In this document: one piece after another, positions 1 to 64,000 of the stretch
Numbering within the stretch: position 1 is the first letter of the stretch
Layout: every line of letters starts with the position of its first letter
Origin: Gomphosphaeria aponina SAG 52.96 = DSM 107014
GTDB lineage: Bacteria; Cyanobacteriota; Cyanobacteriia; Cyanobacteriales; Gomphosphaeriaceae
Length of the DNA: 64,000 bases
Direction of reading: 5' to 3'
Assembly (NCBI GenBank): GCA_016903655.1
Contig: JADQBC010000001.1
Location: forward strand, 13,371-77,370
Made by a program: the position numbers and the translations under genes
The notes under the pieces: generated by a model
Databases searched by the model: none
The model's input: the letters and a program-made list of their open reading frames with translations, nothing else
Told to the model about the DNA's origin: nothing

Positions 1-1188
1 CTCATCACCATCAGTACTGCTAAAACCATCGCCAAAGAATGCTTTCTGGAGAAAATATTGAGGTGTTAGATTAAAAATTACCTTATCTGTATCCACAATA
101 TTAAAACCCCGCTCGATAAATAAACCACCCCTTTCTTCTCCATCAAACCCGATGGAAAATAAACCTGGTCGGCGCGGGCGATTGTCAAATACCAGTTTGT
201 CTTGCAATAGGGGTAAGGACAATGTTTGATCGAAAACTAATCTAGAATTAGTTGTGATTAGTTCATCTACAAGGGGAGATATATTTCTTAAGGTAGCCGT
301 AGAGGCCCTAACTTCTAATTCTGGAGGTGAGAAGGGGTCGTTAGTGAGTCTCACATTAATTGCTTCCCAACCGTCTCCTTCAAATTGTATTCTTTCTGCT
401 TGAAAGCGGAAACGGTTAATTCTCCCCCCTGACTGGGTGCTTGGTACCCCTCCTTGTTGTTGGATTAAGTTTAAATCCCGAATACTCCCTACTACAAATC
501 GATAACCTGCGGCGGTGGTGACTCGCTGTAAGGGTTGTTCTCGGTTGAGGCGATCGCTTAATGGTTGTTCTGGGATGGTATCTGTTCCTGTATCTGTTGG
601 CAAACTGGGGTTCACATCTCTACTGATGGTTGGTTGATATACTTCTCCACTGGCATTTTTAATTACTCCCCGATCCTGAACGAAATAATATTCAAATCTT
701 TCCCCTCTTAATACCTGTTCCCCTCTTTCGAGTATCACTTGTCCTTCTGCTATTGCCAGACGCTCTGCTAAGTTTACTCGCAGACGATCTGCTCTTAGTA
801 CTCCTTTGTCAAATCGCATTACCACGTTTCCTGTTGCTGTAATCACCTGCTGCTTTTGGTCGTATTCCTGGCGCTCGGCTATTACTTCTATGAGTTTAAT
901 TTCTTCTACCCGCGGCAGGTTTTCTGCCGCGGGTGCTACTGTTTCTTCTAATTTCTGTGCAAATTCAAATTCTCTACTCTCCCCATTGCGCTCTTGTGTC
1001 ACTAACCGAGTCACTATTTTTTTCTCAGCTTCTGCACTATACTTGACCGAAATGGGAGAACCTAGTAGCTCCGCACTTCCCCTGGGTTGGTTACTGTCTT
1101 TATTTGTTAGCCAAGGTTTGGGGCTTTTGTTCAGTTCTACTACTTGCATTATTACTGGTGGTTCTGGGGGGGGTAGGATTGGTGGCAT
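1..1188 (-). CDS. LptD/OstA-like outer-membrane protein, N-terminal part (gene runs off the window at position 1)
   Basis: The minus-strand frame is open from the ATG at 1188 to the window edge and is not in the ORF track. My translation gives an OstA-type N-domain (QVITATGNVVMRFDKGVLRADRLRVNLAERLAIAEGQV). The listed + ORF 806-1195 is its low-complexity antisense. No obvious signal peptide, so the start is uncertain. Confidence 0.55.
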   Translation of the reverse strand, partial: MPPILPPPEPPVIMQVVELNKSPKPWLTNKDSNQPRGSAELLGSPISVKYSAEAEKKIVTRLVTQERNGESREFEFAQKLEETVAPAAENLPRVEEIKLIEVIAERQEYDQKQQVITATGNVVMRFDKGVLRADRLRVNLAERLAIAEGQVILERGEQVLRGERFEYYFVQDRGVIKNASGEVYQPTISRDVNPSLPTDTGTDTIPEQPLSDRLNREQPLQRVTTAAGYRFVVGSIRDLNLIQQQGGVPSTQSGGRINRFRFQAERIQFEGDGWEAINVRLTNDPFSPPELEVRASTATLRNISPLVDELITTNSRLVFDQTLSLPLLQDKLVFDNRPRRPGLFSIGFDGEERGGLFIERGFNIVDTDKVIFNLTPQYFLQKAFFGDGFSSTDGDE

Positions 1189-1210
1189 TTTCTAATTTTA
1201 ATTAGATCAA

Positions 1211-1259
1211 TGGTCATTAGTTCTTTTTTCTGAGTATCCCATCTGAGAACTAATGACCA
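1211..1259 (-). terminator. 14-bp inverted repeat downstream of psbI (possible terminator, no U-tract)
   Basis: TGGTCATTAGTTCT (1211-1224) is complementary to AGAACTAATGACCA (1246-1259). It lies between the psbI stop and the lptD-like start. Confidence 0.3.
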
Positions 1260-1278
1260 TTGACCAATAACCAGTATA

Positions 1279-1395
1279 TTATTCTAAGTCCTTGCTGCCT
1301 GGGTTACGTGCTGGGTCGCTTGATAAAAACCCAAACACAAATAAGGCTACAAAAAATGCCACTGTTATATAAACTACTATTTTGAGTGTTACCAT
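1279..1395 (-). CDS. psbI: Photosystem II reaction-centre protein I (38 aa)
   Basis: Not in the ORF track. Hand translation gives [38 protein letters not shown], a near-consensus PsbI. An AAAGGAG Shine-Dalgarno sequence lies upstream. Confidence 0.9.
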
Positions 1396-1445
1396 ATTAC
1401 TCTCCTTTGATCCTGCTTGCCTTACTTTAACTCATTTTTGCCAAA

Positions 1446-2186
1446 TTACCAAACAACAAATAAGGCTCTTTGTTCCCATAACATTAGCATTCCGCTAAAG
1501 GCCACAAAAACTACTACTAGCTGTCGAAATCTTTCTTTACTAATTTTTTCTAACACTATTTGACCTACCCAATTTCCTGGAAATGCTGCTATGCCTATAA
1601 TTATACCATAAAACAAATAGGCTGGGGTTAATGCGCCAAAGGCTGCATAAGCGATCATTTTGGCAATATGAACTACCACCACATTGGCTGCTTTTGTGGC
1701 AATCATGTCTTCTTTTACCATTCCATAATTGAAGTAGAGTGGGTTGAGCATTGGCCCTGTGCTACCTATAATTCCTGATAAAAAAGCATAGATCAATGCT
1801 GCTGGGAGAAAATACCAGGCACTGACTTTGAATGATGGTTTGTTTTTTCCTACACCATAGCTCAGTGTTGATAATATCAGAAATATTCCTAGTAACACTG
1901 GTAGCCATTTGATGTTTGTTTGCGTAAAGACAAAAGCGCCTAAAACTGCTCCGACTATTGAACCTGGTAAGTACCACCACATTACTTGCCAATCGATGTA
2001 ACGCCAATATATCCACACTCTTTGGATATTTCCTAGTAACATTCCCGTTGTTACTACTGGTGGTACTGCTGCTGCCCCTAAACATAATCCGATGACTGGG
2101 ATTAAAATTAGGGGACTTCCTCCTCCTGCTAAGGTGCTGAGAAACCAACTTATACTACTCGCTAATGCTAACCCTACTATCTCCAC
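1446..2186 (-). CDS. TauE/SafE (TSUP, DUF81) family anion exporter permease
   Basis: 246-aa polytopic membrane protein with the GGGSPLILIPV motif typical of TSUP/TauE. A paralog lies at 53400-54167. Confidence 0.8.
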   Translation of the reverse strand: MEIVGLALASSISWFLSTLAGGGSPLILIPVIGLCLGAAAVPPVVTTGMLLGNIQRVWIYWRYIDWQVMWWYLPGSIVGAVLGAFVFTQTNIKWLPVLLGIFLILSTLSYGVGKNKPSFKVSAWYFLPAALIYAFLSGIIGSTGPMLNPLYFNYGMVKEDMIATKAANVVVVHIAKMIAYAAFGALTPAYLFYGIIIGIAAFPGNWVGQIVLEKISKERFRQLVVVFVAFSGMLMLWEQRALFVVW

Positions 2187-2362
2187 TGTTTCACTTTGCT
2201 TGACTTGGCTTGATTTTATGATAACTTAAACCATTAGAATTTAGTCTTTAGTCTTTAGTAATTTTTTCTGAGCATCAGATATTATACCCTCGCTCCTAAG
2301 TTTTTAATATTTTATTTTTAATACATAATTGGATGACAGAATACTAATTGAGAAAAAAAATC

Positions 2363-2391
2363 TTGACATGGGGCTAAAGTTTTGCTAAATT
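2363..2391 (+). promoter_or_regulatory. Candidate sigma70-type promoter for gcvT
   Basis: TTGACA (2363-2368), a 17-nt spacer, then TAAATT (2386-2391), about 100 nt upstream of the GTG start. Confidence 0.3.
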
Positions 2392-2491
2392 ATTAGCATG
2401 GAGAAATAGAGAGGCAATATATAAGGGTATAATCAAAAAAAGAGAGAGAAAGAGTTAAGATAAAAGCTGAAGAGTTTGTTGAGGATAATTC

Positions 2492-3589
2492 GTGATCAAA
2501 CAAAAGCGTACTCCCTTATTTGAGCTAGCGGTGGAGCAAAAAGCAAGACTGACTGAATTTGCTGGTTGGGAAATGCCGATTCAATATATTGGGTTAAAAA
2601 ATGAACATGAAGCAGTACGGAAAAGAGCGGGGATATTTGATGTCTCCCACATGGCAAAGTTTGCTTTTTCGGGAAAAGGTTTAGTTAAAGAGTTACAAAA
2701 GTTAGTCCCTTCAGACTTGGAGCGGTTAAAACCTGGTGAGGCACAATATACTGTTTTATTAAATGCTCAAGGGGGCATTATTGATGATATTATTTATTAT
2801 CATCAGGGAGAAGAGCAGGGTTTTATGATTGCTAATGCGGCGACAACTGAGAAAGATAAAAGTTGGTTGTTGGAAAATTTGCAAAATAGTGGGGTTGAGT
2901 TGGAAGATTTTTCCCAGAAGAAGGTTTTAATTGCCATTCAAGGGCCAGAAGCTGTGGAGAAATTACAGGCTTTTGTGACAGAAGAGTTGAAGTTAATTAA
3001 AGCTTTTGGACATTTTCAGGGGGAAGTATTGGGAGAAACTGCTTTTCTTGGGCGTACTGGTTATACAGGAGAAGATGGTTTTGAGGTAATGTTAGATGCT
3101 CAAGTGGGGAAAAAATTGTGGCGCAGTTTGGTAAATGTTGGGGTGACTCCTTGCGGTTTGGGTGCAAGGGATACTCTGCGTCTGGAAGCGGCAATGTGTC
3201 TGTATGGTCAGGACATGGATGATTCGATTACGCCTTTAGAAGCTGGTTTAGGATGGTTGGTACATTTGGAGAGTAAAGGTGATTTTATGGGGAGGAAAGT
3301 TTTAGAAGAGCAAAAAGTTAATGGGGTAAAACGTAAGTTGGTGGGTTTGGAAATGGAAGGGCGATATATTGCTCGTCATGGTTACCCAGTTTTGGTGCAG
3401 GGGGAAACAGTGGGAGAAGTGACGAGCGGGAGTTTAACTCCTACTGTAGAAAAGGCGATCGCTCTTGCTTATTTACCATTATCTTTGAGTAAAATAGGGC
3501 AGAAAGTAGCAGTGGAAATTCGCGGTAAAACTTATCCTGGAAAAGTGGTTAATAAACCTTTTTATCGTTCTTCTAGTCGGGTGAAGTAA
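2492..3589 (+). CDS. gcvT: Glycine cleavage system aminomethyltransferase (T protein)
   Basis: 365 aa, with family-typical motifs FAGWEMPIQY, FDVSHM and GYTGEDGFE. Confidence 0.95.
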   Translation: MIKQKRTPLFELAVEQKARLTEFAGWEMPIQYIGLKNEHEAVRKRAGIFDVSHMAKFAFSGKGLVKELQKLVPSDLERLKPGEAQYTVLLNAQGGIIDDIIYYHQGEEQGFMIANAATTEKDKSWLLENLQNSGVELEDFSQKKVLIAIQGPEAVEKLQAFVTEELKLIKAFGHFQGEVLGETAFLGRTGYTGEDGFEVMLDAQVGKKLWRSLVNVGVTPCGLGARDTLRLEAAMCLYGQDMDDSITPLEAGLGWLVHLESKGDFMGRKVLEEQKVNGVKRKLVGLEMEGRYIARHGYPVLVQGETVGEVTSGSLTPTVEKAIALAYLPLSLSKIGQKVAVEIRGKTYPGKVVNKPFYRSSSRVK

Positions 3590-3634
3590 GCTAGAAAATG
3601 TGTAGAGTGGGTGAGATGGGGAATTGGATTTTTC

Positions 3635-3726
3635 GGCGTTGCGTTTTTTGAGTAATGAACTATATATTTACAAAAACTACTAACCAAACTAAAACCCTCT
3701 CCCCTCTCCCCAAATTCAGCAACGCC
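3635..3726. repeat. MITE-like dispersed repeat, family R1 (GGCGTTGC ... GCAACGCC termini, CT-rich core)
   Basis: Terminal inverted repeats GGCGTTGC/GCAACGCC. The core actactaaccaaactaaaaccctctcccctctcccc recurs at 18562-18750, 25466-25525 (reverse) and 34139-34366. Confidence 0.6.
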
Positions 3727-3789
3727 AAACCTATTACCAGGTAAACCTGTTTGTCATATCGAGTAATCAAACAAAATTAATTACATGGG

Positions 3790-3855
3790 TGAGGGCGGGT
3801 TTTGAACAATCAATTTTTGTTGTGCAACATAGGTTATCCCGCTGGCCCGCCCCGT
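3790..3855. repeat. Dispersed repeat, family R2 (GGGCGGGTTTTG ... CCCGCCCC)
   Basis: GC-rich ends gagggcgggttttga / ggcccgccccg. Related copies lie at 25418-25465, 53323-53385, 56054-56135 and 62485-62512. Confidence 0.5.
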
Positions 3856-3869
3856 AAGAAATTGTATAA

Positions 3870-4038
3870 ATAATTTTGCCTACCTACTTAAACAGTTGAA
3901 TCCTAGCAATACCTATCCAAACTTGCTTGAAAAATGTAAAAAATTATTTGAACAAAAAGCAATAATTTTAGAGAAATTAGGTAAACAACATAACTCAATT
4001 CCTAAATTATTTGCTCATTATAGGGAGCATTTTTCGTG
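3870..4038 (+). pseudogene. Remnant of a Ser/Thr protein kinase (subdomains II-III only)
   Basis: My translation FAYLLKQLNPSNTYPNLLEKCKKLFEQKAIILEKLGKQHNSIPKLFAHY matches the VVKQL...LFxxEAxxLExLGxHxxIPxLxAY pattern of cyanobacterial kinases. There is no start or rest of the domain, and the fragment abuts the R2 repeat. Confidence 0.45.
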
Positions 4039-4251
4039 ACCTTAACCCAACCTACAACAATTCCTGAAAATAGATAAAGTCAAAAACGCAAATCTAAACC
4101 TGATCAAGTATAAAATGCAAAATGCAAGATTGACTCAACTTCTTTGGTGGGCATTGCCCACTACTAGAATGTATAAAAATATACAGAAAATACCAGCAGT
4201 TGAGTGGAAACTAAGCTCTGACTTGGTGGATTAGCTGTGTGAGAAGCAATT

Positions 4252-5802
4252 ATGTTAAAAAAACTGGGAAAATGGGGCGAAAAAATAACTTATGCTTTGG
4301 GTTCAATCTTACTTATTTCAGGAAGTGTTTTCGCAGAACCAGTAGAGGTATTAAACTTAGAAAATGACCCAATGGAGCAAGTAACTAAGGTTTCTGAAAT
4401 GCGAGATGTTTCTTCAGCAGATTGGGCTTTTCAAGCTTTGAGTGATTTAGTAGAACGTTATAGTTGTATTGCAGGTTATCCTGATGGTACTTTTCGGGGA
4501 AATCAAGCAATGAGTCGCTATGAATTTGCCGCTGGGGTTAATGCTTGTTTAGCACAAATGGAAAGGTTAATAGCAAGTAGCCAGACAGTTTTATCAGAAG
4601 ATTTAGCAACTCTACAACGACTTGCTCAAGAGTTTGCCGCCGAATTAACAGCAATTGGCACAAGCATAGATAATTTAGAAAATCGGGCGGCATTTCTAGA
4701 GGATAATCAATTTTCAACTACCACTAAATTAGCAGGGGAATTAATCACTACGCTCTCGCAAGTTTTTGGGAATGAAAATGCTGCAACTGGAAAAGATTTA
4801 GATGTACAAGCTACTTTAGAATATCGTCTGCGTTTGAGTTTGCTCACCAGTTTTAGTGGGAAAGATCAGCTAAGACTCCGTTTGCAATCAGCTAATTATA
4901 CATTTGCTAGGGGTGGCACTAATTATACTGATTATAACTTTAGTGCTGATACTGAAAACTCAGTCATTCTGGATAAGGTGGAATATAGTTTTCCTCTGGG
5001 GGAAAATACTATAATTTGGCTCAGTGCGGGGAATATGAACTTTGATGATGTTGCTGAAATAATGGCTCCCTTTGCTAATTCTTTTACTGAAGGTGCTATC
5101 TCATATTTTGGGGCAATTTCGCCGATTTATCTGAATAGTGGAGGGAGTGGAGTAGCAGTTTCTCATTACTTGACAGAAACTTTGAATTTGACAGGTTATT
5201 ATTCTGCTGATGGCGCAACAAATCCGACAGAGAAAAATGGTTTATTTAATGGTCAATATATTGCGGCAGCGCAATTTTCTTATTTACCCAAGGCTGATAC
5301 AGGAATAGCGATCGCCTATAGTCATGGTTATTTTCCTGGTACTGATGACATGGCAATTATGGGTTTTACAGGGAGTGCTTTAGCAGAAAATCCTTTTGCT
5401 AGTAATGCCACCTCTTCTGATAATATCGCTTTACTCGGTACTTGGCGCCTTAGTCCCTTTTTTGGGTTAGAAGGTTGGGGAATGTACACTCAAGCTAATG
5501 CAGAAAGTGGCGATCGCCAAGGTGACTCCGCCGATATTTGGAATTGGAAAATTAGCTTTGCTTTCCCCGATTTATTTCAAGAGAGGAATTTAGGACTTAT
5601 TTCTCTTGGCAACCCGCCCAAAGCTACCTCAGTGGAAGGGGGGCCAGAAGATGAAGATATTGCTTGGTTTGTGGAAGCTTTATATGTCTTCCAAATTAAT
5701 GATAACATCTCCATTACCCCTGGAGTTTTTGTTGTCACCAATCCCGAAGATGGTCGTGATCCACTTTGGGTAGGTACTATTAGAACTAGCTTCACTTTTT
5801 AA
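4252..5802 (+). CDS. SLH-domain / OprB-type outer-membrane porin
   Basis: Signal peptide, SLH motif (DWAFQALSDLVERYSCIAGYPDGTFRGNQAMSRYEFAAGVNAC), a coiled-coil linker, and a beta-barrel-like C-terminus ending in F. Confidence 0.85.
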   Translation: MLKKLGKWGEKITYALGSILLISGSVFAEPVEVLNLENDPMEQVTKVSEMRDVSSADWAFQALSDLVERYSCIAGYPDGTFRGNQAMSRYEFAAGVNACLAQMERLIASSQTVLSEDLATLQRLAQEFAAELTAIGTSIDNLENRAAFLEDNQFSTTTKLAGELITTLSQVFGNENAATGKDLDVQATLEYRLRLSLLTSFSGKDQLRLRLQSANYTFARGGTNYTDYNFSADTENSVILDKVEYSFPLGENTIIWLSAGNMNFDDVAEIMAPFANSFTEGAISYFGAISPIYLNSGGSGVAVSHYLTETLNLTGYYSADGATNPTEKNGLFNGQYIAAAQFSYLPKADTGIAIAYSHGYFPGTDDMAIMGFTGSALAENPFASNATSSDNIALLGTWRLSPFFGLEGWGMYTQANAESGDRQGDSADIWNWKISFAFPDLFQERNLGLISLGNPPKATSVEGGPEDEDIAWFVEALYVFQINDNISITPGVFVVTNPEDGRDPLWVGTIRTSFTF

Positions 5803-5843
5803 CAGTTATCAGTGAACAATGAAACTGATAACTGGTATTTTTT
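5803..5843 (+). terminator. Rho-independent terminator after the porin gene
   Basis: An 11-bp stem CAGTTATCAGT/ACTGATAACTG with a 10-nt loop, followed by a T-run (tatttttt). Confidence 0.7.
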
Positions 5844-5915
5844 GAGGCTATTAATTTGCATCCTGGAGATGAAAATGGTAAAGTAGTGTTCATCGAAGTA
5901 ATTCTTTTTTAGAAG

Positions 5916-6395
5916 ATGAAAATAAGAATTGGTAACGGCTACGATATCCACCAACTGGTAGAAGGAAGACCTTTAATTCTCGGAGGAGTAGAAATACCTC
6001 ACCATTTGGGATTACTCGGACATAGTGATGCAGATGTTCTCACCCACGCAATCATGGATGCTATGTTAGGAGCATTAAGTTTAGGGGATATCGGTCATTA
6101 TTTTCCCCCAACTGACCCCCAATGGGCGGGGGCAAATAGTTTATTATTATTACAGCAAGTAAATGAGCTAGTGCGAGATCAAGGTTGGGAAATAGGCAAT
6201 ATTGATTCAACCATCGTTGCCGAACGTCCCAAACTCAAACCCCATCTGAAAAATATGTGTAGGATGCTTGCTAATACTTTAGCAATTAACCCCGACCAAA
6301 TCGGGATTAAAGCTACTACCAACGAAAAACTAGGCCCCGTTGGGAGAGAAGAAGGAATATGTGCCTTAGCAGTCGTTCTGTTAGTGACTCAATAA
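5916..6395 (+). CDS. ispF: 2-C-methyl-D-erythritol 2,4-cyclodiphosphate synthase
   Basis: 159 aa with [21 protein letters not shown] and ERPKL motifs. Confidence 0.95.
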
Positions 6396-6493
6396 ATTAA
6401 CTTTGGCAACCTGAAGAAAACAGCAAAGATGTTACCCTAGAGTAGTTAAAATAATTGACACTTCCAGTTAGTCTCAAGTAAAAAGAAAAAAAA

Positions 6494-7249
6494 ATGAAAC
6501 AACCTTTAGATGCAATTCCTTCTACACCACCGAGCTCAAAAGTTCCAGAAATTGAAGAAATAGTTATATCTGTTTCTGCAAAAAATCTCAACCCCTCAAT
6601 GTTGAATCTGGATTTTCTAAAAATGACTGGCATTGTCCCAGGTGACTGGCAGATTATGGAAGAACCTGTAGTTAGTTCTCGCATTTCTCGGATAAGTTTC
6701 CAAAATGGCGTGAGTATCGTCGCTCAACCTGGGAGTATTTCTTTTCGGGAGATGGTGAATATCAAAACCAAACAGGAATTGAACGCCCCAGATGTGGCAA
6801 GTCAGTATGTTGAAAAACTACCCCATGCAGAATATCAAGTCTTGAATATCAGCCCTAGAATTTTGCTTCCTGTTCTCACATCTCAAGATGGTGCCAGGAA
6901 ATATATTACAGAAAATTTGTTAGCTCCAGGGCCTTGGTTAAACATTGGCAAAATTCCCGTACAAGCAGGAATTAACCTGTTTTATGAGTTAGAAGGCTGT
7001 CAATTAAATCTCGTTATTAATGAGGCGCATTTACAGCAGCGTGACCCCAATAAACCAGCTATTTCAGCTCTTTTGTTTTCTGGCAGTTTTAGTTACAATG
7101 TTGCTAACGAAAACGAACAAACTCGATTAAATCAATTAACACAACGGATTAAAAATTGGAAAAATGATGTGGTAATTTTCCGCAACATTGTCCATGAGAA
7201 ATTCGCCGCCCAACTACCTCAAGAACAGGATAGTCTCTTTCTCTTGTAG
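6494..7249 (+). CDS. Hypothetical protein
   Basis: 251-aa ORF with normal composition, followed by a terminator. I recognise no family. Confidence 0.55.
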   Translation: MKQPLDAIPSTPPSSKVPEIEEIVISVSAKNLNPSMLNLDFLKMTGIVPGDWQIMEEPVVSSRISRISFQNGVSIVAQPGSISFREMVNIKTKQELNAPDVASQYVEKLPHAEYQVLNISPRILLPVLTSQDGARKYITENLLAPGPWLNIGKIPVQAGINLFYELEGCQLNLVINEAHLQQRDPNKPAISALLFSGSFSYNVANENEQTRLNQLTQRIKNWKNDVVIFRNIVHEKFAAQLPQEQDSLFLL

Positions 7250-7291
7250 TACTTAAATCAATATTATTAATCTTTCCCCATAAATACTTCT

Positions 7292-7321
7292 AGACAGGTT
7301 TTGATACCTGTCTTTTTTTTC
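7292..7321 (+). terminator. Rho-independent terminator
   Basis: AGACAGGT tttgat ACCTGTCT followed by T8. Confidence 0.7.
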
Positions 7322-7387
7322 AACATCAAAATGGTAGTTAAAGACTTTCTTGACCTTCTTGACAGGTACTAATTTATGTAACTAACC

Positions 7388-7930
7388 CTAAAAATCCTTA
7401 AGAAAACGTGAATTACAATCCCGCAACCAAACACCAATAGCTTGACCAATGACACCATTACTCGTTTCCTGTGGCGGTGCAGGAGGGCGATTTTGATGAT
7501 CAGAACCTGTACGGGAAAAAATCATTATCATTCGCCAACCAGTAGGAGTTTGAGTCAAAAATAACCAGTGATAGTTTTGAACTTCAACTATTTTCCCATT
7601 CAAATACTGCCGTTCTAAAGTAGTAAAAAACACCTGTTCAGAACTTTCAGGTAAAACTGGGGTATATTGCAGTTCATTAAGCTTTAAAGGTTTAAACTCT
7701 GGCTGACCAGCAACAATAACATAGCCAGAATTAGTACTTCCCAAAGATTGAGAACTGTGAATTACCCTGTTGGCATAATTAGGTAATTCTTGGAGCATGA
7801 CAGTAGTTAATTTTTCCAAATCAGCAGGACACCAAGAATGGTAATTTGCTGACAACTCAGCCTGAACTAGGGAAGGAGTAGCCAGAAAAAACCCAAAAAT
7901 CAATAGTCCGACGAAAGAAAATCCCATCAA
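7388..7930 (-). CDS. Hypothetical secreted protein
   Basis: 180 aa with an N-terminal signal-like segment ([19 protein letters not shown]). Its start overlaps the pyrF stop by 4 nt, suggesting an operon. Confidence 0.6.
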
Positions 7931-8622
7931 AGCAATTCATCACAAATTTTATGCCACGCTGCAACACAGTCAGTAGCAGACGTAATCGGACGACCAATAA
8001 CCAAATAATCAGCCCCAGCCTTGAAAGCTTGAGCTGGAGTCATCACCCGACTTTGGTCTCCTGCAACTGTCCAACTCGGACGAACTCCAGGACAAATCAA
8101 CAGAAAATCCTCACCACAAACCTGTCGCAGTTGGGCTACTTCAAAAGGAGAACAAACCGCCCCATCTAAACCCGCTTCTTTAGCCAAAATAGCCATTTGT
8201 AAAGCATATTCTGGTAGTTCCAAAGGAATTTTTAAATCAAAAGCCAACTCACGGGAATTAAGACTGGTGAGAAGCGTGATACCCAGTAATTTAGGCTGAA
8301 AAACTGCTTGTGAAATAGCTTTTACTGCCGCACTGAGAGCTGTACGGCCAGCAGTAGCATGAATTGTCAGAAAATCAACCTCCTGTTGAGCAGCAGCATC
8401 AGCCGCACCTGCCAAAGTATTAGGAATATCATGGAACTTTAAATCTAGGAAGATGCGCTTTTGGTGTTCTTTCAAGAATTTTAAAATTTCAGGGCCAGCA
8501 CTCACAAACAACTGCAAACCCACCTTCCAAAAACTAACTTGAGGCAGTTTCTCCACCAAAGCGATCGCCTCTGTGATCGTAGGCACATCTAAAGCCACAA
8601 TAATCCGCTCTGTCATTACCAT
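7927..8622 (-). CDS. pyrF: Orotidine 5'-phosphate decarboxylase
   Basis: 231 aa with [16 protein letters not shown] and VIGRPI motifs. Confidence 0.9.
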
Positions 8623-8633
8623 TTTCAGTTCAT

Positions 8634-9857
8634 TTAAGGAACAAGACGAACAAACTTTTTCTTCCCTACTTGTAAAACCTTGTTTTCAAGTAAACTAGGG
8701 GAGTGAAAAGAGAGATTAACATCATCAAGGCGATCGCCATCTAAACGTACCGCCCCTCCTTGAATTTGGCGGCGGCCATCCCCACTACTTTTACACAAAC
8801 CACTAGCATTAAGAATATAGAAAATCGGGGCAGGAAACTCTATTTTTGCCAGAGAAAATTCTGGTATTTTTTCTGCATTACTTGCTGTTCCCCCAGCAAT
8901 TGCTATATTAGCCTGCATTGCCCTCTGAGCTGCCTCCCTACCATGATATTGGCAAGTAATAGTTAAAGCCAATTCCCGCTGGCGATCGCGGGGATTTGTT
9001 GGTAATTTCTCCCCAGGTAAATCTGTCAATAGTTCAAAATACTGCGCCAGCAAATTATCAGGAGTTTTTTCCAATTTCCCATACATAATAGAAGCATGTT
9101 CTGTCAACCCAACATAATTATTCAGAGACTTAGACATTTTCTGAACCCCATCAGTCCCCAATAAAATAGGTAACAACAAGCCAAACTGAGGTTTTTGACC
9201 AAAATGGCGTTGTAAGTCCCTACCCACAGCAATATTAAACTTCTGGTCAGTACCTCCAAGTTCAACATCAGATTCTACAGCCACAGAATCATACCCCTGC
9301 ATCAAAGGATACATAAACTCATGGAGATAGATGGGGTTTTCCTGGTGATAACGTTCAGCAAAACCCTCCTTCGCCAACATTTGCCCCACAGTCATAGTAG
9401 AGAGCAACTCCAGAATTTTTGCCAAATCCAACTTAGACAACCACTCTGAGTTATAGCGAACTTCCAAACGTCCTGGGGTAGTAAAATCCAAAATAGGGCG
9501 TAACTGGTTAAGATAGTCCTGAGCATTTTCCTGAACTTGTGCCGTAGTTAACTGACGACGCACCTCTGATTTTCCTGTTGGATCACCAATTTGGGCAGTA
9601 AAATCCCCAATAATGAGAACAGCAGTATGACCAGCATCCTGAAAAGCGCGTAACTTACGGAAAGGAATACTATGACCCAAATGAAGATCAGCCCCAGTCG
9701 GGTCAATTCCCAACTTTACTCGCAAAGGCCGATCTATCTGTGCTAAAAATTGAGCCAAATTCTCATCAGGGTTTTGAGATTCAGGCTGATTAGGAAAAAT
9801 TTCATGAGTTCCCCGATATAGCCAAGGAAATTTTTGGTTATTTTCTCTAATATCCAT
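8634..9857 (-). CDS. tyrS: Tyrosine--tRNA ligase
   Basis: 407 aa with HLGH (HIGH-type) and KMSKS motifs and a C-terminal S4-like domain. Confidence 0.95.
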
Positions 9858-9873
9858 TTATAAGTTCAACTGG

Positions 9874-10078
9874 GTTGATAGTTGATAGTTGATAGTTGAT
9901 AGTTGATAGTTGATAGTTGATAGTTGATAGTCGGCTATGAACCATTATAATAGGTTGATAGTTGATAGTTGATAGTTGATAGTTGATAGTTGATAGTCGG
10001 CTATGAACCATCAACCATTATGATAGTTGATAGTTGATAGTCGGCTATGAACCATCAACCATCAACCATCAACCATTA
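9874..10078. repeat. STRR-like heptamer array filling the tyrS / PBP divergent intergenic region
   Basis: (GTTGATA)x8 + GTCGGCTATGAACCAT, then (GTTGATA)x6 + the same core, then about 2.5 units + the core + (CAACCAT)x4. Confidence 0.9.
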
Positions 10079-10091
10079 ACGAAAGAAGCTA

Positions 10092-12014
10092 GTGTCTTTT
10101 AGCACCCTTGAGAAACAAGAAGAATTGAAAAAGAAATTAGAACCTGTAGCTCGCTTTTCCCTGGGAGTTGCCAAGGTAGCTGGGGGAACCATCCTGGGGC
10201 TGAGTATGTTAGTGACTACAGTTGTGGCAGGAGGAGTAGTGGGTTTAGCCCTCAGCTTTCGTAACCTGCCCGATGTGAGGATACTGCGAAGTTATGTACC
10301 GACAGAAACCAGCTATATTTATGACGTTAAAGGAAGGCTCCTCACCAGTCTTCATGGAGAAGCTCATCGGAAAGTAGTCAAACTCGATGATATTTCACCC
10401 CAATTGAAACAAGCCGTAATTGCTGTAGAAGACAGTCACTTTTATCAACATGATGGCATTTATCCTAATAGTATTGCGCGGGCCTTTTTGGTTAACTGGC
10501 AACAAGGGGGAGTATCTCAAGGTGCTTCAACTTTAACCATGCAGCTTGTGAAAAATCTCTTCCTCTCCCGTGAGCGAGTATTTACGCGCAAACTAGCTGA
10601 AGCAGTGCTAGCAATTAGAGTAGAACAAATATTTACCAAAGACGAAATTTTAGAAATGTACCTCAATAACATTTATTGGGGTCACAACAGTTATGGAGTA
10701 GAAATTGCAGCAGAAAGCTACTTCAACAAATCAGCTTCTGAATTAACCTTAGCAGAAGCAACCATGATGGCGGGATTAATCCAAGCCCCAGAACAATACA
10801 GTCCATTTATCAACTACAAAGAAACAAAAGAACGGCAAGCAGTTGTACTGAAGCGAATGGAAGAGTTGGGTTGGATCACTGCACCAGAAGCAGAAGCAGC
10901 TTTTAAAGAACCTTTGTTAGTAGCCAAACCTACTGCGTGGCAAAATAGCAAAGCTCCTTATGTTACAGATTTGGTAATTGAGCAATTAAATGAGATATTT
11001 GGGCCAGAAGCAGTGCTGAAAGGAGGAATACGGGTTCAGACCACCGTTGACTATAATTTACAGCAAATGGCACAAGCAGTGGTGCAAAAAGAACATAAAA
11101 ATTTGCTCAATCAAGGAGTTGATGCTGATCAAGTAGCCTTAGTAGCTGTAGATCCGCGCACTCATTTTGTTAAAGCTGTTGTAGGCGGTGTAGATTACAA
11201 TAAAAGTAAGTTTAACCGAGCTACCCAGTCAAGGCGACAGCCAGGGTCTTCTTTTAAGCCCTTCGTTTATTATACAGCTTTTGCTTCTGGAAAATATACA
11301 CCAGCATCGCTCATTGAGGATCGTGAGGTCAAATATCGCGATGGTGACAACTATTATATTCCGCAAAACTATGGCGGGAAGTTTTTAGGCCAGATGAACC
11401 TGACAGAAGCATTAATTCAATCCCGTAACATTCCTGCCATAGAACTTGGGCAAGCAGTAGGCTTAGATAAAGTTATTGCCGCTACTCGTGCTGTTGGTAT
11501 CAAAAGTCCCCTAGAAGCAGTGGTATCTCTACCTTTAGGCTCTATGGGGGTGACACCCTTAGAAATGGCAGGGGCTTATGCCACTTTTGCCAGTAATGGT
11601 TGGCATTGTGAACCAACCATGATTTTAAGAGTTACCGATAGCAGCGGCAAAGTTTTAATTGACAATACACCTCAACCCAAGCTAGTTTTAAATCCCTGGG
11701 CAACTGCTACCCTGACCTCTGAGTTACAAAAGGTAATTGAAAGCGGTACGGGAAGAAAAGCTAAAATTGATCGCCAGGCGGCGGGGAAAACAGGAACTAC
11801 CAACTCAGAGCGAGATGTGTGGTTTGTGGGGTATGTTCCCCAACTAGCAACAGCAGTTTGGGTAGGTAACGATGACTACAGACCCATAGGCAAAGGCATT
11901 ACGGGAGGCGACCACGCTGCCCCCATTTGGCGGGCCTTTATGCTAGAAGCACTCAAAAATGAGCCTGTAGAAGAATTTACAGCGCCATCAGCTTTCTCTA
12001 GGCCTCAGCCTTGA
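10092..12014 (+). CDS. Class A penicillin-binding protein (transglycosylase/transpeptidase)
   Basis: 640 aa with a GTG start, an N-terminal TM segment, GT51 motifs (EDSHFYQHDG, GASTLTMQ), and transpeptidase motifs SSFKP and KTGTT. Confidence 0.9.
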   Translation: MSFSTLEKQEELKKKLEPVARFSLGVAKVAGGTILGLSMLVTTVVAGGVVGLALSFRNLPDVRILRSYVPTETSYIYDVKGRLLTSLHGEAHRKVVKLDDISPQLKQAVIAVEDSHFYQHDGIYPNSIARAFLVNWQQGGVSQGASTLTMQLVKNLFLSRERVFTRKLAEAVLAIRVEQIFTKDEILEMYLNNIYWGHNSYGVEIAAESYFNKSASELTLAEATMMAGLIQAPEQYSPFINYKETKERQAVVLKRMEELGWITAPEAEAAFKEPLLVAKPTAWQNSKAPYVTDLVIEQLNEIFGPEAVLKGGIRVQTTVDYNLQQMAQAVVQKEHKNLLNQGVDADQVALVAVDPRTHFVKAVVGGVDYNKSKFNRATQSRRQPGSSFKPFVYYTAFASGKYTPASLIEDREVKYRDGDNYYIPQNYGGKFLGQMNLTEALIQSRNIPAIELGQAVGLDKVIAATRAVGIKSPLEAVVSLPLGSMGVTPLEMAGAYATFASNGWHCEPTMILRVTDSSGKVLIDNTPQPKLVLNPWATATLTSELQKVIESGTGRKAKIDRQAAGKTGTTNSERDVWFVGYVPQLATAVWVGNDDYRPIGKGITGGDHAAPIWRAFMLEALKNEPVEEFTAPSAFSRPQP

Positions 12015-12332
12015 TTAATTTTCAATTTCTGATTTCATGCGCTCTAGTGTCAAGTGCATTTGGTCAAACATTTGCTGAGGAGTAATGCCAACCTGACTAA
12101 GTTGAGTTTTGAGCTGCTCGATGGTCATTTTTGCCATAAAATCTTCTGAAAGTTCAAAGCGCTTCATAAATATTTTGTAGCGCTCCATGAGAGCTTCCAT
12201 TTTTTCGATAAAAATTTTTTTCCCTTCTCGGTCAAATTTCCCATACTCCCCCCCCAACTGCGTTAGGGATTGATAATCTTCAAATAATTGTTTGGCTTCT
12301 TGCTGGACCACCTCAGAATCAAAAAATCCCAT
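12015..12332 (-). CDS. Small conserved cyanobacterial protein (DUF1825-like, from memory)
   Basis: 105-aa helical acidic protein beginning MGFFDSEVVQQEAKQLFEDYQ. The family assignment is from recollection only. Confidence 0.55.
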   Translation of the reverse strand: MGFFDSEVVQQEAKQLFEDYQSLTQLGGEYGKFDREGKKIFIEKMEALMERYKIFMKRFELSEDFMAKMTIEQLKTQLSQVGITPQQMFDQMHLTLERMKSEIEN

Positions 12333-12446
12333 CGCTTTCTACCCAGTTTAATGATATCTATAGTAATCTTATTTTAAATGAGTGGAAAGTTGCTTTAACA
12401 TACGGAAAACCGTATTTTTAGTTGGCGTAATTAATAGAATTGAGAG

Positions 12447-12833
12447 TTGATCAAAGTGTGGGAAAACTTTCTTAATCAGCAAAAAAGTCGTAGGATTGCT
12501 GTAGTTTTAGCTCTGCTAGGTACGGTGACTCCCCTCGCGGGTATCCACAAATTTTATTTGGGACAACCTTTATGGGGGATTCTCTATTTTATTTTAAACT
12601 GGTCAACTCCCATGGCTCAAATTGCTTGTGCTATTGAAGCTGTTTGGTTTTTTGTGCAAGACTTGGAGCAGTTTAATGTTCGCTTTAATGACCAGTTAGC
12701 AGGTTCTCGGGGAGTTGCAGTAAAAGATATTGCTACTGCTGTCAGGGAATTAGACCAATTACGTTTAGATGGTTTAATTTCTGAATATGAATTTGAACAA
12801 AAGCGTCGTCAATTAATTGACCGTATTTCTTGA
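12447..12833 (+). CDS. TM2-domain membrane protein with SHOCT-like C-terminus
   Basis: Two TM helices (GIHKFYLGQPLWGILYFIL) and a C-terminal DGLISEYEFEQKRRQLIDRI. The start is non-ATG (TTG or GTG). Confidence 0.55.
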   Translation: MIKVWENFLNQQKSRRIAVVLALLGTVTPLAGIHKFYLGQPLWGILYFILNWSTPMAQIACAIEAVWFFVQDLEQFNVRFNDQLAGSRGVAVKDIATAVRELDQLRLDGLISEYEFEQKRRQLIDRIS

Positions 12834-13351
12834 GAGTTATGTGGTTTTTGAGAAAAAATCTGCCCGAAAAGCTGCTGCAAAATCCCTATTGTCGGTTAGA
12901 GTCAATGGCAGAAATAGAGATGGCTGCTGCATTAGGGATGAGGATAGATGTTAATCAAGCTAGTGTGGATGACTGGTTGAGGTTGCCAGGTATTTCTATC
13001 CATCAAGCGCGATCGCTTGTGGAACTTATCGGTATGGGAGTGCAGTTACTCTGTCTCGAAGACCTAGCAGCAGCTTTGAGTATGCCAGTGGGAAGAGTTA
13101 AACCCTGGGAACCTGTGTTGGATTTTTCTTACTACGACCCCGCAAGTATGTTAACTCCCCACAAGATTAATCCGAATACTGCATCGAAGCAAGAACTCGC
13201 AGAAATTCCCCTGCTCAATCTGACTATAGCCAGTATGATTGTGGAAAATAGAATTGAAAATGGGGTTTATCTCAATTTAGCTGATTTACAGCGTCGTCTA
13301 GGTTTTAGCAGTGATCTAATTTCCCAATTGCTACACTATTTAAAGTTTTAA
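12830..13351 (+). CDS. ComEA-like helix-hairpin-helix DNA-binding protein
   Basis: Two HhH-type segments (VNQASVDDWLRLPGISIHQARSLVE and INPNTASKQELAEIPLL). The start may be the ATG at 12839. Confidence 0.5.
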   Translation: MRVMWFLRKNLPEKLLQNPYCRLESMAEIEMAAALGMRIDVNQASVDDWLRLPGISIHQARSLVELIGMGVQLLCLEDLAAALSMPVGRVKPWEPVLDFSYYDPASMLTPHKINPNTASKQELAEIPLLNLTIASMIVENRIENGVYLNLADLQRRLGFSSDLISQLLHYLKF

Positions 13352-13551
13352 TAGACCAATGAGCAAAAGTCCAAACATTAATTTCGCTCTTAGCTCTATT
13401 ATGTTATATGTCAGAATTATTATGCTTGAGCGCCCACTCCCTAGTAATTGGTCATTAGTTATAATGTTCGATGCTGGATAATTAAGCATTGCTCATTGAA
13501 CCTGTAGTAAAAAAATCAAGTCCATAACTAAAATCAAAAAAAATACTAACC

Positions 13552-15033
13552 ATGAAACTAAAAATCAAGCATTGGCTATCATTGGTGCTCATTGGAGTAA
13601 TCTTTTGGTTAGGCTTACTTAGTCTGCGACCAGCCACCAGTCTAGCAGAAGAAACAGAAGTACTCCATGTAATCAACCGTCTCAGTTTTGGGCCTCGTCC
13701 TGGGGACATAGAAATGGTAAAATCTCAGGGAATAGATGCTTATATTCAAGCCCAACTTGCTCCTGATTCTATCCCAGAACTACCACAACTGACTCAAGAA
13801 CTCAGTAAATGGGAAGCGCTACAATTAACTCCTGTAGAGTTATTTACCAAATATGGCCCACTGGAAAAAAAGAACGGCCAGGAACCATCCCTCGAAGCTC
13901 AGAAAAAGCAGCAGCAAGAAATGACAAGAATCAGACAGGAGGCAGTCAATGCCCGTTTATGGAGGGCGATCGCCAGTGGGCGTCAACTTCAGGAAGTAAT
14001 GGTGGACTTCTGGTTTAACCATTTTAATGTTGCCCTCTTTAAAGGCCCTCAAACTCAACTATGGATGGGAAATTACGAGGAGCAAATTAGAAAACATTCA
14101 TTAGGAAATTTTAGGGAATTATTAGGAGCAACCGCCCATCATCCTTCCATGCTATTTTATCTCGATAATTGGCGCAATACTGCCCCAGATAGTCCAGGAG
14201 CAAAAGGTCAGTTTCAAGGGTTAAATGAAAATTATGCCAGGGAATTAATGGAACTGCATACCCTCGGAGTTGATGGCGGCTACACTCAGGAGGATGTGAT
14301 TGAACTTGCACGCATTTTAACGGGTTGGGGAATAGCTCCTCGTGGGGGTAAGGGCGATGGGAAAAGCGGTTTTTATTTTGATGAGCAGCGTCACGATTTT
14401 GGCGATAAGGTATTCTTGGGAACTACCATTCAAGCTAGTGGTATGGCTGAAGTTGAACAAGCTTTAGATATTCTGGCAGCCCATCCTCACACTGCCCATT
14501 TCATTAGTTATAAACTAGCTCAATACTTTGTGGCTGATGAACCTCCTGCTAGTTTAGTTGATGCTCTCGCACAAAGTTTCCAAGATACTAATGGAGATAT
14601 TCGTGCAGTTATGGAAACTCTGTTTACCAGCCAGGAATTTTCTGACCCTCAATACTATAACAACAAGTTTAAAACTCCTTATCAATATGTGATTTCTGTA
14701 ATGCGAGTGTCCGATACCAAGCAGCCCAAACTGGCACGGCTAAACGGTATCCTGATCCAAATGGGAATGCCAACCTATGGATGTATAACTCCAGATGGGT
14801 ATAAAAATACCCAGGCAGCCTGGTTAAATCCCGATGCCATGTTACGTCGCTTGAGTTTTGGTACTGCTATAGCTAATGGTAGTTGGGATAAGCGCCAGCC
14901 TTTAGATCCTGCGCAACTGAGCAAAACTTTGGGGAATAAGTTTTCTGGGGAAACAAAACAAGTAATTGAAACCAGTCCCCCAAACTTACAAGCGGGTTTG
15001 CTCCTGGGTACAAAAGAAATGATGTATCGTTAA
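13552..15033 (+). CDS. DUF1800 family protein
   Basis: 493 aa with a signal/TM segment. The motifs FWFNHFNV and ELHTLGVDGGYTQEDV are typical, and it is paired with DUF1501 as usual. Confidence 0.8.
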   Translation: MKLKIKHWLSLVLIGVIFWLGLLSLRPATSLAEETEVLHVINRLSFGPRPGDIEMVKSQGIDAYIQAQLAPDSIPELPQLTQELSKWEALQLTPVELFTKYGPLEKKNGQEPSLEAQKKQQQEMTRIRQEAVNARLWRAIASGRQLQEVMVDFWFNHFNVALFKGPQTQLWMGNYEEQIRKHSLGNFRELLGATAHHPSMLFYLDNWRNTAPDSPGAKGQFQGLNENYARELMELHTLGVDGGYTQEDVIELARILTGWGIAPRGGKGDGKSGFYFDEQRHDFGDKVFLGTTIQASGMAEVEQALDILAAHPHTAHFISYKLAQYFVADEPPASLVDALAQSFQDTNGDIRAVMETLFTSQEFSDPQYYNNKFKTPYQYVISVMRVSDTKQPKLARLNGILIQMGMPTYGCITPDGYKNTQAAWLNPDAMLRRLSFGTAIANGSWDKRQPLDPAQLSKTLGNKFSGETKQVIETSPPNLQAGLLLGTKEMMYR

Positions 15034-15052
15034 TGAATAGGAATCGCACATA

Positions 15053-16273
15053 ATGAAAAGACGCAAATTATTACAATATGCAGGCCTGTTAACAGCAGCC
15101 AGTTTGATTCCCATTGGGATGAATGGTTGGGCATTTCGCAGTGTAGCTCAAACGAATAACCCCAAACGCTTGATTGTTATTTTCCTTCGGGGTGGAGTAG
15201 ATGGGCTGAATGTAGTCGTCCCCCACCAAGAGGCAGATTACTATGAAGCACGCCCTTCCATTGCTTTACCTAAACCTGGGGAAAAAGATGGGGTTTTGGA
15301 TCTTGATGGTCAATTTGGCTTAAATCCTGCATTAAAAGACATTATGCCATTATGGAAGCAGGGGAGTTTAGCTTTTGTCCATGCTTGTGGTTCTCCAGAC
15401 TTCACGCGCTCCCATTTTGATGCTCAGGATTACATGGAAACAGGCACTCCTGGGGTTAAAAAAACTCAAGATGGTTGGATGAACAGACTTTTGGCGGTTT
15501 TGCCTCAAGGGGAAATTACTCAGGCAATAAATTTGGGGGATACTCCCCCAAGAATATTAATGGGAAAAATGCCTGTTACGCAGTTAGCCACAGGAAAAAA
15601 GGGAACTGTACCTTTACCTTTGGATCAGCCTCAGATTAATGAAGCTTTTGACCGTTTATATAGTGGGAATGATCCTGTGAGTTTAGCTTATCAGGAAGGA
15701 GATCAGGCAAGGCAAATTTTGTTGGCTGACCTAACCTCGGAAATGAAAGAAGCTAATAAAGGAGACCCACTCCCTGATAATTTTGCTAGTGATGCTCGCA
15801 GGTTGGCAAAATTAATGGTAGGGGATGCTCGCACTCAGTTAGGTTTTATTGGTTTAGGTGGTTGGGATTCTCATGTGAATGAGAATGCTTTGTTAACTAG
15901 ACTGCTCCTGCCTTTGGGTGAGGGTTTAGCCGCTCTCGCTCAAGAGTTGGGTCCGCTGTACTCAGATACTGTTATTATGGTAATATCAGAATTTGGCCGT
16001 ACCGTGGGGGAAAATGGTAATAATGGGACTGATCACGGACATGGTAATGTGATGTGGGTGTTAGGTGGGGGTATTCGGGGCACTCAGGTTTATGGAGCTT
16101 GGCCAGGTTTAGCTGAGTCTCAACTTTATGAAAGTCGCGATCTGGCTATTACTACTGATTTCCGCGATGCGATCGCCCCAGTGTTAACCCAACACCTGCA
16201 AATTTCCCCAGCTCAACTCTCTCAGGTTTTCCCTGGCTATACTTTTCAAACTAGCCCCAATTTTCTGGGATAG
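15053..16273 (+). CDS. DUF1501 family (sulfatase-fold) protein with Tat-like signal
   Basis: 406 aa with N-terminal RRKLLQYAGLLTAASL and a GTDHGHG motif. It lies immediately downstream of DUF1800. Confidence 0.85.
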   Translation: MKRRKLLQYAGLLTAASLIPIGMNGWAFRSVAQTNNPKRLIVIFLRGGVDGLNVVVPHQEADYYEARPSIALPKPGEKDGVLDLDGQFGLNPALKDIMPLWKQGSLAFVHACGSPDFTRSHFDAQDYMETGTPGVKKTQDGWMNRLLAVLPQGEITQAINLGDTPPRILMGKMPVTQLATGKKGTVPLPLDQPQINEAFDRLYSGNDPVSLAYQEGDQARQILLADLTSEMKEANKGDPLPDNFASDARRLAKLMVGDARTQLGFIGLGGWDSHVNENALLTRLLLPLGEGLAALAQELGPLYSDTVIMVISEFGRTVGENGNNGTDHGHGNVMWVLGGGIRGTQVYGAWPGLAESQLYESRDLAITTDFRDAIAPVLTQHLQISPAQLSQVFPGYTFQTSPNFLG

Positions 16274-16313
16274 CATAATCTGGGGGTTTGGTCGCCAAAC
16301 CCCCAGATTATGC
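16273..16313. terminator. 41-bp perfect palindrome bridging two convergent stop codons (bidirectional terminator candidate)
   Basis: GCATAATCTGGGGGTTTGG tcg CCAAACCCCCAGATTATGC, a 19-bp stem with a 3-nt loop. It spans exactly from the TAG of the DUF1501 gene to the stop of comB. Confidence 0.7.
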
Positions 16314-17032
16314 TAATGACTCACCAGAATACCAGGTTCTTTTTGCAGCGGCAAAATAGAAAGAGTATCTAGTGCAGCACAATATTTGAGATCAGCATGA
16401 CAATTTAAACGTAAAAGACGCTGACCATGACTAGACTGGTGAAATAACTCCAGTAAATTATTTTGCCACTGAGCAAAAAGAGCGATCGCTGCAATTACCT
16501 CATCATTAGCTACAGTATAACCAGCATCCACTAGCGCCAGGGCGATCGCCCCTGCACAAACCGTATCTTCGAGGGAATAACCCCCTTCCCAACCTGATCC
16601 GAGTAACCAAACAGTCTCAGGTTGTTGTTTAATGAGATAATTAACCGCAGATTGACGATTAATTAAAGCAGCAGTAATCACAACCTGGGCATTTTCTACC
16701 CGTTGTAACGCTCGAGTACCATTAGTAGTACTAAGAAATAAACGTCGCCCTTGCATTAACTCTGGGGTACAATCTAGGGGAGAATTACCTAAGTCGCAAC
16801 TAGGCACTTTGGCACCGCCTCTTTCCCCTGCCCGCAAACGCAGATCAGCAGGCCAACTCTCACTCACCTCCATCAACTTATCAATGTTACTAAAAGCTTG
16901 AACTGCTTCAGCCCCAGCATTTAAAGCAGTGGCGATGGTGGTTGTGGCCCGCAAAACATCGATCACCACAGCACAATCAGGTAAGCTGTTAGCAGGAGTC
17001 AATTCGGGAGTATGATAGACAAAAATTTCCAC
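16313..17032 (-). CDS. comB: 2-phosphosulfolactate phosphatase family protein
   Basis: 239 aa with the family-typical [11 protein letters not shown] and TTNGTRAL motifs. Confidence 0.85.
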
Positions 17033-17175
17033 GCTTTGAGCAAATTTAAAATAGAGTTACGAAATTCTATAGTACGGTTCAATGTGTAAATAGGGAATAG
17101 TTTTTTGTTGAGTTGATGAAATCTAAAAAATGGTCGGAAAGTCTTATGTAAAATGGGAGAAAAGGAGTAAGGGCT

Positions 17176-18555
17176 GTGAGCAGGAATAGCAGAGTAAAAT
17201 TCAACTTGGCCCGCTTAATTCTTGGTGGTATAGCTATAATAATACCATTGAACCTGATGCCATTGGCTGATGCACAAACTATCAAATTGGATTACAAACA
17301 AAACAGGGAACAGGCAATTGTTCTTCATGTTAACTCAGCTCAAGGAGATGATGGTCAAGGCAAGGGAACGGAAAGCCTACCTTTAAAAACTATTACCCAC
17401 GCCTTAAAAATTGCTCAACCAAAAACAGTAATTATGCTAGCCCCAGGAATTTATAGTGTGGAGACTGGGGAAGAGTTTCCGCTTTATCTTCAGACAGAGG
17501 TGACTATTCAGGGCAGTCCTGCTAGCTTAGGTCATAATATTATTATTCAGGGAGGTGGGTTATTTGTTATTGGACCTGTAAAAAGTCAAAATGTGACCAT
17601 CGCTGCTCTTGAGCGCGCCCGAGGAATAACAGGCATCACTGTAATTAATCCTGATCCTCGTGGTTATGGTTTGTGGATTGAATCTGCTAATCCTCATATA
17701 ACTCATAATACTTTTACTCGCAATGGGAGCATCGGTGTGGCTGTCAATGGCAAAGGTGCGCCCACTATTGCTCATAACTATTTTTATAATAATGGTGGGA
17801 ATGGATTGGTAATTTATGGTCATGCCCAACCACAAGTAACAGATAATGAATTTGAAAATACAGGGTTTGGCATTAGTGTGATGGAAAATGCTGCCCCACT
17901 TTTCCGTGGAAATAAGCTCAAGGGGAATAAAATTGGCATAATTTTAGCAGGAAATGCTCAAGCTATTTTGCGCAATAATATGATTGAAAATTCAACGGAA
18001 AATGGCTTAGTGGCGATCGCTCAATCTGTTGTTGATTTAGGTAGGGTTAATACTCCAGGCGGCAACACATTTCGGGGTAATCGTCTTTTAGATATTAAGA
18101 ATAGCAGCGAAAATCCTATTAATGCTTTTGGCAATGATTTAACTGGCAATACAGAAGGTAATATAAATATTACTAAGCTGGCTTCTGCCTCCACACAGTC
18201 TCCTTCTCCTCGGGCACCCCAGTTTCCTTCAGAAAAGAGTGACATTTCTATCGAAGTTAATGCCCCAGCGAGTATGTCTCCTTTAACAAATAATCCCACA
18301 GAGGAAAGTGAGGGGATAGAAATTTTTGTCCCACCCCCAGAAACCAGCTCATCAATTATGTATCGGGTACTCGTGGCAACTAAAACTAATCAAGATGCGG
18401 AGATGATACGTTTATTGTTTCCCGATGCTTTTTCTACTGTGTATCATGGGCATTCAATGTTACAAGTTGGTTTATTTAGCACTGAGGAGCGAGCTACGGA
18501 AGCTCTCGAAGACTTGAAACTTAACGGTTTTATTGGGATTATTGTTAATAATTAG
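17176..18555 (+). CDS. Secreted right-handed beta-helix (DUF1565/pectate-lyase-fold) protein with SPOR-like C-terminal domain
   Basis: Signal peptide, repeated NxG beta-helix turns (ITHNTFTRNG, IAHNYFYNNGGNG, VTDNEFENTG), and a C-terminal YRVLVAT...LQVGLFSTEERATEALEDLKLNGF. Confidence 0.65.
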   Translation: MSRNSRVKFNLARLILGGIAIIIPLNLMPLADAQTIKLDYKQNREQAIVLHVNSAQGDDGQGKGTESLPLKTITHALKIAQPKTVIMLAPGIYSVETGEEFPLYLQTEVTIQGSPASLGHNIIIQGGGLFVIGPVKSQNVTIAALERARGITGITVINPDPRGYGLWIESANPHITHNTFTRNGSIGVAVNGKGAPTIAHNYFYNNGGNGLVIYGHAQPQVTDNEFENTGFGISVMENAAPLFRGNKLKGNKIGIILAGNAQAILRNNMIENSTENGLVAIAQSVVDLGRVNTPGGNTFRGNRLLDIKNSSENPINAFGNDLTGNTEGNINITKLASASTQSPSPRAPQFPSEKSDISIEVNAPASMSPLTNNPTEESEGIEIFVPPPETSSSIMYRVLVATKTNQDAEMIRLLFPDAFSTVYHGHSMLQVGLFSTEERATEALEDLKLNGFIGIIVNN

Positions 18556-18561
18556 TAGGGG

Positions 18562-18750
18562 GGCGTTGCTGCATTGAGTAATAAATAATGTTCTTGAAAA
18601 TACTACTAGCCAAACTCAAACCCTACTCCCCTCTCCCTACTTTAAGATTTCATACTTCAATGCAGCCACGCCCGCAGACAGGGAGTGGGGAGTGGGTTTG
18701 AGTTAGTATTTTTTTGTAACTGTATAATTGATGAATCAAAAAACCCAACC
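18562..18750. repeat. Composite R1 repeat (one full copy plus one inverted partial copy)
   Basis: GGCGTTGC...ccaaactcaaaccctactcccctctccc...GCCACGCC, followed by the inverted core gggagtggggagtgggtttgagttagta. Confidence 0.6.
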
Positions 18751-18751
18751 C

Positions 18752-20449
18752 CTAGAAAAGATAGATATCATCAGCACCTAGTGCGGGAGCGCCCATTAAA
18801 GTAGCAATTTGCACCTGCTCTACTCCTCCTAACCCATCTTGATCGTAGAATAATGCTCCATTGTTGTAAATAAAACGGTCATTTACCTCAACAGCACCAG
18901 TACCCAGCACAAATTGCTCGCTGGGGAGAACATCACCTGCTACCAGTCCCCCACCAAACTTGCTAGCATTAATACGGATCTGATCTTTACCCAGCTCAAA
19001 GTCTGTGATGATGTCAACTCCATGTTTAGGGAGATTAAAACGAAACCAATCTGCACCAGCACCGCCTGTAAGCTGATCATTACCTTCACTCCCTGTCAGG
19101 CGATCGCTCCGAGCTTTACCGAGAAGAATATCACTGCCCCCTTGCCCTACTAGCCTATCCAAAGCCTTACCGCCATTGAGGGTATCATTGCCCAGATCAC
19201 CAAAGAGCAGGTCTTTTCCTCCTAATCCTTTGATCACATCATTCTCTGCTGTTCCTCTCAAAGTATCGTTTTCTGGTGTTCCTTCAATTGTTCCGTCAAT
19301 GATCTCAGGAGAACCAAATACCACATAACTTCTGCCATCGCTGTATCCCCTCTCAGCTCCGATAATCACATCATCTATGTTATCTCCATTGATATCCCCT
19401 GCATCGCTTACCGAAAACCCCGCCCCTGGAAATGCCGCCTCTCCATTTATTTTAAACCCGTTAGTCCCATCTAAGTCTGCAAGATTAACCTCACTCTCAA
19501 AGTCGCTATCTTTGCCGAATACCACATAACTCTTGCCCACGGACTGTCCATACTTATTTATATTCGCACGATATGCTCCAATAACCACATCGTCTATGTC
19601 ATCCCCATTGATATCCCCTGCACCGCTTACAGAACGACCCGAAAAGTCACCCTCCGCCTCTCCATTTATTTTAAACCCGTTTGTCCCATCTAAGTCTTCA
19701 AGCTCCAGCTCACTCTCAAAATCCTCATCCCCAAATACCACATAACTCTTGCCACTATCTTCACTATTGGGTGCGAGGTTATTGAATGCTCCAATTACAA
19801 TATCATCTATGTCATCTCCATTGATATCCCCTACACTGCTTACAGAATTACCAGAAGAGTCCAAAGTCCCTTCACCGTTGATTTTAAATCCGTTTGTCCC
19901 ATCTAAGTCGTCAAGATTCAGCCTCGGCTCAAAATCCTCATCACCAAATACTACATAAATCCTGCCACCAAGAAATGTCCCATTGGGATCTGCACCAGGT
20001 GCACTTACAAGCAAATCATCAAAACCATCCCCATTGATATCCCCTGCACTACTTACAGAATAGCCTGAGTCGTCATCTTTCGACTCCCCGTTAATTTTAA
20101 ACCCATTAGTACCATCTAAGTCGGCAAGATTAAACTCACTCTCAAAGTCGCTCTCTTTGCCAAATACCACATAACTCTTGCCTTTGCGTCCTCCATTAGA
20201 TGCTCCAATTACAATATCATCTATGTTATCTCCATTGATATCTCCTGCACTGCTTACTGAGTTTATTAGAGGATATTCATAGGTAAAAAACGGCTCATTG
20301 TTGATTTTAAATCCGTTTTTCCCATCCAGGGATGCAAGGTTGATAAATGCCGTATTATTGTTATTAGATTGCTGCCAAACTGAATTGGAACTGATATGAG
20401 GGTTGACAATCTCTTGGTTGGCAAATGGAGTATTAATTGGATATGCCAT
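18752..20449 (-). CDS. FG-GAP (integrin-alpha-like) repeat protein with C-terminal RTX calcium-binding repeats
   Basis: Five to six repeats of LDGTNGFKINGE...SVSSAGDINGDxxDD...YVVFG, then GGxGxD-type nonapeptides (GLGGKDLLFGDLGNDTLNGG...). No signal peptide, so it is T1SS-substrate-like. Confidence 0.85.
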   Translation of the reverse strand: MAYPINTPFANQEIVNPHISSNSVWQQSNNNNTAFINLASLDGKNGFKINNEPFFTYEYPLINSVSSAGDINGDNIDDIVIGASNGGRKGKSYVVFGKESDFESEFNLADLDGTNGFKINGESKDDDSGYSVSSAGDINGDGFDDLLVSAPGADPNGTFLGGRIYVVFGDEDFEPRLNLDDLDGTNGFKINGEGTLDSSGNSVSSVGDINGDDIDDIVIGAFNNLAPNSEDSGKSYVVFGDEDFESELELEDLDGTNGFKINGEAEGDFSGRSVSGAGDINGDDIDDVVIGAYRANINKYGQSVGKSYVVFGKDSDFESEVNLADLDGTNGFKINGEAAFPGAGFSVSDAGDINGDNIDDVIIGAERGYSDGRSYVVFGSPEIIDGTIEGTPENDTLRGTAENDVIKGLGGKDLLFGDLGNDTLNGGKALDRLVGQGGSDILLGKARSDRLTGSEGNDQLTGGAGADWFRFNLPKHGVDIITDFELGKDQIRINASKFGGGLVAGDVLPSEQFVLGTGAVEVNDRFIYNNGALFYDQDGLGGVEQVQIATLMGAPALGADDIYLF

Positions 20450-20566
20450 GTTCTTTTCCTGGTTTTGGTTTTTAATTTGTTTTTCTCACTCTAAACCATT
20501 GTTTGATCTTTGTCAAGTGGGTTGAATGCCTTTTTCAAACTTAGGCAATTATGATCAGTTATTCTC

Positions 20567-21973
20567 CTAGGGATTATTTTTGGGTAAATCAATAAAAACC
20601 CGTTCTCCTGCAGTCAACCCCTCAATAATTTGGGTTTGATTATCTAAACTAGAGCCAATAGTCACGGGCTTAAATTCTGGTTGATTATTTTCAGCGGGAA
20701 CCATTACCCCAGTTTTACCTTTTTCCGTGACAATGGCAACAGTGGGAACCACCAAAGCATCTTTAATTTCCTTGCCCAAAAAAGTCACGTCAACATTCAT
20801 TTTAGAACGGAGTAGATCCTCTCCTGATAATAACTCAATTGTGACCTCAAAAGAGGTAACATTATTCTCAACTACTGCTTCTGGGGCAATGCGTTTTACT
20901 CTCCCTTCAAAGAGCACATCTGGATAAGCATCAGCTACAATTTCTACTCGTTGATCTTGTTGTAATTGACCCAGATCTACTTCTGGTACTTTTGCCACAA
21001 CTTCTAATCCTTGAGCGATCGCTAATATAGATGTGGAAGTAGCCGAAGCAGTACTAGAAGCGGAAGTGGTGGGGGTCACAAAAGCCCCTTCTGTGGCATA
21101 TTTTTGAGTAATAATTCCTGCAAAAGGCGCTTTAATAATAGTATCGCGATATTGCACCTCAATATTTTCTAGTTGAGCCTCAGCAGCGGCTACGGTCGCT
21201 TTTTTACCATTAATTTCTGCCAATTTGCTCTGTTGTAACTGCTCAAAATTAGTTTGAGATTCAGCCACAGCGGCTTCTAACTGGGCTAACTCAGGGCGTT
21301 GGGTACTTTTTACTTCGGCAAAACGCTCCTGCACTTCCAACAGACTCGCCTCAGCATTGCGCAATTCATTGACAATTTCATCAAAACGGTCTTGCGCTAT
21401 AGCTCCCTCATTTAATAAATATTGATTGCGCTCTTTTCGCTCTTGAGCTAGTTGCCAGCGTGATTCAGCAGAACCCAGTTGTGCTTCTACCTGCTGGATA
21501 TTAGAAGGTACACTTTCCTGGGCTTGTTTTAGGGTAGCTTGAGCTTGGGCTAAACGAAACTTGGCCTGTTGAATGTCTCCAGGAAGAGTAATTTGAGCCG
21601 CTTCCAGAGCAGCGATCGCCTCTTTAACATTAGCCTCAGCCTGGAGTTTTTGCGCCTGAAGCTGGTCATTTTCCATAATTGCTACAATTTGACCAGACTG
21701 GACATCATCTCCCTGTTCTACCAGTAATTCTTCGAGAATACCAGGATTTTTGGGGCTGATATTCACAGCTTGAATTGGCTCAACCGTACCACTAGCCTGA
21801 ATTTTCACTGCGAGATTTTCTTTAACGGCAGCAACAGTTAATTCTTCTACTGCTACATGAGAACGAGAACGGCTGACAGTAAAATAAGTAGTAGTCCCCA
21901 GAAATAATATTCCACCTGTCACTAGGCCTACCAGCCAGGGAAGGGAACGAGGAGATTTAGTAAAAATATCCAT
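20567..21973 (-). CDS. HlyD/DevB-type membrane-fusion (periplasmic adaptor) protein
   Basis: 468 aa with an N-terminal TM segment, a lipoyl-like hairpin, a long coiled coil (QAQKLQAEANVKEA...), and a beta-barrel C-terminus. Confidence 0.85.
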   Translation of the reverse strand: MDIFTKSPRSLPWLVGLVTGGILFLGTTTYFTVSRSRSHVAVEELTVAAVKENLAVKIQASGTVEPIQAVNISPKNPGILEELLVEQGDDVQSGQIVAIMENDQLQAQKLQAEANVKEAIAALEAAQITLPGDIQQAKFRLAQAQATLKQAQESVPSNIQQVEAQLGSAESRWQLAQERKERNQYLLNEGAIAQDRFDEIVNELRNAEASLLEVQERFAEVKSTQRPELAQLEAAVAESQTNFEQLQQSKLAEINGKKATVAAAEAQLENIEVQYRDTIIKAPFAGIITQKYATEGAFVTPTTSASSTASATSTSILAIAQGLEVVAKVPEVDLGQLQQDQRVEIVADAYPDVLFEGRVKRIAPEAVVENNVTSFEVTIELLSGEDLLRSKMNVDVTFLGKEIKDALVVPTVAIVTEKGKTGVMVPAENNQPEFKPVTIGSSLDNQTQIIEGLTAGERVFIDLPKNNP

Positions 21974-22097
21974 AAAAATTAGATTATTGATTTAATTAAA
22001 TCTTAACGAGACGGGGAAGAGTATGCAGGGTTGTGAATACCGAAAGTTAAAATAGAAACAGTAAAATAATTTATCAGGTAAATTCAAGGCAAAATCT

Positions 22098-22967
22098 ATG
22101 CCCTTAAATAGAAATTGGTTAATTTCTCTTCTCGCTTGTACAGGAATATGGACAGTAGGACTTCCTGCTGATGGACAAGCATTGATTCCCTATACTCCCC
22201 AATTAGACTCGGAGCAACTCGATGAACAAGGGCTATTCTTGCTCCAAGAGGCGATTGAATTGTTACAGTTTGGGGAATATGAACCAGCATTATCGCGAGC
22301 TAAACTAGCAACACAACTAGCTCCTCAACGTTTCCAAACCTGGTTTATTTTGGGGAACTTGTATCTTCAAGAGGAGGAAATAGAGAAAAGCATAGAGACA
22401 TTAAAACAGGCCCAGTCTCTGGCTCCTGATGAAGCACAAATAGCTTTTTCTTTGGGTAATGCTTATTTGCGGAATGGGGACTATGAAGCAGCTAAAGGCG
22501 AGTTGGAAAAAGGGTTGAGTTTAGCTCCAGATGTACCAGCAGCTTTGTTTGATTTAGGAAATGTCCACTTAATGCTGCAAGAAGAGCAAGCGGCGATCGC
22601 TGCTTATGAAAAAGCAGTTAAACTCGAGGCTAGTTTCTGGCCTGCGATTAACAATATTGGGCTGGTCAAATATGAACAGGGAGATGTAGCGGGGGCAATA
22701 GTTGAATGGGAAGCAGCATTAGAGATAGATGAGGAACAACCAGAACCCAAATTGGCGCTCGCTGTGGCTTTGTATTCTCAAGGTGACACAGAAAAGGCTT
22801 TTGATTTAGCAGCAACTGCAATGTTGAGCGATAGTCGCTATGCTGACTTAGAGTTTCTCAAAGAAAACCTCTGGGGCAGTAATTTATTAAAGGATACCCA
22901 GACTTTGCTCTCTACTCCCCAGATGCAGGCTATTATTGCTGAACTTCCGCCGCCTGTTGAGCAGTGA
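22098..22967 (+). CDS. TPR repeat protein
   Basis: 289 aa with a signal-like N-terminus and several 34-aa TPR units (AxxxLGNAYLRNGDYEAA...). Confidence 0.85.
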   Translation: MPLNRNWLISLLACTGIWTVGLPADGQALIPYTPQLDSEQLDEQGLFLLQEAIELLQFGEYEPALSRAKLATQLAPQRFQTWFILGNLYLQEEEIEKSIETLKQAQSLAPDEAQIAFSLGNAYLRNGDYEAAKGELEKGLSLAPDVPAALFDLGNVHLMLQEEQAAIAAYEKAVKLEASFWPAINNIGLVKYEQGDVAGAIVEWEAALEIDEEQPEPKLALAVALYSQGDTEKAFDLAATAMLSDSRYADLEFLKENLWGSNLLKDTQTLLSTPQMQAIIAELPPPVEQ

Positions 22968-23181
22968 TTCTTTTTTTGTTACGGGTGAAGAGGATATTTT
23001 TCTCGGTTTTTTGTTTTCAACTATATATATATATATGCCCCATCTTTTCCCATTGTCAGGCTAACATCCAAGGGGTATTTTTGTCAATACCTGGGGGAAA
23101 TTTTTTTGGGGTCAGGTAGAGCGGTTTGTAAGGATTGATTTGGTTAGAATAAGATTAGTTGGCACAATTTTTGTTGAAATA

Positions 23182-24525
23182 ATGGCATTATCAAATTCAT
23201 CTTTAATCAAAATTGCTACATTGGTGCAACCTTTCCGTCGCTTAATTGGAATAGTAGCAGATTTACGTTTAGCAATTGTTTTGTTGCTGGCGATCGCTTT
23301 GTGTAGCATTAGTGGCACTGTAATTGAGCAGGGAGAGTCCCTGAAATTTTACCAAGCAAACTACCCAGAAGCTCCTGCTTTGTTTGGTTTTCTCAGTTGG
23401 AAAGTTCTCCTGGTGCTGGGATTAAATCATGTTTATAGTACTTGGTGGTTTTTAGCTTTACTGGTGTTGTTTGGGACAAGTCTTACTGCTTGTACTTTTA
23501 CGAGACAATTTCCTGCACTGAAAGCTGCTCGGAATTGGAAATTTTATGACAAACCTCGTCAGTTTGAAAAATTAGCTTTAAGTGCAGAATTAAATACTGG
23601 TTCTCTCTCTACTTTAATCCCTTTATTAGAAAGAAAAGGATATAAGGTTTTTCAAGAGGAAAACTCTCTTTATGCGCGGAAAGGAATTATTGGACGCATT
23701 GGCCCGATTGTTGTCCATGCTAGTATGTTAATTATTCTGGCAGGTTCAATTTGGGGAGTAATGACAGGATTTTTAGCTCAGGAAATGGTGCCGAGTGGGG
23801 ATAGTTTTCAAGTAAAAAATATCTTGGAAGCAGGGCCGTTAGCTCAAGGGCAAATTCCGCAAGATTGGTCAGTGAGAGTAAATCGGTTTTGGATAGAATA
23901 TACCCCAAAAGGTGATATTGATCAGTTTTATTCGGATTTATCTGTGATTAATAAAGCGGGGGAAGAGTTAAAACGGAAAACTATTTATGTGAATGAACCT
24001 TTACGGTATCAAGGGGTGACTTTGTATCAAACTAATTGGAGTATTGCTGCTGTTAAGGTACAATTAAATAATAGTCCGATTTTTACTCTCCCAATGGCAA
24101 AATTAGATACTCAAGGAAAAGGCAATATTTGGGGGACTTGGATACCAACAAAACCAGATTTAAGTGAGGGTGGTGCTTTGTTAGCTAGGGATTTACAGGG
24201 GACAATGTTGGTATATGATGCAACGGGAAAGTTGGTGGGTGCTGTCCGTCCTGGTATGACAACAGAAGTTAATGGTGTTCAGGTAAAAATTCACGATTTA
24301 ATTGGGAGTACTGGTTTGCAAATTAAGGCTGATCCAGGAGTACCAATAGTTTATACTGGTTTTGGATTATTAATGGTGGGAGTGGTGATGAGTTATGTGT
24401 CTCATGCTCAAGTTTGGGCACTGGAAGCAGGAGATCGGTTTTATCTTGGGGGACGCACAAACCGCGCTCAAGTTAGTATGGAAAAGGAAATGATGGCAAT
24501 ATTAGAACAGTTGGAGCATTGTTGA
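23182..24525 (+). CDS. ccs1: Cytochrome c biogenesis protein Ccs1/CcsB (ResB family)
   Basis: Matches the ResB-like pattern ([22 protein letters not shown]). I prefer the ATG at 23182 (MALSNSS...) over the track start at 23140. Confidence 0.85.
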
Positions 24526-24624
24526 TAGTTGATGGTTAACTGATAGAGGTAAAGATGGGTGGCAATCTGGATTAAAAGTATTTAAAAAATGTGATGGTGA
24601 GTAACAAGTTGGGAGAATTATATT

Positions 24625-24927
24625 ATGACAACTTTGACAGAAAATGAACTAAAAGAATTAAAAGATTTTCTCGAAGAACAGTTCAAACAAGTTAACAGCA
24701 AAACAGATAAACTATCAGAAGAGGTGAATGGGAAAATAGAAAAACTATCAGAAGAGGTGAATCATTTAAGAGTTGAAATTGCTATGCTAAAAGGAGAATT
24801 AACAGGGACAAATAAACGACTGGAAAACTTAGAATTTATTAATAGAACAACGTCGGTTGCAATCACTGCAACTTTACTAGCAGGAGTAGTAAAATTATTT
24901 TTCCCTAACTTCCCCAAGATGCCTTGA
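24625..24927 (+). CDS. Hypothetical coiled-coil protein with C-terminal TM anchor
   Basis: 100 aa with an internal duplication (KLSEEVNGKIEKLSEEVNH). Its 3' end overlaps convergent queF by 33 nt. Confidence 0.45.
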   Translation: MTTLTENELKELKDFLEEQFKQVNSKTDKLSEEVNGKIEKLSEEVNHLRVEIAMLKGELTGTNKRLENLEFINRTTSVAITATLLAGVVKLFFPNFPKMP

Positions 24928-25338
24928 GGCGGTGATCTGGTCTTTTTGGTGATGGACTTCGATGACTGTATGGACATTACCTCTGGGGGTAAAATCGCCT
25001 TTAATGGTTACTTCGAGTGGGTCGCAGGCGGCAACAAAATCATCTAGTATTTGATTGATAGATTCTTCGTGGGAAATATAGCGATCGCGATAACTGTTGA
25101 TATACAGTTTGATGGCTTTTAATTCTACTACCTTTTCATGGGGACAATAGGTAATGTGAATGGTAGCAAAGTCAGGATAACCAGAAAAGGGACATTTACA
25201 GGTAAATTCGGGCAGGGTAATATTAATATTATACTTTCTGCCAATACGAGGATTGGGAAAGGTAATTAATTCGCCTTCGGCAATGGCACGTTCGCCATAT
25301 TTAGTTGTGGTGTCGGAAGAAATAGTCATAAAAGGCAA
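24895..25338 (-). CDS. queF: NADPH-dependent 7-cyano-7-deazaguanine (preQ0) reductase
   Basis: Has the CPFSGYPDF catalytic-Cys segment and the ELKAIKLY QueF motif. Confidence 0.9.
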   Translation of the reverse strand: MPFMTISSDTTTKYGERAIAEGELITFPNPRIGRKYNINITLPEFTCKCPFSGYPDFATIHITYCPHEKVVELKAIKLYINSYRDRYISHEESINQILDDFVAACDPLEVTIKGDFTPRGNVHTVIEVHHQKDQITASRHLGEVREK

Positions 25339-25389
25339 GTATGGCTGGACTGAGTGTTTTTATTATAGGCGCTTTGGAGGCTCGGGCAC

Positions 25390-25525
25390 AAGAGTAGCGG
25401 AGTAGCGGAGCAACTGTAGGGGCCAGCGGGCGGGAAAATCTTTGTCATCACCCGCCCCCACCCGAGGAGCAGGGAGTAGGGAGTAGGGTTTGGGATTGGT
25501 TAAACTGGTTAGTAGGTTTAACGCC
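25390..25525. repeat. Composite R2 + inverted R1 repeat upstream of chlB
   Basis: ggccagcgggcgggaaaa...cacccgccccc, followed by gagcagggagtagggagtagggtttggg...ggtttaacgcc. Also contains (GTAGCGGA)x2. Confidence 0.5.
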
Positions 25526-25618
25526 ATATTAAGATTTTTTGCATTAAAGAAGATTTGGCTGGTTTAAGTAGGAAACTGAATGGGAGGAAGTAGGAGAATT
25601 TATTGGGAGAAAGTATTT

Positions 25619-27145
25619 ATGAAATTGGCTTACTGGATGTATGCAGGCCCAGCTCACATTGGTACTCTAAGAATTGCCAGTTCTTTTAAAAATGTCCACG
25701 CCATTATGCACGCTCCTCTGGGAGATGATTATTTTAATGTCATGCGCTCGATGTTGGAGCGGGAACGGGACTTTACCCCAGTAACTGCTAGTATTGTTGA
25801 TCGCAATGTTCTCGCACGGGGTTCTCAGGAAAAGGTAGTTGATAATATTGTGCGCAAGGATAAGGAAGAAACCCCAGACTTGATTGTTTTGACTCCTACT
25901 TGTACTTCTAGTATTCTGCAAGAAGATTTGGAAAATTTTGTCAGTCGCGCGCAGTTGGAGTCTCGCTGTGATGTGCTGCTGGCGGATGTAAATCACTATC
26001 GGGTGAATGAGTTACAAGCAAGCGATCGCACTCTGGAGCAAATTGTTAAATTCTACCTTAATCAAGCTCGCAAACAGGAGACTTTAGCAGCAGGGAAAAC
26101 GGAAAAACCTTCGGTGAATATTATTGGGACTTCTACTCTGGGTTTCCATAACCAACATGATTGTATTGAGTTGCAGCGGTTAATGGGAGATTTGGGAATT
26201 GAGGTGAATGAAGTAATACCAGAAGGGGCTTTAGTAACTAACCTGAAAAACTTGCCTCGCGCTTGGTTTAACCTGGTTCCCTATCGGGAAGTTGGTTTGA
26301 TGGCGGCTAATTACTTAAAAGAAGAGTTTGGTACTCCCTATGTAGATATAACGCCGATGGGTGTGGTGGAAACGGCTCGTTGTATTCGGAAAATTCAAGA
26401 TTGTTTAAATGAACAGGGAGCAAATGTTGATTATGAAGCATATATAAATAATCAAACTCTCTATGTTTCCCAAGCTGCTTGGTTTTCTCGCTCTATTGAC
26501 TGCCAAAATTTGACTGGGAAAAAAGCGGTAGTATTTGGGGATAATACCCATGCAGCGGCAATGACCAAGATTTTAGCCAGGGAGATGGGGATTCATGTGG
26601 TATTAGCTGGGACTTATTGTAAGTATGATGGGGACTGGTTTAAAGAGCAGGTGAGCGAATACTGTGATGAGGTGCTAATTAGTGAAGATAATGGAGAAAT
26701 AGGGGATGCGATCGCCAGAATTGAACCAGCGGCGATTTTTGGCACGCAAATGGAGCGCCATGTGGGTAAGCGGTTGAATATTCCTTGCGGAGTTATTGCT
26801 GCACCTATTCATATCCAAAATTTCCCCATTGGTTATAAACCTTTTTTGGGTTATGAAGGGACGAATCAAATTGCAGATTTGGTGTATAATTCCTTTACTT
26901 TGGGGATGGAAGATCACCTTTTAGAAATCTTTGGGGGACATGATACTAAAGAAGTGATTCATAAAGGGATTTCTGCTGATTCTGATTTAAGTTGGACTAA
27001 AGAAGCACAAGGAGAATTAAAAAAAATTCCTGGTTTTGTGCGGGGGAAAGTGAAGCGGAATACGGAAAAATTTGCCCGCGATCGCAATCTGAATGAAATT
27101 ACGATAGAAGTAATGTATGCCGCTAAAGAAGCTGTAGGCGCATAA
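25619..27145 (+). CDS. chlB: Light-independent protochlorophyllide reductase subunit B
   Basis: Canonical N-terminus [18 protein letters not shown] at 25619. The track ORF starts 39 nt earlier. Confidence 0.95.
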
Positions 27146-27187
27146 ATCAGTTATCAAGGGCGGGAAAGGGGATAACTTGAGTTACAA

Positions 27188-28441
27188 ATGAATAACTTGG
27201 CTCTGGCTAACCCGCCCACACAAAGAACAAATAACCATATTAGGAAAATGAATTCAATAGCACCTCATAAAAAAGCTAAAGCTTTAAAAAAAAGTAGTCG
27301 TCGCCCAGCCAAAGAATTATGCAGTGAGTGTGGACTTTGCGACACCTATTATATCCATTATGTGAAAGAAGCTTGCGCTTTTCTCAATCAACAAATTGCG
27401 GAATTAGAAGCAGAAGCTCATGGGCGAAGTCGCAATTTAGAAAACCAAGATGATTTATATTTTGGTGTGCATCAAGAAATGATGGCGGCGAAGAAAAAAC
27501 AACCAATTGCAGGGGCACAGTGGACTGGTATAGTAAGTACTATCGCCTGTGAAATGTTGGAAAAAGGAATAGTAGAAGGAGTGGTTTGTGTCCAAAATAC
27601 TAAAGAAGATCGTTTTGGGCCAATGCCAGTAATTGCGAGAACTCCAGAAGAAGTATTAGCGGCAAAAGTGAATAAACCTACCCTTTCTCCCAACCTGTCT
27701 GTATTAGAAGAAATCGAAAAATCTGGGTTAAAAAAACTGTTAGTAATTGGGGTGGGTTGTCAAATTCAAGCATTACGGACGGTGGAAAAAGAATTAGGTT
27801 TAGAAAAGCTCTATGTTTTGGGAACACCCTGTGTGGATAATGTGACTAGGGAAGGGTTGCAAAAATTCCTAGAAACCACCAGTAAGTCACCAGAAACAGT
27901 GGTGCATTATGAGTTTATGCAGGATTATAGAGTGCATTTTAAACATACAGATGGCTCAACAGAAACAGTGCCTTTTTTTGGGTTAAAAACCAATCAACTT
28001 AAAGATGTTTTTGCTCCATCTTGTATGAGTTGTTTTGACTATGTTAACTCATTGGCAGATTTGGTTGTGGGTTATATGGGCGCGCCTTTTGGTTGGCAAT
28101 GGTTGGTGGTGAGAAATGAGACTGGGAGGGAAATGCTGGAGTTAGTAAAAGAGGAATTAGATACTCAACCAGTCATGTCTAAAGGGGATAGAAAACAAGC
28201 GGTACAACAGAGTATTCCTGCTTATGATCAAGGGGTAACTTTGCCGATGTGGGCAGCAAAAATGATGGGAGTAGTGATTGAGAAAATTGGACCGAAAGGT
28301 TTAGAATATGCCCGTTTTTCCATTGATTCTCACTTTACTCGTAATTATTTGTATGTTAAACGGAATTATCCAGAAAAATTAGAGGCTCATGTACCAGCAT
28401 ATGCCAAGGCCATTGTTGGGCAGTATAAGTTACCTGAATAA
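27188..28441 (+). CDS. bciB: FrhB-family Fe-S flavoprotein, probably ferredoxin-dependent 8-vinyl (divinyl chlorophyllide) reductase
   Basis: F420-hydrogenase beta-like (CSECGLCDTYY, GVGCQIQALR, GTPCVDN). It lies adjacent to chlB. Cyanobacterial Slr1923-type BciB belongs to this family. The start may be the ATG at 27248. Confidence 0.6.
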   Translation: MNNLALANPPTQRTNNHIRKMNSIAPHKKAKALKKSSRRPAKELCSECGLCDTYYIHYVKEACAFLNQQIAELEAEAHGRSRNLENQDDLYFGVHQEMMAAKKKQPIAGAQWTGIVSTIACEMLEKGIVEGVVCVQNTKEDRFGPMPVIARTPEEVLAAKVNKPTLSPNLSVLEEIEKSGLKKLLVIGVGCQIQALRTVEKELGLEKLYVLGTPCVDNVTREGLQKFLETTSKSPETVVHYEFMQDYRVHFKHTDGSTETVPFFGLKTNQLKDVFAPSCMSCFDYVNSLADLVVGYMGAPFGWQWLVVRNETGREMLELVKEELDTQPVMSKGDRKQAVQQSIPAYDQGVTLPMWAAKMMGVVIEKIGPKGLEYARFSIDSHFTRNYLYVKRNYPEKLEAHVPAYAKAIVGQYKLPE

Positions 28442-28616
28442 ATAGTGGCACGGGCATCTTGCCTGTGCAGAAATTAAAATATATATTTAAGAAAAAAAGA
28501 AGGAAGACTTAATAAGAAGGCGATCGCTACATCAAGGGAAAATATTTAACTTTTGCTATACTGAGAATAAATATTTTTCAATTTATTCAGTCAACCTGTT
28601 TAAATTCATAGACACC

Positions 28617-28943
28617 ATGATGACCTTACCATCAGAGTTACAAAAAAGTTTTAATCAAACATTAAACGAATATGAGGAGGAAAGAAAAATGCCTTTTTTA
28701 AGCACTATGGAAAAAATGGCCATTGAAAGAGGAAAAGAAAGCGGCGCTAAAGAAAATTGTCAAAAAAACATCTGTCAAATCCTAGAAAAACGATTTGGTA
28801 AACTCAGTAAAGATTTGGTTAAGCAAATTAATCAAATTGAAGAACTTAATGTTTTAGAGCAATTGCATTTAGAAACAATTAGCGTTAATTCTGTGGCGGA
28901 TTTTCAAACTTTAATTGAACCCCATTTAAAGAGTGAAAATTAG
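28617..28943 (+). CDS. Small DUF4351-like protein
   Basis: The C-terminal half (ILEKRFGKLSKDLVKQINQIEELNVLEQLHLETISVNSVADFQTLI) resembles the DUF4351 tail of Rpn/YhgA-like proteins. From memory only. Confidence 0.4.
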   Translation: MMTLPSELQKSFNQTLNEYEEERKMPFLSTMEKMAIERGKESGAKENCQKNICQILEKRFGKLSKDLVKQINQIEELNVLEQLHLETISVNSVADFQTLIEPHLKSEN

Positions 28944-28971
28944 CTATAATCCATATCTCATTTTTGAATTT

Positions 28972-28994
28972 ACAAGGGGGCTACCGCCCCTTGT
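28972..28994. terminator. Hairpin between convergent genes
   Basis: ACAAGGGG gctaccg CCCCTTGT, between the DUF4351-like (+) and CHAT-CHASE2 (-) stops. Confidence 0.4.
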
Positions 28995-29013
28995 CTGCAT
29001 TAATTTTACTTAC

Positions 29014-31293
29014 CTACTTATAAATTAACTTTGGCGGAGCAGCAATAATGATAGTTGTTGCGCCTAATGCTAAGGCTGGGGGAATTAGGGGTATCCATCC
29101 CCCAGATATACTAAAAATTAACCAACAACTCACACCCAGTCCCCCAAAAATAATAACTTGAGCAAGAATAAAGCTCTGTGAATCGCGAATATAATAAGCA
29201 AGAATACCACCCATCATCGACCACCCTAAAATCCAAAGTAACTCAATTTGCACAGGCCACCACCAAATTGCTGGTTGAGAGTCAACCCCAACACTAATAA
29301 TTTGACTAATCATTTGTGCTTGCAAAAAAACTCCTGGTATTTCATCACCGTAGGGAGTAAGAAAATAATCATCAAATTTTTCTCCCTGAGCCGTAACCCC
29401 AATAATAACAATAGGATATTTACCACTAATTCCCTGAGTTAAAACATCTTTGAGAGAAACTGAAGCAGCAATGTCAGTAGTTTTTTCAACATAACGGTAA
29501 TTAAGTATTGTTTGGCTACCCCGAGAGTCTATTCCTTGATAACCTCCAGCGTGTTTAGTTAGTTTTGGTAGCAAATTAGAGCCAATTTTCCAGCCTTTAT
29601 CTGTCTCCTCAAAGTCTATCCCTAAATTATTGAGGTAATAAAAGGCAATTAAAGAGTTAAAAGCTAAATCAGTTTTACAAGTATCACCTGCTTGTGGAAT
29701 CATACTCATCAGATGGCGACGCACCACCCGATCCGAGTCCATTATTACATCACTAAAACCCCAAAAATCTGGGGAAATATCTTTGGGTGGTTGGGTATCC
29801 TGCCCTTGAGGAGAATTGGTTTTGCACATGACATAAAAAGGATAATTTTGGTTCAGGCGATCGCTTATTCCCTGAGCAAAATCATGTTGATGATAGATAT
29901 TCAAACCAATTACTTCTGGGTTAACTTTTGCCAACTCATCCAACAACCGACTCAAAGCTTCATCTGTTAAAGAACCCCCTGTTTTTCTCGGCCAATTTTG
30001 TTCTGTTTGATAGGCAATATCCTCATCATCAATAGTCACAACTAAAATCCGTTCATCCTGAACCATCGAAGAGTGAGAACGCCATTGCATCATAGTATCA
30101 AAAGCTGATAATTCCAACCCTTGAAGCAAACCCAAATATCTAATTATCCCCACCACTCCTGTACAAACCAAGCTAGTTAAAACCCCATTAACTAAACCCC
30201 GTTTGTTCATTGGTCCTGCCAAAAAATCCTGCCAATTTGGGGGAATCACACCAGGATTTTGGTAAATTACTGGCAATAAAGTTGCACCAGGTAATCTCTC
30301 ATTCCAGCCATCATCCTCCAGTTTTTTCCTCGCTTTTTTGACAGCAAGATATAAAGAATCACCCTTAGTAAAAAAACCCAGAAAAGACTTAAGAAACTCC
30401 TGAGCCACTAAATCTGGCACAGGTTCAGCCATCACAATAACTTCAGGAATATTTAATCTTTCCAATTCCCAAGCCAAACCCAAACCATCACAGGAGTTAA
30501 AAATTGCTATTTGCAATCCTTGATTAATCGCTTCTTCCAATCCATTTTGCACCTCTGCTACTGTCAACTTCTCAGTTTTATTAATATAAATTACCCCTTT
30601 ATCTTTTTTAGTGCTACTGTGACCAGCAAAAAAGATCATATCCCACTGTTGCTGCCACAATTTTTTACTAATTTCCCCGCGGGTTGGTTCTACCAAGAAG
30701 ACTACTTCCGCATCGGGTAACTGCTTTAAATAAAGCTGATCTTTCTTTACATCAATTCCAGTACTATCCCCAATTATAGCTAGTATTTTAACTTTCTTTT
30801 TCTTAGTCTTTACTGGTGGAGGAGCTTTGAAACAAACTGGACTAATAGCAGGATAAGCATTATTATACTCTGTAAAAAAATGCCACGAATGCCAGGGAAG
30901 CTTTCTAATATCATTGGTAGTTTTAATCAAAAAACGAACCTGATCTTCCTGGTTAAGATGAGTCCGCAATTGGTCATTAATGTCAGTAAACCCAGGAGAT
31001 TTAAGCCAATCATGGAAACTGTCTGTCAATTTCTCAAGCGAGCTACTGCACTGATCAATAATCTCATCTCCTGCATAATTAGTTGATTGTCCTGAAGGCC
31101 CACCAAGTCGAGAATTAACATTTATTTTATGATAAAATGTTCGCCAACTTTCGTGATTTTTCATAACCACTTCATTGGCGGGTAAACTTCCTGTAATTTC
31201 TAGTTTAGCTCTATGACCTTCATCACCAATTTCCAGCGTCACTTGAAAACCCAGATCACTCTCATCAATTTGTAAAACAACTAACTTATCCAT
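29014..31293 (-). CDS. Membrane protein: N-terminal CHAT (caspase-fold) protease domain + TM + periplasmic CHASE2 sensor + 3 C-terminal TM helices
   Basis: CHAT His/Cys dyad context (MIFFAGHSS ... IAIFNSCDG). CHASE2 hallmarks are present (ILVVTIDDEDI...NWP...VIGLNIY, GFSDVIMDSDRVVRRH, IVIIGVTAQ...TPYG..IPGVFLQAQMISQI). I prefer the ATG at 31293 (MDKLVVLQID), which is preceded by GAGG. Confidence 0.8.
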   Translation of the reverse strand: MDKLVVLQIDESDLGFQVTLEIGDEGHRAKLEITGSLPANEVVMKNHESWRTFYHKINVNSRLGGPSGQSTNYAGDEIIDQCSSSLEKLTDSFHDWLKSPGFTDINDQLRTHLNQEDQVRFLIKTTNDIRKLPWHSWHFFTEYNNAYPAISPVCFKAPPPVKTKKKKVKILAIIGDSTGIDVKKDQLYLKQLPDAEVVFLVEPTRGEISKKLWQQQWDMIFFAGHSSTKKDKGVIYINKTEKLTVAEVQNGLEEAINQGLQIAIFNSCDGLGLAWELERLNIPEVIVMAEPVPDLVAQEFLKSFLGFFTKGDSLYLAVKKARKKLEDDGWNERLPGATLLPVIYQNPGVIPPNWQDFLAGPMNKRGLVNGVLTSLVCTGVVGIIRYLGLLQGLELSAFDTMMQWRSHSSMVQDERILVVTIDDEDIAYQTEQNWPRKTGGSLTDEALSRLLDELAKVNPEVIGLNIYHQHDFAQGISDRLNQNYPFYVMCKTNSPQGQDTQPPKDISPDFWGFSDVIMDSDRVVRRHLMSMIPQAGDTCKTDLAFNSLIAFYYLNNLGIDFEETDKGWKIGSNLLPKLTKHAGGYQGIDSRGSQTILNYRYVEKTTDIAASVSLKDVLTQGISGKYPIVIIGVTAQGEKFDDYFLTPYGDEIPGVFLQAQMISQIISVGVDSQPAIWWWPVQIELLWILGWSMMGGILAYYIRDSQSFILAQVIIFGGLGVSCWLIFSISGGWIPLIPPALALGATTIIIAAPPKLIYK

Positions 31294-31303
31294 CTTCTTC
31301 CCC

Positions 31304-32530
31304 TCAGATAACAAAATATTCAGTGACACTAGCATTTTCTAAACTTAGATGAACACTAAATTCCTCCCCAGTGGTTCCATATAATTGTAATTGAATCCAA
31401 TTATCAGCTGCTCGAGATTCTGCTGCTAAAGGTGTTCCCGAATCATCCAGTACTGGTTTTCCTGCTTCATCAAGTATAACCAGTTTAAAATTCGGTGGCA
31501 GATAAATATTTTCTCCTCGAGGATAGGGATAAACTCGCAGACGAATATGGGTTATTTCCGAGGATTCCTGTTTAACAGAAACCACCAAAGAAACCGTCTT
31601 ACCAGCTAATCGCATCCCAAAATCAATCTCTTTTCCTCGCTTAAAAGCATCACGAAAATCCAGATCATCTTTTCTTCTCAAACGAAAACGAATTGGTTCT
31701 GGTTCTGGTTCTGGACCACCCAATAGTAATTCAACAGTTTTCCAACTTTCTTCCACAAAATGATTCATCCATTGAGTTAACCTTGTCTGCAACGCTCGTT
31801 TTCTATACATTCTTAATCTCCATGTATCATTGGCTAGTAAAGCATTCCAAATACCAGAAAATACTTGTCGTTTCGGTAAAACTAATTCTGGGTTTCCCAA
31901 CTTTGCTAATAACTTTTCTGCCTCCATTGGCGAAATTTGCTGGGGAGTTGTTATTACTCCTTTTGTCGATTGTTCTTGACAAAAATCCAAAGAAAGTAAG
32001 AGTACATTGGGGTCAAGGATTAAATCTTTCTGCTCCAGATAATAAAGGTGAAAATCCCTGTCATATACTGCTTTTTCTTGGATTTTCCTCTGGGTTGTAT
32101 ATGCCAAAATCCTCATTATTCCCACTTCTACATTGATTTGCACTGCTAGATAATAATCTCCAGCCCAACTTGGTATCTCTACCCATTCTCCAGGAATAGC
32201 CAACTCAAACTCATCAGCAGCATATTCACAATTTATCTGGGAGCAGGGAAGAATAACAATACGTTTATCATTAATAGTAATTGCACTCCCATTAACAAAT
32301 TCCCAAATACTAGGTAACTCCTCTGACTTCCAGACAGAAGCTTCTCCAGTATAATTCTCTGCCAACCAAGCTAAAATCCCTTCTAAACTCAGGCGATTTA
32401 AATAAGCTTGCCAACGATTTCCTGGACAAGAAAAAGCCTCAGTTTCTTCCCAAGCCAAATTTTGACTCTCTGGTGATATTTCTAACAAAATACCTTGTGC
32501 TATTTGATGATTGAGTTTAGTTGTGTTCAT
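31304..32530 (-). CDS. DUF1822 family protein (function unknown)
   Basis: 408 aa. The segments NRWQAYLNRLSLEGILAWL, IPGEWVEIPSWAGDYYLAVQINVE, LTQWMNHFVEESW, YLPPNFKLVILDEAG and ASVTEYFVI match my memory of the DUF1822 family consensus. Confidence 0.75.
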   Translation of the reverse strand: MNTTKLNHQIAQGILLEISPESQNLAWEETEAFSCPGNRWQAYLNRLSLEGILAWLAENYTGEASVWKSEELPSIWEFVNGSAITINDKRIVILPCSQINCEYAADEFELAIPGEWVEIPSWAGDYYLAVQINVEVGIMRILAYTTQRKIQEKAVYDRDFHLYYLEQKDLILDPNVLLLSLDFCQEQSTKGVITTPQQISPMEAEKLLAKLGNPELVLPKRQVFSGIWNALLANDTWRLRMYRKRALQTRLTQWMNHFVEESWKTVELLLGGPEPEPEPIRFRLRRKDDLDFRDAFKRGKEIDFGMRLAGKTVSLVVSVKQESSEITHIRLRVYPYPRGENIYLPPNFKLVILDEAGKPVLDDSGTPLAAESRAADNWIQLQLYGTTGEEFSVHLSLENASVTEYFVI

Positions 32531-32853
32531 TTTTTCACTTCCTTAAATGCTCTTTTTAACAAACTTGCAAAAATTTCTTTCGGTAATTGATTCAGGGCTT
32601 TTCTTCTCTCTTGAATTACCTCATCAGTTAAACAAAGATGCGGTTCTCTTTTTTGCCAAATAGGAATCAATTTTTTTATCAACATATCAATAAACTTTTC
32701 CTTGCGTCTTCTCACTTTGCACCAGCTTTTTTTGTTTCCATATATAATTTCTGCTGTTATTTCCAATGAATAATCTTGACAATAATATAAATCTAATATT
32801 TGCCAAATTTCCGTCGCAAATTCTTGTTTTCTCACACCTACTTTTCTAGCCAT
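32527..32853 (-). CDS. Small protein resembling sigma-70 region 4 (HTH)
   Basis: 108 aa. EIWQILDLYYCQDYSLEITAEIIYGNKKSWCKVRRRKEKFIDMLIKKL parallels the ECF region 4 pattern (R.V..L.Y..G.S..EIA..LG.S..TVKSRL.RAR..L). ATGA overlap with the DUF1822 start. Confidence 0.45.
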   Translation of the reverse strand: MARKVGVRKQEFATEIWQILDLYYCQDYSLEITAEIIYGNKKSWCKVRRRKEKFIDMLIKKLIPIWQKREPHLCLTDEVIQERRKALNQLPKEIFASLLKRAFKEVKK

Positions 32854-32867
32854 ATGTTGCTCATCAA

Positions 32868-33749
32868 TTAATTATAACCTTTAATTTCTCTAAAAACTTC
32901 AACAATGACTCCATATAATTCCTCTAATTCCTCCGAAAATTCCTCATTGATTAATTCTCTTTCCTTCCTCTCAGCTTCAGGGGCTGTTACTTTATTATTA
33001 AAATAACGGTAAACTATTGCGTCAATGATAGTCTGGATAATCTTGAAAATATCTTGTTCATTATATCTGGGAAAATCTCCTGGCTTTTCTTGATTGTAAG
33101 CCCTAGCTATTCTTTCCCAAACTGGATCAGCTTCACCTTGCAATGACCCGTAACCATTTTTATGAGTGGGGGCAGCAAGTTTATTAAAATATTCTCTCAC
33201 TAAAATATATTTAGGAATTTCTTCGGGGTATAAACCATATTCTTCGAGAGCTTTCTTAGTTGAGCGCATTGTTTTGCAGTTTAATAACCAAAGATCTGTG
33301 CGAAACGCTTTTGGATCACATTTTTTCCTGACATAATCTTTAAAAAATCCAACAAATTTCGTATAAGCATAACTTTTGAGAAATCCTATCTCAGGTTTAA
33401 ATTTGTTTAAAATGTTCCCGATTCTAGTTTGACAATCCTGAAAATAATCTTCCTGGGATACTCCATAACTATGGTACTTATTAGCAAAAGATTGAACTGC
33501 ATCATAACAAACTCTTCCTAAATAAGCTGTTAAGTGTTTTTGTAGTACTAAACTCTCAGGTGTTTGTTGCCATTGGACAAAAATCTGACTGGCACATTCT
33601 TCTGGAGTAGGAAGAGAAGGGAGCTGGTTTAAGTAGTACTCGATACTCTTTTTTAATTGAGAATCTTCTACCCAAACAGGAAAGTTTCCCAATACTCCCT
33701 TGTCAGGGAAAGTAGAAAATATTTGTATCAACTCTTGTCTTTCTGTCAT
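32868..33749 (-). CDS. Divergent sigma-70-like protein carrying a region-2-like segment
   Basis: 293 aa. LTAYLGRVCYDAVQSFANKY...SQEDYFQDCQTRIGNILNKFKPEIGFLKSYAYTKFVGFFKDYVRKK aligns by eye with the sigma70_r2 pattern (VYR.A.R...AEDL.QE.F.K....L..F....F..WL..IA.N...D.LRK). Confidence 0.5.
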   Translation of the reverse strand: MTERQELIQIFSTFPDKGVLGNFPVWVEDSQLKKSIEYYLNQLPSLPTPEECASQIFVQWQQTPESLVLQKHLTAYLGRVCYDAVQSFANKYHSYGVSQEDYFQDCQTRIGNILNKFKPEIGFLKSYAYTKFVGFFKDYVRKKCDPKAFRTDLWLLNCKTMRSTKKALEEYGLYPEEIPKYILVREYFNKLAAPTHKNGYGSLQGEADPVWERIARAYNQEKPGDFPRYNEQDIFKIIQTIIDAIVYRYFNNKVTAPEAERKERELINEEFSEELEELYGVIVEVFREIKGYN

Positions 33750-33766
33750 ATACTTTATCAGCTTAA

Positions 33767-33905
33767 GATTTGAGTTTTTTGAATTATTTTAAATAATAGA
33801 TTTGAGTCAAGTTGAAAATTCTTTTTTATAAAAAATATTACAAATTTAAAATTACTACCTAACCCATCATCTAATCATAGTCCTCATCTAATCATTCATA
33901 TCACA
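33767..33905. repeat. Bipartite intergenic repeat, copy 1 (Box A 33767-33794, Box B 33860-33897)
   Basis: Box A GATTTGAGTTTTTTGAATTATTTTAAAT is 28/28 identical to 37866-37893. Box B is TAACCCATCATCTAATCATAGTCCTC. Box A starts 17 nt from the start codon of the sigma-like gene. Confidence 0.8.
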
Positions 33906-34138
33906 TTTAAGTGATATGTACAAATACAGGTAGCCTCCAGACCTAGATAGTATCCTTGAAGTCAACCTCTCTTTGGTAAAAACTCAGTACGTTTATTACT
34001 TCGTTACAAAAAGGGGTTTTTATGCAGTTTTGCACCAAAAAAATTTTTTACTTCTTTTTGTTACCCTTTTATGGTAATGGTTCTGGGTACATCAGTAAGT
34101 AGTAGGTATGGCTATAGCCCTTGGAACGAAACCCAACA

Positions 34139-34366
34139 GGCGTTGCTGAATTGAAGCATGAAACCTTAAAGTAGCCAGAGCGGGGTGGAAAGTGCCCAGA
34201 GGGTTTTATAGCAAAGATGGGAATAGTTAGGACATTATCAAAATCTAAAACTTAATAATAGTAAGGGTTTTCCTTCTGCCTTCTGCCCTCTGCCTTCTGC
34301 CTTCTGCTATAGTTTGGTTAGTAGTGTTTGTAATAAAATAATTCATGACTCAAAAAACGCAACGCC
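34139..34366. repeat. R1-family MITE-like element with internal (CCTTCTG)x5 heptamer array
   Basis: Termini GGCGTTGC (34139) and GCAACGCC (34366). Heptamers occupy 34272-34306. The right arm tttggttagtagtgtttgtaa...ctcaaaaaacgcaacgcc is the inverse of the 3635 copy. Confidence 0.65.
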
Positions 34367-34751
34367 ACCCAACAAAAACCCTATCAGTACCCTCTTGAGT
34401 CTTTTGTCTTCAATGATTGCTTATAAATTATTTAACACTGCGCTGATTTCTTTTTTTCCATTTTATGAAAGAAATATTTTTACAATACAAGGGGTTTCAA
34501 AACCTTGTCTCCCAGGACTTGATCTATTTCATAACTTTATTAAAAATGGTATAAACGTCCTCATCATTCCAATATTTGCTATAACAGCAGCTTGAATACC
34601 GAACAAATTAACAGTTAAATAACTAGATAATTATATTAGAAATAAAAATCTCCAGAAAAATTTTATATTTAGCTGGGTGTTTTTCATGTAAATTATAAAA
34701 AGGCAGATCGATTGTTTTGAGAAGTCTAGATGAAAAAGGAGAATAAATTTT

Positions 34752-36041
34752 ATGTCCAGTTCAACTCAAGTTAAGTCTCAAGAAACGAGTCCAAACAGTA
34801 ATAAACTTTACCATCAAATTGTAGTAGTTGGTGGAGGGGCTGGGGGCATAACCGTGACTGCTCAGTTACTCAATCAAAATAAAAATTTGGATATTGCCAT
34901 TATTGAGCCATCAGATAAGCACTATTACCAACCTGCATGGACTTTAGTAGGAGCAGGAAATTATCAAATAGAAGATACAGAAAAAAACGAAAAAGATTGT
35001 ATTCCCTCTGCTGCAACCTGGATTAAAGCCGCTGTCGAACAGTTTGACCCAGAAAATAATTTAGTCATCACTAAAACAGGGCAACAAGTGGGGTATGAAT
35101 ATTTAATTGTTTGCCCTGGGATTCAGCTTGACTGGCATTTAATAAAAGGACTAAAAGAAGCCATCGGCAAAGATGGAGTTACTAGCAATTATGGGAAAGA
35201 ATATGCCCCTTATACTTGGGAAACTATCAAAAACTTTCAAGGTGGTAATGCTATTTTTACCTATCCTGCAACGCCGATTAAATGTGCTGGCGCTCCCCAA
35301 AAAATTATGTATCTTGCTGATGATGCTTTTCGTAAACAAAAAGTCCGCAACCAGTCTAATATTATTTACTGTACAGCAGGAGCAACAATTTTTGCTGTGC
35401 CACAGTACGGGAAATCATTGGAAAAAATAATTGATCGGAAAAATATTCAAGTCAAATATCAACACAACCTCAAAGAAATTAAAGCCGAAAGTAAAGAGGC
35501 AATTTTTGCTGTCACTACTGAAGCAGGAGTCAAAGAAGTTAGCATTAAATATGATTTAATTCATGTCACTCCACCCATGAGTGCGCCTGATTTTATTAAA
35601 AATAGTCCCTTAGCAGTAAAAGATAATTCTGGAGGTTGGGTAGATGTGGACAAATACACATTGCAACATAATGTTTTCAAGAATGTTTTTAGCTTAGGTG
35701 ATGCCTCTTCTTTACCCACCTCAAAAACTGCCGCAGCTATTCGCAAAGAAGCCCCTACTTTAGTAGAAAATCTCCTATCATTAATGGAGTCAAAGGAGCT
35801 AAATGGTAAGTATAATGGTTATGCTTGTTGCCCTTTAGTTACGGGTTATGGGAAAACAATCATGGCAGAATTTGACTATGAGAAAAACCTCACACCTAGT
35901 TTTCCTTTAGATCCGACTAAAGAACGTTATAGTATGTGGCTAGTAAAACGCTATGTTTTGCCTTGGCTTTATTGGAATCGGATGTTAAAAGGCAAAGCTT
36001 TTGAGGGAGATATGTTAAAATTTTTGCACAGCAAAAGTTGA
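34752..36041 (+). CDS. sqr: Sulfide:quinone oxidoreductase, type II (SQOR-like)
   Basis: 429 aa with FAD motif VVVGGGAGG, conserved Cys contexts PIKCAGAPQK and NGYACCPL, and the C-terminal YSMWLVKRYVLPWLYWNRMLKG typical of type II SQR. Confidence 0.9.
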   Translation: MSSSTQVKSQETSPNSNKLYHQIVVVGGGAGGITVTAQLLNQNKNLDIAIIEPSDKHYYQPAWTLVGAGNYQIEDTEKNEKDCIPSAATWIKAAVEQFDPENNLVITKTGQQVGYEYLIVCPGIQLDWHLIKGLKEAIGKDGVTSNYGKEYAPYTWETIKNFQGGNAIFTYPATPIKCAGAPQKIMYLADDAFRKQKVRNQSNIIYCTAGATIFAVPQYGKSLEKIIDRKNIQVKYQHNLKEIKAESKEAIFAVTTEAGVKEVSIKYDLIHVTPPMSAPDFIKNSPLAVKDNSGGWVDVDKYTLQHNVFKNVFSLGDASSLPTSKTAAAIRKEAPTLVENLLSLMESKELNGKYNGYACCPLVTGYGKTIMAEFDYEKNLTPSFPLDPTKERYSMWLVKRYVLPWLYWNRMLKGKAFEGDMLKFLHSKS

Positions 36042-36077
36042 TTGGTCATTAGTCTAAGCTCATTAGTTAACCATCAA

Positions 36078-36668
36078 CTAAAGTTGAGTGCCAGTACCCC
36101 CATCTGCGGGATGAAGAAAAGGGAGTAGGTTAATATTAAAAGAAGGAGCAGCTTCAACCGCAGATAAATTAAATAGTTGTTGAAAAAAGTTGTCCCCAGT
36201 AAAAGTATTTATCCCCAGAGTTGGTTGACCACTGTCAGCTAAAACCAAATTTTTGAATACAAGTTCAAGGGTGATAGCAGCATTTTGACCAGGAGGCACA
36301 GTTAAAACAATTCGACAACTTGGGTTTTTCTGAGTAGTGACACAGATAGTCTCCTGGCCATTTTCAATTGAAGTTTGCAGTTCAAGCAGACCATCAAGGC
36401 GATATAATTCTAGACGTTGGCTAATTTCCCGACAGCGTACATCAGAAGTCCAGCCACCTCCTAACTGGTTGGGAACTGCCCAGGGATATGCTCTACTTGA
36501 TTGACTGGGGGGATAATACATAACAGTCCACTCACCATTAAAAGTCTCACAAGTAAAGCGCTGGTTGCCATCAGTTGAGGCAAAAGTTGCACCGCTTAAT
36601 AAGAATAAACTACTTAGAAAAACAATTCCCCGCAAGCAACTAAAAAATGGTTTGATCTTTTGTGACAT
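36078..36668 (-). CDS. COP23 (circadian oscillating protein 23)-family secreted protein
   Basis: Signal peptide, then FTCETFNGEWTV...GGGWTSDVRCREISQRL...ETICVTTQKNPSCRIVLTVPPG. I prefer the start at 36668 (MSQKIKPFF). Confidence 0.65.
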   Translation of the reverse strand: MSQKIKPFFSCLRGIVFLSSLFLLSGATFASTDGNQRFTCETFNGEWTVMYYPPSQSSRAYPWAVPNQLGGGWTSDVRCREISQRLELYRLDGLLELQTSIENGQETICVTTQKNPSCRIVLTVPPGQNAAITLELVFKNLVLADSGQPTLGINTFTGDNFFQQLFNLSAVEAAPSFNINLLPFLHPADGGTGTQL

Positions 36669-36797
36669 AACATTAATTCCCCAAGTATGTTGCCAATTAT
36701 GACGCACAGTGGCGGAAAATGTTTCTCTGTTGGACAGGCAAAAAATGACAGATTTTGAGAAGATGATTAGAAGATTGGCTCAATTTGAAACAAAATT

Positions 36798-37100
36798 ATG
36801 TCCCTACTAGCAGCTCTCAAAAAAATGCAGTCATGGATCCGCAGTAAGCACCTTATTTATGCGGGAGATTTTTTGATTTTAGAAACCTTAAAATATCCAA
36901 CTGTGGAGCGATTTGAGGAATGTATTTCTACTTTAGGAGGTACCCTTTTGGGTGTAGCTACAGTGAAAAAAGTTTCCCTGGATAATCAGCGAATAGTAAT
37001 TCTTTATCGAGCTAAAGCGACTTTCTCTACTCCTCATAATCAACTTAAAGAATATTGGTTTAATTATGGCAGTTTTTCTACTCGTTTTGAGCAAGAGTGA
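36798..37100 (+). CDS. Hypothetical protein
   Basis: 100-aa ORF. I recognise no family. Confidence 0.4.
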   Translation: MSLLAALKKMQSWIRSKHLIYAGDFLILETLKYPTVERFEECISTLGGTLLGVATVKKVSLDNQRIVILYRAKATFSTPHNQLKEYWFNYGSFSTRFEQE

Positions 37101-37194
37101 TAGGCGATCGCCTATTTGACTGCCACCATTTCTTGATTATTAAAACACAAGCACTATATAATAATTGGAGTCTGCCAAAGTGAGGAATAAAAAA

Positions 37195-37773
37195 ATGGGA
37201 AAAAAAAGAGATCAAGCTGCCAACAAGTCTGCTAAGAAAAAATCCCACAAGCGACGCATTTTTCTGACTTCCACAGGGTTAGCCTTGTTGAGTAAAATCG
37301 CCAAAAAAGCTGCCCTATCCAAGTCTGCCCTCGTAGAGCAAATAGCCTTGGGTTCCATTGCCATCGCCAGTCCCCAAGCAAATAAAACTATCAATCTAAT
37401 TACTACAGAAACCTTAGAAAAGGAAGCAACCAATATTGAGATAGTAACTGATCCTCAACCAGCTCTCAAAGAGGAGATCTCTAATGTAGAAAAACAGCTA
37501 GCTTTAGAAAAATCCCACCTTGCTCAACAGGCAGCAAGTTACGAAGCTTTGAACACAGAGTTACAACAACAAATTAGTCTCAATCAACAGTTACAACAAC
37601 AACTTAAACAAACCCAAGGTTTAGTAGCCCAAGAAGCCGCAAGTAATCGGTCTTTGCAGCAAAAAATACAAGCTCAATCCACTCAGATTGAAAACTTAGA
37701 AAAAAAACTTACTGAATTACAGAGTCTAGCGAGAATTGGCGAATCACAATTAAACAAGTGGCGTAAGTTTTAG
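37195..37773 (+). CDS. Hypothetical basic N-terminus / RHH-like segment / Q-rich coiled-coil protein
   Basis: A KKR-rich N-terminus, then RRIFLTSTGLALLSKIAKKAALSKSALVEQIALG (ribbon-helix-helix-like), then a glutamine-rich coiled coil. The ATG at 37195 is preferred over the TTG at 37165. Confidence 0.45.
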   Translation: MGKKRDQAANKSAKKKSHKRRIFLTSTGLALLSKIAKKAALSKSALVEQIALGSIAIASPQANKTINLITTETLEKEATNIEIVTDPQPALKEEISNVEKQLALEKSHLAQQAASYEALNTELQQQISLNQQLQQQLKQTQGLVAQEAASNRSLQQKIQAQSTQIENLEKKLTELQSLARIGESQLNKWRKF

Positions 37774-37865
37774 CTTACACCAGTCAATCGTTGATGGTTA
37801 ATTGTTGATTGTTCACACTTTCTGATTTCAACCATCAACCAGTGATTTATTTTTTATCAGGTTCT

Positions 37866-37974
37866 GATTTGAGTTTTTTGAATTATTTTAAATTTGGGAT
37901 CAGGGTTTTCACAGTTACCAAATATATCTAACCTATAATCTCATCATAGTCCTCTGAAAATCATTCCCCTCACA
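37866..37974. repeat. Bipartite intergenic repeat, copy 2 (Box A 37866-37893, Box B 37929-37966)
   Basis: Box A is identical to copy 1. Box B TAACCTATAATCTCATCATAGTCCTC matches copy 1 at 23/26 positions. The element ends 9 nt from the 3' end of tRNA-Ala. Confidence 0.8.
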
Positions 37975-37982
37975 GTATAAGA

Positions 37983-38055
37983 TGGAGGTAAGCGGACTCG
38001 AACCGCTGACCCTCTGCGTGCAAAGCAGATGCTCTACCAACTGAGCTATACCCCC
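37983..38055 (-). tRNA. tRNA-Ala (anticodon UGC), free-standing, CCA not encoded
   Basis: The reverse complement GGGGGTATAGCTCAGTTGGTAGAGCATCTGCTTTGCACGCAGAGGGTCAGCGGTTCGAGTCCGCTTACCTCCA folds as a cloverleaf. It has the G3:U70 Ala identity pair and a CTTTGCAC anticodon loop. Confidence 0.95.
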
Positions 38056-38099
38056 TTTTTTTCCTCTCTAAAATATCATTATAGACCATCCCCAAAAAA

Positions 38100-39086
38100 A
38101 TGGCAACAATTATCGCAACTTTTTATAAATTTTTTCCCCAGCCCGACTTTGCCGAGAGACGAAAACCCTTACAGACTGCCTGTCAGAAGGAAAAAATCAA
38201 GGGAACAATTCTTTTAGCCCCAGAAGGAATTAACGGAACCATCGCTGGATCTGAAGCAGCCATTCAGCGCATTTTTACCTTTTTGCGCAGTGATCCGCGC
38301 TGTGGCGACCTGGAGTATAAAGAGTCAAAAGCAGAAAACCCCCCATTTGCACGGCTGAAAGTGCGCTTAAAAAAAGAAATAGTCACCCTGGGGGTGGAGG
38401 AAATAGATCCCAACCAGCAAGTAGGAACTTATGTCCAACCCAAAGACTGGAATGCTCTGATCACAGACCCAGAAGTGTTAGTGCTCGACACCCGCAACAA
38501 CTATGAAGTAAATATTGGTAGTTTCAAAGGAGCGATTAATCCCCAAACCCACTCATTTCGAGAATTTCCCGCTTATGTTGACCAGCATTTAGCTCCTACC
38601 AAACACAAAAAAATTGCCCTCTTTTGTACTGGAGGTATTCGCTGTGAAAAAGCCACATCTTTGATGCTCAATAAAGGGTTTCAGGCAGTCTATCACCTCA
38701 AGGGCGGCATTCTGAAATATCTGGCAGAAGTGCCAGCTCAAGAAAGTTTATGGGAAGGAGAGTGTTTTGTCTTTGACGAGCGCATTGCAGTCAAACATGG
38801 CTTAGAGTTTGGCACTTATCAAATGTGTGGTAGTTGTGGGCATCCAGTATCCCCAGCAGAGCAAACCTCACCTAAATATCAAGCAGGAATTTCCTGTCCC
38901 TACTGTTACGCCAACCTCACCGAAGAAAAAAGGAAACGTCGGGAGGAAAAACAGCGACAACTTCAACTTACCGCCAAAAGAAAGCTTAAAAACGTTTCAG
39001 CACCAGAGTTAGCCCATCAGCGATCGGCACCAACGCATGAGTTACCCGATCATCCTGATGTATTTTTTGATTCAGCGAGCGAATAG
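38100..39086 (+). CDS. trhO: Rhodanese-domain tRNA uridine(34) hydroxylase (TrhO/YceA, UPF0176)
   Basis: Family-typical N-terminus (ATFYKFFP...GTILLAPEGINGTIAG), rhodanese active-site loop CTGGIRCEK, and a C-terminal Cys cluster CGSCGHP...CPYCY. Confidence 0.85.
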   Translation: MATIIATFYKFFPQPDFAERRKPLQTACQKEKIKGTILLAPEGINGTIAGSEAAIQRIFTFLRSDPRCGDLEYKESKAENPPFARLKVRLKKEIVTLGVEEIDPNQQVGTYVQPKDWNALITDPEVLVLDTRNNYEVNIGSFKGAINPQTHSFREFPAYVDQHLAPTKHKKIALFCTGGIRCEKATSLMLNKGFQAVYHLKGGILKYLAEVPAQESLWEGECFVFDERIAVKHGLEFGTYQMCGSCGHPVSPAEQTSPKYQAGISCPYCYANLTEEKRKRREEKQRQLQLTAKRKLKNVSAPELAHQRSAPTHELPDHPDVFFDSASE

Positions 39087-39651
39087 CTTGAGTTCTCTTA
39101 TCTTGCACTTGAGGATCTGCCACTTGACCAGACCAGAGAACATTATCGATCGCGATCAAGCCACCTGGACGCACCAATAAAAGCGATCGCTCATAATAGT
39201 TCTCATAGTTACTTTTATCAGCATCAATAAAAGCAAAATCAAAAGTCCCAGCCTCTCCTTTTTGCAGTAGCAGCTCCAAAGTTGCCAAAGCTGGAGCAAG
39301 ATGGAGGTCAATTTTCTCAGCTACTCCCCCTTGCTCCCAGTATCTACGCGCAATATTGGTGTACCGTTCATCAACATCACAAGCAATTATCTTCCCTTCT
39401 GGGGGCAGTGCCAATGCTACTACAAGAGAGCTATAACCTGTAAATACCCCCACTTCCAGAGTTTTTTTTGCCCCCAATAATTGCACCAGCAATGCCATAA
39501 ACTGACCTTGTTCTGGGGCTATTTGCATTCTTCCCATTGGCAGTTGGCTAGTTTCTGCCCGCAGTTTCCTTAATATTTCTGGTTCCCGCACAGAAACTGA
39601 GAGTAAATATTCGTAAAGCTGGCTGCTCAATCCTAGAGTTTGGTTTGTCAT
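38986..39651 (-). CDS. Cation-dependent class I SAM O-methyltransferase (Methyltransf_3 / CCoAOMT-like)
   Basis: 221 aa with LEVGVFTGYS (SAM motif I) and the metal/substrate motifs FIDADK and DNVLW. Confidence 0.85.
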   Translation of the reverse strand: MTNQTLGLSSQLYEYLLSVSVREPEILRKLRAETSQLPMGRMQIAPEQGQFMALLVQLLGAKKTLEVGVFTGYSSLVVALALPPEGKIIACDVDERYTNIARRYWEQGGVAEKIDLHLAPALATLELLLQKGEAGTFDFAFIDADKSNYENYYERSLLLVRPGGLIAIDNVLWSGQVADPQVQDKRTQAIRSLNQKIHQDDRVTHALVPIADGLTLVLKRF

Positions 39652-39717
39652 TTTTTCCCTTTAAATTCAACAATTTGCGCCCAGCTCGAAACCTTGGCAT
39701 ATATCTCTGGTTTTTGC

Positions 39718-40746
39718 TCAACTATCCCCACCGAAACCTTTTGGTTTTTTTGTCGGCGGTTTTCTTTTAGGTTTCTCTTTCTCTATTTTTTCTGCAACAG
39801 GTTGATTTACTGGCTGCTCTGAGGATGAATTTTTCTCTTTTTTCTGCTCTAACTCAGGCTCTACAGTTGCTGTTGCTGAAGTTAGGTCATTCTTTTTCTC
39901 TTCTTTCAATTCAGCTTTTCCAGTTGTTTTTGTTGAAGTCAGGTCATTTATTTGGCTTTCCAATGTATAAACTTTCTCTTTCTCTTGCTTCAACTCAGCA
40001 TTCACCTCATTTACCTCTGTCTCCAAAGCTGAAATTTTCCCTTTCTCCGCCTTCAACTCGGCTTCTACACTTGCTTTTCCTGTACTCAGCTCATTTACCT
40101 CTGTCTCCAAAGCTGAAATTTTCCCTTTCTCCGCCTTCAACTCGGCTTCTACATTGGCTTTTGCTGTATTCAGCTCATTTATTTGGCTTTCTACATTGGC
40201 TTTTGCTATATTCAGCTCATTTACCTCTGTCTCCAAAGCTGAAATTTTCCCTTTTTCCGCCTGTAACTCGGCTTCTACATTGGCTTTTGCTGTATTCAGC
40301 TCATTTACCTCTGTCTCCAAAGCTGAAATTTTCCCTTTCTCCGCCTGTAACTCTACTTCTACAGTTGCTTTTGCTGTACTCAGCTCATTTATTTGGCTTT
40401 CCAGAGTTGCTTTTGCTGTACTCAGCTCATTTATTTGTGTTTCCCAAGCTGAAATTTTCCCTTTTTCCTGCTGTAACTCGGCTTCTACAGTTGCTTTTGC
40501 TGTACTCAGCTCATTGAGCTGTGTTTTCAAAGAGGTTATTTTTCCTTTTTCTTCCTGTAACACTGTTTCTACAGTTGTTTTCGCTAAAGTCAGTTGATTT
40601 ACTTGTGTTTCCAGGGTAGAATTTTTCCCTTTTTCTTCCTGTAAATTTTTATTTTGCCGCTTCTGCTTGATAATTTGTGCAGAGGATATTAAACCCGCAA
40701 GCAAAATTATCACAATTAAACTCAGTTGATTATCCATATATATCAT
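39718..40746 (-). CDS. Membrane-anchored coiled-coil protein built from 28-aa tandem repeats
   Basis: N-terminal TM segment (LSLIVIILLAGLISS), about 9 repeats of EKGKISALETEVNELNTAKANVEAELQA with 14-aa half-unit insertions, and a basic KPKRKPPTKKPKGFGG tail. Confidence 0.75.
   Translation of the reverse strand: MIYMDNQLSLIVIILLAGLISSAQIIKQKRQNKNLQEEKGKNSTLETQVNQLTLAKTTVETVLQEEKGKITSLKTQLNELSTAKATVEAELQQEKGKISAWETQINELSTAKATLESQINELSTAKATVEVELQAEKGKISALETEVNELNTAKANVEAELQAEKGKISALETEVNELNIAKANVESQINELNTAKANVEAELKAEKGKISALETEVNELSTGKASVEAELKAEKGKISALETEVNEVNAELKQEKEKVYTLESQINDLTSTKTTGKAELKEEKKNDLTSATATVEPELEQKKEKNSSSEQPVNQPVAEKIEKEKPKRKPPTKKPKGFGGDS
39960..40620. repeat. 84-bp tandem DNA repeats (with 42-bp half-unit insertions) inside the coiled-coil gene
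   Basis: The marker CTCCAAAGCTGAAATTTTCC recurs at 40021, 40105, 40231 and 40315, with a variant at 40441. The spacings are 84, 126, 84 and 126 nt. Confidence 0.85.
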
Positions 40747-41367
40747 ATCTCCCGATCAAGTATCTTTTTTGCTATCTTTAGTGAGCTAACACCTTTTTCT
40801 GAACCCTAATCTCATGTTTTTCTCTTACAAACTGATTTATGTTGATTTTTTTTCCTTATTTAAAAAATTTTCTATATTTTTCAAAAAAGTACTTATTAAT
40901 CAAGGACAAAATAGAGAAAGTGCCTAATTTATTTCTTAGTCGCAATTGAGCCACTGTCAAAGGCGGACAAAGCTGGTGATAAGGAGACAAGAGGAGCGAT
41001 ATTTTTAGGGTATAGCAATCGCCCTGAAAGTAAGTACAGAGACAAAAGCGATCGCCCATTGTCTTCAATGCAGAGCTGTTTCATGCTGATGTTGAAACTG
41101 GGGTGTTGATTTTAGGGTGATATAGCAACAAATAAATTCACCCCAATTTTCTCACAGATTCATATCCTCAAGATGAAGAGTCTGCGTGAATTTGACAAAA
41201 ATGTTTTAATGATGGTGATTATCAACTAATTTGACCAACCGATATAAACGATAGGGGATGAATGATGCGCTAGTCTAATTTATTAAACACAAATTAACAA
41301 TCTGTAACGTTTTGCCAAAAGCCTGATTCTGTTTGCTTAATCTGATTTGGAGATTTTTAAAGTCGTA

Positions 41368-41790
41368 ATGGATAACACAAATTCACGTAATCTTGTTGAA
41401 ACAATATCTGACTGCTCTGTCTTTCTTTATGAAGTAATCAACCTGCCCCAGAAAGACAAGCTCAAAAGCGATCGCACTGCCAGAGTTTTGCTCAAAGTTC
41501 CCAAAAACCGCATGAGCACAGAAATGCGTCGCATTACTCGTCTTGGTGGCACTATAGTTAGTATTCGACCACTGAATGAAGTTAATGGTAAAGTTAATCA
41601 GCAATTACCTTGGTGGATAGAAATCTTAACCACCAAACCTCGATGTATTTATTATTTTGGCCCCTTTGACACTGAGGTGGAAGCTCAAGCTTACCAAACT
41701 GGCTATATTCAAGATCTCCAAGAGGAAGGCTCTGAAGGTATTACCATACAAATTAAACAATGTCAACCTACTGATTTGACTATTTTTTAG
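41368..41790 (+). CDS. CpcD-like phycobilisome linker domain fused to DUF1816
   Basis: The N-terminal half VFLYEV...VLLKVPKNRMSTEMRRITRLGGTIVSIRP closely parallels CpcD (VFVYEV...VFIKVPYARMNDEMRRISRLGGTIVNIRP). The C-terminal half WWIEILTTKPRCIYYFGPFDTEVEAQAYQTGYIQDLQEEG...IKQCQP is DUF1816-like. Confidence 0.8.
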   Translation: MDNTNSRNLVETISDCSVFLYEVINLPQKDKLKSDRTARVLLKVPKNRMSTEMRRITRLGGTIVSIRPLNEVNGKVNQQLPWWIEILTTKPRCIYYFGPFDTEVEAQAYQTGYIQDLQEEGSEGITIQIKQCQPTDLTIF

Positions 41791-41883
41791 TAGTCATTAA
41801 TCATTAGTCCTATGTAGGGGTTTGGTCACCAAACCCTTTGTAATTTATATTTATTGTCTTTAACTATTACTTGCTCAGGTTAA

Positions 41884-42020
41884 AATTTGATTTTTTTTAA
41901 TTATTTAAAATTTCGGCTCAGAACAGAGTTTTAATTTCTTCCAAATATTTAGTATTATATTTTTTATCAAAAAACTTTGATAATCTCATTATAAGTTCTC
42001 TTACCATCATTTTCATTACA
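41884..42020. repeat. Bipartite intergenic repeat, copy 3 (diverged)
   Basis: Box A' AATTTGATTTTTTTTAATTATTTAAAAT matches at 24/28 positions. Box B' is TGATAATCTCATTATAAGTTCTC...ATCATTTTCATTACA. Confidence 0.6.
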
Positions 42021-42120
42021 GGATAATTACTCAAAATAGGGGCTAGATCACCAACCCCCCACTGTATTAAAGAGGAGTTTCATATTTATACTCCTCCAGT
42101 AACTACACAATTTGCTATTT

Positions 42121-42288
42121 TCAAGCATTTTTCAGCAGTTGCTTTACCAAATTATCTTTGACCATCATCTGCTGAAACATTTGCATCAAGTATTCTTGTG
42201 CTTGCTCTTTTGTCAAACTTTTGACTTGTTCTTGTAAGACTTGCAACTTGAATTGTTGTTCTAAGCTGAGATTTACTGGTGTTTCCAT
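42121..42288 (-). CDS. nblA: Phycobilisome degradation protein NblA (55 aa)
   Basis: Not in the ORF track. Hand translation gives METPVNLSLEQQFKLQVLQEQVKSLTKEQAQEYLMQMFQQMMVKDNLVKQLLKNA, which fits the NblA consensus (LSLEQxF...QV...EQA...L...QMM...LLK). An AAGGAG Shine-Dalgarno sequence lies upstream. Confidence 0.9.
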   Translation of the reverse strand: METPVNLSLEQQFKLQVLQEQVKSLTKEQAQEYLMQMFQQMMVKDNLVKQLLKNA

Positions 42289-42551
42289 AATTAACACTCC
42301 TTATCACGGGGACTAGAGTAAATATGCTCTCGGTCTTGTTTGCATTTTTTCTAATCTAGCTCATGGATAATAAAATGTCAACCTTGTCAAGCAATAATTA
42401 ATTAAAGTAACAAAAATTTACAGAACTTTAAGTATCGTTACCAAAGAGAGAGACCAGGAAAACAGAAGCAGATAGGATAGTTGATGAAAAGTAATTTTTC
42501 AGGGAAAATATTGCTCAAAAAAGTATTTAAAAGCACAAAAGGAGATTAAAA

Positions 42552-43145
42552 GTGGACGCAATGGAATTTTTTCAGCGCAGTGAAGGAAAATGGCGCTCGC
42601 AGCGAACAACTCATCATCTTCCTTTTCGCCGTGCAGAAACGGGAGAAAGTGATATTCTGGTACAAGCTCTCACAGCAGAAGATCCCAAAATCATCGAAAT
42701 TTGCCAAATGCACGCTGTTGAGCCAAAATTAGCTGTAGGTGGGGCGTTTGTTAGCTGGGATGGTTCAATGGCTTGGGATAAAGAAGATGAAAATCACGCG
42801 GGAACGACAGTATTTGCTCTTGTACCAGAGCCAGATAATCCCAGGAAAGGTAAATTACTGCGGGAGAGAGGCTATGCAGAAATTGTGCCAGTAGCAGGTG
42901 ATTATCATCTAGATGAGGAAGATGGTCTAGTGCTAATTACAGAGTATGAAACAATGAGTATTGTGGAGCGTTTCTGGTTTGCTAGTCCGATTCTGCGAAT
43001 GCGGACAAGCATTGTCAAACGTTTTGGTGGCTTGAGTACAGCTACATTTTGTGCGGAAATGCGTATTGACGATGACAAAAATAATTCAAAAGCCCCAAAG
43101 AGTGAACAGAAAACCCTAACAGCTTACTCCCTAAGTGGTTGGTAA
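42552..43145 (+). CDS. cpcS: Phycobiliprotein chromophore lyase, CpcS/CpeS family
   Basis: FFQRSEGKWRSQRTTHHL, GKLLRERGYAE, LITEYETMSIVERFWFASPILRMRTSIVKRFGG. GTG start. Confidence 0.85.
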   Translation: MDAMEFFQRSEGKWRSQRTTHHLPFRRAETGESDILVQALTAEDPKIIEICQMHAVEPKLAVGGAFVSWDGSMAWDKEDENHAGTTVFALVPEPDNPRKGKLLRERGYAEIVPVAGDYHLDEEDGLVLITEYETMSIVERFWFASPILRMRTSIVKRFGGLSTATFCAEMRIDDDKNNSKAPKSEQKTLTAYSLSGW

Positions 43146-43294
43146 ATTAAACACCAGGACATGGTAACTGTCCTGGTAAATCAGCTCAGAAAGAAATTCT
43201 AAGATTTAATAAGATTTATGAGAGAAGCCCCCCTCCTCCTTTATGATCAAGAATAAACATTGAAAGATAAGTTAAAATTGCGGAGGTTAATACA

Positions 43295-44044
43295 TTGGCT
43301 ATTCCTTTATTAAGTTACGCTCCCAAGAGCCAAAACGAGAGGGTGTCAGGATACGAAGTGGCAGGTGATGAGCAGCCGAGGATTTACTCCACAGAAAGTT
43401 TGTTCGACTCTTCTGAAATGGATGAATTAATCGAAGCTGCCTATCGTCAGATATTTTTCTATGCCTTTAAGTGGGATCGTGAACCATTCCTCGAATCACA
43501 ACTGCGCAATGGCACAATTACGGTGCGGGACTTCATTCGTGGACTGTTGCTGTCTAAAACTTACAAAAACAGTTTCTATGAGAAAAACAGCAATTACCGT
43601 TTTGTGGAACATTGTGTGCAACGGGTGCTAGGACGGGATGTCTATAGCGATCGCGAAAAAATCGCTTGGTCGATTGTGGTTGCTACCAAAGGCATCCAGG
43701 GCTTTGTTGAGCAGCTACTCAATAGCGAAGAATACATGGAGAACTTTGGGGATGATATAGTTCCCTATCAGCGGCGACGGATATTACCAGGCCGTGTAGT
43801 AGGGGATCTTCCTTTTAATATCAAATCTCCTCGTTACGATGGCTACCACCGCGCACAACTTGGTTTCCCACAAATTGTTTGGCAAAACCAGGTGCGTCGT
43901 TTTATTCCCCAAGAAAAACAAGCAAAAGCTGGGGATCCATCTCAATTCCTGAGTATGGCAAGGGGGATTAATGCTAAAGGCAACCCAGTACCAAGGGTTT
44001 CAGCTATGAATATTAGCCTCGATTTGGTACCTTATCGTAAATAA
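43295..44044 (+). CDS. cpcG: Phycobilisome rod-core linker polypeptide
   Basis: 249 aa beginning (M)[21 protein letters not shown] with a PBS-linker domain (AAYRQIF...[18 protein letters not shown]). Apparent TTG start. Confidence 0.9.
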
Positions 44045-44054
44045 GATAGTTATT

Positions 44055-44133
44055 GTTGATGGTTGATGGTTGGTGGTTGGTGGTTGGTGGTTGATAGCCA
44101 TGAACGATGAACGATGAACGATTAACCATCAAC
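44055..44133. repeat. STRR-like heptamer array related to 9874-10078
   Basis: (GTTGATG)x2 (GTTGGTG)x3 GTTGATA GCCATGAAC (GATGAAC)x2 GATTAAC CATCAAC. The core GATAGCCATGAAC resembles GATAGTCGGCTATGAAC at 9926. Confidence 0.75.
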
Positions 44134-45070
44134 AATGAACTATTCTGAGTTTGTGTAAAAGCTTGAGAAAGTGTGGTGGGAGAGGGGCGATCGCTTCAAT
44201 TATTTCTCCTGATACTGGATGGTTAAGGGTTAATTTATGTGCATGGAGAACTTGACCTGGTAAATTTACTCCCAGACTCCCTCCAGAACTATAAACAGGA
44301 TCAGCGACGATGGGATGACCAATATAACTACTATGAACCCTTATTTGATGGGTGCGTCCTGTTTCTAAACGAAACTGCATGAGGGTGTACTTCCCCAATC
44401 TTTCCAAAATTTGCCAGTGGGTAACAGCAGCTCTTCCCCCCTTGGCTTGGGAAACTACTGCCATTTTCTGCCGCTCTACAGGATGACGACCAATGGGAAG
44501 ATCAATTTTCCCACTACTTTCAGCAGGAACACCATGAACTACGGCTAAATACTCTCGCTTGGCTGTTTTCGCTTTCAGTTGAGCTTGGAGATGTTGATGG
44601 GCTAATTCAGTTTTCGCTACGACTAAAGCACCGCTAGTATCTTTATCGAGTCGATGGACAATACCAGGACGGAGAATATCCCCAATCCCTGCCAAGTCAG
44701 CACAATGAAATAAGAGAGCGTGAACTAGAGTACCTGTTGCGTGACCTGGAGCAGGATGAACCACTAAACCTGGAGGTTTATTGATAATAATGAGAAATTC
44801 ATCCTCATAGAGAATATCTAGAGGTATGGGTTCTGGTTGTAAGTTTAACGGTTGGGGGGAAGGGATAGTCAAGTGGAGGCGATCGCCTTCCCGCACCGTT
44901 GTTTTTTTGGCAGTACATATTTGACCATTGAGTTTTACCTGTCCCTGTTCAATTAACTTAACGAGACGAGAACGGGAAATTGTGGGGAGTTGTTGGGCTA
45001 AACAGCGATCGATGCGTTCTCCCATCACAACTTCTATTGCTAGAACCTGAGCCAAAATAGGAACTGCCAT
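44129..45070 (-). CDS. rluD: RluA-family 23S rRNA pseudouridine synthase (RluD-like)
   Basis: S4 domain (RIDRCLAQQL...SRSRLVKLIEQGQVKLNG) and the catalytic motif HRLDKDTSG. Confidence 0.85.
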   Translation of the reverse strand: MAVPILAQVLAIEVVMGERIDRCLAQQLPTISRSRLVKLIEQGQVKLNGQICTAKKTTVREGDRLHLTIPSPQPLNLQPEPIPLDILYEDEFLIIINKPPGLVVHPAPGHATGTLVHALLFHCADLAGIGDILRPGIVHRLDKDTSGALVVAKTELAHQHLQAQLKAKTAKREYLAVVHGVPAESSGKIDLPIGRHPVERQKMAVVSQAKGGRAAVTHWQILERLGKYTLMQFRLETGRTHQIRVHSSYIGHPIVADPVYSSGGSLGVNLPGQVLHAHKLTLNHPVSGEIIEAIAPLPPHFLKLLHKLRIVHC

Positions 45071-45079
45071 TCAACTTAA

Positions 45080-46246
45080 CTAAGAAATAAAATCCAGTAT
45101 TACACTTGCCAATTCCTTTGGATGTGGCAAGTTTCGCTGCGGTGGCTGTTGACGTGCATCTGTAATCCAAAAATCTAGAGCTGCTTCTTTCACATCGATC
45201 GCCACGCCATTTTTATCCACACAATAACGACCAAACACCAATTTATCCACTAAACGCACCCCTGCACCTAAACGGGAATGTTCAAAAATCACACTGTTAT
45301 CCACTGTTGCCTCTTTACAAATCCAACAATTTGGGCCGATCATTGATGGGCCAATAATTTTCGCTCCATCTTCAATGTGAGTCATTGCACCAATATAAAC
45401 AGGGCCTTTGATATCTACCTTATCCCAGTTTACTGCGACATTAATCCCAGTATAAATTCCTGGAGCAATTTCCTGGCCTGGAATTTGGACATTTTTTATT
45501 TCTTTGGTCAATACACCCCTAATCGCCTGCCAGTAATCTGGAACTTTACCAATATCCACCCATTCAAAGTCCATATTTACTGCATAAAAAGGTTTGCCCA
45601 TTGCTACTAAATGAGGAAATAGCTCACTCCCAATATCATATTCTTGATTGGGGGGGATGAAATCGATCACTTCTGGTTCAAATATATAAATCCCTGTGTT
45701 GATCTGTGTACTCAAAGCTTCTTCTACAGCAGGTTTTTCTTGGAAAGATTTAATGCGGCATTCCTCATCCGTTACCACCACCCCATAACTCGAAACTGCT
45801 TCTTTTGGCACTGATTTAGTTACAATTGTGGCGATAGAACCTTTTTCCCTGTGCCATTTTACCACTGCACTTAAATCTAGATCAATCAGGGCATCTCCAC
45901 AAAGAACCACAAAAGTATCATCAAAAAATGGATTAAAGTCTTGGATGCGTCGCAGCCCCCCTGCAGATCCTAATGCTTTTCCTACTAATTGACCATCCAC
46001 AATACTGCCTTCAAAAGAATAGCCAATATTTACCCCAAAACGTTGACCATCACGGAAATAATTTTCAATCTCTTCTGCGAGATGGCTAACGTTGACCATA
46101 ATCTGGTCAAAACCATGTTTCCTTAATAGTTCTAACAAAAACTCCATCACTGGCTTTTGTAAAATCGGAATTAACGGTTTAGGAATTGTATAAGTAATCG
46201 GACGTACACGAGTTCCTTTCCCAGCCGCCAAAATCATTGCTTTCAT
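45080..46246 (-). CDS. Sugar-phosphate nucleotidyltransferase (NDP-sugar pyrophosphorylase) with left-handed beta-helix C-domain
   Basis: MKAMILAAGKGTRVRPIT...PKPLIPI. The start at 46246 is preferred over the track start at 46264. Confidence 0.8.
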   Translation of the reverse strand: MKAMILAAGKGTRVRPITYTIPKPLIPILQKPVMEFLLELLRKHGFDQIMVNVSHLAEEIENYFRDGQRFGVNIGYSFEGSIVDGQLVGKALGSAGGLRRIQDFNPFFDDTFVVLCGDALIDLDLSAVVKWHREKGSIATIVTKSVPKEAVSSYGVVVTDEECRIKSFQEKPAVEEALSTQINTGIYIFEPEVIDFIPPNQEYDIGSELFPHLVAMGKPFYAVNMDFEWVDIGKVPDYWQAIRGVLTKEIKNVQIPGQEIAPGIYTGINVAVNWDKVDIKGPVYIGAMTHIEDGAKIIGPSMIGPNCWICKEATVDNSVIFEHSRLGAGVRLVDKLVFGRYCVDKNGVAIDVKEAALDFWITDARQQPPQRNLPHPKELASVILDFIS

Positions 46247-46358
46247 GTATCTTACTTCCTCCACCCTTAATTGATTATCAGTGATCAGTTAATGACCAAT
46301 GAGTAATACATTTTTACCTGCACCATTCTGATTGTACCTATTTGAAGCCGCTAGTCAT

Positions 46359-47132
46359 CTATTCACTTATAGGTTTAATTTGCAAATCTTGGTAAAATTC
46401 TGATTGCCATAACTCTACCTTTGACTGAGCACAAAGCAATAATAGTCCCCAGAAAACTCCCACCTGATCGTGGGTTTGACCATTTACCTCCTGATGTTCT
46501 CCATTATTAGCATAAACAGCTCTTCTCCACCAATGTAGCAGTTCATCCAAGTCTATACAATCTTTTCCCCCTGCAATTGCGGGCCAATCTGATTTGAGAA
46601 ACTGCTCTAGAAGGGCAGCTACTTCGGTAAGGTTTTCATTGTGGGCTAGATCAGTAATTGTACGGGCTGTTTCTTTCCGTGATTGAGTTGGAGTGCGTCG
46701 CCGACGGGCTGGTGTTTGCGCCAACTCGGTGGCTATTTGCTCGATTTGCTCAATTAACTCTTTGAGGGTGACTCTGCGTCGGCGAATGGGTGGAGTACCT
46801 AAACGGCGACGTAAATTACGTTCTAAAAGCACTGGTAATTCACGGGGGGTTTCCGATGTGCTCGCTTCTTCTTCTAGTAAATACTCCTCTTCCTCCTCCT
46901 CTTCGATCAGTTCTAATGTATCCGCTTTGAGTAATACTAGCATGGAAGCCCATAAAAATACTTGTCCTGACTGGGGTAAGTCTGCTTCCTCTGGTGCAGT
47001 GTCACCTGTCAGTCCCAGTTCGCTCAAAAAGCGGTCAATTACTTCAATTACTTGCACATCCCAGGGATCAATTTCTCCCTGTTGCGCCATGTTAATTAAT
47101 ATGGCGATGGCATCTGCTGGGGTTCTACTCAA
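46359..47132 (-). CDS. scpA: Segregation and condensation protein A
   Basis: GEIDPWDVQVIEVIDRFL at the N-terminus, an acidic linker, and a winged-helix C-terminus. Confidence 0.85.
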   Translation of the reverse strand: MSRTPADAIAILINMAQQGEIDPWDVQVIEVIDRFLSELGLTGDTAPEEADLPQSGQVFLWASMLVLLKADTLELIEEEEEEEYLLEEEASTSETPRELPVLLERNLRRRLGTPPIRRRRVTLKELIEQIEQIATELAQTPARRRRTPTQSRKETARTITDLAHNENLTEVAALLEQFLKSDWPAIAGGKDCIDLDELLHWWRRAVYANNGEHQEVNGQTHDQVGVFWGLLLLCAQSKVELWQSEFYQDLQIKPISE

Positions 47133-47195
47133 TGTTTTTCTATTTGGTCATTGATCAATAATAATGGAGAATGGATAATAAATAATTGAATTGAG

Positions 47196-47834
47196 ATGAA
47201 TATTGCTGATTTGCGGCTAAATTACACTCGCTCTGGATTGAATGAAGCTGATGCCAATCTTAATCCTTTTATTCAGTTTAAAACTTGGTTTGAACAAGCA
47301 GTTTCAGCAGGAATACTAGAACCTAATGCGATGACTTTAGCTACTACTACCCCAGATGGTTTGCCTTCTGCGAGAATTGTACTACTCAAAGGTTTCGATG
47401 AACGGGGTTTTGTTTTTTATAGTAATTATCAAAGCAGCAAAGGTCAACAATTGCAAGCAAATCCTTTCTCAGCGCTGGTTTTTTGGTGGGGGGAGTTAGA
47501 ACGTCAAGTGCGCATTACAGGAAGAGTTGAGCAGGTTAGTCCAGGGGAGTCGGATGAGTATTTTCAGAGTCGCCCAAGAGGTTCTCAGTTAGGGGCGATC
47601 GCTTCTCCTCAAAGTCAGGTTATCTCCAGTCGGGAGGTACTCGAAGGAAGATTACAGGAACTAGAAGCTCAATATATTAACCAAGAAATCCCTCGTCCTT
47701 CCTCCTGGGGTGGTTTTCGGGTAATTCCTACTACTATTGAATTTTGGCAAGGTCGCCCCAATAGGTTACACGATCGCCTACTCTATCGCTTGGTTGATGA
47801 TGGTAGCTGGATGATAGAGCGTTTAGCTCCTTAA
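47196..47834 (+). CDS. pdxH: Pyridoxamine 5'-phosphate oxidase
   Basis: 212 aa with the RIVLLKGFDERGFVFYSNYQSSKG and IEFWQGRPNRLHDR motifs. Confidence 0.95.
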   Translation: MNIADLRLNYTRSGLNEADANLNPFIQFKTWFEQAVSAGILEPNAMTLATTTPDGLPSARIVLLKGFDERGFVFYSNYQSSKGQQLQANPFSALVFWWGELERQVRITGRVEQVSPGESDEYFQSRPRGSQLGAIASPQSQVISSREVLEGRLQELEAQYINQEIPRPSSWGGFRVIPTTIEFWQGRPNRLHDRLLYRLVDDGSWMIERLAP

Positions 47835-47927
47835 ATCAGAGTGACTAACACCCCGAAAACCCATAACCAATAACTAAACTGTGTGGTAATATAGTTAAAG
47901 AAACCAATTTTTTTGACCTAATTGATT

Positions 47928-48332
47928 ATGCCCCGAACTGCTGTAAAACAATCACCTTTCAAGACCAAATATGATGAGTGTGGGTTGTCCAAGTTATCTC
48001 CCACTGCTTTAACTTTAATGGCCGACTTTTTTAAAGTTCTCTCAGAATCTAGTCGGCTACAAATTGTTTGCTCACTGAAATCTGGGGAGAAAAATGTCAC
48101 CGAAATCATTGAAGCTACTGGTTTAGGACAAGCGAATGTATCTAAGCATCTGAAAATTTTAGCTCAAGCTGGGATTGTTACTCGTTCACAACAGGGAATT
48201 AATGTATTTTATCAAATTGCCAATCCTTTTGTTTTTGAGCTGTGCGAATTAGTGTGTGATTCTCTTGCTGTGCAAATGGAGTATCAAAGCGAAAAGTTAG
48301 AGCAACTCAAAGAGCTTCAAAAATCATTTTAG
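47928..48332 (+). CDS. ArsR/SmtB-family repressor, SqrR/BigR-like (candidate persulfide sensor)
   Basis: wHTH segment (RLQIVCSLKSGEKNVTEIIEATGLGQANVSKHLKILAQAGIV). One Cys sits in helix alpha2 (QIVCSL) and Cys residues sit in the C-terminal helix (ELCELVC), the positions used by SqrR/BigR. ATG at 47928. Confidence 0.75.
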   Translation: MPRTAVKQSPFKTKYDECGLSKLSPTALTLMADFFKVLSESSRLQIVCSLKSGEKNVTEIIEATGLGQANVSKHLKILAQAGIVTRSQQGINVFYQIANPFVFELCELVCDSLAVQMEYQSEKLEQLKELQKSF

Positions 48333-48343
48333 CCATGGAAAAA

Positions 48344-48372
48344 TCTAGAGGTTTTGTCACAAAACCCCTAGA
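48344..48372. terminator. Hairpin between convergent arsR-like and sqr genes
   Basis: TCTAGAGGTTTTG tca CAAAACCCCTAGA, a 13-bp stem with one mismatch. Confidence 0.5.
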
Positions 48373-48400
48373 CTTTTCGTGAACAAATCTATAAAAATTC

Positions 48401-49678
48401 CTAAAAAAGTTCCCGCAAAATATCTGGCTCAAAGGGTTCTCCTTTTAACATTCTGTTCCAATAAAGCCAAGGCAGTGCATAACGTTTGACTAACCACATA
48501 CTATAACGGGGTTTAGTGGGGTTGAGCAGAAAACTGGAAATAGGTTTATTTTCATAGTTAAATTCTGCCATGATTACTTTCCCATAGCCAGTAATTAAGG
48601 GACAACAAGTATAACCATTATACTCTTCATTTACTTGGCGAGATTGAATCAAAGATAAGATATTTTTAACCACAACTGGGGCCTGTTTACGAATAGCTGC
48701 AGCTGTTTTTGAAGTGGGTAAACCTGCTACATCTCCTAAGCTAAAAACGTTGGCATAAAGGTTATGTTGAAGGGTATATTGATTAACATCAACCCATCCC
48801 TGCATTGAACCATTTTGCACGGCTAGTTTACTGTTTTTGATAAATTCGGGAGCGCTCATGGGTGGGGTTACATGGAGCAAGTCATATTTGATGCTAATTT
48901 CTTCTATTTCCGTCCCTGTATTAACAGTAAAAATTGCTTCTTTAGTTTCAGGTTTAATTGCTTTTAAATTGTGCTTAAACTTAACCTCAATATTTTTTTC
49001 TTTGATTACTTTGTCCAGTGACTCAGAATATTCTGGTACACCAAACATCTTTGCTCCTGGTGTACAAAAAATGATATTAGACTTGTTTCTTACTCCACGT
49101 TTGCGTAAAGTTTCGTCAGTCATGTACATGATTTTTTGGGCTGCTCCCCCACATTTTATTGGGGTTACGGGATAGGTAAAAATGGCATTCCCCCCAGAAA
49201 ATTTATTGATACTTTCCCAAGTATAAGGTGCATAGTCTTTGCTATAATTGCTAGTAACGCCGTCTTTTCCTATGGCTTCTTTTAGTCCTTGAATTAAATG
49301 CCAGTCAATTTGAATCCCAGGGCAAACAATTAAATAATTATATTTGATTTCTTGTCTATCCCTAGTAATAACTAGATTGTGATCTGGGTCAAACTTTTCT
49401 ACATAAGCTTTAATCCACTTTGCACCATTAGGAATGCAATCTTGTTCATCTTTTACTGCATTTTCTATCTGATACTGACCGCCGCCTACTAAAGTCCAGG
49501 CTGGTTGGTAATAGTGTTTTTCTGATGGCTCAATGATAGCAAGATCGAGATTTCTATCTTTTTTTAATAACTGAGCAGCAACGGTGATCCCCGCTGCACC
49601 TCCCCCCACAATGACTATTTGGTGAGTGAGTTTATTGTTGGTAATGTTTGCGGATATTTGCTGATTTAATATTGACAT
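48401..49678 (-). CDS. sqr: Sulfide:quinone oxidoreductase, type II (second paralog)
   Basis: 425 aa, about 70% identical by eye to the 34752 copy. Same Cys contexts (PIKCGGAAQK, NGYTCCPL) and the same YSMWLVKRYALPWLYWNRMLKG tail. Confidence 0.9.
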   Translation of the reverse strand: MSILNQQISANITNNKLTHQIVIVGGGAAGITVAAQLLKKDRNLDLAIIEPSEKHYYQPAWTLVGGGQYQIENAVKDEQDCIPNGAKWIKAYVEKFDPDHNLVITRDRQEIKYNYLIVCPGIQIDWHLIQGLKEAIGKDGVTSNYSKDYAPYTWESINKFSGGNAIFTYPVTPIKCGGAAQKIMYMTDETLRKRGVRNKSNIIFCTPGAKMFGVPEYSESLDKVIKEKNIEVKFKHNLKAIKPETKEAIFTVNTGTEIEEISIKYDLLHVTPPMSAPEFIKNSKLAVQNGSMQGWVDVNQYTLQHNLYANVFSLGDVAGLPTSKTAAAIRKQAPVVVKNILSLIQSRQVNEEYNGYTCCPLITGYGKVIMAEFNYENKPISSFLLNPTKPRYSMWLVKRYALPWLYWNRMLKGEPFEPDILRELF

Positions 49679-49847
49679 TTTATTTAGATTTTGGGTTGAT
49701 GGGAAATTTCAATAGTAGATGCACACTTCTACTGAATAAAAAAGTGGTGTTACCCCCCCCCTTGGCAAAAAATATGTATTAATTTAAATAAAATACAAAA
49801 GGTGGGGTTTATTAGGGTTTCGCTCATTGGTCTGAATAACTATTAAA

Positions 49848-50219
49848 CTAAATAGCTTCGCTTTTTCCTGTAAAAGTTACCATGTTTAACCTTCGCCATT
49901 CTAACATTCCACCAGTGATATTAAAGACTTGGGTAAAACCTGCTTTTACAAGTTCTTTGGCAATAATTGGGCTCCGATGGGCACTTAAACAAATAATGGC
50001 AATGGGTTCATCTTTTGGTAAATTTAAAAACCATTCAGGTAACACCCTCTGCCGCAAAATTGGGATATTTCCTAGCAAAATTCGGGGTAAACTGAGATTA
50101 ATTGCTTTTGGTGCATGACCTGTGAGATATTCTAATTTGCTCCGCACATCAATTAATAATGGTTGCTGGTTGAGTTGGGCAAATTCTTGAGGGGAAATAT
50201 TGGTAAAGTAAGCTTTCAT
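49848..50219 (-). CDS. Single-domain rhodanese sulfurtransferase
   Basis: 123 aa with LIDVRSKLEY and the active-site loop CLSAHRS. Confidence 0.85.
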   Translation of the reverse strand: MKAYFTNISPQEFAQLNQQPLLIDVRSKLEYLTGHAPKAINLSLPRILLGNIPILRQRVLPEWFLNLPKDEPIAIICLSAHRSPIIAKELVKAGFTQVFNITGGMLEWRRLNMVTFTGKSEAI

Positions 50220-50259
50220 TTTTGATTGTTTATTGTTAACTGATGGTATTTTTTCTTAT

Positions 50260-51258
50260 TTACACGGCAACGGTTAAATTTTCTGTCCAACGACGTGGCT
50301 CTGTAGCTCTTCTAATATCACGCCAAATTTGTGTGGCGGCTAATGCACCATCCCCAGCAGCAACTACTACTTGATTTAGTCCTACTTTTAAGTCGCCAAT
50401 GGCAAAAATTTTGGGGTGAGAAGTGCGACCCATTTTATCGGTAATTAAGTTATTGCCTTGATAATCTAAATTAATACCTTGAAGATAGGCGTTATGATAT
50501 TTTGAACCCATTGAAATTAAGCCAGTTTCTAACTGAATGGTCGAACCGTCTATTAATTCAACTCCTGTCATTTGATGGTTTTGGCCGCTAAAACTTTTAA
50601 TGGGTGTTTCCACTAAGCGATATCCATGCTCTCGCAATTGGTTTTTAGTTTCCTGGCTTACTTCAAATAGTCCATGAGTAAAGACAGTGATATAGGGGGT
50701 AAACCAACTAAGGTTAAAAATCATTTCTGTGATACTGGTTTCGCTTCCAGCAAATAAGCCACATTGTTTGTCCACCATTTCATAACCATCGCAAACCATG
50801 CAGACATGGAGGTTATAACCTGCGTATTCAAAAACATTCTCCATATCTTCTAAAGGTGGTAAATTGTCAATAATACCACTGGCAACAATTAGATATTTTG
50901 AGCGAAAAACCTGATAAATGCTATTTTGTCTGCCAATTTTTACCTTGACTGCAAAGGCTTCACCGAAGTCTTCTACTGTTTCTACATATCCATTGAGGAA
51001 GTCGCCATCTAGGGAGAGGTAATGTTTTTGACCTTGTTGTAAAAGTACTTTACCTGGGGTGTCTGGGGGCAATCCTAAATAATTATGTAGTTCTTGCATC
51101 CAGAAGGAGCGGGCCTTTCCTTTGTCAACGATTAAACTTGAGAGGCGGTAACGTTGGAGGTAGATACCTGCAGATAATCCTCCTGCTCCTCCCCCGACAA
51201 TTACAACATCGTAAATTTGGTTACTTCTTTCCTGGAGATTCTTTTTCGAGAGCTTCAT
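50260..51258 (-). CDS. Thioredoxin-reductase-like flavoprotein disulfide oxidoreductase
   Basis: FAD motif VVIVGGGAGGLSAG and a CxxC (HVCMVCDGYE) at the TrxB position. The second dinucleotide motif looks degenerate (CGLFAGSETS). Confidence 0.75.
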   Translation of the reverse strand: MKLSKKNLQERSNQIYDVVIVGGGAGGLSAGIYLQRYRLSSLIVDKGKARSFWMQELHNYLGLPPDTPGKVLLQQGQKHYLSLDGDFLNGYVETVEDFGEAFAVKVKIGRQNSIYQVFRSKYLIVASGIIDNLPPLEDMENVFEYAGYNLHVCMVCDGYEMVDKQCGLFAGSETSITEMIFNLSWFTPYITVFTHGLFEVSQETKNQLREHGYRLVETPIKSFSGQNHQMTGVELIDGSTIQLETGLISMGSKYHNAYLQGINLDYQGNNLITDKMGRTSHPKIFAIGDLKVGLNQVVVAAGDGALAATQIWRDIRRATEPRRWTENLTVAV

Positions 51259-51562
51259 TCTTTCCTCTCCTTATTTATAAGGGGCGCTCACTGGAACTTA
51301 ACTATGTTTACCTTTTTTCTAATATAACCAATTGCTCATATCATTGTCAAGGGGTTGCCCAAATTTTTTTTCTTTTCCGTGGCTCTTGTACCCTAGAAGC
51401 TTTGACTGCTCAGGGTTATGGCGTTTTTAGAAAAGGAAAAAAATTTTTTTGGGGACTTGACATAATTGGTTTACTATGTGGTAAGATAATTATTAGGTTC
51501 AAAAAAAGGTTTTGGGCGATGGCCCCTTCTCTCAATTCCAAATATTCAAGGAGGTTGACTTG

Positions 51563-52012
51563 GTGGCAGATATCAAGAAGATCAATGAGCAACTTAGTAT
51601 AGCCCCACAGCTAACGCCAGCAGAAATCGACCAATTACCTGAATTGGGTTTTAAATCAGTGTTGAATTTGCGCTCGCCTGCAGAAAATGGCTTTCTCACT
51701 GAGGAAGCGCAGCAAATCGAAGCTTTGGGAATAGCTTACACTCTAACCCCAGTCACCCTTCCCTCTCTCAACGAAGCTTTAATTACTCAGGTTGTCAAAC
51801 AAATTGATAATTTACCCAAACCAGCTTTGATTCATTGTGGTTCTGCATTACGTGCTGGTTATATGGTGATACTTTATCAAGCAACTAAAGAAGGAATGAC
51901 TTTAGATGCTGCAAAACAGTGGTCAAATGAACTGGGTTTTGATATGATGCGCAACCCACAACTGAACCAGCATTTTGAAGACTATATCAATAAAATTATC
52001 TGGAGGAAATAA
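51563..52012 (+). CDS. DUF442 (Blh N-terminal, phosphatase-fold sulfur-transfer-associated) protein
   Basis: IKKINEQLSIAPQLTPAEIDQL...HCGSALRAG. I prefer the GTG at 51563, preceded by AAGGAGG, over the track start at 51512. Its stop overlaps the next start (TAATG). Confidence 0.7.
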   Translation: MADIKKINEQLSIAPQLTPAEIDQLPELGFKSVLNLRSPAENGFLTEEAQQIEALGIAYTLTPVTLPSLNEALITQVVKQIDNLPKPALIHCGSALRAGYMVILYQATKEGMTLDAAKQWSNELGFDMMRNPQLNQHFEDYINKIIWRK

Positions 52013-52710
52013 TGATGCTATTTCGTCAACTCTTCGACCAAGAATCAAGTACTTATACTTATTTAATTGCGGATCCAGTAACAAAAGAGGCTGTGTTAGT
52101 CGATCCAGTTTTGGAACAAGTAGAGCGTGACCTCAAATTAATCCAAGAGTTAGGTTTAACTCTCAAATATGGCTTAGAAACCCATCTTCATGCAGACCAT
52201 ATTACGGGAACGGGTAAACTGCGGGAAATTACAGGATGTCAAGGAATTGTACCTGAAAATGCTCAGGCAGCTTGTGCGGACAGACATATCAAACATGGGG
52301 AAGTTTTACAACTCGGAGAAGTAAAAATAGAGGCGATCGCTACTCCAGGTCATACAGATAGTCACATGGCATATTTAGTGGGAGACAAACTACTAACTGG
52401 GGATTCCTTATTTATTCGTGGTTGTGGTCGCACCGACTTCCAAAGTGGGGATGCAGGAATTTTGTATGATTCCATCACTCAAAGGTTATTTACCCTCCCA
52501 GATGAAACCCTAGTGTATCCTGGTCACGATTATCGGGGACATACTGTCTCGACGATTGGGGAAGAAAAGCAACTCAACCCCCGTTTAGCTGGACGGGGGC
52601 GTGCTGATTTCATTCAAATAATGGACAATCTCAATTTACCTAATCCGAAAAAAATCATGGAAGCAGTTCCTGCAAATCAAGCTTGTGGCAAAGTTGCTGT
52701 GCCAGTTTAA
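52012..52710 (+). CDS. Persulfide dioxygenase (ETHE1-like MBL-fold)
   Basis: FRQLFDQESSTYTYLIAD, the metal motif THLHADH, GHTDSH, and GDSLFIRGCGRTDFQ. Confidence 0.85.
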   Translation: MMLFRQLFDQESSTYTYLIADPVTKEAVLVDPVLEQVERDLKLIQELGLTLKYGLETHLHADHITGTGKLREITGCQGIVPENAQAACADRHIKHGEVLQLGEVKIEAIATPGHTDSHMAYLVGDKLLTGDSLFIRGCGRTDFQSGDAGILYDSITQRLFTLPDETLVYPGHDYRGHTVSTIGEEKQLNPRLAGRGRADFIQIMDNLNLPNPKKIMEAVPANQACGKVAVPV

Positions 52711-52774
52711 ATCAGTTATCAGTTATCAGTTGCCCAATTATCTAATTTAAATACTCACATTTATTTTAAGCAAC

Positions 52775-53311
52775 ATGACTCAACTCAAAGACAAACTAAA
52801 AGTAATTAATTCCAAAACTCTCAAACAATTGTTAGCTCAAGAAACCGTGACTTTAGTTGATGTGAGAGAACCTTCTGAATATGCAGGAGAACATATTGAG
52901 GGAGCAAATTTAATTCCTCTTTCTAGTTTTGACCCTAATAAAATACCGCAAGAGTCAAATAAAATCTTAGTTCTTTATTGTCAAAGTAGCAACAGGTCTG
53001 CGCAAGCGGCACAGAAATTATTGTTAACAGGCTGTGAAGAAGTTACTCATTTGGAAGGAGGATTAAATGCTTGGAAACAGTTAGGTTTTCCTACCAAAAT
53101 TAATCAAAATGCTCCTATTAGCATTATGCGTCAGGTGCAAATAATAGCGGGTTCTTTGGTGCTAACAGGTACTTTACTCGGTGCTTTTGTCTCTCCCTGG
53201 TTTTTAATTCTCAGTGGTTTTGTGGGCGCTGGGTTGACTTTTGCAGGCATTACTAATACTTGCGCTATGGCAATTTTATTGGCAAAATTGCCTTACAATA
53301 AACGAATTTAA
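52775..53311 (+). CDS. Rhodanese domain fused to DUF2892 membrane domain (YgaP-like)
   Basis: LVDVREPSEY, the active-site loop CQSSNRS, and a C-terminal two-TM hairpin. Confidence 0.8.
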   Translation: MTQLKDKLKVINSKTLKQLLAQETVTLVDVREPSEYAGEHIEGANLIPLSSFDPNKIPQESNKILVLYCQSSNRSAQAAQKLLLTGCEEVTHLEGGLNAWKQLGFPTKINQNAPISIMRQVQIIAGSLVLTGTLLGAFVSPWFLILSGFVGAGLTFAGITNTCAMAILLAKLPYNKRI

Positions 53312-53322
53312 ATTGTAATTAA

Positions 53323-53385
53323 TGGGCGGGTTTTGATATAAAGATTCTAGTTTTGAGTCTTAGATTATCCCTAAACCAGCCCCGA
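53323..53385. repeat. R2-family repeat inserted between island genes
   Basis: gggcgggttttgatataaag...ccctaaaccagccccg. Confidence 0.45.
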
Positions 53386-53399
53386 CAAAAGAAGGACTA

Positions 53400-54167
53400 A
53401 TGATAACAACAATTATCGGTCATATTTTAGCTGTTGCTATTGGGATGACTCTCGGATTAATCGGTGGTGGTGGTTCAGTTTTAGCTGTACCAACTTTAAT
53501 TTATGTGATGGGTATAAGCTCAAAAGAGGCGATCACCATGACTTTAATTATAGTTGGCATAGTTAGTTTAATTGGCATTATTCCCCACTGGCGGCAAGGT
53601 AATGTTAATCTCAAAATTGCTACTGTTTTTATTCCTCCAGCTATGCTTGGCACTTATTTGGGTGCTACATTGGCTTTACTCCCTTTTATTAGCGATACCT
53701 TCCAGCTTATTTGTTTTGGCATCATTATGTTATTAGCCAGTATTTTAATGATTGGTAAAGGAAGTAGTAAAGAAGAAAAAAATAAGATTATTGAGCCGAA
53801 AAAAAACAAATATCAGTGGTTGGTAATTCCCGCCGAAGGTTTAGGTGTAGGTATTGTTACTGGATTTGTGGGCGTTGGTGGGGGTTTTGCGATTATCCCA
53901 GCTTTGGTTTTAATTGGTGGTATTCCGATGAAAGAGGCGATCGGTACGTCTTTATTAATAATTGCTTTTAATTCTGTTACAGGAGTGATAAAGTATCTCA
54001 GTCAGGTTTCCATCGATTGGAATTTAACAATTTCTTTCACTCTCGCTGCTACTATCGGTACGGTCAGTGGTGCTTATTTGAGTAGAGTTATTCAGGCAAA
54101 AGAACTACAAAAAGTTTTTGGGTATTTTGTCCTGGCGGTAGCTGTCTTTGTTTTGATTCGCCGATAG
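53400..54167 (+). CDS. TauE/SafE family sulfite exporter
   Basis: 255-aa polytopic protein with duplicated GGGGSVLAVP / GVGGGFAIIPAL motifs. Confidence 0.85.
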   Translation: MITTIIGHILAVAIGMTLGLIGGGGSVLAVPTLIYVMGISSKEAITMTLIIVGIVSLIGIIPHWRQGNVNLKIATVFIPPAMLGTYLGATLALLPFISDTFQLICFGIIMLLASILMIGKGSSKEEKNKIIEPKKNKYQWLVIPAEGLGVGIVTGFVGVGGGFAIIPALVLIGGIPMKEAIGTSLLIIAFNSVTGVIKYLSQVSIDWNLTISFTLAATIGTVSGAYLSRVIQAKELQKVFGYFVLAVAVFVLIRR

Positions 54168-54276
54168 GGCAAATGTTAAGTTTTGTTAAGAAAAATCAAA
54201 AATGAGTTTTTTTTTCTCCTAAACAGTTTACCATATGATAATATGATGATTAGTTAGCAAGGATAAGGGTTGATTG

Positions 54277-54990
54277 ATGGGGAAACTATTTGACGAACTG
54301 AAAAAAGACATCTTGTACCAGCATGGTATGAATGCCTGTCTCAATTGTGGGGTGTGTACTGCGGTGTGTCCAGCAGCGGAATTTAATGATTATTCTCCCA
54401 GAGAAGTAATGAACACCGTGCAATCGGAATGTGACGAAGACATTAAGGAATTATTAAAATCGGACAAAATCTGGTATTGCGGGCAGTGTTTTTCCTGCAA
54501 GACAAGATGTCCGCGAGGCAACAGTGCAGCTTCAGTAATTCTGGCTTTGCGCCGACTATCCATCCGTCATGGTTACTTTGCAGAGTCAGAAAAAGGAAGA
54601 CAGCAACTATTTGCTAAAAGGGTATTTGGACAAAATATGCTTGATCGAGGTTATACCTTACTCGCTAAAAACATTTCTCCCGCACATTTCCCCGAATTAG
54701 GAGAAAACTGGGAATACTATTACGAACACATGGAAGAAATGCGCCAATGGTGGGATGTTCCAATGGATTTAGAAAACAGTCCTGGTTCACACCGCCAAAT
54801 TCCCGAACAAGATTTAGATGAAATACGAGCCATTTACCAAAAAACTGGTGCAATTGCCTTAATGGAAGCAGTGGAAAAAGCCATGGAAAAGAAACTGGGC
54901 AGTAAAGCTGAAGTAGAAAAATATTGGCAAACCTGGTTAGAAACAGGGGACAGCAGAAATTATGAACTCAAAGGAGAAAACAAATCATGA
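54277..54990 (+). CDS. hdrC: Heterodisulfide reductase subunit C-like (sHdrC1)
   Basis: Two 4Fe-4S motifs, CLNCGVCTAVCP and CGQCFSCKTRCP. ATGA overlap with the next gene. Confidence 0.8.
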   Translation: MGKLFDELKKDILYQHGMNACLNCGVCTAVCPAAEFNDYSPREVMNTVQSECDEDIKELLKSDKIWYCGQCFSCKTRCPRGNSAASVILALRRLSIRHGYFAESEKGRQQLFAKRVFGQNMLDRGYTLLAKNISPAHFPELGENWEYYYEHMEEMRQWWDVPMDLENSPGSHRQIPEQDLDEIRAIYQKTGAIALMEAVEKAMEKKLGSKAEVEKYWQTWLETGDSRNYELKGENKS

Positions 54991-56033
54991 AATTAGCAGG
55001 AAAAGTGAAAGCATGGGAAAAACATCAAAAAGCAGTTCCCAGTGTTGATGAACCAAATGGAAAAGTCTGGGGTTGTTTTCGGAGCTGTTTCCTCCAGAGT
55101 GCTGCACCTTATACAGAAGGTATTGCTTATAAAATCCTCAAAAATGACTTAGGGATGGACTTACGGGAAGCACCAGGTCATACTTCCTGTGGTGCAATTG
55201 GCTATCACGGAGACGTATCTAATTTAGAAACCCAGATGGTGGTGGCTGCAAGGAATTTTTCTGTGGCTCATTACGAACTGGGAGTAAATAATCTTTTTTC
55301 CTTCTGTGTCACTTCTTTTGCTAACTATACAGAAGTGATCAAACTCTGGGAAGAAGAACCAGAGTTGAAAGAATACACAGAAAAAATGTTGAAAGAAACT
55401 ACGGGCAGGGAATTTTGGATTCCTCGCGTATCAGGGGGAAGGCCTTCTGTAGTTCATGCTTCTGATGTATTTTTTGCCAATCGCCACTTCCTGGCGGCAA
55501 AAGCTAAGTATAGTTTGAAAGGAGTTAAGGCTACTGACCATGTTGGCTGCCACTATGCAAAAATTTTTCCTGAAGAGTCCATGGGTGGTGCTGAATTTCC
55601 TCAAGTTTTAGTGGGGATATTAGAAGCTTTTGGGGCTGAAGTAGTGGATTATCCAGAAAGAAGACATTGCTGCGGGATGGGTTTCCGTCAGTGTGCTTTC
55701 CCAGAAAACCGAGACTATACTGCGGGTAGTGTTTATAAAAAGTTACAGAGTTTGAAAGAAGCTCACCCAGACTGCAAACTAATTTTAACTAATTGTCCAG
55801 GGTGTACGGTTTTTCTGGATGCTGAACAAGGAACCATTAAAGAAGTGTTAGAAGAAGAGTTCAATGTCAGTATTTTAGATTATGCACAATTAACAGGTTT
55901 GTTATTAGGTTATGACCCTTTTAAAGATTGTGGTTTAAATGCGAAAGCAGTGGCGATCGAACCTTTACTGGATCAGATTGGTATTCCTTACGATAAATCC
56001 AAAACTGCAGAACAAAGAAGACGACCTTTTTAA
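54987..56033 (+). CDS. hdrB: Heterodisulfide reductase subunit B-like (sHdrB1)
   Basis: 348 aa. The first CCG domain is degenerate (TSCGAIG). The second is intact (HVGCHY...HCCGMGF...NCPGC). Confidence 0.8.
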   Translation: MKLAGKVKAWEKHQKAVPSVDEPNGKVWGCFRSCFLQSAAPYTEGIAYKILKNDLGMDLREAPGHTSCGAIGYHGDVSNLETQMVVAARNFSVAHYELGVNNLFSFCVTSFANYTEVIKLWEEEPELKEYTEKMLKETTGREFWIPRVSGGRPSVVHASDVFFANRHFLAAKAKYSLKGVKATDHVGCHYAKIFPEESMGGAEFPQVLVGILEAFGAEVVDYPERRHCCGMGFRQCAFPENRDYTAGSVYKKLQSLKEAHPDCKLILTNCPGCTVFLDAEQGTIKEVLEEEFNVSILDYAQLTGLLLGYDPFKDCGLNAKAVAIEPLLDQIGIPYDKSKTAEQRRRPF

Positions 56034-56053
56034 CAGTTATCAGTTAAAAAACT

Positions 56054-56135
56054 GTAGGGGCAGGTTTGTAGGGGCGGGTTTGGTGACAATTTAGTAATCA
56101 AAACCATAACCTCGAGCTCAAAACCCGCCCCCTCC
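56054..56135. repeat. R2-family repeat between hdrB1 and hdrA
   Basis: gtaggggcaggtttgtaggggcgggtttgg...ctcaaaacccgccccctcc (inverted GC-rich ends). Confidence 0.5.
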
Positions 56136-56235
56136 TCTATCAGTTATCAATTTCATTATTAATTGTTCATTGATAATTGAATGACTAATGAGTTAAAAAA
56201 TTCAAAAATTAAAAATTAAAAAATTGAGGAAAACA

Positions 56236-57348
56236 ATGAACAAAAACATAGTTGTAATTGGGGGCGGTGTAGCAGGAATGGCAGCCGCAGGAAAATTAAG
56301 AGAATTTGGATATGAAGTAACTTTAATCGAAAAGGAAAAAGAGTTAGGCGGTAATGTTAAAAACTGGTATAAAGTCTTTCCTGATTTTACCGATGCTGCT
56401 GAAATTATCAATAAATTGAAAGGGGAATTAAAGGGAATCAGGGTGATTAACAATGCCACTGTAACTCAGATTAATGGAGTAGCTCCTAACTTTGAAGTAA
56501 TTACTTCGACTGGGGAAAAAATTGACGCTGCTTCTATTCTTGTGGCTACAGGATTTAAGCCTTTTAATGCTGCTTTGAAAGAGGAATATGGCTATGGAAT
56601 TTATAACAATTCTATCACTTCTATTGAATTGGATGCCATGCTGAAACAGCATCAAGTGCAAACTGCATCAGGAAAACCGCCTCAGAAAATAGCCATGATC
56701 CACTGTGTGGGTTCGCGAGATCAACAGGTAAATAATAATTATTGTTCCCGTGTTTGTTGTACTAATACTGTTAAAGTTGCCATTGAAATTAAAGAGCAAA
56801 TTCCTGATTGTGAAATTTACTGTTTGTATATGGATATTCGGGTATTTGGACGGGGTTATGAGGAATTGTATCGTACATCTCAAGAAAAATTTGGCGTTCA
56901 ATTTATTCGCGGGCGACTTTCTGAAGCTGGGGAAAAAACTGATGGTAGTTTATTGTTGCGGCTAGAAGATACTTTGACTGCTAAACCTATGCGTTTAACT
57001 GTGGATATGTTGGTTTTAATGGTAGGAATGGTGGGTAATACTGAGTTAGCTGAAATTGCAGATTTAAAGGTGGGTTGCGATCGCTTTTACACCACTGCCC
57101 ATGAGCAATATTCTAACAATAATTCTGAGAAAAAAGGTATTTTTCTAGCAGGAACAGCAACGGGTCCTAAAGCTATTATGGAATCTATTACTGATGGGCG
57201 TTCAGCCGCAGCAGAAATAGCAGCTTTTTTGCATAGTTTCACCCTAGAAAATATGAGCTGTGATTTATCTTTCAGACAGCCTTTCGCCTCAATGATTGCA
57301 GGAGGAAATCAGTTTTGTAATACCCCACCCCAACCCTCCCCTTATTAA
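56236..57348 (+). CDS. hdrA: Heterodisulfide reductase subunit A-like flavoprotein (sHdrA)
   Basis: FAD motif VVIGGGVAGMAAA and the Fe-S Cys cluster HCVGSRD...YCSRVCC. The last ~35 aa read into a repeat insertion and may not be native. Confidence 0.8.
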   Translation: MNKNIVVIGGGVAGMAAAGKLREFGYEVTLIEKEKELGGNVKNWYKVFPDFTDAAEIINKLKGELKGIRVINNATVTQINGVAPNFEVITSTGEKIDAASILVATGFKPFNAALKEEYGYGIYNNSITSIELDAMLKQHQVQTASGKPPQKIAMIHCVGSRDQQVNNNYCSRVCCTNTVKVAIEIKEQIPDCEIYCLYMDIRVFGRGYEELYRTSQEKFGVQFIRGRLSEAGEKTDGSLLLRLEDTLTAKPMRLTVDMLVLMVGMVGNTELAEIADLKVGCDRFYTTAHEQYSNNNSEKKGIFLAGTATGPKAIMESITDGRSAAAEIAAFLHSFTLENMSCDLSFRQPFASMIAGGNQFCNTPPQPSPY

Positions 57349-57385
57349 GGGGAGGGAGTCAGCATTTCCCCCCTGCGGGGGGGTT
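57325..57385. repeat. GC-rich double-hairpin insertion in the hdrA-hdrC2 spacer
   Basis: CCCTCCCC ttattaa GGGGAGGG, followed by CCCCCC tgc GGGGGG. Confidence 0.6.
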
Positions 57386-57415
57386 ATCCGTTTAAATTTG
57401 GTAAGGAATAAAACA

Positions 57416-57997
57416 ATGGTAAAGAAAAAATGTTTTTTTGGGATTAAAACCGATCGCCAGGTTGACGGCGACAAAATGAATGCAAAATTATCTCAAGAAG
57501 TTTTGGCCCAAGGGGGTGAAAATGCTGCAATTAATGCTTGTATGCAGTGTGGTACTTGTAGCGGTGGTTGTCCCAATGCAGAAAGAATGGATCTGTTACC
57601 CAGAAGTCTGGTGTTGATGGTACAACGGGGAGAATGGGAAAAAGTGCTTAAAAGTCAAACTCTCTGGCTCTGTAGTTCATGTCATACTTGCACCTCTCGC
57701 TGTCCTCGTGGGGTTCGTCCTACAGATGTCATTGAAGCAGTAAAGGCGATCGCCATTAGGGAAGGAATTAAAAACGATTCTGTAAGATTTAATCAGATAT
57801 TTGTGGAGTTAATTGAAAAAAGAGGCATTCTTTTTGAACCTGAATTAATGCTGAAATATGGCGGACTTAAAGCCCTTGTTGATCAAGCAGAATTGGGGAT
57901 TAAATTAACTTTAAAAGGTAAATTATCTCCCTTCCCTCCCAAAGTCAAAGAACCAAAAAAATTTAGTGAAGCATTAACAAAAGCGGTGAAAAAATGA
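57416..57997 (+). CDS. hdrC: Heterodisulfide reductase subunit C-like (sHdrC2)
   Basis: CMQCGTCSGGCP and CSSCHTCTSRCP. I prefer the ATG at 57416 (or 57476), because the track start at 57296 lies inside the repeat. ATGA overlap with hdrB2. Confidence 0.75.
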   Translation: MVKKKCFFGIKTDRQVDGDKMNAKLSQEVLAQGGENAAINACMQCGTCSGGCPNAERMDLLPRSLVLMVQRGEWEKVLKSQTLWLCSSCHTCTSRCPRGVRPTDVIEAVKAIAIREGIKNDSVRFNQIFVELIEKRGILFEPELMLKYGGLKALVDQAELGIKLTLKGKLSPFPPKVKEPKKFSEALTKAVKK

Positions 57998-58857
57998 AAT
58001 ATTCTTATTATCCAGGATGCAGCCTTCATTCTTCGGCAAAAGAGTTTGACATCTCCACCAAAGTGGTAATGAAGGAGTTAGAAATTGAACTAGAAGAACT
58101 TCAGGACTGGTCATGTTGTGGGGGTTCTATTGCAGGAGGAGTTGATCACAATATTGGAATGGCATTAGCAGCGAGAAATGTAGTTTTAGCCCAAAATCAA
58201 AATCAAGACTTATTAGCAGCTTGTTCTGGTTGTTACAATAAGTCAGCTAAAGCAGCTCAAGCCTTAGAAAATGAGCAAGAAAGAGCAAAGATTACCTCAA
58301 TTCTTACTGATATGGGAATGTCGGTTTCTAATCAGAAAATTAAAGTCAGAAATGTGGTAGATGTTTTGGTCAATGATTTAGACATTGCACCCAAAATTAA
58401 AAAACCACTAACAGGATTAAAAGTTGCTTGTTATTATGGTTGTCTTTTAACTCGACCAGCGGATATTACGGGCTGGGATTCACCAGTTTTTCCCATGTCA
58501 TTAGACAAATTAGCACAAAAATGTGGAGCTGAAGTAGTAGATTTTCGTTCAAAAACTAAATGTTGTGGTGGGCCCATTTTAGTTCCCCAGGAAGAAGTTG
58601 CTTTTGAAATGACGAAAAAACTCCTAGATGAAGCAAAATCCCTCGGTGCAGATTGTATAATTTTAGCCTGTCCCTTGTGTTCAAATAATCTTGAATTAAG
58701 ACAGCCTGATATTGAGAAAAAGTATAATGTTAACTATAATTTGCCCATTCTTTATATCACAGAATTAATTGGGTTAGCATTAGGAATTAAACCGAGAAAA
58801 TTGGGATTAGATAAACATCTTGTTTCCACAAAACCTGTTTTAGCTAAAGTTAGTTAA
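57994..58857 (+). CDS. hdrB: Heterodisulfide reductase subunit B-like (sHdrB2)
   Basis: Two complete CCG domains: YYPGC...SCCGGS...ACSGC and YYGC...KCCGGP...ACPLC. Confidence 0.85.
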   Translation: MKYSYYPGCSLHSSAKEFDISTKVVMKELEIELEELQDWSCCGGSIAGGVDHNIGMALAARNVVLAQNQNQDLLAACSGCYNKSAKAAQALENEQERAKITSILTDMGMSVSNQKIKVRNVVDVLVNDLDIAPKIKKPLTGLKVACYYGCLLTRPADITGWDSPVFPMSLDKLAQKCGAEVVDFRSKTKCCGGPILVPQEEVAFEMTKKLLDEAKSLGADCIILACPLCSNNLELRQPDIEKKYNVNYNLPILYITELIGLALGIKPRKLGLDKHLVSTKPVLAKVS

Positions 58858-58919
58858 AGTTACTATAGCAAACAAGATTTGATTTGTGTAATATTATACT
58901 AAGTATAAGATTACACAAA

Positions 58920-59612
58920 TCATTTAGACTGGCTATAGATGCTTGTTTTCAATTCTTCTGCCAACATATTCTGGTAAATTTGGGGTAAATAACGACTCAT
59001 AAAATTGGTTTCTTTCCCATATCCTAAACTTGTCCAAGTTCCCGAAAGCAACTTTAATACTTCTTGGATTTTTCCCTCACGTAACAATTGGGAAATATCT
59101 ACTCCCCACCCTTGACTATCACTTAACCAAGCATACACCACCGCATCTTGATATTCTGGCTCAAAACTATAGGATTTCCACCAGAATAAACCAGAAACTT
59201 GGGGATGATAACGTTGTGCTTTTTCATCCCAAGTGGTATTGATAAATTGATATCTTCCCGCAGCAGTTGAGCATTGATTTGTATTCGATTTTTTATTAAT
59301 AAGAATACAACGATTGGGATGAGTGCTTAAATCGGATACATACTCACCACCATAGATAACATGATAGGGTTTAGACACATTAGCTTCACTAGCAGTAATG
59401 GTGCGCATTAAAGCGCGAATATAGGGATCTCCCCCTTTCATTGCTAAGGGTGGGGTCCCATAAACATTAGGGAAAAAAGGAAGCGATCGCCCAAGGGGCA
59501 AGGCCTGGGGCCATCGCCCTCCTATTTTTCCCCCTTGCAAATTTAAAACCAACAGTCCTAACCCAGACATCAAACCGATAAAACGGAGGGTTTTTCCTAT
59601 GCTTTTCAACAC
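58920..59612 (-). CDS. Lambda-lysozyme-like (GH104) lytic transglycosylase with N-terminal membrane anchor
   Basis: ITASEA...YHVIYGG...THP...STAAGRYQF...TWD parallels phage lambda R (WSEGT...YDVIVGG...HPR...STGAGRYQL...WWD). Confidence 0.6.
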   Translation of the reverse strand: MLKSIGKTLRFIGLMSGLGLLVLNLQGGKIGGRWPQALPLGRSLPFFPNVYGTPPLAMKGGDPYIRALMRTITASEANVSKPYHVIYGGEYVSDLSTHPNRCILINKKSNTNQCSTAAGRYQFINTTWDEKAQRYHPQVSGLFWWKSYSFEPEYQDAVVYAWLSDSQGWGVDISQLLREGKIQEVLKLLSGTWTSLGYGKETNFMSRYLPQIYQNMLAEELKTSIYSQSK

Positions 59613-59766
59613 CTAGCTCATCCTCATCAAATTGCCTGTCTGTTACTAATCAGACCATATTAACTAATAGTCGGAGTTAAAAGAGAAATGGGTAAGAGGA
59701 AAAACCAGAATTTACTCATGTCTAATAACTATTCCTATTTTAACTTAGGTTCAGGTTAAGATTTGC

Positions 59767-61227
59767 TCAAAAAACTTCTACTCCCTGAAAATCTGTTATT
59801 TTGCGATTAGCTGCTTCACCACAAGTGCGCGGTGTTGGAAAAATCTTCCCAGGATTAGCTAAACCTTGCGGATTAAATACCTGCCGCACATATTGCATGG
59901 TTTCCAAATCAGCATCGCTAAACATAGCGGGCATATAACATTTTTTATCAGCACCGATGCCATGTTCTCCTGAAATACTGCCCCCAACTCTCACACAAAG
60001 TTTGAGAATTTCTCCCCCTAATTCTTCCACTTTTGCCAATGCCCCAGCCACAGCATTATCATATAAAATTAAAGGGTGAAGATTCCCATCTCCTGCATGA
60101 AAAACATTAGCAATTTTAAAGCCATATTGTTCACTTAAAACGTTAATTTCTTTTAACACTTCTACTAATTGGGTACGGGGAATTACCCCATCTTGCACAA
60201 AATAATTAGGACTAATATGGCCCGCAGCAGCAAAAGCAGCTTTGCGACCTTTCCATAATAAAAAGCGAGTTTCTGAGTCATTTGCTGAGGTAATATTTCT
60301 GGCCCCATGCTCTTGACAAATTGCAGCAACTCGCTTTTTATTAGTCCCTACTTCCACTTCCAAACCATCTAATTCTACTAAAAGAATTGCCTCTGCATCT
60401 CGTGGATAACAACCTGTTTTGACAACATCTTCTACAGCATTAATAGTCAGGTTATCCATTATTTCCATGCCTGCGGGAATAATTCCTGAACTGATAATAT
60501 TTGCTACAGCAGCCCCCGCCGCTTCAATACTGAGAAAGTCAGCTAAGACAACACAAATAGATTCTGGGGTTTTCAGAATGCGGAGGGTAATTTCTGTCGC
60601 CACCCCTAATGTACCTTCAGAACCGACAAACACCCCCGTTAAATCATATCCAGGCATTTCTGGCACTGTTCCCCCTACATCTATAATCGAACCATCAGCA
60701 GTTACCAATTTTAACCCCAGGACATGGTTAGTAGTTACCCCGTATTTGAGACAATGGACACCGCCAGAATTTTCTGCTACATTACCACCAATGGAGCAAA
60801 TAATCTGACTGGAGGGATCTGGAGCATAATAAAATCCTGCCCCACTGACGCTTTGCGTGACCCAGTTGTTGATTACTCCAGGTTGTACCACAACCCGCTG
60901 GTTTTCTAAATCAATTTCTATGATTTTCTTCATTCTCGCAGTAACAATAAGAACACAGTTTTCCACTGGTAAGGCACCCCCAGATAAACCCGTTCCCGCA
61001 CCCCTAGCTACCCAGGGGATTTGATTTGCGTTACAAATCTTTACAGCCGCCGCTACTTGGTCAGTGGTTTGAGGTAATACTACCAGACTTGGGCGCTGAC
61101 GATAAGCGCTTAAACCATCGCATTCGTATGTCAGTACTTCTTCTTTCCGTCTAATTACACCATCTTTGCCAATCACAGCTTCAAATTGCTTAATAATTGG
61201 TTTCCACTTGTTTTCTAAGCGTAACAT
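59767..61227 (-). CDS. glcD: Glycolate oxidase FAD-linked subunit
   Basis: 486 aa with an FAD-binding PCMH domain (ARGAGTGLSGGA) and a GlcD-like C-terminus (ISGEHGIG). Confidence 0.9.
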   Translation of the reverse strand: MLRLENKWKPIIKQFEAVIGKDGVIRRKEEVLTYECDGLSAYRQRPSLVVLPQTTDQVAAAVKICNANQIPWVARGAGTGLSGGALPVENCVLIVTARMKKIIEIDLENQRVVVQPGVINNWVTQSVSGAGFYYAPDPSSQIICSIGGNVAENSGGVHCLKYGVTTNHVLGLKLVTADGSIIDVGGTVPEMPGYDLTGVFVGSEGTLGVATEITLRILKTPESICVVLADFLSIEAAGAAVANIISSGIIPAGMEIMDNLTINAVEDVVKTGCYPRDAEAILLVELDGLEVEVGTNKKRVAAICQEHGARNITSANDSETRFLLWKGRKAAFAAAGHISPNYFVQDGVIPRTQLVEVLKEINVLSEQYGFKIANVFHAGDGNLHPLILYDNAVAGALAKVEELGGEILKLCVRVGGSISGEHGIGADKKCYMPAMFSDADLETMQYVRQVFNPQGLANPGKIFPTPRTCGEAANRKITDFQGVEVF

Positions 61228-61268
61228 TGTTTTGCCTGAAATTTAAATTATTATCTTTTATTATAACC

Positions 61269-61610
61269 ATGAATCAAAATGCTCATCAACCCCGTCCTGG
61301 GGATGTTGTACTTGGTAATCAGCTACCACAACCAATTAATGCTGCTGTTTTAGGCGGGTTAGCAGGAGTTAAACAAAGGCTGAAGTTGGTATCTGACGGC
61401 GATGAAACAATAATGTATTTGTTGTTAGAAGCTTTAAATTATGGAGCCGCTGGGGAAGATTTTGTTTTTCATTTTTTGACCACATCTTCTGGTAGAATCG
61501 GGTTAAAAGCTTATGATTTACTTTGGCGCTGGGGGGATTTAGCAACTAAACAAGAAATGGTTAAGTATTTCTGTGGGATGGCAGAAGAAATTGAGTTGGT
61601 CATTATTTGA
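61269..61610 (+). CDS. Hypothetical protein
   Basis: The N-terminal GDVVLGN...AAVLGGLAGVKQRL...EALNYGAAG pattern recurs at the N-terminus of many cyanobacterial HEAT-like proteins (from memory). ATG at 61269. Confidence 0.45.
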   Translation: MNQNAHQPRPGDVVLGNQLPQPINAAVLGGLAGVKQRLKLVSDGDETIMYLLLEALNYGAAGEDFVFHFLTTSSGRIGLKAYDLLWRWGDLATKQEMVKYFCGMAEEIELVII

Positions 61611-61650
61611 TTGTTAAAATTCTGAGAATTAAAAATTGAGAGGAGGAAAA

Positions 61651-62478
61651 ATGGCAGAAGTAAATCCCATTCCTGTGGTAGTAAATGGAGCAGCGGGAAA
61701 AATGGGCAAAGAAGTAATTAAAGCAGTAGCCGCCGCTGAAGATATGATGTTAGTGGGGGCAGTGGAAAGAAATCCCCAATATTTGGGCAAAGATGTAGGG
61801 GAAATAGCAGGATGTGACCCATTAGAAGTTCCCATTGTTAATGATTTGCAAAGTATTTTAGTCCTAGCAACCCAGGAAAAAGTACAGGGAGTAATGGTGG
61901 ATTTTACTCACCCAGATAGTGTGTATGAAAATGTGAGAAGTGCGATCGCCTATGGAGTCAGACCAGTAGTTGGTACAACTGGACTTAGTACAGAGCAAAT
62001 ACAAGACTTGGCTGACTTTGCAGAAAAGGCTAGCACTGGAGCATTAATTATTCCTAATTTTTCCATCGGTATGGTATTGCTGCAACAAGCAGCTATGGAA
62101 GCGGCTAAATACTTTGACCATGTGGAAATTATTGAACTGCACCATAACCAAAAGGCAGATGCTCCCAGCGGTACAGCTATTAAAACAGCCCAAATGTTGG
62201 CAGCTAAGGGCAAAACATACAATGAAAAACAAGTAGCAGAGACGGAAAATATTTCAGGAGCTAGAGGGGGAGTAACGGCAGAAAATATTAATCTTCATAG
62301 TGTTAGATTACCAGGTTTAATTGCTCACCAAGAAGTTATTTTTGGGGCAGCAGGACAAATTTATACTTTACGCCATGACACTACCGATCGGTCTTGCTAT
62401 ATGCCTGGAGTGTTATTAGCTATTCGTCAAGTAACTCAACTCAAATCTTTAATTTATGGCCTGGAAAAAATTTTATAG
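61651..62478 (+). CDS. dapB: 4-hydroxy-tetrahydrodipicolinate reductase
   Basis: [11 protein letters not shown] and [15 protein letters not shown]. The ATG at 61651 is preceded by GAGGAGG. Confidence 0.95.
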
Positions 62479-62511
62479 TTGAGGAGTGGGCGGGTTGGGA
62501 AACCAAACCCT

Positions 62512-64000
62512 TTATTCTCCTTTAAGCAGCTTGAGTACTTCTACTTGATCCGCTTCTAAAGAAGTTAACACATCACTTAACTGTTGGTTTTTCGATTGCA
62601 GTTGATCAATTTGTTTCCCAGTAGCAGAGGCGATCGCTGCTAGAGTTTGGTTAATGCGTAGCTTTTCTTGCTCCAAACCACCCATCAAAACCTGAAAAAG
62701 TTTCTCTGTAACTATTTTAACCAGGGACTGATATTTATTCAGTAAAGTAGTTCTCAAATTTTCTGTTGTTTCTTCGATATTTAATGTATCAACATCCTGT
62801 TTATTCACGCAATAAATTCCCTGAGACACCAAAGAAAACCATTCATCCCCCAAGTCTTGATTTTCTTCCGTTAACACCGAAACATCCAGCAACGTTTCTA
62901 AGTTAAAAGGAGGAATTTTTCCAGGTTCACAGGAGAAATCTTGGGGAGAAAAGTTGGGAATTACTTCATGAAGTGCCGACTTACTTCTCATCCAAAAACC
63001 ATTTAAGCCTCCCACCGCATAAAAATTACAAATCTTCTCCCATTCTTCTCCCATCCATTGAACAAAATCTGGTTTAAGCAGAGCAACCAGTCGCTGGTGA
63101 ATGCTTTCCGACTCCTCCGTTCCCTCTACATATAAGTACAGATAAACATTCTCTTCATCTTCCCCTTGATTGGTTTTCAATTGGCTAATAAATTTTTCTA
63201 GTTTTGACCCTAAACTATGGGGTTTCCAAGGTAACAAAAACCCTACCCTTGATTTATTTATTTCTTGTTTAAATTGTCTAAAAATATTTTCTTTATCTTG
63301 AGCTATTTCTTTGAACACATAACTTGTTTCTGTTTGTAGCTCACTTTCACTCATTCCCTGGGAAGCTGTTTTAATCTTATTTTTTAAATATACCTTAATC
63401 TGATTAAATCCCCAATCAATTTTCTGATTAATTTCATGGCTTAATTCTTGAAAATACTTAGCATTTACTGCCTTAAATATTTCCTCTAAAAGCTGGGTAT
63501 ATTCCCTAAGATTAGGATTATTCTCAACCAGGGAAGCAAAAACTAGGGAAATTACCTTATTTCTATTATTACTTTGTACCCAGCTTTGTAAAGCCGTGAT
63601 ATTCGCTTGAGCTTCTGGAGTTCGAGGATTCCTTTCCCCATCCACTACAATAATTATGTGCTGTTTTTTGGCTTTAATTGCCACTTTAATCAACTCAATC
63701 TCATTAAAATTTATCGTCTTAGTTGGCTGATAAACTAAAATCAGGACATCACAATTTTTTAGTAATAGTAACGGTTCAAATTTGAGCGACAGGGAAGTAT
63801 CTTCTGGAGTGTGAAACTTAAAAATTAACTCTAAACTTTCAGGATTATTAAGTTCCCCTAAGTTAATTTTATCCCCAAGATGCAAAGGGACAAAAGAACT
63901 CCCTACCAGGCGCTCTCCATTAATAAAAGTCCCATGACTACTGTTGAGATCCCGCAAGTGCCAACCTTGACCATCAGAGATAATTTCAGCGTGTCTTTTA
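62512..64000 (-). CDS. FHA-domain protein with large uncharacterised C-terminal region (5' end outside window)
   Basis: The frame stays open to the window edge. The FHA core is ...GWHLRDLNSSHGTFINGERL...LGDKINLG. The remainder is helical or unknown. Confidence 0.7.
   Translation of the reverse strand, partial: KRHAEIISDGQGWHLRDLNSSHGTFINGERLVGSSFVPLHLGDKINLGELNNPESLELIFKFHTPEDTSLSLKFEPLLLLKNCDVLILVYQPTKTINFNEIELIKVAIKAKKQHIIIVVDGERNPRTPEAQANITALQSWVQSNNRNKVISLVFASLVENNPNLREYTQLLEEIFKAVNAKYFQELSHEINQKIDWGFNQIKVYLKNKIKTASQGMSESELQTETSYVFKEIAQDKENIFRQFKQEINKSRVGFLLPWKPHSLGSKLEKFISQLKTNQGEDEENVYLYLYVEGTEESESIHQRLVALLKPDFVQWMGEEWEKICNFYAVGGLNGFWMRSKSALHEVIPNFSPQDFSCEPGKIPPFNLETLLDVSVLTEENQDLGDEWFSLVSQGIYCVNKQDVDTLNIEETTENLRTTLLNKYQSLVKIVTEKLFQVLMGGLEQEKLRINQTLAAIASATGKQIDQLQSKNQQLSDVLTSLEADQVEVLKLLKGE

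Follow-up and report, generated by a model that had tools for sequence, protein, structure and literature searches.

How does a pair of housekeeping genes fare when a tandem repeat takes over nearly all of the promoter region they share, and does the repeat then regulate them or simply sit there? The spacer between tyrS and a class A PBP gene raises this question in the window, the 64,000-nt stretch of DNA analysed here. The two genes diverge from a 234-bp spacer, 88% of which is covered by an array of heptamers. On one side, tyrS (8634..9857, minus strand) encodes a tyrosyl-tRNA synthetase of 407 aa assigned by the Pfam domain tRNA-synt_1b; on the other, the PBP gene (10092..12014, plus strand) encodes a 640-aa protein with Transgly and Transpeptidase domains, starts with GTG and has N-terminal codons that are conserved in relatives. 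The assembly is a MAG of 3.67 Mb in 146 contigs, with 39% G+C and 76% complete. Within this 76%-complete MAG, tyrS encodes the only TyrRS that we found, and its neighbour is the only Transgly-domain, class A PBP gene; another tRNA-synt_1b match, on contig C36, is presumably TrpRS. Their presence in single copy agrees with the remark, made in the first-pass annotation, that both genes are essential.

A direct read of the array (9874-10080) bears out the three modules that had been proposed for the spacer, each consisting of (GTTGATA)n followed by a 16-nt core, gives n as 8, 6 and 2, and places (CAACCAT)3 at the end. The four closing CAACCAT units described earlier are reached only if the core-terminal GAACCAT is counted; otherwise there are three. 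Next to the tyrS start lies a 16-nt remnant of non-repeat spacer (9858..9873, no strand assigned). Module 1 opens with a forward arm of eight perfect GTTGATA units (9874..9929, plus strand), read directly and detected by TRF, and continues into the first copy of the core, GTCGGCTATGAACCAT (9930..9945, plus strand), which would serve both as a hairpin turn and as a 16-nt promoter spacer. The sole non-heptamer stretch within the array, TATAATAG (9946-9953), forms part of the palindrome ATTATAAT (9944..9951, no strand assigned), which presents a TATAAT -10 hexamer on both strands at 87 nt from the tyrS ATG.

Module 2 (9954..10018, plus strand) comprises (GTTGATA)6 at 9954-9995, core copy 2 at 9996-10011 and a single CAACCAT at 10012-10018. 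It is joined to module 3 by the hybrid unit TATGATA (10019..10025, plus strand), which combines the TA of a reverse unit with the TGATA of a forward unit. Module 3 (10026..10080, plus strand) consists of (GTTGATA)2 at 10026-10039, core copy 3 at 10040-10055, (CAACCAT)3 at 10056-10076 and a terminal TAAC. Only the last 11 nt of the PBP leader (10081..10091, plus strand) lie outside the repeat. The 16-nt core holds no ORF, and no PF05635 gene lies between the arms. The minus strand is open in all frames across the array, and an N-terminal extension of tyrS through it is ruled out by an in-frame TAA at 9858-9860; the array is non-coding because this codon, directly upstream of the tyrS ATG, closes the frame.

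The array stays in phase from end to end because the core, read in the 7-nt register, resolves into two degenerate heptamers, GTCGGCT and ATGAACC. TRF detects periods of 7 (17.3 copies), 66 (2.4 copies, 92%) and 44 nt (2.0 copies, 100%), and the two-unit 14-mer occurs 14 times in the window with at most one mismatch, against 0.05 occurrences expected from shuffled sequences. The stretch 9977..10062 (plus strand) is perfectly 44-bp periodic (100% matches in TRF, confirmed by script), which points to a recent segmental duplication that copied an entire module. Along its length the array passes from forward units to units that are reverse-complementary to GTTGATG. CAACCAT is the reverse complement of a rotation of GTTGATG and one base off GTTGATA, which gives the array real hairpin potential: a forward and a reverse heptamer pair through six base pairs and one A.C mismatch. 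This upholds the earlier description of CAACCAT as a near reverse complement of the first repeat with the potential to form hairpins, and the whole spacer, folded as single-stranded DNA, reaches -35 kcal/mol (z = -7.5).

A consensus scan predicts a sigma-70-type promoter directed toward the PBP gene, TTGATA-N16-TATAAT (9924..9951, plus strand), which matches the consensus at 11/12 positions. Its -35 hexamer is provided by the last heptamer of module 1 and its spacer by the core. The same scan shows a periodic weak match, TTGATA-N17-GATAGT, within the arrays. On the minus (tyrS) strand it returned no full promoter match, and the palindromic TATAAT stands there without a -35 hexamer. The proposal that both promoters lie inside the array is therefore plausible for the PBP side, where the 11/12 site is found, and lacks a full promoter match on the tyrS side. 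No intrinsic terminator is predicted in the spacer.

The predicted promoter would place modules 2 and 3 in the PBP leader. If transcription starts just past TATAAT, the transcript is predicted to form a hairpin of ~50 pairs in which A.C mismatches recur at 7-nt intervals (9961..10080, plus strand), and this hairpin would end ~8 nt before the purine-rich GAAAGAAG. The RNA from 9958-10110 is predicted to fold at -62.7 kcal/mol, compared with -26.6 kcal/mol for shuffled sequences (z = -10.6). The tyrS-side leader (9940 down to 9840) is a CUAUCAA repeat and is predicted to be unstructured (z ~0). A search of the array against Rfam 15 yielded no family at the gathering threshold, and the sub-threshold matches were confined to plant and animal miRNA precursor models, which are generic long hairpins.

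How singular is this array? A census of the module across the whole assembly, as suggested by the first-pass annotation, identified it as a common STRR-type element. TRF returned 968 period-7 rows; merged, these give 750 loci spanning ~35 kb. Most frequent among the units are GTTGATG (205 rows) and GTTGATA (89 rows), which in one orientation or the other build the tyrS/PBP array. By length this array ranks 14th, the longest one elsewhere measuring 525 bp. The pattern (GTTGATR)4 has 662 overlapping matches in this genome; GTTGATA reversed is its own rotation, so the reversed pattern offers no independent control. The relatives that had been reported within the window are present as claimed and belong to the same superfamily. 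They comprise a hairpin module with GTTGATG/GTTGGTG units, a core with GCCATGAAC and GATGAAC-type units (44055..44140, plus strand, TRF), a small element in which a loop separates short forward and reverse arms (37785..37845, plus strand, TRF), and ~three GTTGATA/GTTGATG-type units (24520..24545, plus strand).

The modules obey a rule of arm order. A forward arm (GTTRAT-type) followed by a short core and a reverse arm occurs 103 times, versus 12 times for the opposite order, and because both arrangements are strand-symmetric this bias is a genuine rule. The core family GT[CT]NNN[CT]ATGAAC[CG]AT has 26 matches in the genome, with a dominant form, GTCTTCCATGAACGAT, at at least nine loci, and the GTCGGCT core variant is restricted to the three copies in the tyrS/PBP array and one on contig C5. 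Composite arrays recur: five modules lie at C24:6453-6784, three at C79:24699-24939 and three or more at C24:13337-13861, and multi-module arrays are distributed over contigs C24, C79, C123, C28, C93 and C125. The five-module array on C24 contains a hybrid junction (TA + TGATG) of the same kind as TATGATA in the window. Since whole modules have multiplied elsewhere and the C24 junction is alike, we interpret the three structured modules between tyrS and the PBP gene as a recurrent product of the repeat system and not as a special design.

Heptamer loci are predominantly intergenic: 559 of the 750 lie between genes, in gaps that make up ~15% of bases under crude ORF calls. These calls are the longest non-overlapping ORFs of at least 100 aa and give 2765 genes and 81% coding sequence. 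Among the gaps so defined, heptamers account for 2.5% of bases in divergent gaps (n = 423, 22 of them with an array of at least 50 bp), 5.6% in tandem gaps (n = 1562, 119 with such an array) and 7.8% in convergent gaps (n = 389, 47 with such an array). The difference between divergent and convergent gaps in the occurrence of these arrays (22/423 versus 47/389) is significant (Fisher p = 6e-4), and arrays of at least 100 bp are found in 5 divergent versus 22 convergent gaps. In tandem gaps the array lies a median of 17 nt from the upstream stop and 33 nt from the downstream start, with start calls that are unreliable. Heptamers thus lie preferentially at the 3' ends of genes and less often in gaps that hold a two-way promoter. 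The first-pass annotation had entertained a common neutral STRR with no positional bias; the element is indeed common and of STRR type, but its placement is biased, away from divergent gaps and toward 3' ends. The tyrS/PBP spacer, at 88%, is the most occupied of the 423 divergent gaps, followed by C99:11976-12124 (85%) and C55:26896-27142 (76%).

Comparison with relatives indicates what the array displaced. The TyrS proteins of the same-order genomes compared are at most 76% identical to that of the window, and the nearest relative that we found, L031, comes from a metagenome and has a TyrS that is 84% identical. The best named TyrS relatives are Potamolinea, Oscillatoria, Coleofasciculaceae and Gloeothece, in keeping with a cyanobacterial host. 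A search for a second strain by protein left the window TyrS alone in its cluster (one sequence, one contig) among 5.8 billion protein clusters, and an arm-plus-core 23-mer had no exact matches in genome or metagenome contig collections. The divergence of tyrS and the PBP gene is old: ~20 of 29 same-order genomes retain it, their spacers measure ~100-460 bp, and none of those ~20 spacers holds a heptamer array. L031 has the same gene order (DUF1825, PBP, tyrS, pyrF), with a tyrS-PBP spacer of 530 bp that is devoid of a period-7 repeat and carries a 95-bp tandem duplication.

The heptamer itself travels widely. (GTTGATA)5 is found in Rivularia, Chamaesiphon, Prochloron, Sphaerospermopsis, Scytonema, Stigonema, Spirulina, Plectonema and Tolypothrix, and beyond cyanobacteria in Chryseobacterium and other Bacteroidota. 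(GTTGATR)4 is present in 6 of 30 relatives, the genome studied here having by far the most. The arm-plus-core pattern, on the other hand, has 12 occurrences in this genome, and a scan of 300 other same-order genomes, representing 118 other genera, did not find it. The repeat class is therefore common, but this module family and its insertion between tyrS and the PBP gene are lineage-specific and young, since the heptamer is widespread and the arm-plus-core combination was not found in relatives.

Relatives also reveal which signals the array spares. On the tyrS side they share a -10-like box, with a consensus near ACTATAAT followed by TGCAAAAA, that keeps ~60-100 nt from the tyrS start at any spacer length. 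L031 carries an identical ATTATAAT, ~84-91 nt from the tyrS ATG, which aligns with the copy in the window, and homology of the remnant at 9858..9873 to L031 is confined to the first few bases past the tyrS start codon. On the PBP side, the leader is strongly conserved among relatives as a T-run, then GAGTGAGGAAGTGAAATCGCC, then the GTG start. There, homology to L031 restarts at GAAAGAA (10079-10085), within the last bases of the array, and the GAGG of the conserved Shine-Dalgarno region is replaced in the window by repeat sequence. The TATAAT box may be ancestral, or it may have arisen from a TATGAT-type module junction plus one base change; the second origin is possible because junctions on C24 give TATGAT-type sequences in the same register. 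A junction-derived TATAAT would weaken the notion, developed below, that essential signals outlived the insertion.

The array belongs to the cyanobacterial STRR class, in that its 7-nt tandem units are dispersed, mostly intergenic and carried by a cyanobacterial host. STRR have been known since 1990 without an accepted function, the first description being reportedly that of Mazel and colleagues, in that year, from Calothrix PCC 7601. GTTGATA and GTTGATG presumably match none of the three Calothrix STRR units, and membership of the class does not normally require identity of the unit. The repeats of this genome share with STRR the tandem 7-bp units, the hundreds of dispersed and mainly intergenic copies and the frequent hairpin potential. 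STRR are classically elements of filamentous-type cyanobacterial genomes. Two features set the tyrS/PBP copy apart: it is composed of three modules that together replace almost an entire divergent promoter gap, and its core variant is absent from the 300 other same-order genomes.

Published cases offer several points of comparison. Heptanucleotides of Calothrix are mentioned by PMC4692102. [quoted passage not shown] The GGGNATC-type intergenic heptamer arrays of Xanthomonas and Nostoc PCC 7120 are likewise highly enriched genome-wide, and close relatives differ in the length and sequence of these arrays (Rehm et al. 2015, PMC4692102). Their units, rich in G, fold into quadruplexes, whereas the units described here are AT-rich and would form duplex hairpins.

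How did the array come to occupy this gap? Its last part, 10021..10080 on the plus strand, is identical over 60/60 nt to a single-module element on the minus strand of contig C5 (~12140-12210). Because of this identity, and because their core variant exists nowhere else in the genome, the two loci share a recent origin, by copying or gene conversion and not by independent slippage alone. That the array later grew in place is indicated by its perfect arms and by its 44-bp periodicity, which is also perfect. On this evidence we consider it likely that the array is an ordinary, tolerated and recently expanded STRR-type hairpin repeat which occupies, and has partly rebuilt, the divergent promoter.

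In the course of events that we propose, one hairpin module of the form (GTTGATA)n - GTCGGCTATGAACCAT - (CAACCAT)m would have entered or arisen in the tyrS/PBP spacer. Its arms would have been lengthened by replication slippage, and the modules multiplied through segmental tandem duplication in units of 66 and 44 bp, until nearly all of the ancestral spacer was replaced. The locus would have tolerated this because essential signals survive or are recreated. These putative signals are the ATTATAAT -10 box between modules 1 and 2, for which the adjoining heptamer would supply a TTGATA -35 hexamer at 16-nt spacing, and the 13 nt immediately before the PBP start, which appear to have been retained. 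Transcripts toward the PBP gene would then begin with a long heptamer-armed hairpin leader, and those toward tyrS with an unstructured CUAUCAA-repeat leader. What we observed directly is the anatomy of the array, the family to which it belongs across the genome, the bias in its placement, its absence from this spacer in relatives and the promoter-like site; from these we infer in which order the events took place, that the promoter is used and that no regulatory role was selected.

Several points count against this explanation. Of all 423 divergent gaps, the most occupied is the one that precedes the sole TyrRS gene and the sole class A PBP gene seen in the assembly, and a selected role is conceivable because an array would be least expected here if it were harmful. 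Moreover, the -35/-10 geometry is very good (11/12), and the predicted leader hairpin (z = -10.6) resembles that of hmw1A, the closest known mechanism for the tuning of both genes by copy number that the first-pass annotation had suggested. At hmw1A and hmw2A of Haemophilus influenzae the heptamer (ATCTTTC)n forms a simple sequence repeat (PMC12721329, PMC8262952). The hmw1A repeat is transcribed into a long 5'-UTR hairpin that is processed by RNase III, and higher repeat numbers go with lower expression (PMC12721329).

By analogy, the tyrS/PBP array could be a contingency locus, a copy-number rheostat in which slippage, in steps of 7 nt, would tune expression by altering how long and how stable the hairpin of the PBP leader is and how long the tyrS leader is, a reading that we regard as unlikely. 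Both modules 2 and 3 would be transcribed from the predicted promoter upstream of them, the resulting leader is modelled as a hairpin of ~50 pairs that might be an RNase III substrate, and the perfect repeats together with the perfect 44-bp duplication speak for recent change. Slippage in module 1 would presumably leave the promoter spacing undisturbed, because every heptamer would regenerate the -35 hexamer. Should the regulatory reading hold, the locus would share with its precedent, hmw1A (PMC12721329), a 7-nt repeat between promoter and start codon and a long 5' UTR hairpin with the repeats as one arm. Against it, the same repeats are found genome-wide, less often in divergent promoter gaps than in other places, and housekeeping genes are untypical targets of phase variation. 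hmw1A is a dedicated locus for a surface adhesin, unlike the tyrS/PBP repeat, which is one of ~750 and has housekeeping neighbours. At hmw1A the unit number has been demonstrated to be polymorphic and inversely related to expression, and the leader to be cleaved by RNase III, whereas all three traits are hypothetical for the tyrS/PBP locus. If the regulatory reading were true, the array would be the first hmw1A-like heptamer switch in cyanobacteria and a functional clue to STRR, which have gone unexplained for 35 years.

We attach a low probability to the view that the numbers of modules and copies are artefacts of the MAG assembly, with collapsed or expanded arms and a spurious 44-bp duplication in a repeat that is itself real. 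The assembly is fragmented (146 contigs) and 76% complete, and perfectly periodic stretches are error-prone in short-read assembly. However, the longest perfect stretches, of 56 and 86 bp, fall below the largest k-mers and the reads that assemblers usually work with, and arrays of up to 525 bp were assembled inside contigs. Seven contig ends fall inside arrays versus 6.5 expected, so contig ends are not enriched in arrays; on these numbers we rejected the idea that arrays break the assembly. The three modules, moreover, differ at their junctions.

Comparably improbable is the transposition into the spacer of a gene-less, MITE-like mobile element, either of the small-dispersed-repeat type or derived from heptamer-armed elements that carry a PF05635 gene, with slippage playing a minor part. 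Small dispersed repeats nested in tandem heptamers were reportedly described from Nostoc punctiforme by Elhai and colleagues in 2008, and by that account they resemble the present modules in having short unique cores within heptamer arrays and near-identical dispersed copies. The evidence for mobility in this genome, set beside those repeats, is one 60-nt identity between two loci, tyrS/PBP and contig C5. The dispersal of the core families over many loci and the strict arm order (103 versus 12) would also fit a mobile element. So would the one PF05635 gene of the genome (C22:9288-9605), which is bracketed by a heptamer array before it and an inverted ACTCCC remnant after it, though this array is built of another, GGGGAGT-type unit. 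Yet the loci inspected display no target-site duplication, fixed termini or common flanks, although repeat arms blur the ends, and we found no link to a transposase. Arm lengths vary at every locus, as slippage predicts. A MITE-like origin overlaps with the tolerated, recently expanded STRR-type repeat that we prefer and does not exclude it.

Finally, it is scarcely credible that a DNA cruciform extruded by the inverted arrays has a structural effect on the divergent promoter: compared with shuffled sequences, the spacer as a single strand does fold far more stably (z = -7.5), but the arms mismatch every 7 nt, the MFE structure is negligible in the ensemble, which makes a stable cruciform doubtful, the centroid keeps short local stems only, and imperfect arms with long central spacers are known to disfavour extrusion.

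Repeats of STRR type are well known in cyanobacteria, and what is unusual here is only their position in a two-way promoter. What our analysis mainly documents is a lineage whose load of hairpin-forming heptamer modules is exceptionally high and whose modules follow a clear rule of arm order. Within it, the tyrS/PBP locus constitutes a natural stress test, in which an array overwrote nearly the whole divergent gap before two single-copy housekeeping genes. A near-consensus promoter has been left in place or remade by the array, and part of a ribosome-binding region conserved across families has been lost to it. The locus bears on whether STRR repeats are merely tolerated or are able to act as promoter and leader modules.

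The heptamer hairpins of the window's own assembly (G000, a metagenome-assembled genome of 146 contigs) obey a strict arm-order rule. Across the whole assembly, the GTTRAT-type forward arm (R being A or G) leads in 103 hairpins and the reverse arm in 12; equally good folding is expected for either order. The strand carrying GTTGATA, at 9874-9995 of the window and in F-type arrays genome-wide, has all three reading frames stopped every 21 nt by TGA and TAG, and all three frames of the complementary TATCAAC strand are open.

Very long near-pure arrays of other heptamers lie on two further contigs of the assembly, namely about 48 GAGTAGG units at C142:22058-22392 and, at C53:15083-15368, about 33 GTTCATG units with AATCAAC units after them. 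The C53 array occupies the whole of the 279-bp gap that separates two same-strand genes. A third contig holds, within the stretch C22:9150-9660, the sole gene of the assembly for a PF05635 protein ('23S rRNA intervening sequence protein'), which sits between an ABC-transporter permease gene and the matching ATPase gene. Before the PF05635 gene lies an array of about 10 GGGGAGT/TGGGAGT units, and after it an ACTCCC remnant.

Among the tyrS/PBP spacers from genomes of the same order, eight (L002, L007, L008, L012, L014, L018, L020 and L025) share a box close to ACTATAAT-TGCAAAAA, located 60-100 nt from the tyrS start at every spacer length, and this box is probably a promoter for either tyrS or the PBP gene. 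The spacer of the nearest relative found (L031; TyrS 84% identical) carries, at L031:2735-2927, a tandem duplication of a 95-bp unit plus a partial third copy. Each copy bears ATTATAATGG and, about 30 nt further on, a GC-rich hairpin (GACAAGGGGC ... GCCCCTTGTC). The 95-bp repeat may represent either a small-RNA gene in repeated copies or an insertion of MITE-like type. The -10 region of the tyrS/PBP spacer was thus duplicated independently in two lineages.

Directly 5' of the PBP start in L002-L029, the leader and first codons comprise a T-run, GAGTGAGGAAGTGAAATCGCC and then GTG TCG TCT AGC AC, a region orthologous to positions 10060-10110 of the window. Even at third codon positions, these bases are near-identical in many cyanobacterial families, and such conservation at the base level suggests a control element acting in translation or at the RNA level. 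In the window, the upstream half of this conserved stretch is replaced by the heptamer repeat.

Runs of (GTTGATR)4 are also numerous in two genomes of the same order and other families, G007 and G022 (208 and 46 overlapping matches, respectively). They are absent from 24 of the 30 relatives searched, and the distribution of the repeat across families is therefore patchy.

Follow-up and report, generated by a model that had tools for sequence, protein, structure and literature searches.

The closest described relatives of the locus studied here are the EACC2-caspase systems of Kaur, Iyer, Burroughs and Aravind (eLife 2021, PMC8195603). [quoted passage not shown] From comparative genomics, they propose that a stimulus activates the caspase and that the output runs through the ECF sigma factor. 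The work is purely computational and those passages name no substrate. A similar layout was described earlier for the metacaspase-CHASE2 protein of Trichodesmium erythraeum (Jiang et al. 2010, PMC2853523; Asplund-Samuelsson et al. 2012, PMC3501461), whose caspase-fold protease stands at the N-terminus and is followed by a single TM helix, CHASE2 and a further three TM helices. For this protein, PMC3501461 made the same topological argument that we make below, with the receptor on the outer side and the protease within. The Trichodesmium protein was named a metacaspase (Peptidase C14 / p20), not CHAT, and we liken it to our protein by layout alone; its operon partners are not discussed in its papers.

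Much work has been done in animals on caspase-fold proteases that are coupled to receptors, and CRISPR-associated defence is now known to use CHAT proteases. In Craspase (type III-E; gRAMP/Cas7-11, the TPR-CHAT protein Csx29, Csx30, Csx31 and RpoE), a signal-activated CHAT protease is genetically tied to an ECF-type sigma factor, much as here, and RpoE is regulated through the cleavage of Csx30. Of the structural matches to the N-terminal module of our protein, Csx29 is the best (8eey_B, E 5e-10), but its sequence identity to this module is 9–10%, it is soluble without TM helices or CHASE2, and it is switched on by RNA-guided target binding. DUF1822 is unrelated to Csx30 as far as detectable. 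DdvS/DdvA of Myxococcus xanthus (PMC6061681; PDB 8rot, 8rw5) also joins a CHAT membrane protein to ECF sigma control and is a fold match (E 6e-7 to 8e-7). However, its topology is the opposite: TPR-CHAT is extracytoplasmic and an anti-sigma domain is cytoplasmic, all in a single chain (PMC6061681), whereas in the protein described here CHAT is predicted to be cytoplasmic and we recognise no anti-sigma domain.

Canonical CHASE2 sensors (adenylate cyclases, Ser/Thr kinases, GGDEF proteins, histidine kinases) carry the output domain past the last TM helix. In cyanobacterial Ser/Thr kinases CHASE2 is N-terminal to the kinase, whereas here nothing follows TM4 and the enzyme is attached to TM1. Another cyanobacterial CHAT protease is HetF of Nostoc/Anabaena, which is involved in heterocyst differentiation and cell division.

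The receptor-protease and its catalytic core

The window, meaning the whole 64-kb stretch of DNA that we analysed, contains an operon in the conserved order sigma-like gene, DUF1822, CHAT-CHASE2 (Table 1). The product of the last gene is 100% identical to a GenBank protein from the Gomphosphaeria aponina SAG 52.96 MAG, annotated as "CHASE2 domain-containing protein".

Table 1. Features of the operon, in window positions.
Feature	Position	Strand	Basis
CHAT-CHASE2 receptor-protease gene, 759 aa	29014..31293	(-)	ORF, Pfam, database match
Last 7 residues and stop codon, after the TM bundle	29014-29037	(-)	
TM2-TM4 bundle, residues ~681-752	29038..29253	(-)	hydropathy, AlphaFold2, charge
CHASE2 domain, residues 380-697, predicted periplasmic	29203..30156	(-)	Pfam, charge pattern
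TM1, residues ~366-386	30136..30198	(-)	hydropathy, AlphaFold2, charge
CHAT caspase-fold core, residues 165-350	30244..30801	(-)	Pfam, alignment, Foldseek
Cys268 in AIFNSCDG	30490-30492	(-)	motif, alignment
His225 in FFAGHS	30619-30621	(-)	motif, alignment
N-terminal alpha+beta part of the constant module (EACC2 domain of Kaur et al.), residues 1-160	30814..31293	(-)	alignments, model
DUF1822 protein, 408 aa, no signal peptide	31304..32530	(-)	Pfam (E 3.3e-73), structure model, alignment
Sigma-4 ORF, 108 aa: sigma region-4 HTH and C-terminal extension	32527..32853	(-)	homologue alignment
Sigma-2 ORF, 293 aa: sigma region-2 part	32868..33749	(-)	Pfam, homologue alignment
Sigma-70-like promoter consensus match, TTGACT-16-AATAAT, 10/12, just upstream of the operon	33783..33810	(-)	pattern match only

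We placed the start of the receptor gene at the ATG of MDKL (31293), 10 nt past the DUF1822 stop codon. We consider this start correct because GAGGGGAAGAAG precedes the ATG and because every homologue in the alignment begins with M-x-KLVVL. An alternative ATG at 31335, which lies inside the upstream gene, was rejected.

Pfam CHAT (PF12770) matches residues 196–328 with E 7.3e-8 and 32.6 bits (cutoff 24), and it also matches all 62 relatives that we sampled, with a best E of 4e-26. The sequence-only reading of this DNA, made before our analysis, had claimed a CHAT protease with its His/Cys pair, and both motifs are indeed in place. FFAGHS and AIFNSCDG are invariant across alignments of 25, 62 and 109 relatives, and profile-profile alignment lines them up with HLATHG and LSAC of canonical TPR-CHAT proteins. 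The structure prediction that it had called for agrees on the fold: in the AlphaFold2 model (mean pLDDT 84.9) this part has a caspase/separase-like fold, and the top Foldseek matches in PDB run from Csx29/TPR-CHAT through separase and SAVED-CHAT to DdvA (E 5e-10 to 8e-7), with procaspase-3 and procaspase-6 as weaker matches. We conclude that the protein has a CHAT domain with an intact dyad, and proteolytic activity is predicted.

Two other leads were dropped. The sole NCBIfam match is HetF (NF045509), with 33.7 bits against a cutoff of 1200 and an alignment confined to the catalytic core, and we rejected orthology. A sequence search of PDB with the receptor family profile gave a single match, Thf1 (E 0.011, across the TM1 region), which we judged spurious.

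A constant module with interchangeable sensors

The sequence-only reading had noted a region of about 150 residues ahead of the CHAT core. This region belongs to the same module as the protease. In the model, residues 1–160 form a three-strand beta-meander followed by helices. An invariant Arg62 stands just before a variable, low-confidence loop (62–73), and residues ~75–160 (including VRFLIKT...LPWHSW) are colinear with the N-terminal half of canonical CHAT. That profile-profile alignment is statistically weak (E 0.045) and we use it as support only; it places the His and Cys correctly and agrees with the 379-column Foldseek alignment of Csx29 to the N-terminal module.

Residues 1–357 match end to end in ~2,400 50%-identity clusters of proteins between 430 and 1,750 aa long, joined to C-termini with CHASE2, nSTAND1/NACHT NTPases, WD40 or TPR. 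Among representatives of the closest 150 clusters, 65 have CHASE2 and stop directly past TM4, and the others carry nSTAND1, NACHT, WD40 or TPR regions. On these alignments, residues 1–360 are a single constant module, which takes several plug-in sensors, CHASE2 and its four TM helices among them. We identify the module as EACC2 from the description that its authors give in the relevant passages (PMC8195603), and every part described there (module, variable C-terminus, ECF-type sigma factor, DUF1822) is matched in our analysis.

The protein had been framed as an inverted CHASE2 sensor. That frame is wrong, as the ~2,400 clusters share the protease module and vary the sensor. The survey of CHAT-CHASE2 fusions and their neighbours, which had been suggested as a check, turned up a large family with conserved neighbours, and the 759-aa protein is an ordinary member of this computationally described family and not a one-off inversion.

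CHASE2 and membrane topology

The middle domain was correctly called CHASE2: PF05226 matches with E 9.3e-51 over model positions 5–257 of 257, and the predicted topology places it in the periplasm. Searched against PDB with Foldseek, the CHASE2 part of the model had no convincing match (weak NTPDase and Ppx/GppA matches at E ~3e-3 to 2e-2). Hydropathy and AlphaFold2 give one TM helix at about 364–386 and three at about 681–701, 705–730 and 737–751, and the 365-aa N-terminal part has neither a signal peptide nor a TM segment. Averaged over 25 sequences, 4.8 K+R precede TM1; the loop between TM2 and TM3 has 1.36, that between TM3 and TM4 has 0, and the C-terminal tail has 2.2. Hydropathy, the AlphaFold2 helices and this positive-inside pattern agree on a predicted topology with CHAT in the cytoplasm, N-terminal to the first TM helix, and CHASE2 in the periplasm. 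This is the arrangement that the sequence-only reading had proposed, and nothing that it had named as counting against it turned up.

The protein was also said to stop about 12 residues past its third C-terminal TM helix. It has no output domain there, in departure from the canonical CHASE2 layout; the tail is shorter than claimed, as the protein ends at residue 759 and this leaves 7–8 residues (the median in the 65 CHASE2-bearing relatives is 13). In the predicted topology TM1 is the sole physical link between sensor and protease, and the C-terminal three-helix bundle is only an anchor.

Operon partners and the neighbourhood in relatives

The operon partners of CHAT-CHASE2, which the sequence-only reading missed, hold most of the functional information. 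In our synteny sample of 78 genome loci of relatives, DUF1822 is found in 74 and is adjacent upstream in 62. In the 70 loci whose DNA reaches far enough, DUF928 lies directly downstream 67 times. The sigma-like gene is present in 53 of the 78 and was not found in the other 25, TPR-CHAT genes are near in 26, and TPS-domain exoproteins occur in 18. A signal-peptide-like N-terminus was seen in 0/62 DUF1822 proteins vs 68/77 DUF928 proteins. DUF1822 was also immediately upstream in all four non-CHASE2 relatives with upstream contig sequence (nSTAND1, NACHT, TPR and nSTAND1-WD40 types), and none of these four had an adjacent DUF928. By gene order, DUF1822 accompanies the protease module regardless of its sensor, and DUF928 follows the CHASE2-bearing versions. 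The passages of PMC8195603 on these systems do not mention DUF928.

Those passages describe DUF1822 as a TPR protein, whereas our model starts with an alpha/beta domain, which a linker of low confidence (pLDDT <50 at 280–287) with a near-invariant Arg285 joins to a C-terminal Ig-like beta-sandwich. Foldseek matches in PDB cover only the sandwich (Brr2 Sec63 Ig domain, GAE domains), and no informative match was found for the N-terminal domain. Sequence and fold searches detected no similarity between DUF1822 and anti-sigma domains; the lone anti-sigma entry among the weak matches is the RsgI4 sensor domain (7cg8_A, E 1.5e-2), which again covers only the sandwich. A DUF1822 profile search of PDB sequences gave CD1a matches only, at chance level, and was set aside. 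We infer from synteny that DUF1822 may be an anti-sigma factor or adaptor.

In the window, tblastn (E <= 1e-3) found no DUF928, TPR-CHAT or TPS homologues near the operon and no clear ones anywhere in the 64 kb; there is one weak TPR-repeat match at 22335–22625 (E 1.4e-4). A DUF4351-only fragment occupies the expected position of DUF928. On its flanks the operon has housekeeping genes (chlB and a ccs1-like gene are examples), and no mobile-element or phage context was seen in the window.

This neighbourhood bears on the possibility of a conflict system for cell suicide or action against invaders, in which broad proteolysis or a protease cascade leads to dormancy or death and the sigma factor is secondary. 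Type III-E and III-B CRISPR caspase-fold proteases behave in this way, and reviews depict membrane CHASE2-orthocaspases as death receptors. Many genomes carry several paralogues, including head-to-head duplicated cassettes (L049, L051, L055, L064, L067, L076), and the nearby TPR-CHAT genes would fit as well. Kaur et al. (PMC8195603), in the relevant passages, class EACC2-caspase proteins among conflict systems. However, a PADLOC-DB 2.0 scan of four window proteins plus DUF928 gave no matches, so a catalogued defence system is unsupported. The housekeeping flanks, with no mobile or phage genes seen in the window, also speak against a conflict role. A sigma-like gene and a dedicated partner in the cytoplasm are linked to the protease tightly and in many genomes, which suggests that the output is specific and transcriptional. 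We consider a conflict system unlikely.

Another thought is that CHASE2 and the helices mainly anchor or scaffold a protease whose regulator is cytoplasmic (DUF1822 would be one candidate) and which processes membrane-proximal or exported proteins and has no part in sigma control. The TPS/haemagglutinin-type exoproteins, exported TPR-CHAT proteins and DUF928 that cluster with the gene could be its putative cargo, and no CHASE2 ligand is known for the CHAT-CHASE2 family. But the CHAT active site is predicted to be cytoplasmic while DUF928 and the TPS cargo are exported, and soluble relatives replace CHASE2 by recognised sensor or oligomerisation modules. CHASE2 itself is well conserved (mean pairwise identity 0.53 and many invariant polar residues in a 25-sequence alignment), which suggests more than an anchor. 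This leaves the anchor reading very improbable in our judgement, and control of the protease by its sensor is the most economical interpretation.

A split sigma-like gene

In the window, sigma regions 2 and 4 are both recognisable, on two separate ORFs in different reading frames with a 14-nt gap between them. Compared with the intact 399-aa homologue at the closest locus (L079), the 293-aa ORF aligns to residues 7–284 and the 108-aa ORF to residues 299–392. Region 2 scores 23.8 bits, just under the Pfam cutoff of 24, and region 4 was recognised via homologues; the TIGR02937 score is 33.8 (cutoff 42.9). The DUF1822 ATG overlaps the stop codon of the 108-aa ORF (ATGA), as read directly in the window. 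We rely on this overlap alone, as the choice of start codon biases our heuristic estimate of how often translational coupling occurs across loci.

We had also considered whether the long sigma genes share a sigma-dependent promoter. The search upstream of them found a 25-nt element (TACGAyGACTTTTAGTTTTTATGCA), matched strictly 21 times vs 4–9 in shuffles. It does not keep one orientation relative to the genes downstream, and in the window just half of it occurs, on the opposite strand, so we gave up the promoter reading.

The window copy is atypical because its sigma-like gene is split and DUF928 is absent, and it differs in both from the systems described in the relevant parts of PMC8195603. 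It could be a decaying or rewired remnant, with a receptor-protease that is silent or uses partners encoded elsewhere: one ORF of ~400 aa encodes the sigma-like protein in L079 and in 20 related loci, whereas here it is spread over two frames, and where nearly all relatives have DUF928 there is only the DUF4351 fragment. Against decay, CHAT-CHASE2 and DUF1822 are full-length and keep every alignment-invariant position. The sigma halves (48% and 56% identity to L079 for the first and second) are conserved like the other genes (56–60%), the second half has its own ATG and retains the ATGA coupling to DUF1822, and an independent Logan assembly contains identical ORFs. Two-polypeptide sigma factors such as SigO-RsoA are known, which also counts against a remnant. 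We think a remnant distinctly improbable; still, with its split sigma-like gene and no DUF928, the window copy may depart from the canonical mode of action.

Proposed mechanism

The reading that we favour, to which we give an even chance, is a single-chain transmembrane receptor-protease that is the sensor and enzyme of a four-part signalling cassette of ECF-like sigma factor, DUF1822, CHAT-CHASE2 and an exported DUF928 protein, which most relatives encode. A periplasmic cue, possibly proteinaceous and involving DUF928 where present, would shift the packing or oligomeric state of CHASE2. The S. meliloti CHASE2 cyclases CyaD1, CyaD2 and CyaK respond to a protein signal delivered via an outer-membrane protein, and a protein cue such as DUF928 would be in keeping with this. 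TM1 would relay the change and bring the CHAT domains together, which would resemble the proximity or filament activation of caspases and SAVED-CHAT. The active protease might then cut a cytoplasmic partner or itself. Our best candidates for the cut are, in DUF1822, its flexible linker (Arg285) and, in the protease itself, the N-terminal loop past Arg62; both are guesses from conservation beside low-confidence loops, and we know of no single P1 preference common to CHAT proteases. Cleavage would free or activate the sigma factor and alter transcription. Functionally, one protein would then do the work of regulated anti-sigma proteolysis, as a membrane-bound analogue of Craspase-Csx30-RpoE.

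More tentatively, and with considerable doubt, CHAT-CHASE2, DUF1822 and the sigma-like protein could together be a class of transmembrane sigma-factor switch not characterised before. In it, DUF1822 would act as a novel type of anti-sigma factor or adaptor that is cut at its linker by the receptor-caspase, an exported DUF928-type protein cue would activate the receptor-caspase through the membrane, and the split sigma factor in the window would be a natural two-subunit version.

Significance

The design is already described: the EACC2-caspase with ECF sigma factor and DUF1822 in the relevant passages of the 2021 paper, and the metacaspase-CHASE2 topology in 2012. Our literature search on DUF1822, DUF928, EACC2 and CHASE2 with CHAT or caspase found in-silico papers only. 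What we add is DUF928 downstream in most loci and its absence from the window, the sensor-independent DUF1822, and the split sigma factor in the window. The window locus itself is of modest value, as the architecture is published and the copy is atypical.

To our knowledge, no bacterium has yet been shown to have a working membrane receptor that directly drives a CHAT protease in the cytoplasm. The CHAT-CHASE2 family has thousands of members, with several copies per genome in filamentous cyanobacteria, and its large size and clearly defined partners make it a tractable system. Questions that can be addressed with it are how a caspase-like enzyme is activated from the periplasm, what the CHASE2 ligand is, and whether sigma factors are controlled via DUF1822 proteolysis. 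If the sigma-factor switch is true, it would be a bacterial "death-receptor-like" caspase that serves gene regulation.

Domain order and topology

The window DNA is cyanobacterial, and a GenBank entry of the Gomphosphaeria aponina SAG 52.96 MAG, labelled "CHASE2 domain-containing protein" and nothing further, matches the target protein at 100% identity. We place its start at MDKL, as the sequence-only reading had done: this start is preceded by GAGGGGAAGAAG, lies 10 nt past the upstream gene's stop codon, and every homologue in our alignment opens with M-x-KLVVL. That reading also had CHAT ahead of the first TM helix, followed by CHASE2, three TM helices and no output domain, and Pfam, hydropathy and the AlphaFold2 model (mean pLDDT 84.9) agree on this order, with the protein ending at residue 759. 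The caspase-type dyad is intact (His225 in FFAGHS and Cys268 in AIFNSCDG) and is invariant among relatives in alignments of 25, 62 and 109 proteins. Over 25 homologues, Lys plus Arg averaged 4.8 before TM1, 1.36 in the TM2-3 loop and 2.2 in the C-terminal tail, with zero positive charge in the TM3-4 loop, and a signal peptide is absent from the 365-aa N-terminal part. Because of where the positive charges lie and the lack of this signal peptide, CHAT is predicted to be cytoplasmic and CHASE2 periplasmic. None of the findings that would have contradicted that reading turned up: CHAT is not predicted in the periplasm, the TM helices and the dyad are present, and the middle domain is CHASE2.

Features of the operon and its surroundings
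Feature	Position	Strand	Details
CHAT-CHASE2 ORF	29014..31293	minus	759 aa
CHAT	residues 196-328		Pfam, E 7.3e-8
CHASE2, full-length	residues 380-697		Pfam, E 9.3e-51
TM1	residues ~364-386		hydropathy and AlphaFold2 model agree
Three C-terminal TM helices	residues ~681-701, 705-730, 737-751		hydropathy and AlphaFold2 model agree
DUF1822 protein	31304-32530	minus	408 aa; Pfam E 3.3e-73
Split sigma-like gene	32527-33749	minus	two ORFs in different frames, 14 nt apart
Sigma-70 region 2 ORF	upstream of CHAT-CHASE2	minus	293 aa; borderline Pfam score
108-aa ORF	upstream of DUF1822	minus	
DUF4351-only ORF	within 28617-29013	opposite to operon	108 aa; usual place of DUF928
Counterpart of 25-nt element	34019	+ (opposite strand)	TTTATGCA only; intergenic, upstream of operon
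25-nt element, related loci	L002 1348, 4384; L004 2555, 4078; L006 3106, 3861; L007 2746, 3250, 3997; L014 1735, 2489		
tRNA gene	37983-38055	minus	single Rfam match at gathering threshold in window

The sequence-only reading had set apart a region of ~150 aa ahead of CHAT. This region is present, but its second half is part of the CHAT fold and no separate unknown, because both a 379-column Foldseek alignment and a colinear alignment with TPR-CHAT run through it. In Foldseek, the top matches of the target model included Csx29, the TPR-CHAT protein of type III-E Craspase (E 5e-10), whose 379 aligned columns are roughly double what Pfam matches as CHAT, along with separases, the SAVED-CHAT filament and the CHAT-bearing anti-sigma factor DdvA; procaspases came lower in the list. 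The profile-profile alignment with canonical TPR-CHAT proteins of related loci is weak (E 0.045) and colinear over residues 28-344, pairing His225 with HLATHG, Cys268 with LSAC, and VRFLIKT..LPWH with the typical CHAT N-terminal strand. The first ~60 residues, a beta-meander and a helix, are family-specific.

A constant protease module with exchangeable sensors

Searching residues 1-360 against 1.84 billion cluster representatives gave 2,402 matches at E <= 1e-3, of which 1,474 reach E <= 1e-30. Nearly all of the matches cover residues 1-357 completely and form the N-terminal part of proteins 430-1,750 aa long. CHAT was found in 62/62 relatives picked for length diversity, and their C-terminal parts were nSTAND1 (10), CHASE2 (8), AAA_16 (8), WD40 propellers (7) and others. 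Ending right after the TM bundle is the norm for the CHAT-CHASE2 family, because the CHASE2 module and its TM helices occur in 65 of the 150 best representatives, and in these 65 the tail after TM4 has a median of 13 residues. The domain order and missing C-terminal output of the proposed "inverted CHASE2 architecture" stand, but a constant protease module into which CHASE2 is plugged as the sensor describes the protein better than an inverted receptor does.

Operon partners across loci

We compared 78 loci from species-representative genomes, all cyanobacterial, in which the canonical order is sigma-like, DUF1822, CHAT-CHASE2, DUF928. DUF1822 is present in 74/78 loci and adjoins upstream in 62/78; DUF928 is the next gene downstream in 67 of the 70 loci where the DNA reaches far enough. 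The sigma-like gene occurs in 53/78, either as a ~400 aa form with a long DUF1822 (20 loci) or as a ~230 aa form with a short one (33 loci). Signal-peptide-like N-termini were found in 68/77 DUF928 proteins and 0/62 DUF1822 proteins. In four relatives with cytoplasmic sensors (nSTAND1, NACHT, TPR and nSTAND1-WD40), DUF1822 lies directly upstream in 4/4 and DUF928 is adjacent to none. Three of them have one more gene upstream of DUF1822, one with a weak Sigma70_r4 match and two without Pfam matches. Because these CHASE2-less relatives keep DUF1822 and have no adjacent DUF928, we conclude that DUF1822, usually with the sigma-like gene, goes with the cytoplasmic protease module, and DUF928 with the periplasmic CHASE2 module.

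Common neighbours are TPR-CHAT genes (26 of the 78 loci) and genes of TPS-domain (two-partner-secretion) exoproteins (18), for example in L003, L010, L015 and L040, and at 1-5055 of L079, the closest locus. The TPR-CHAT proteins beside the cassette are ~880 aa, often with signal-peptide-like N-termini. This recurrence may mean that the pathway includes another CHAT protease, located outside the cytoplasm. Six loci (L049, L051, L055, L064, L067, L076) hold two DUF1822/CHAT-CHASE2(/DUF928) cassettes head to head, and several genomes have three or more paralogues (e.g. P0011, P0045 and P0107 of Mojavia pulchra), which suggests that the sensor has expanded within particular lineages. Another recurring neighbour is ABC-transporter genes, seen in 14 loci. 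Upstream of a long-sigma cassette of L007, the stretch 2118-3806 (minus) has small ORFs whose leader is of the double-glycine type (…ETISGG|YEV…), together with a fragment similar to a C39 bacteriocin-processing peptidase. Nostoc loci carry 1-3 copies of a 25-nt element, TACGAyGACTTTTAGTTTTTATGCA, upstream of the long sigma genes (21 strict matches vs 4-9 in shuffles), with an orientation that is inconsistent from locus to locus.

The Gomphosphaeria copy

The CHAT-CHASE2 protein of L079 is 60% identical to the window copy. There and in 20 other loci the sigma-like protein is a single ORF of ~400 aa with region 4 at ~317-358. In the window, the 293-aa sigma-2 ORF corresponds to the L079 protein from residue 7 to 284 (48% identity) and the 108-aa sigma-4 ORF from residue 299 to 392 (56% identity), and the DUF1822 ATG overlaps the stop codon of the latter (ATGA). 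The two halves are both well conserved and carry separate protein annotations, and Logan, a collection of assembled sequencing runs, contains identical sequences; the gene is either recently frameshifted or a natural two-piece sigma factor.

Over the 64-kb window, tblastn gave no DUF928, TPR-CHAT or TPS homologue close to the operon, its sole match being a weak TPR-repeat at 22335-22625 (E 1.4e-4). The missing DUF928 and the opposite-strand DUF4351 ORF suggest a downstream rearrangement. That this copy is decaying seems to us quite unlikely; the receptor gene and the DUF1822 gene are both intact, with no invariant residue lost. The flanking genes at 23140-28441, read from their translations as Ccs1/ResB-like cytochrome c biogenesis, QueF-like, ChlB and F420-hydrogenase-beta-like, look like housekeeping genes, and the surroundings of the operon show no evident mobile elements.

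A possible route from cue to sigma factor

In the AlphaFold2 model of DUF1822 (mean pLDDT 82.8), an alpha/beta domain at the N-terminus is joined by a linker of low confidence (pLDDT <50 at 280-287) to an Ig-like beta-sandwich at the C-terminus; only the sandwich has PDB matches. As modelled, DUF1822 does not look like a TPR protein, against its label in Kaur et al. 2021 (PMC8195603). Some homologues add HEAT_2 repeats (P0178, P0192, L082). The linker (residues 271-295) is hypervariable in length and Arg285 is near-invariant; the CHAT-CHASE2 analogue is an invariant Arg62 ahead of a variable loop that has the lowest confidence in its model (pLDDT <50 at 62-73). We infer that both are candidate cleavage sites.

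We take as shown the intact dyad, the topology, the build of a constant part plus a variable one, and the compartments of the operon partners; the steps that follow are our inference. A periplasmic cue would act on CHASE2, and TM1 would relay the change to CHAT, whose activation would most plausibly come from induced proximity, as it does for caspases and SAVED-CHAT. Activated CHAT would then cleave DUF1822 or itself, and the cleavage would release or activate the sigma factor. We regard this route as a whole as evenly balanced between right and wrong. An alternative is that the protease is a suicide or defence effector, which we consider unlikely: its linkage to a sigma gene argues against this, as do zero PADLOC matches. 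It is highly improbable that CHASE2 is a mere membrane anchor and the protease under cytoplasmic control. The proposed route to the sigma factor may resemble the working of Craspase-Csx30-RpoE and of regulated proteolysis of anti-sigma factors, although the window system is a member of neither; DdvA has the opposite topology to CHAT-CHASE2. CHAT-CHASE2 is not a HetF orthologue (33.7 bits vs a cutoff of 1200).

Relation to described systems

For a Trichodesmium metacaspase-CHASE2 protein, an outside receptor and an inside protease were argued for in 2012 (PMC3501461), and a 2020 review (PMC7475262) made the same case again. Architecture and neighbourhood are the same, point for point, as those of the EACC2-caspase systems (EACC2 being their N-terminal domain) of Kaur et al., and the window copy has every testable feature that defines them there. 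We found no experimental work in the literature on DUF1822, DUF928, EACC2, or CHASE2 with CHAT or caspase domains. The architecture first noticed is real and was correctly read, and the protein is an ordinary member of a large, computationally described family. What is new here is the near-universal DUF928 partner, the tracking of DUF1822 with the protease module and of DUF928 with the CHASE2 module, a predicted non-TPR structure for DUF1822 with a conserved linker Arg, and a sigma-like gene that is split in the Gomphosphaeria aponina genome.

Follow-up and report, generated by a model that had tools for sequence, protein, structure and literature searches.

A sigma-70-family gene divided between two cistrons in different reading frames in a DUF1822/CHAT-CHASE2 operon of Gomphosphaeria aponina

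Two adjacent open reading frames of Gomphosphaeria aponina SAG 52.96, here called ORF1 and ORF2, raise the question of whether a sigma factor is made from two polypeptides or whether a single gene has been broken by a frameshift. A preliminary description, made from the sequence alone, had read them as a sigma-70 region 2 and a sigma-70 region 4 and had offered both explanations. The ORFs lie on the minus strand of the window, the 64,000-nucleotide stretch of DNA that was analyzed. Their coordinates, lengths, TAA stop codon, 14-nt gap, and separate frames were all found as previously described. Both are annotated as hypothetical proteins. The features of the locus are listed below; P0003 is the unsplit orthologue, encoded at locus L001.

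33783 to 33810, minus strand: promoter-like site of the sigma-70 type (TTGACT, 16 nt, AATAAT), matching the consensus at 10/12 positions.
32868 to 33749, minus strand: ORF1, 293 aa (DSM107014_00215), with a family-specific N-terminal domain, sigma region 2, a sigma-3-like middle domain, a disordered linker, and domain 4 helix 1.
33321 to 33506, minus strand: sigma-70 region 2 match (PF04542), ORF1 aa 82-143.
32946 to 32996, minus strand: predicted disordered interdomain linker, ORF1 aa ~252-268 (P0003 residues 254-270; pLDDT below 50 in P0003, mapped by alignment).
32871 to 32945, minus strand: predicted C-terminal amphipathic helix of ORF1, aa ~269-293 (P0003 helix 271-293, sigma domain 4 helix 1; model and alignment).
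32854 to 32867, minus strand: 14-nt spacer TTGATGAGCAACAT from the ORF1 stop to the ORF2 start (RNA fold z = +0.71).
32527 to 32853, minus strand: ORF2, 108 aa (DSM107014_00210), with sigma domain 4 helices 2-4 (HTH) and a ~45-aa C-terminal tail.
31304 to 32530, minus strand: DUF1822 protein, 408 aa, intact (PF08852, E = 3e-73; 55% identity to the L001 orthologue over the full length).
29014 to 31335, minus strand: CHAT (caspase-like) and CHASE2 membrane sensor protein, 773 aa, intact, last in the cluster (CHASE2, E = 8e-51; CHAT, E = 8e-8).

ORF1 ends with a TAA at 32870-32868, and ORF2 opens in the -1/+2 frame relative to it; the assembled junction within 32840-32880 reads TAATTGATGAGCAACATATG. 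The two open frames overlap by ~1 nt. Since the ORF2 frame meets a TAA of its own 5 nt before the ORF1 TAA, fusion is possible only by an indel within ~4 nt, and a 1-nt insertion there would give a continuous ORF of 400-odd aa with a linker ~5 aa longer than that of P0003. By hand alignment, the insertion relative to the unsplit orthologue is 14 nt and shifts the second part into the -1 frame. The junction is single and clean, with at most ~5 residues lost and a start codon 14 nt past the stop. An in-frame 9-nt tandem duplication (GAGGAATTA x2) occupies 32916-32933, 45 nt upstream of the break; a search for local repeats or a templated insertion at the junction returned nothing above chance. 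We found no strong Shine-Dalgarno sequence, terminator, or stable RNA structure in the spacer. The promoter-like site ends 34 nt upstream of the ORF1 ATG and is identified only by its fit to the consensus; sites of this kind are no more frequent in the region than expected from shuffled sequence, and comparison of the upstream regions of the window and L001 gave no convincing conserved promoter.

The segment of ORF1 previously likened to region 2 lies inside a PF04542 (Sigma70_r2) match, which is borderline at 23.8 bits against a gathering cut-off of 24 (E = 3.9e-5). TIGR02937 scored 33.8 bits against a cut-off of 42.9. The PF04542 model also matches P0003 at the equivalent position, and several family members carry precomputed matches to it. 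ORF2 gave no direct Pfam match to Sigma70_r4 (PF04545 / PF08281), its best hit being a weak YlxM-type HTH (E = 0.04). Against the family profile, it aligned to the sigma-4 columns at the C terminus with an hhalign probability of 95.7%. At these columns, family members exceed the thresholds for Sigma70_r4 and Sigma70_r4_2, with P0005, P0006, and P0007 scoring 31.6-44.3 bits for PF04545 (cut-off, 24.1). In the subclade formed by the window protein, P0170, and P0003, region 4.1 is shorter and the recognition helix diverges, with K-x-RRR-x-x-KF replacing QYTVSRRL, so the Pfam region-4 models remain silent on ORF2 and P0003. Searches of PDB sequences with ORF1 and with ORF2 returned chance-level matches only. 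Word-index searches with the two ORFs retrieved only the proteins themselves and missed P0003 and P0170; they are therefore uninformative on rarity.

ORF1 aligned with residues 6-288 of P0003 (399 aa) at 48% identity and ORF2 with residues 299-392 at 56% identity (E = 6e-36). Using tblastn, residues 7-255 of P0003 were placed in frame -3 of the window and residues 296-392 in frame -2, with 53% and 55-56% identity, respectively. The two ORFs thus cover adjoining parts of one protein, and these alignments show that the locus is a frame-changing split of one ancestral ~400-aa sigma-70-family gene, which now forms two cistrons. Among the best 150 of 167 family matches, almost every one, P0003 included, is a chain of ~400 aa in one piece, and the family consensus agrees with the LxLYY...TVSRRL segment that had been ascribed to single-polypeptide relatives. 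ORF1 contains no complete region 4, and ORF2 belongs to the same family. The original alternatives, a two-polypeptide sigma and a broken single gene, are weighed below with the other explanations.

The fold comparison covered the orthologue P0003, in an AF2 model (pLDDT, 83.7). All of the 50 best Foldseek matches in the PDB were sigma factors (SigB, sigma-32, sigma-S, sigma-A, and WhiG), aligned over 308-393 columns; the best E value was 1.6e-4. The model has a disordered linker at residues 254-270 (pLDDT below 50), a helix at 271-293, a loop at 294-299, and a second helix at 300-318. On this model, the break maps to the turn that joins helices 1 and 2 of sigma domain 4, outside the disordered linker. 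The split is thus not one of region 2 from region 4, as first described: ORF1 also holds a sigma-3-like domain, a 3.2-like disordered linker, and domain 4 helix 1. Residues L274, L277, V282, V284, I288, and N292 of this terminal helix are invariant in 3/3 subclade members.

The order sigma, DUF1822, CHAT-CHASE2 is common to the window and L001, and the sigma and DUF1822 genes overlap by 4 nt in both; in the window, it is the ORF2 stop that overlaps the DUF1822 start (ATGA). The CHAT-CHASE2 protein is 60% identical to its L001 orthologue (residues 1-774 of 795), and its residues 1-200 of 773 had no Pfam match. DUF1822 is a conserved partner gene of the sigma family. With the sigma and CHAT-CHASE2 genes, it forms one co-oriented cluster, as in the "ECF sigma + DUF1822" caspase systems (EACC2-caspase). 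Such genes adjoin caspase genes in conflict-signalling systems (Kaur et al. 2021, PMC8195603).

P0170, the closest relative (56% identity; contig SRR31730584_1133977, L013), ends with a genuine TAA ~4 codons from the position equivalent to the ORF1 stop. An ATG follows 2 nt past this TAA, in the sole frame open to the contig end; the contig stops 29 nt beyond the TAA and so covers at most those 29 nt of a possible second cistron, which would start at or near ATGGATAACTATG. In a neighbor-joining tree, the window sequence fell outside the pair of P0003, which is unsplit, and P0170 (73% bootstrap), so a common split needs a later re-fusion, or else splits arose twice. Additional subclade loci were sought with a profile of the window-P0003 alignment and a degenerate FRTDxWLLNCK DNA pattern in genome contigs (none found), with a further alignment (A5) in metagenome contigs (only P0003's own contig), and in viral contigs (none). 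The alignment of the full family offered no stretch of sufficient conservation for such a scan.

Disrupted copies occur elsewhere in the family. L009 has two frameshifts, L012 has one, L004 has an in-frame TGA that leaves 43 homologous codons untranslated, and L010 shows an IS-type truncation; in all four, sigma-4 coding sequence lies beyond an N-terminal ORF of 240-340 aa, either out of frame with it or past a stop. P0022 (298 aa) was considered as a second split case and rejected, as no sigma-4 coding sequence lies downstream; truncated relatives of this type, lacking sigma-4, occur in three contigs. The window carries a single lesion in 1.2 kb. Identity of its C-terminal part to P0003 was 0.564, compared with 0.494 +/- 0.06 in intact family pairs of similar N-part identity. 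The ratio of C-part to N-part identity was 1.06 (family mean, 0.94; 5-95% range, 0.77-1.13), and the mean identity to the other family members is the same for ORF2 as for intact P0003. By these comparisons ORF2 has not undergone accelerated divergence, which is equally expected from a young lesion. Signs of decay at the locus (further lesions, faster divergence, or lost partner genes) were looked for and none were found; a very recent lesion would look alike. Between the window and L001, at ~50% protein identity, synonymous sites are saturated, so dN/dS would not date the lesion.

How did the two frames arise, and what are they now? The source reads were Illumina NovaSeq data assembled with MEGAHIT, and an independent Logan assembly of SRR12487250 was identical to the window over 3641 nt, with 0 mismatches. 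The agreement of two assemblers on Illumina data excludes an assembler artefact. It is very unlikely that the true gene is a single ORF with one base missing within GGTTATAAT^TAA (e.g., AA for AAA) through sequencing error. The 1-nt insertion described above would indeed restore the long ORF; against this stand the sequencing platform, the identical result from two different assemblers, homopolymers of <=2 at the required site, the stop of the independent relative P0170 at the equivalent place, and the lack of further split genes in the window. A check of 10 adjacent ORFs revealed no further split domain. A suspected second split gene, the Fer4 and CCG ORFs at 57296-58857, was rejected, as these encode normal separate HdrC-like and HdrB-like subunits (hdrACB-like genes). 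Recoding of some kind at the ORF1 stop, such as programmed -1 ribosomal frameshifting, would yield a full-length single-chain sigma beside the truncated ORF1 product; it might be suspected from the -1 frame of ORF2, which opens exactly at the ORF1 stop, and from the similar ..AT TAA AT.. context in P0170. However, an X XXY YYZ slippery heptamer is missing from the ~1-nt overlap, re-pairing in the -1 frame is impossible for the P-site codons AAT and GAT, and no stimulatory RNA structure was predicted (z = +0.71; 153/200 shuffles fold at least as well), which makes this the least credible explanation of all. Sigma-70 without region 4 can initiate at extended -10 promoters. This, together with the intact and conserved state of both ORFs and the existence of sigma-4-less relatives such as P0022, would suit a division into independent pieces, ORF1 being a sigma without most of domain 4 (e.g., a decoy, or a factor for extended -10-type promoters) and ORF2 either a DUF1822 partner or a free HTH regulator. 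We consider this unlikely: conserved domain 4 helix 1 on ORF1 argues for continued pairing with ORF2, and neither new domains nor changed selection was seen.

Slightly favored over a recent inactivating frameshift is a two-cistron sigma that has been retained, which we judge to have a little under an even chance of being correct. It is suggested by the colinear mapping, the intact DUF1822 and CHAT-CHASE2 genes, the undiverged ORF2, the stop of P0170, the conserved helix, the loop position of the break, and the precedent of SigO-RsoA; ORF1 and ORF2 are also co-oriented, 14 nt apart, with no terminator between them. The hydrophobic pattern of the ORF1 terminal helix, kept in all three subclade members, would be expected only if its partner remains. 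Against retention stand the near-uniform single-chain state of the best family matches, the position of the window outside P0003 and P0170 in the tree, the early end of the P0170 contig, the lost activity of ECF sigmas split in the linker, the damaged copies elsewhere in the family, the long culture of the strain, and the absence of a clear Shine-Dalgarno sequence for ORF2. A recent inactivating frameshift, which we rate as a substantial possibility but below retention, would mean that the operon's sigma gene was knocked out by an indel in an A/T-rich, indel-prone linker, possibly during decades of culture, that the ORFs are undecayed pseudogene halves, and that translation of ORF2 is incidental. 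SAG 52.96 is a long-maintained culture, in which mutations could accumulate. A frameshift classically shows itself as colinear mapping in two frames onto one single-chain homologue, other disrupted copies exist within the family, the break lies inside a folded domain, the 9-nt duplication points to local slippage, and ORF2 without extra divergence is equally expected if the lesion is young. In addition, ECF sigmas cut in the linker were inactive (PMC7090010). Set against inactivation are the stop of P0170 ~4 codons from the same site (two independent random lesions there were estimated at ~1% or less, even allowing for a hotspot), the single lesion in 1.2 kb with intact downstream genes, and the conservation of the ORF1 terminal helix in both interrupted lineages.

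If the two-cistron sigma is retained, a split of the gene would have been tolerated and kept, and both cistrons would be transcribed from a promoter upstream of ORF1. Ribosomes ending ORF1 would reinitiate 14 nt on, at the ORF2 ATG. ORF1, with domain 2, the sigma-3-like domain, the flexible linker, and domain 4 helix 1, would then meet ORF2, which would supply HTH helices 2-4 and the tail; the amphipathic C-terminal helix of ORF1 would pack onto ORF2 and rebuild domain 4. The resulting noncovalent two-piece sigma could bind the RNA polymerase core, with DUF1822 and the caspase-CHASE2 sensor controlling it in the way that has been proposed for single-chain members of the family. In its fullest form, which we put forward somewhat more tentatively than retention as such, the proposal is of a natural two-polypeptide sigma-70-family factor broken between helices 4.1-alpha1 and alpha2, in which docking of the ORF1 helix on the HTH subunit rebuilds the -35-binding and flap-binding domain. 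Selection would keep such a factor in a small cyanobacterial subclade, the window and P0170, within the caspase-CHASE2/DUF1822 operon. As the HTH piece is separate, its supply, or its sequestration by DUF1822 or the caspase, could give sigma activity a further point of control.

Sigma factors are, to our knowledge, treated as single polypeptides, the exceptions being SigO-RsoA and phage systems such as T4 gp55/gp33. A retained two-piece factor would mean that sigma domain 4 can be rebuilt noncovalently, would offer a design for split-sigma logic gates without inteins, and might mean one more level of regulation in the sigma/DUF1822/caspase-CHASE2 systems, as yet poorly understood, of colonial and multicellular cyanobacteria. 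If the locus is only a pseudogene, its value lies in annotation: DSM107014_00215 and DSM107014_00210 would be the two parts of a single sigma gene, and the system, as this strain carries it, would have no transcriptional output.

The nearest known counterparts are the single-chain ~400-aa cyanobacterial sigma-70-family factors beside DUF1822 (Kaur et al. 2021, PMC8195603), which are homologous over both ORFs and are annotated as [quoted passage not shown] They share the operon, the N-terminal family domain, and the C-terminal tail with the window gene, which differs in consisting of two cistrons in different frames, broken past domain 4 helix 1. The frameshifted pseudogenes L009, L012, L004, and L010 resemble the window in having an N-terminal ORF followed by sigma-4 in another frame or after a stop; unlike them, the window has a single clean junction, has lost <=~5 residues, and has a nearest relative broken at the same place.

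The Bacillus subtilis SigO-RsoA (YvrI-YvrHa) pair, which had been named as a precedent, is cited in PMC7826278 as carrying sigma-2 and sigma-4 on separate polypeptides. In both cases, sigma modules are spread over two adjacent gene products, cotranscribed in SigO-RsoA, and as an analogy the precedent holds. Neither homology nor a common break point was found: Pfam and NCBIfam scans of ORF1 and ORF2 yielded no SigO or RsoA family, and the window break lies inside domain 4, leaving domains 2 and 3, the linker, and helix 4.1 on the N-terminal piece. The single-chain ancestor of the window gene is still extant in a sister lineage, and the two-piece function of the window gene is putative. Engineered split ECF sigmas were likewise cut between DNA-binding modules and expressed as two polypeptides. 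Three of them, split in the linker, lost activity and were inactive unless religated by inteins (Pinto et al. 2020, PMC7090010), and split ECF halves were active if highly expressed (King et al. 2021, PMC8566587). Those cuts lie in the disordered linker, whereas the cut in the window leaves a domain 4 helix on the N-terminal piece, where it may serve as a noncovalent tether.

The putative sigma gene is divided between two minus-strand open reading frames, both annotated as hypothetical proteins:

33749..32868, minus strand: ORF1, 293 aa, ending with TAA at 32870-32868 (DSM107014_00215)
32853..32527, minus strand: ORF2, 108 aa, starting with ATG at 32853 (DSM107014_00210)

The division into two frames noticed in the preliminary description was reproduced with these coordinates and a gap of 14 nt (TTGATGAGCAACAT) between the ORF1 stop and the ORF2 start. 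Relative to ORF1, ORF2 lies in frame -1/+2. Its frame has a TAA of its own 5 nt upstream of the ORF1 stop, and the open frames therefore share only about 1 nt. The two ORFs could be fused only by an indel within approximately 4 bases (GGTTATAAT^TAA). At its other end, ORF2 shares ATGA with the following gene, the stop of one overlapping the start of the other. The sequence surrounding the break is slippage-prone. At 32916-32933, 45 nt before the ORF1 TAA, 9 nt are perfectly duplicated in tandem and in frame (GAGGAATTA x2, coding strand; EEL-EEL).

Domain scans gave a borderline Sigma70_r2 match on aa 82-143 of ORF1 (23.8 bits versus a cutoff of 24), a TIGR02937 match of ORF1 below threshold, and only a weak YlxM-type HTH match for ORF2. 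An exhaustive HMMER search with ORF1 yielded 167 relatives. Among the best 150 of these, nearly all were about 400 aa long, and the ORF1 match was confined to their first 220 to 290 residues or so. Source annotations name family members as "sigma-70 family" or "Group 3/4 sigma-70" factors, and Sigma70_r4 and Sigma70_r4_2 score above threshold in them; ORF2 aligned to the Sigma70_r4 columns of the family with an hhalign probability of 95.7%. The best match, a single-chain homologue of 399 aa (P0003), aligned with ORF1 over residues 6-288 (48% identity) and with ORF2 over residues 299-392 (56% identity, gapless, E=6e-36). A tblastn search of the window with P0003 returned two HSPs, aa 7-255 in frame -3 and aa 296-392 in frame -2. 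ORF1 and ORF2 therefore correspond to adjoining segments of a single ancestral protein, which settles the question behind the check proposed at the outset. The LLxLYY...TVSRRL ending given there for single-chain cyanobacterial relatives likewise agrees with the family consensus, LxLYYxQxLTQQxIA...QYTVSRRL. A word-index protein search with ORF1 and ORF2 returned self matches only, though P0003 and P0170 (relatives at 48 to 56% identity, P0170 being the closest) are in the same collection; further members of their subclade may exist.

The locus is a split-form member of a DUF1822-associated cyanobacterial sigma family. ORF2 is followed by intact genes for a DUF1822 protein (408 aa) and a CHAT-CHASE2 protein (773 aa). 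The P0003 locus, recovered in three assemblies, is arranged likewise, with sigma, DUF1822 (4-nt overlap), CHAT-CHASE2, and then DUF928; the orthologues share 55% (DUF1822) and 60% (CHAT-CHASE2) identity with those of the window over approximately their full length. Kaur et al. (PMC8195603) described ECF sigma and DUF1822 genes as neighbors of caspase genes and proposed a route from sensing through caspase activation to sigma-mediated transcriptional output. Flanking the P0003 operon are genes for DUF928, TPS (two-partner secretion), and TPR-CHAT, the latter two upstream of sigma; the window's cluster lacks them, and none had a tblastn match anywhere in the 64 kb. In place of TPR-CHAT, the window has about 1 kb upstream of ORF1 (33750-34750) with no ORF of at least 100 aa and no Rfam match. 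This side of ORF1 carries a heptamer array (CCTTCTG x5.1, 34272-34307), short ATCATCTA-type repeats (33866-33895), and a promoter-like site (TTGACT-16-AATAAT) that ends 34 nt before ORF1. No terminator was found between ORF1 and ORF2.

The source assembly is a MAG of Gomphosphaeria aponina SAG 52.96 / DSM 107014, built with MEGAHIT from Illumina NovaSeq reads (PMC8001431). An independent Logan assembly of SRR12487250 is identical to window positions 34167..30527 (0 mismatches) and carries both ORFs at these lengths (293 and 108 aa). An assembler artefact as the cause of the split is excluded. A read error is unlikely: the longest homopolymer at the site needing a miscall is two, and sequencing error as an explanation deserves very little weight. 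At other places in the window, the Pfam domains of ten adjacent ORFs are complete, not split. We conclude that a normally single-chain sigma gene has truly been split here, with a change of frame.

Elsewhere in the window, a trio of HdrA-, HdrC-, and HdrB-like genes (heterodisulfide-reductase-type Fe-S/CCG proteins; 56224-58857) occurs in this cyanobacterium. The Fer4/CCG pair was considered as a second split gene and rejected, as these are normal HdrC-like and HdrB-like subunits; the first impression of the trio as a split GlcF was also dismissed in favor of ordinary separate subunits. One tRNA gene (37983-38055, minus strand) represents the sole Rfam family at gathering score in the window.

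P0170 is 56% identical to ORF1 and ends at a genuine TAA (...VITEIKKVNKAQD), some 4 codons away from the end of ORF1 (...VFREIKGYN). After a further 2 nt comes ATG GAT AAC TAT GAA AAA..., in the sole frame open to the contig end, which aligns codon for codon with NIGIREKEF of P0003. Aligned by hand, the window corresponds to P0003 with 14 nt added and the P0170 contig to P0003 with 2 nt added, an equal frame offset, and both share ..AT TAA .. AT ATG G. That contig ends 29 nt past the TAA, so the second cistron of P0170 is out of view. In a neighbor-joining tree, the window, P0003, and P0170 formed a subclade with 100% support, within which P0003 and P0170 paired at 73% bootstrap; this topology requires either two origins of the split or one reversal.

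An AlphaFold model of P0003, rather than of the window proteins, was built from a 24-row alignment (mean pLDDT 83.7). Its 50 best PDB matches were all sigma factors (SigB, sigma-32, sigma-S, sigma-A, and WhiG; 308 to 393 aligned columns), which gives an architecture of sigma-2, sigma-3, linker, and sigma-4, with an extension at either terminus. The model has a disordered linker (254-270), a helix (271-293), a loop (294-299), helices at 300-318, 323-331, and 334-362, and two C-terminal helices. As the break corresponds to P0003 residues ~292-294, the model places it in the turn between helices 1 and 2 of domain 4, not in the disordered linker, and ORF1 would thus end in an amphipathic helix, EELEELYGVIVEVFREIKGYN. 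Its hydrophobic positions (L274, L277, V282, V284, I288, and N292) do not vary among the window, P0003, and P0170.

Disruption of this family is not rare in metagenome assemblies. P0004 (L004:4001-5209, Logan SRR25475466), which groups beside the window's subclade at 65% bootstrap only, is interrupted past residue 259 by an in-frame TGA; 43 homologous codons come next, then a 99-aa sigma-4 ORF called from GTG, and then DUF1822. Its contig was found in four samples. The interrupted gene could represent a nonsense pseudogene or a case of TGA read-through. Two frameshifts precede sigma-4 in L009:3001-4195 and one in L012:330-1500; L010:3001-4362 is truncated before sigma-4, and next to it, on the other strand, lies a transposase-type HTH gene. 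P0022 (298 aa; L005:4001-4897, also L006 and L007) ends shortly past the linker, and no sigma-4 coding sequence follows. In all three contigs its neighbor is an nSTAND1/NACHT gene rather than DUF1822. P0022 may represent a variant without sigma-4, or else a remnant within another conflict-system setting.

A recent inactivating frameshift, which would make ORF1 and ORF2 halves of a pseudogene, is a serious possibility, if somewhat short of an even one. Mapping in two frames onto a single-chain homologue is its classic signature, damaged family copies exist (L004, L009, L012, and L010), and function was lost in three engineered ECF sigmas when the linker was cut (PMC7090010). However, only one lesion occurs in 1.2 kb, and the divergence of ORF2 is not above expectation: window-P0003 identity is 0.530 for the N part and 0.564 for the C part, compared with a mean C-part identity of 0.494 +/- 0.06 for intact family pairs with N-part identity of 0.5 to 0.6, and, measured against the remaining family members, the C parts of the window and of P0003 are equally close. 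The most telling point against simple decay is the P0170 stop near the equivalent position. With either history of the split (two origins or one reversal), random decay does not readily account for interruptions at one shared turn in the closest pair of known relatives; a tolerated break point fits them.

We slightly favor a retained two-cistron sigma over the inactivating frameshift, a tentative reading with nearly an even chance of being correct. In a retained two-cistron sigma, ORF1 and ORF2 would be cotranscribed, and ribosomes ending at the ORF1 TAA would reinitiate 14 nt downstream, across a stretch that is unstructured and without a strong Shine-Dalgarno sequence. The terminal helix of ORF1 could then dock on ORF2, completing domain 4 and giving a noncovalent two-piece sigma. 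That the pieces act independently instead is improbable. Recoding by programmed frameshifting is the least credible explanation, because a slippery heptamer and a stimulatory structure are both absent and the P-site codons are unable to re-pair. The two-cistron arrangement resembles SigO-RsoA in principle only: Pfam and NCBIfam scans of ORF1 and ORF2 detected no homology, and the break lies at a different point. The arrangement also differs from the engineered split ECFs, in that the split in the window keeps a domain-4 helix on the large piece.
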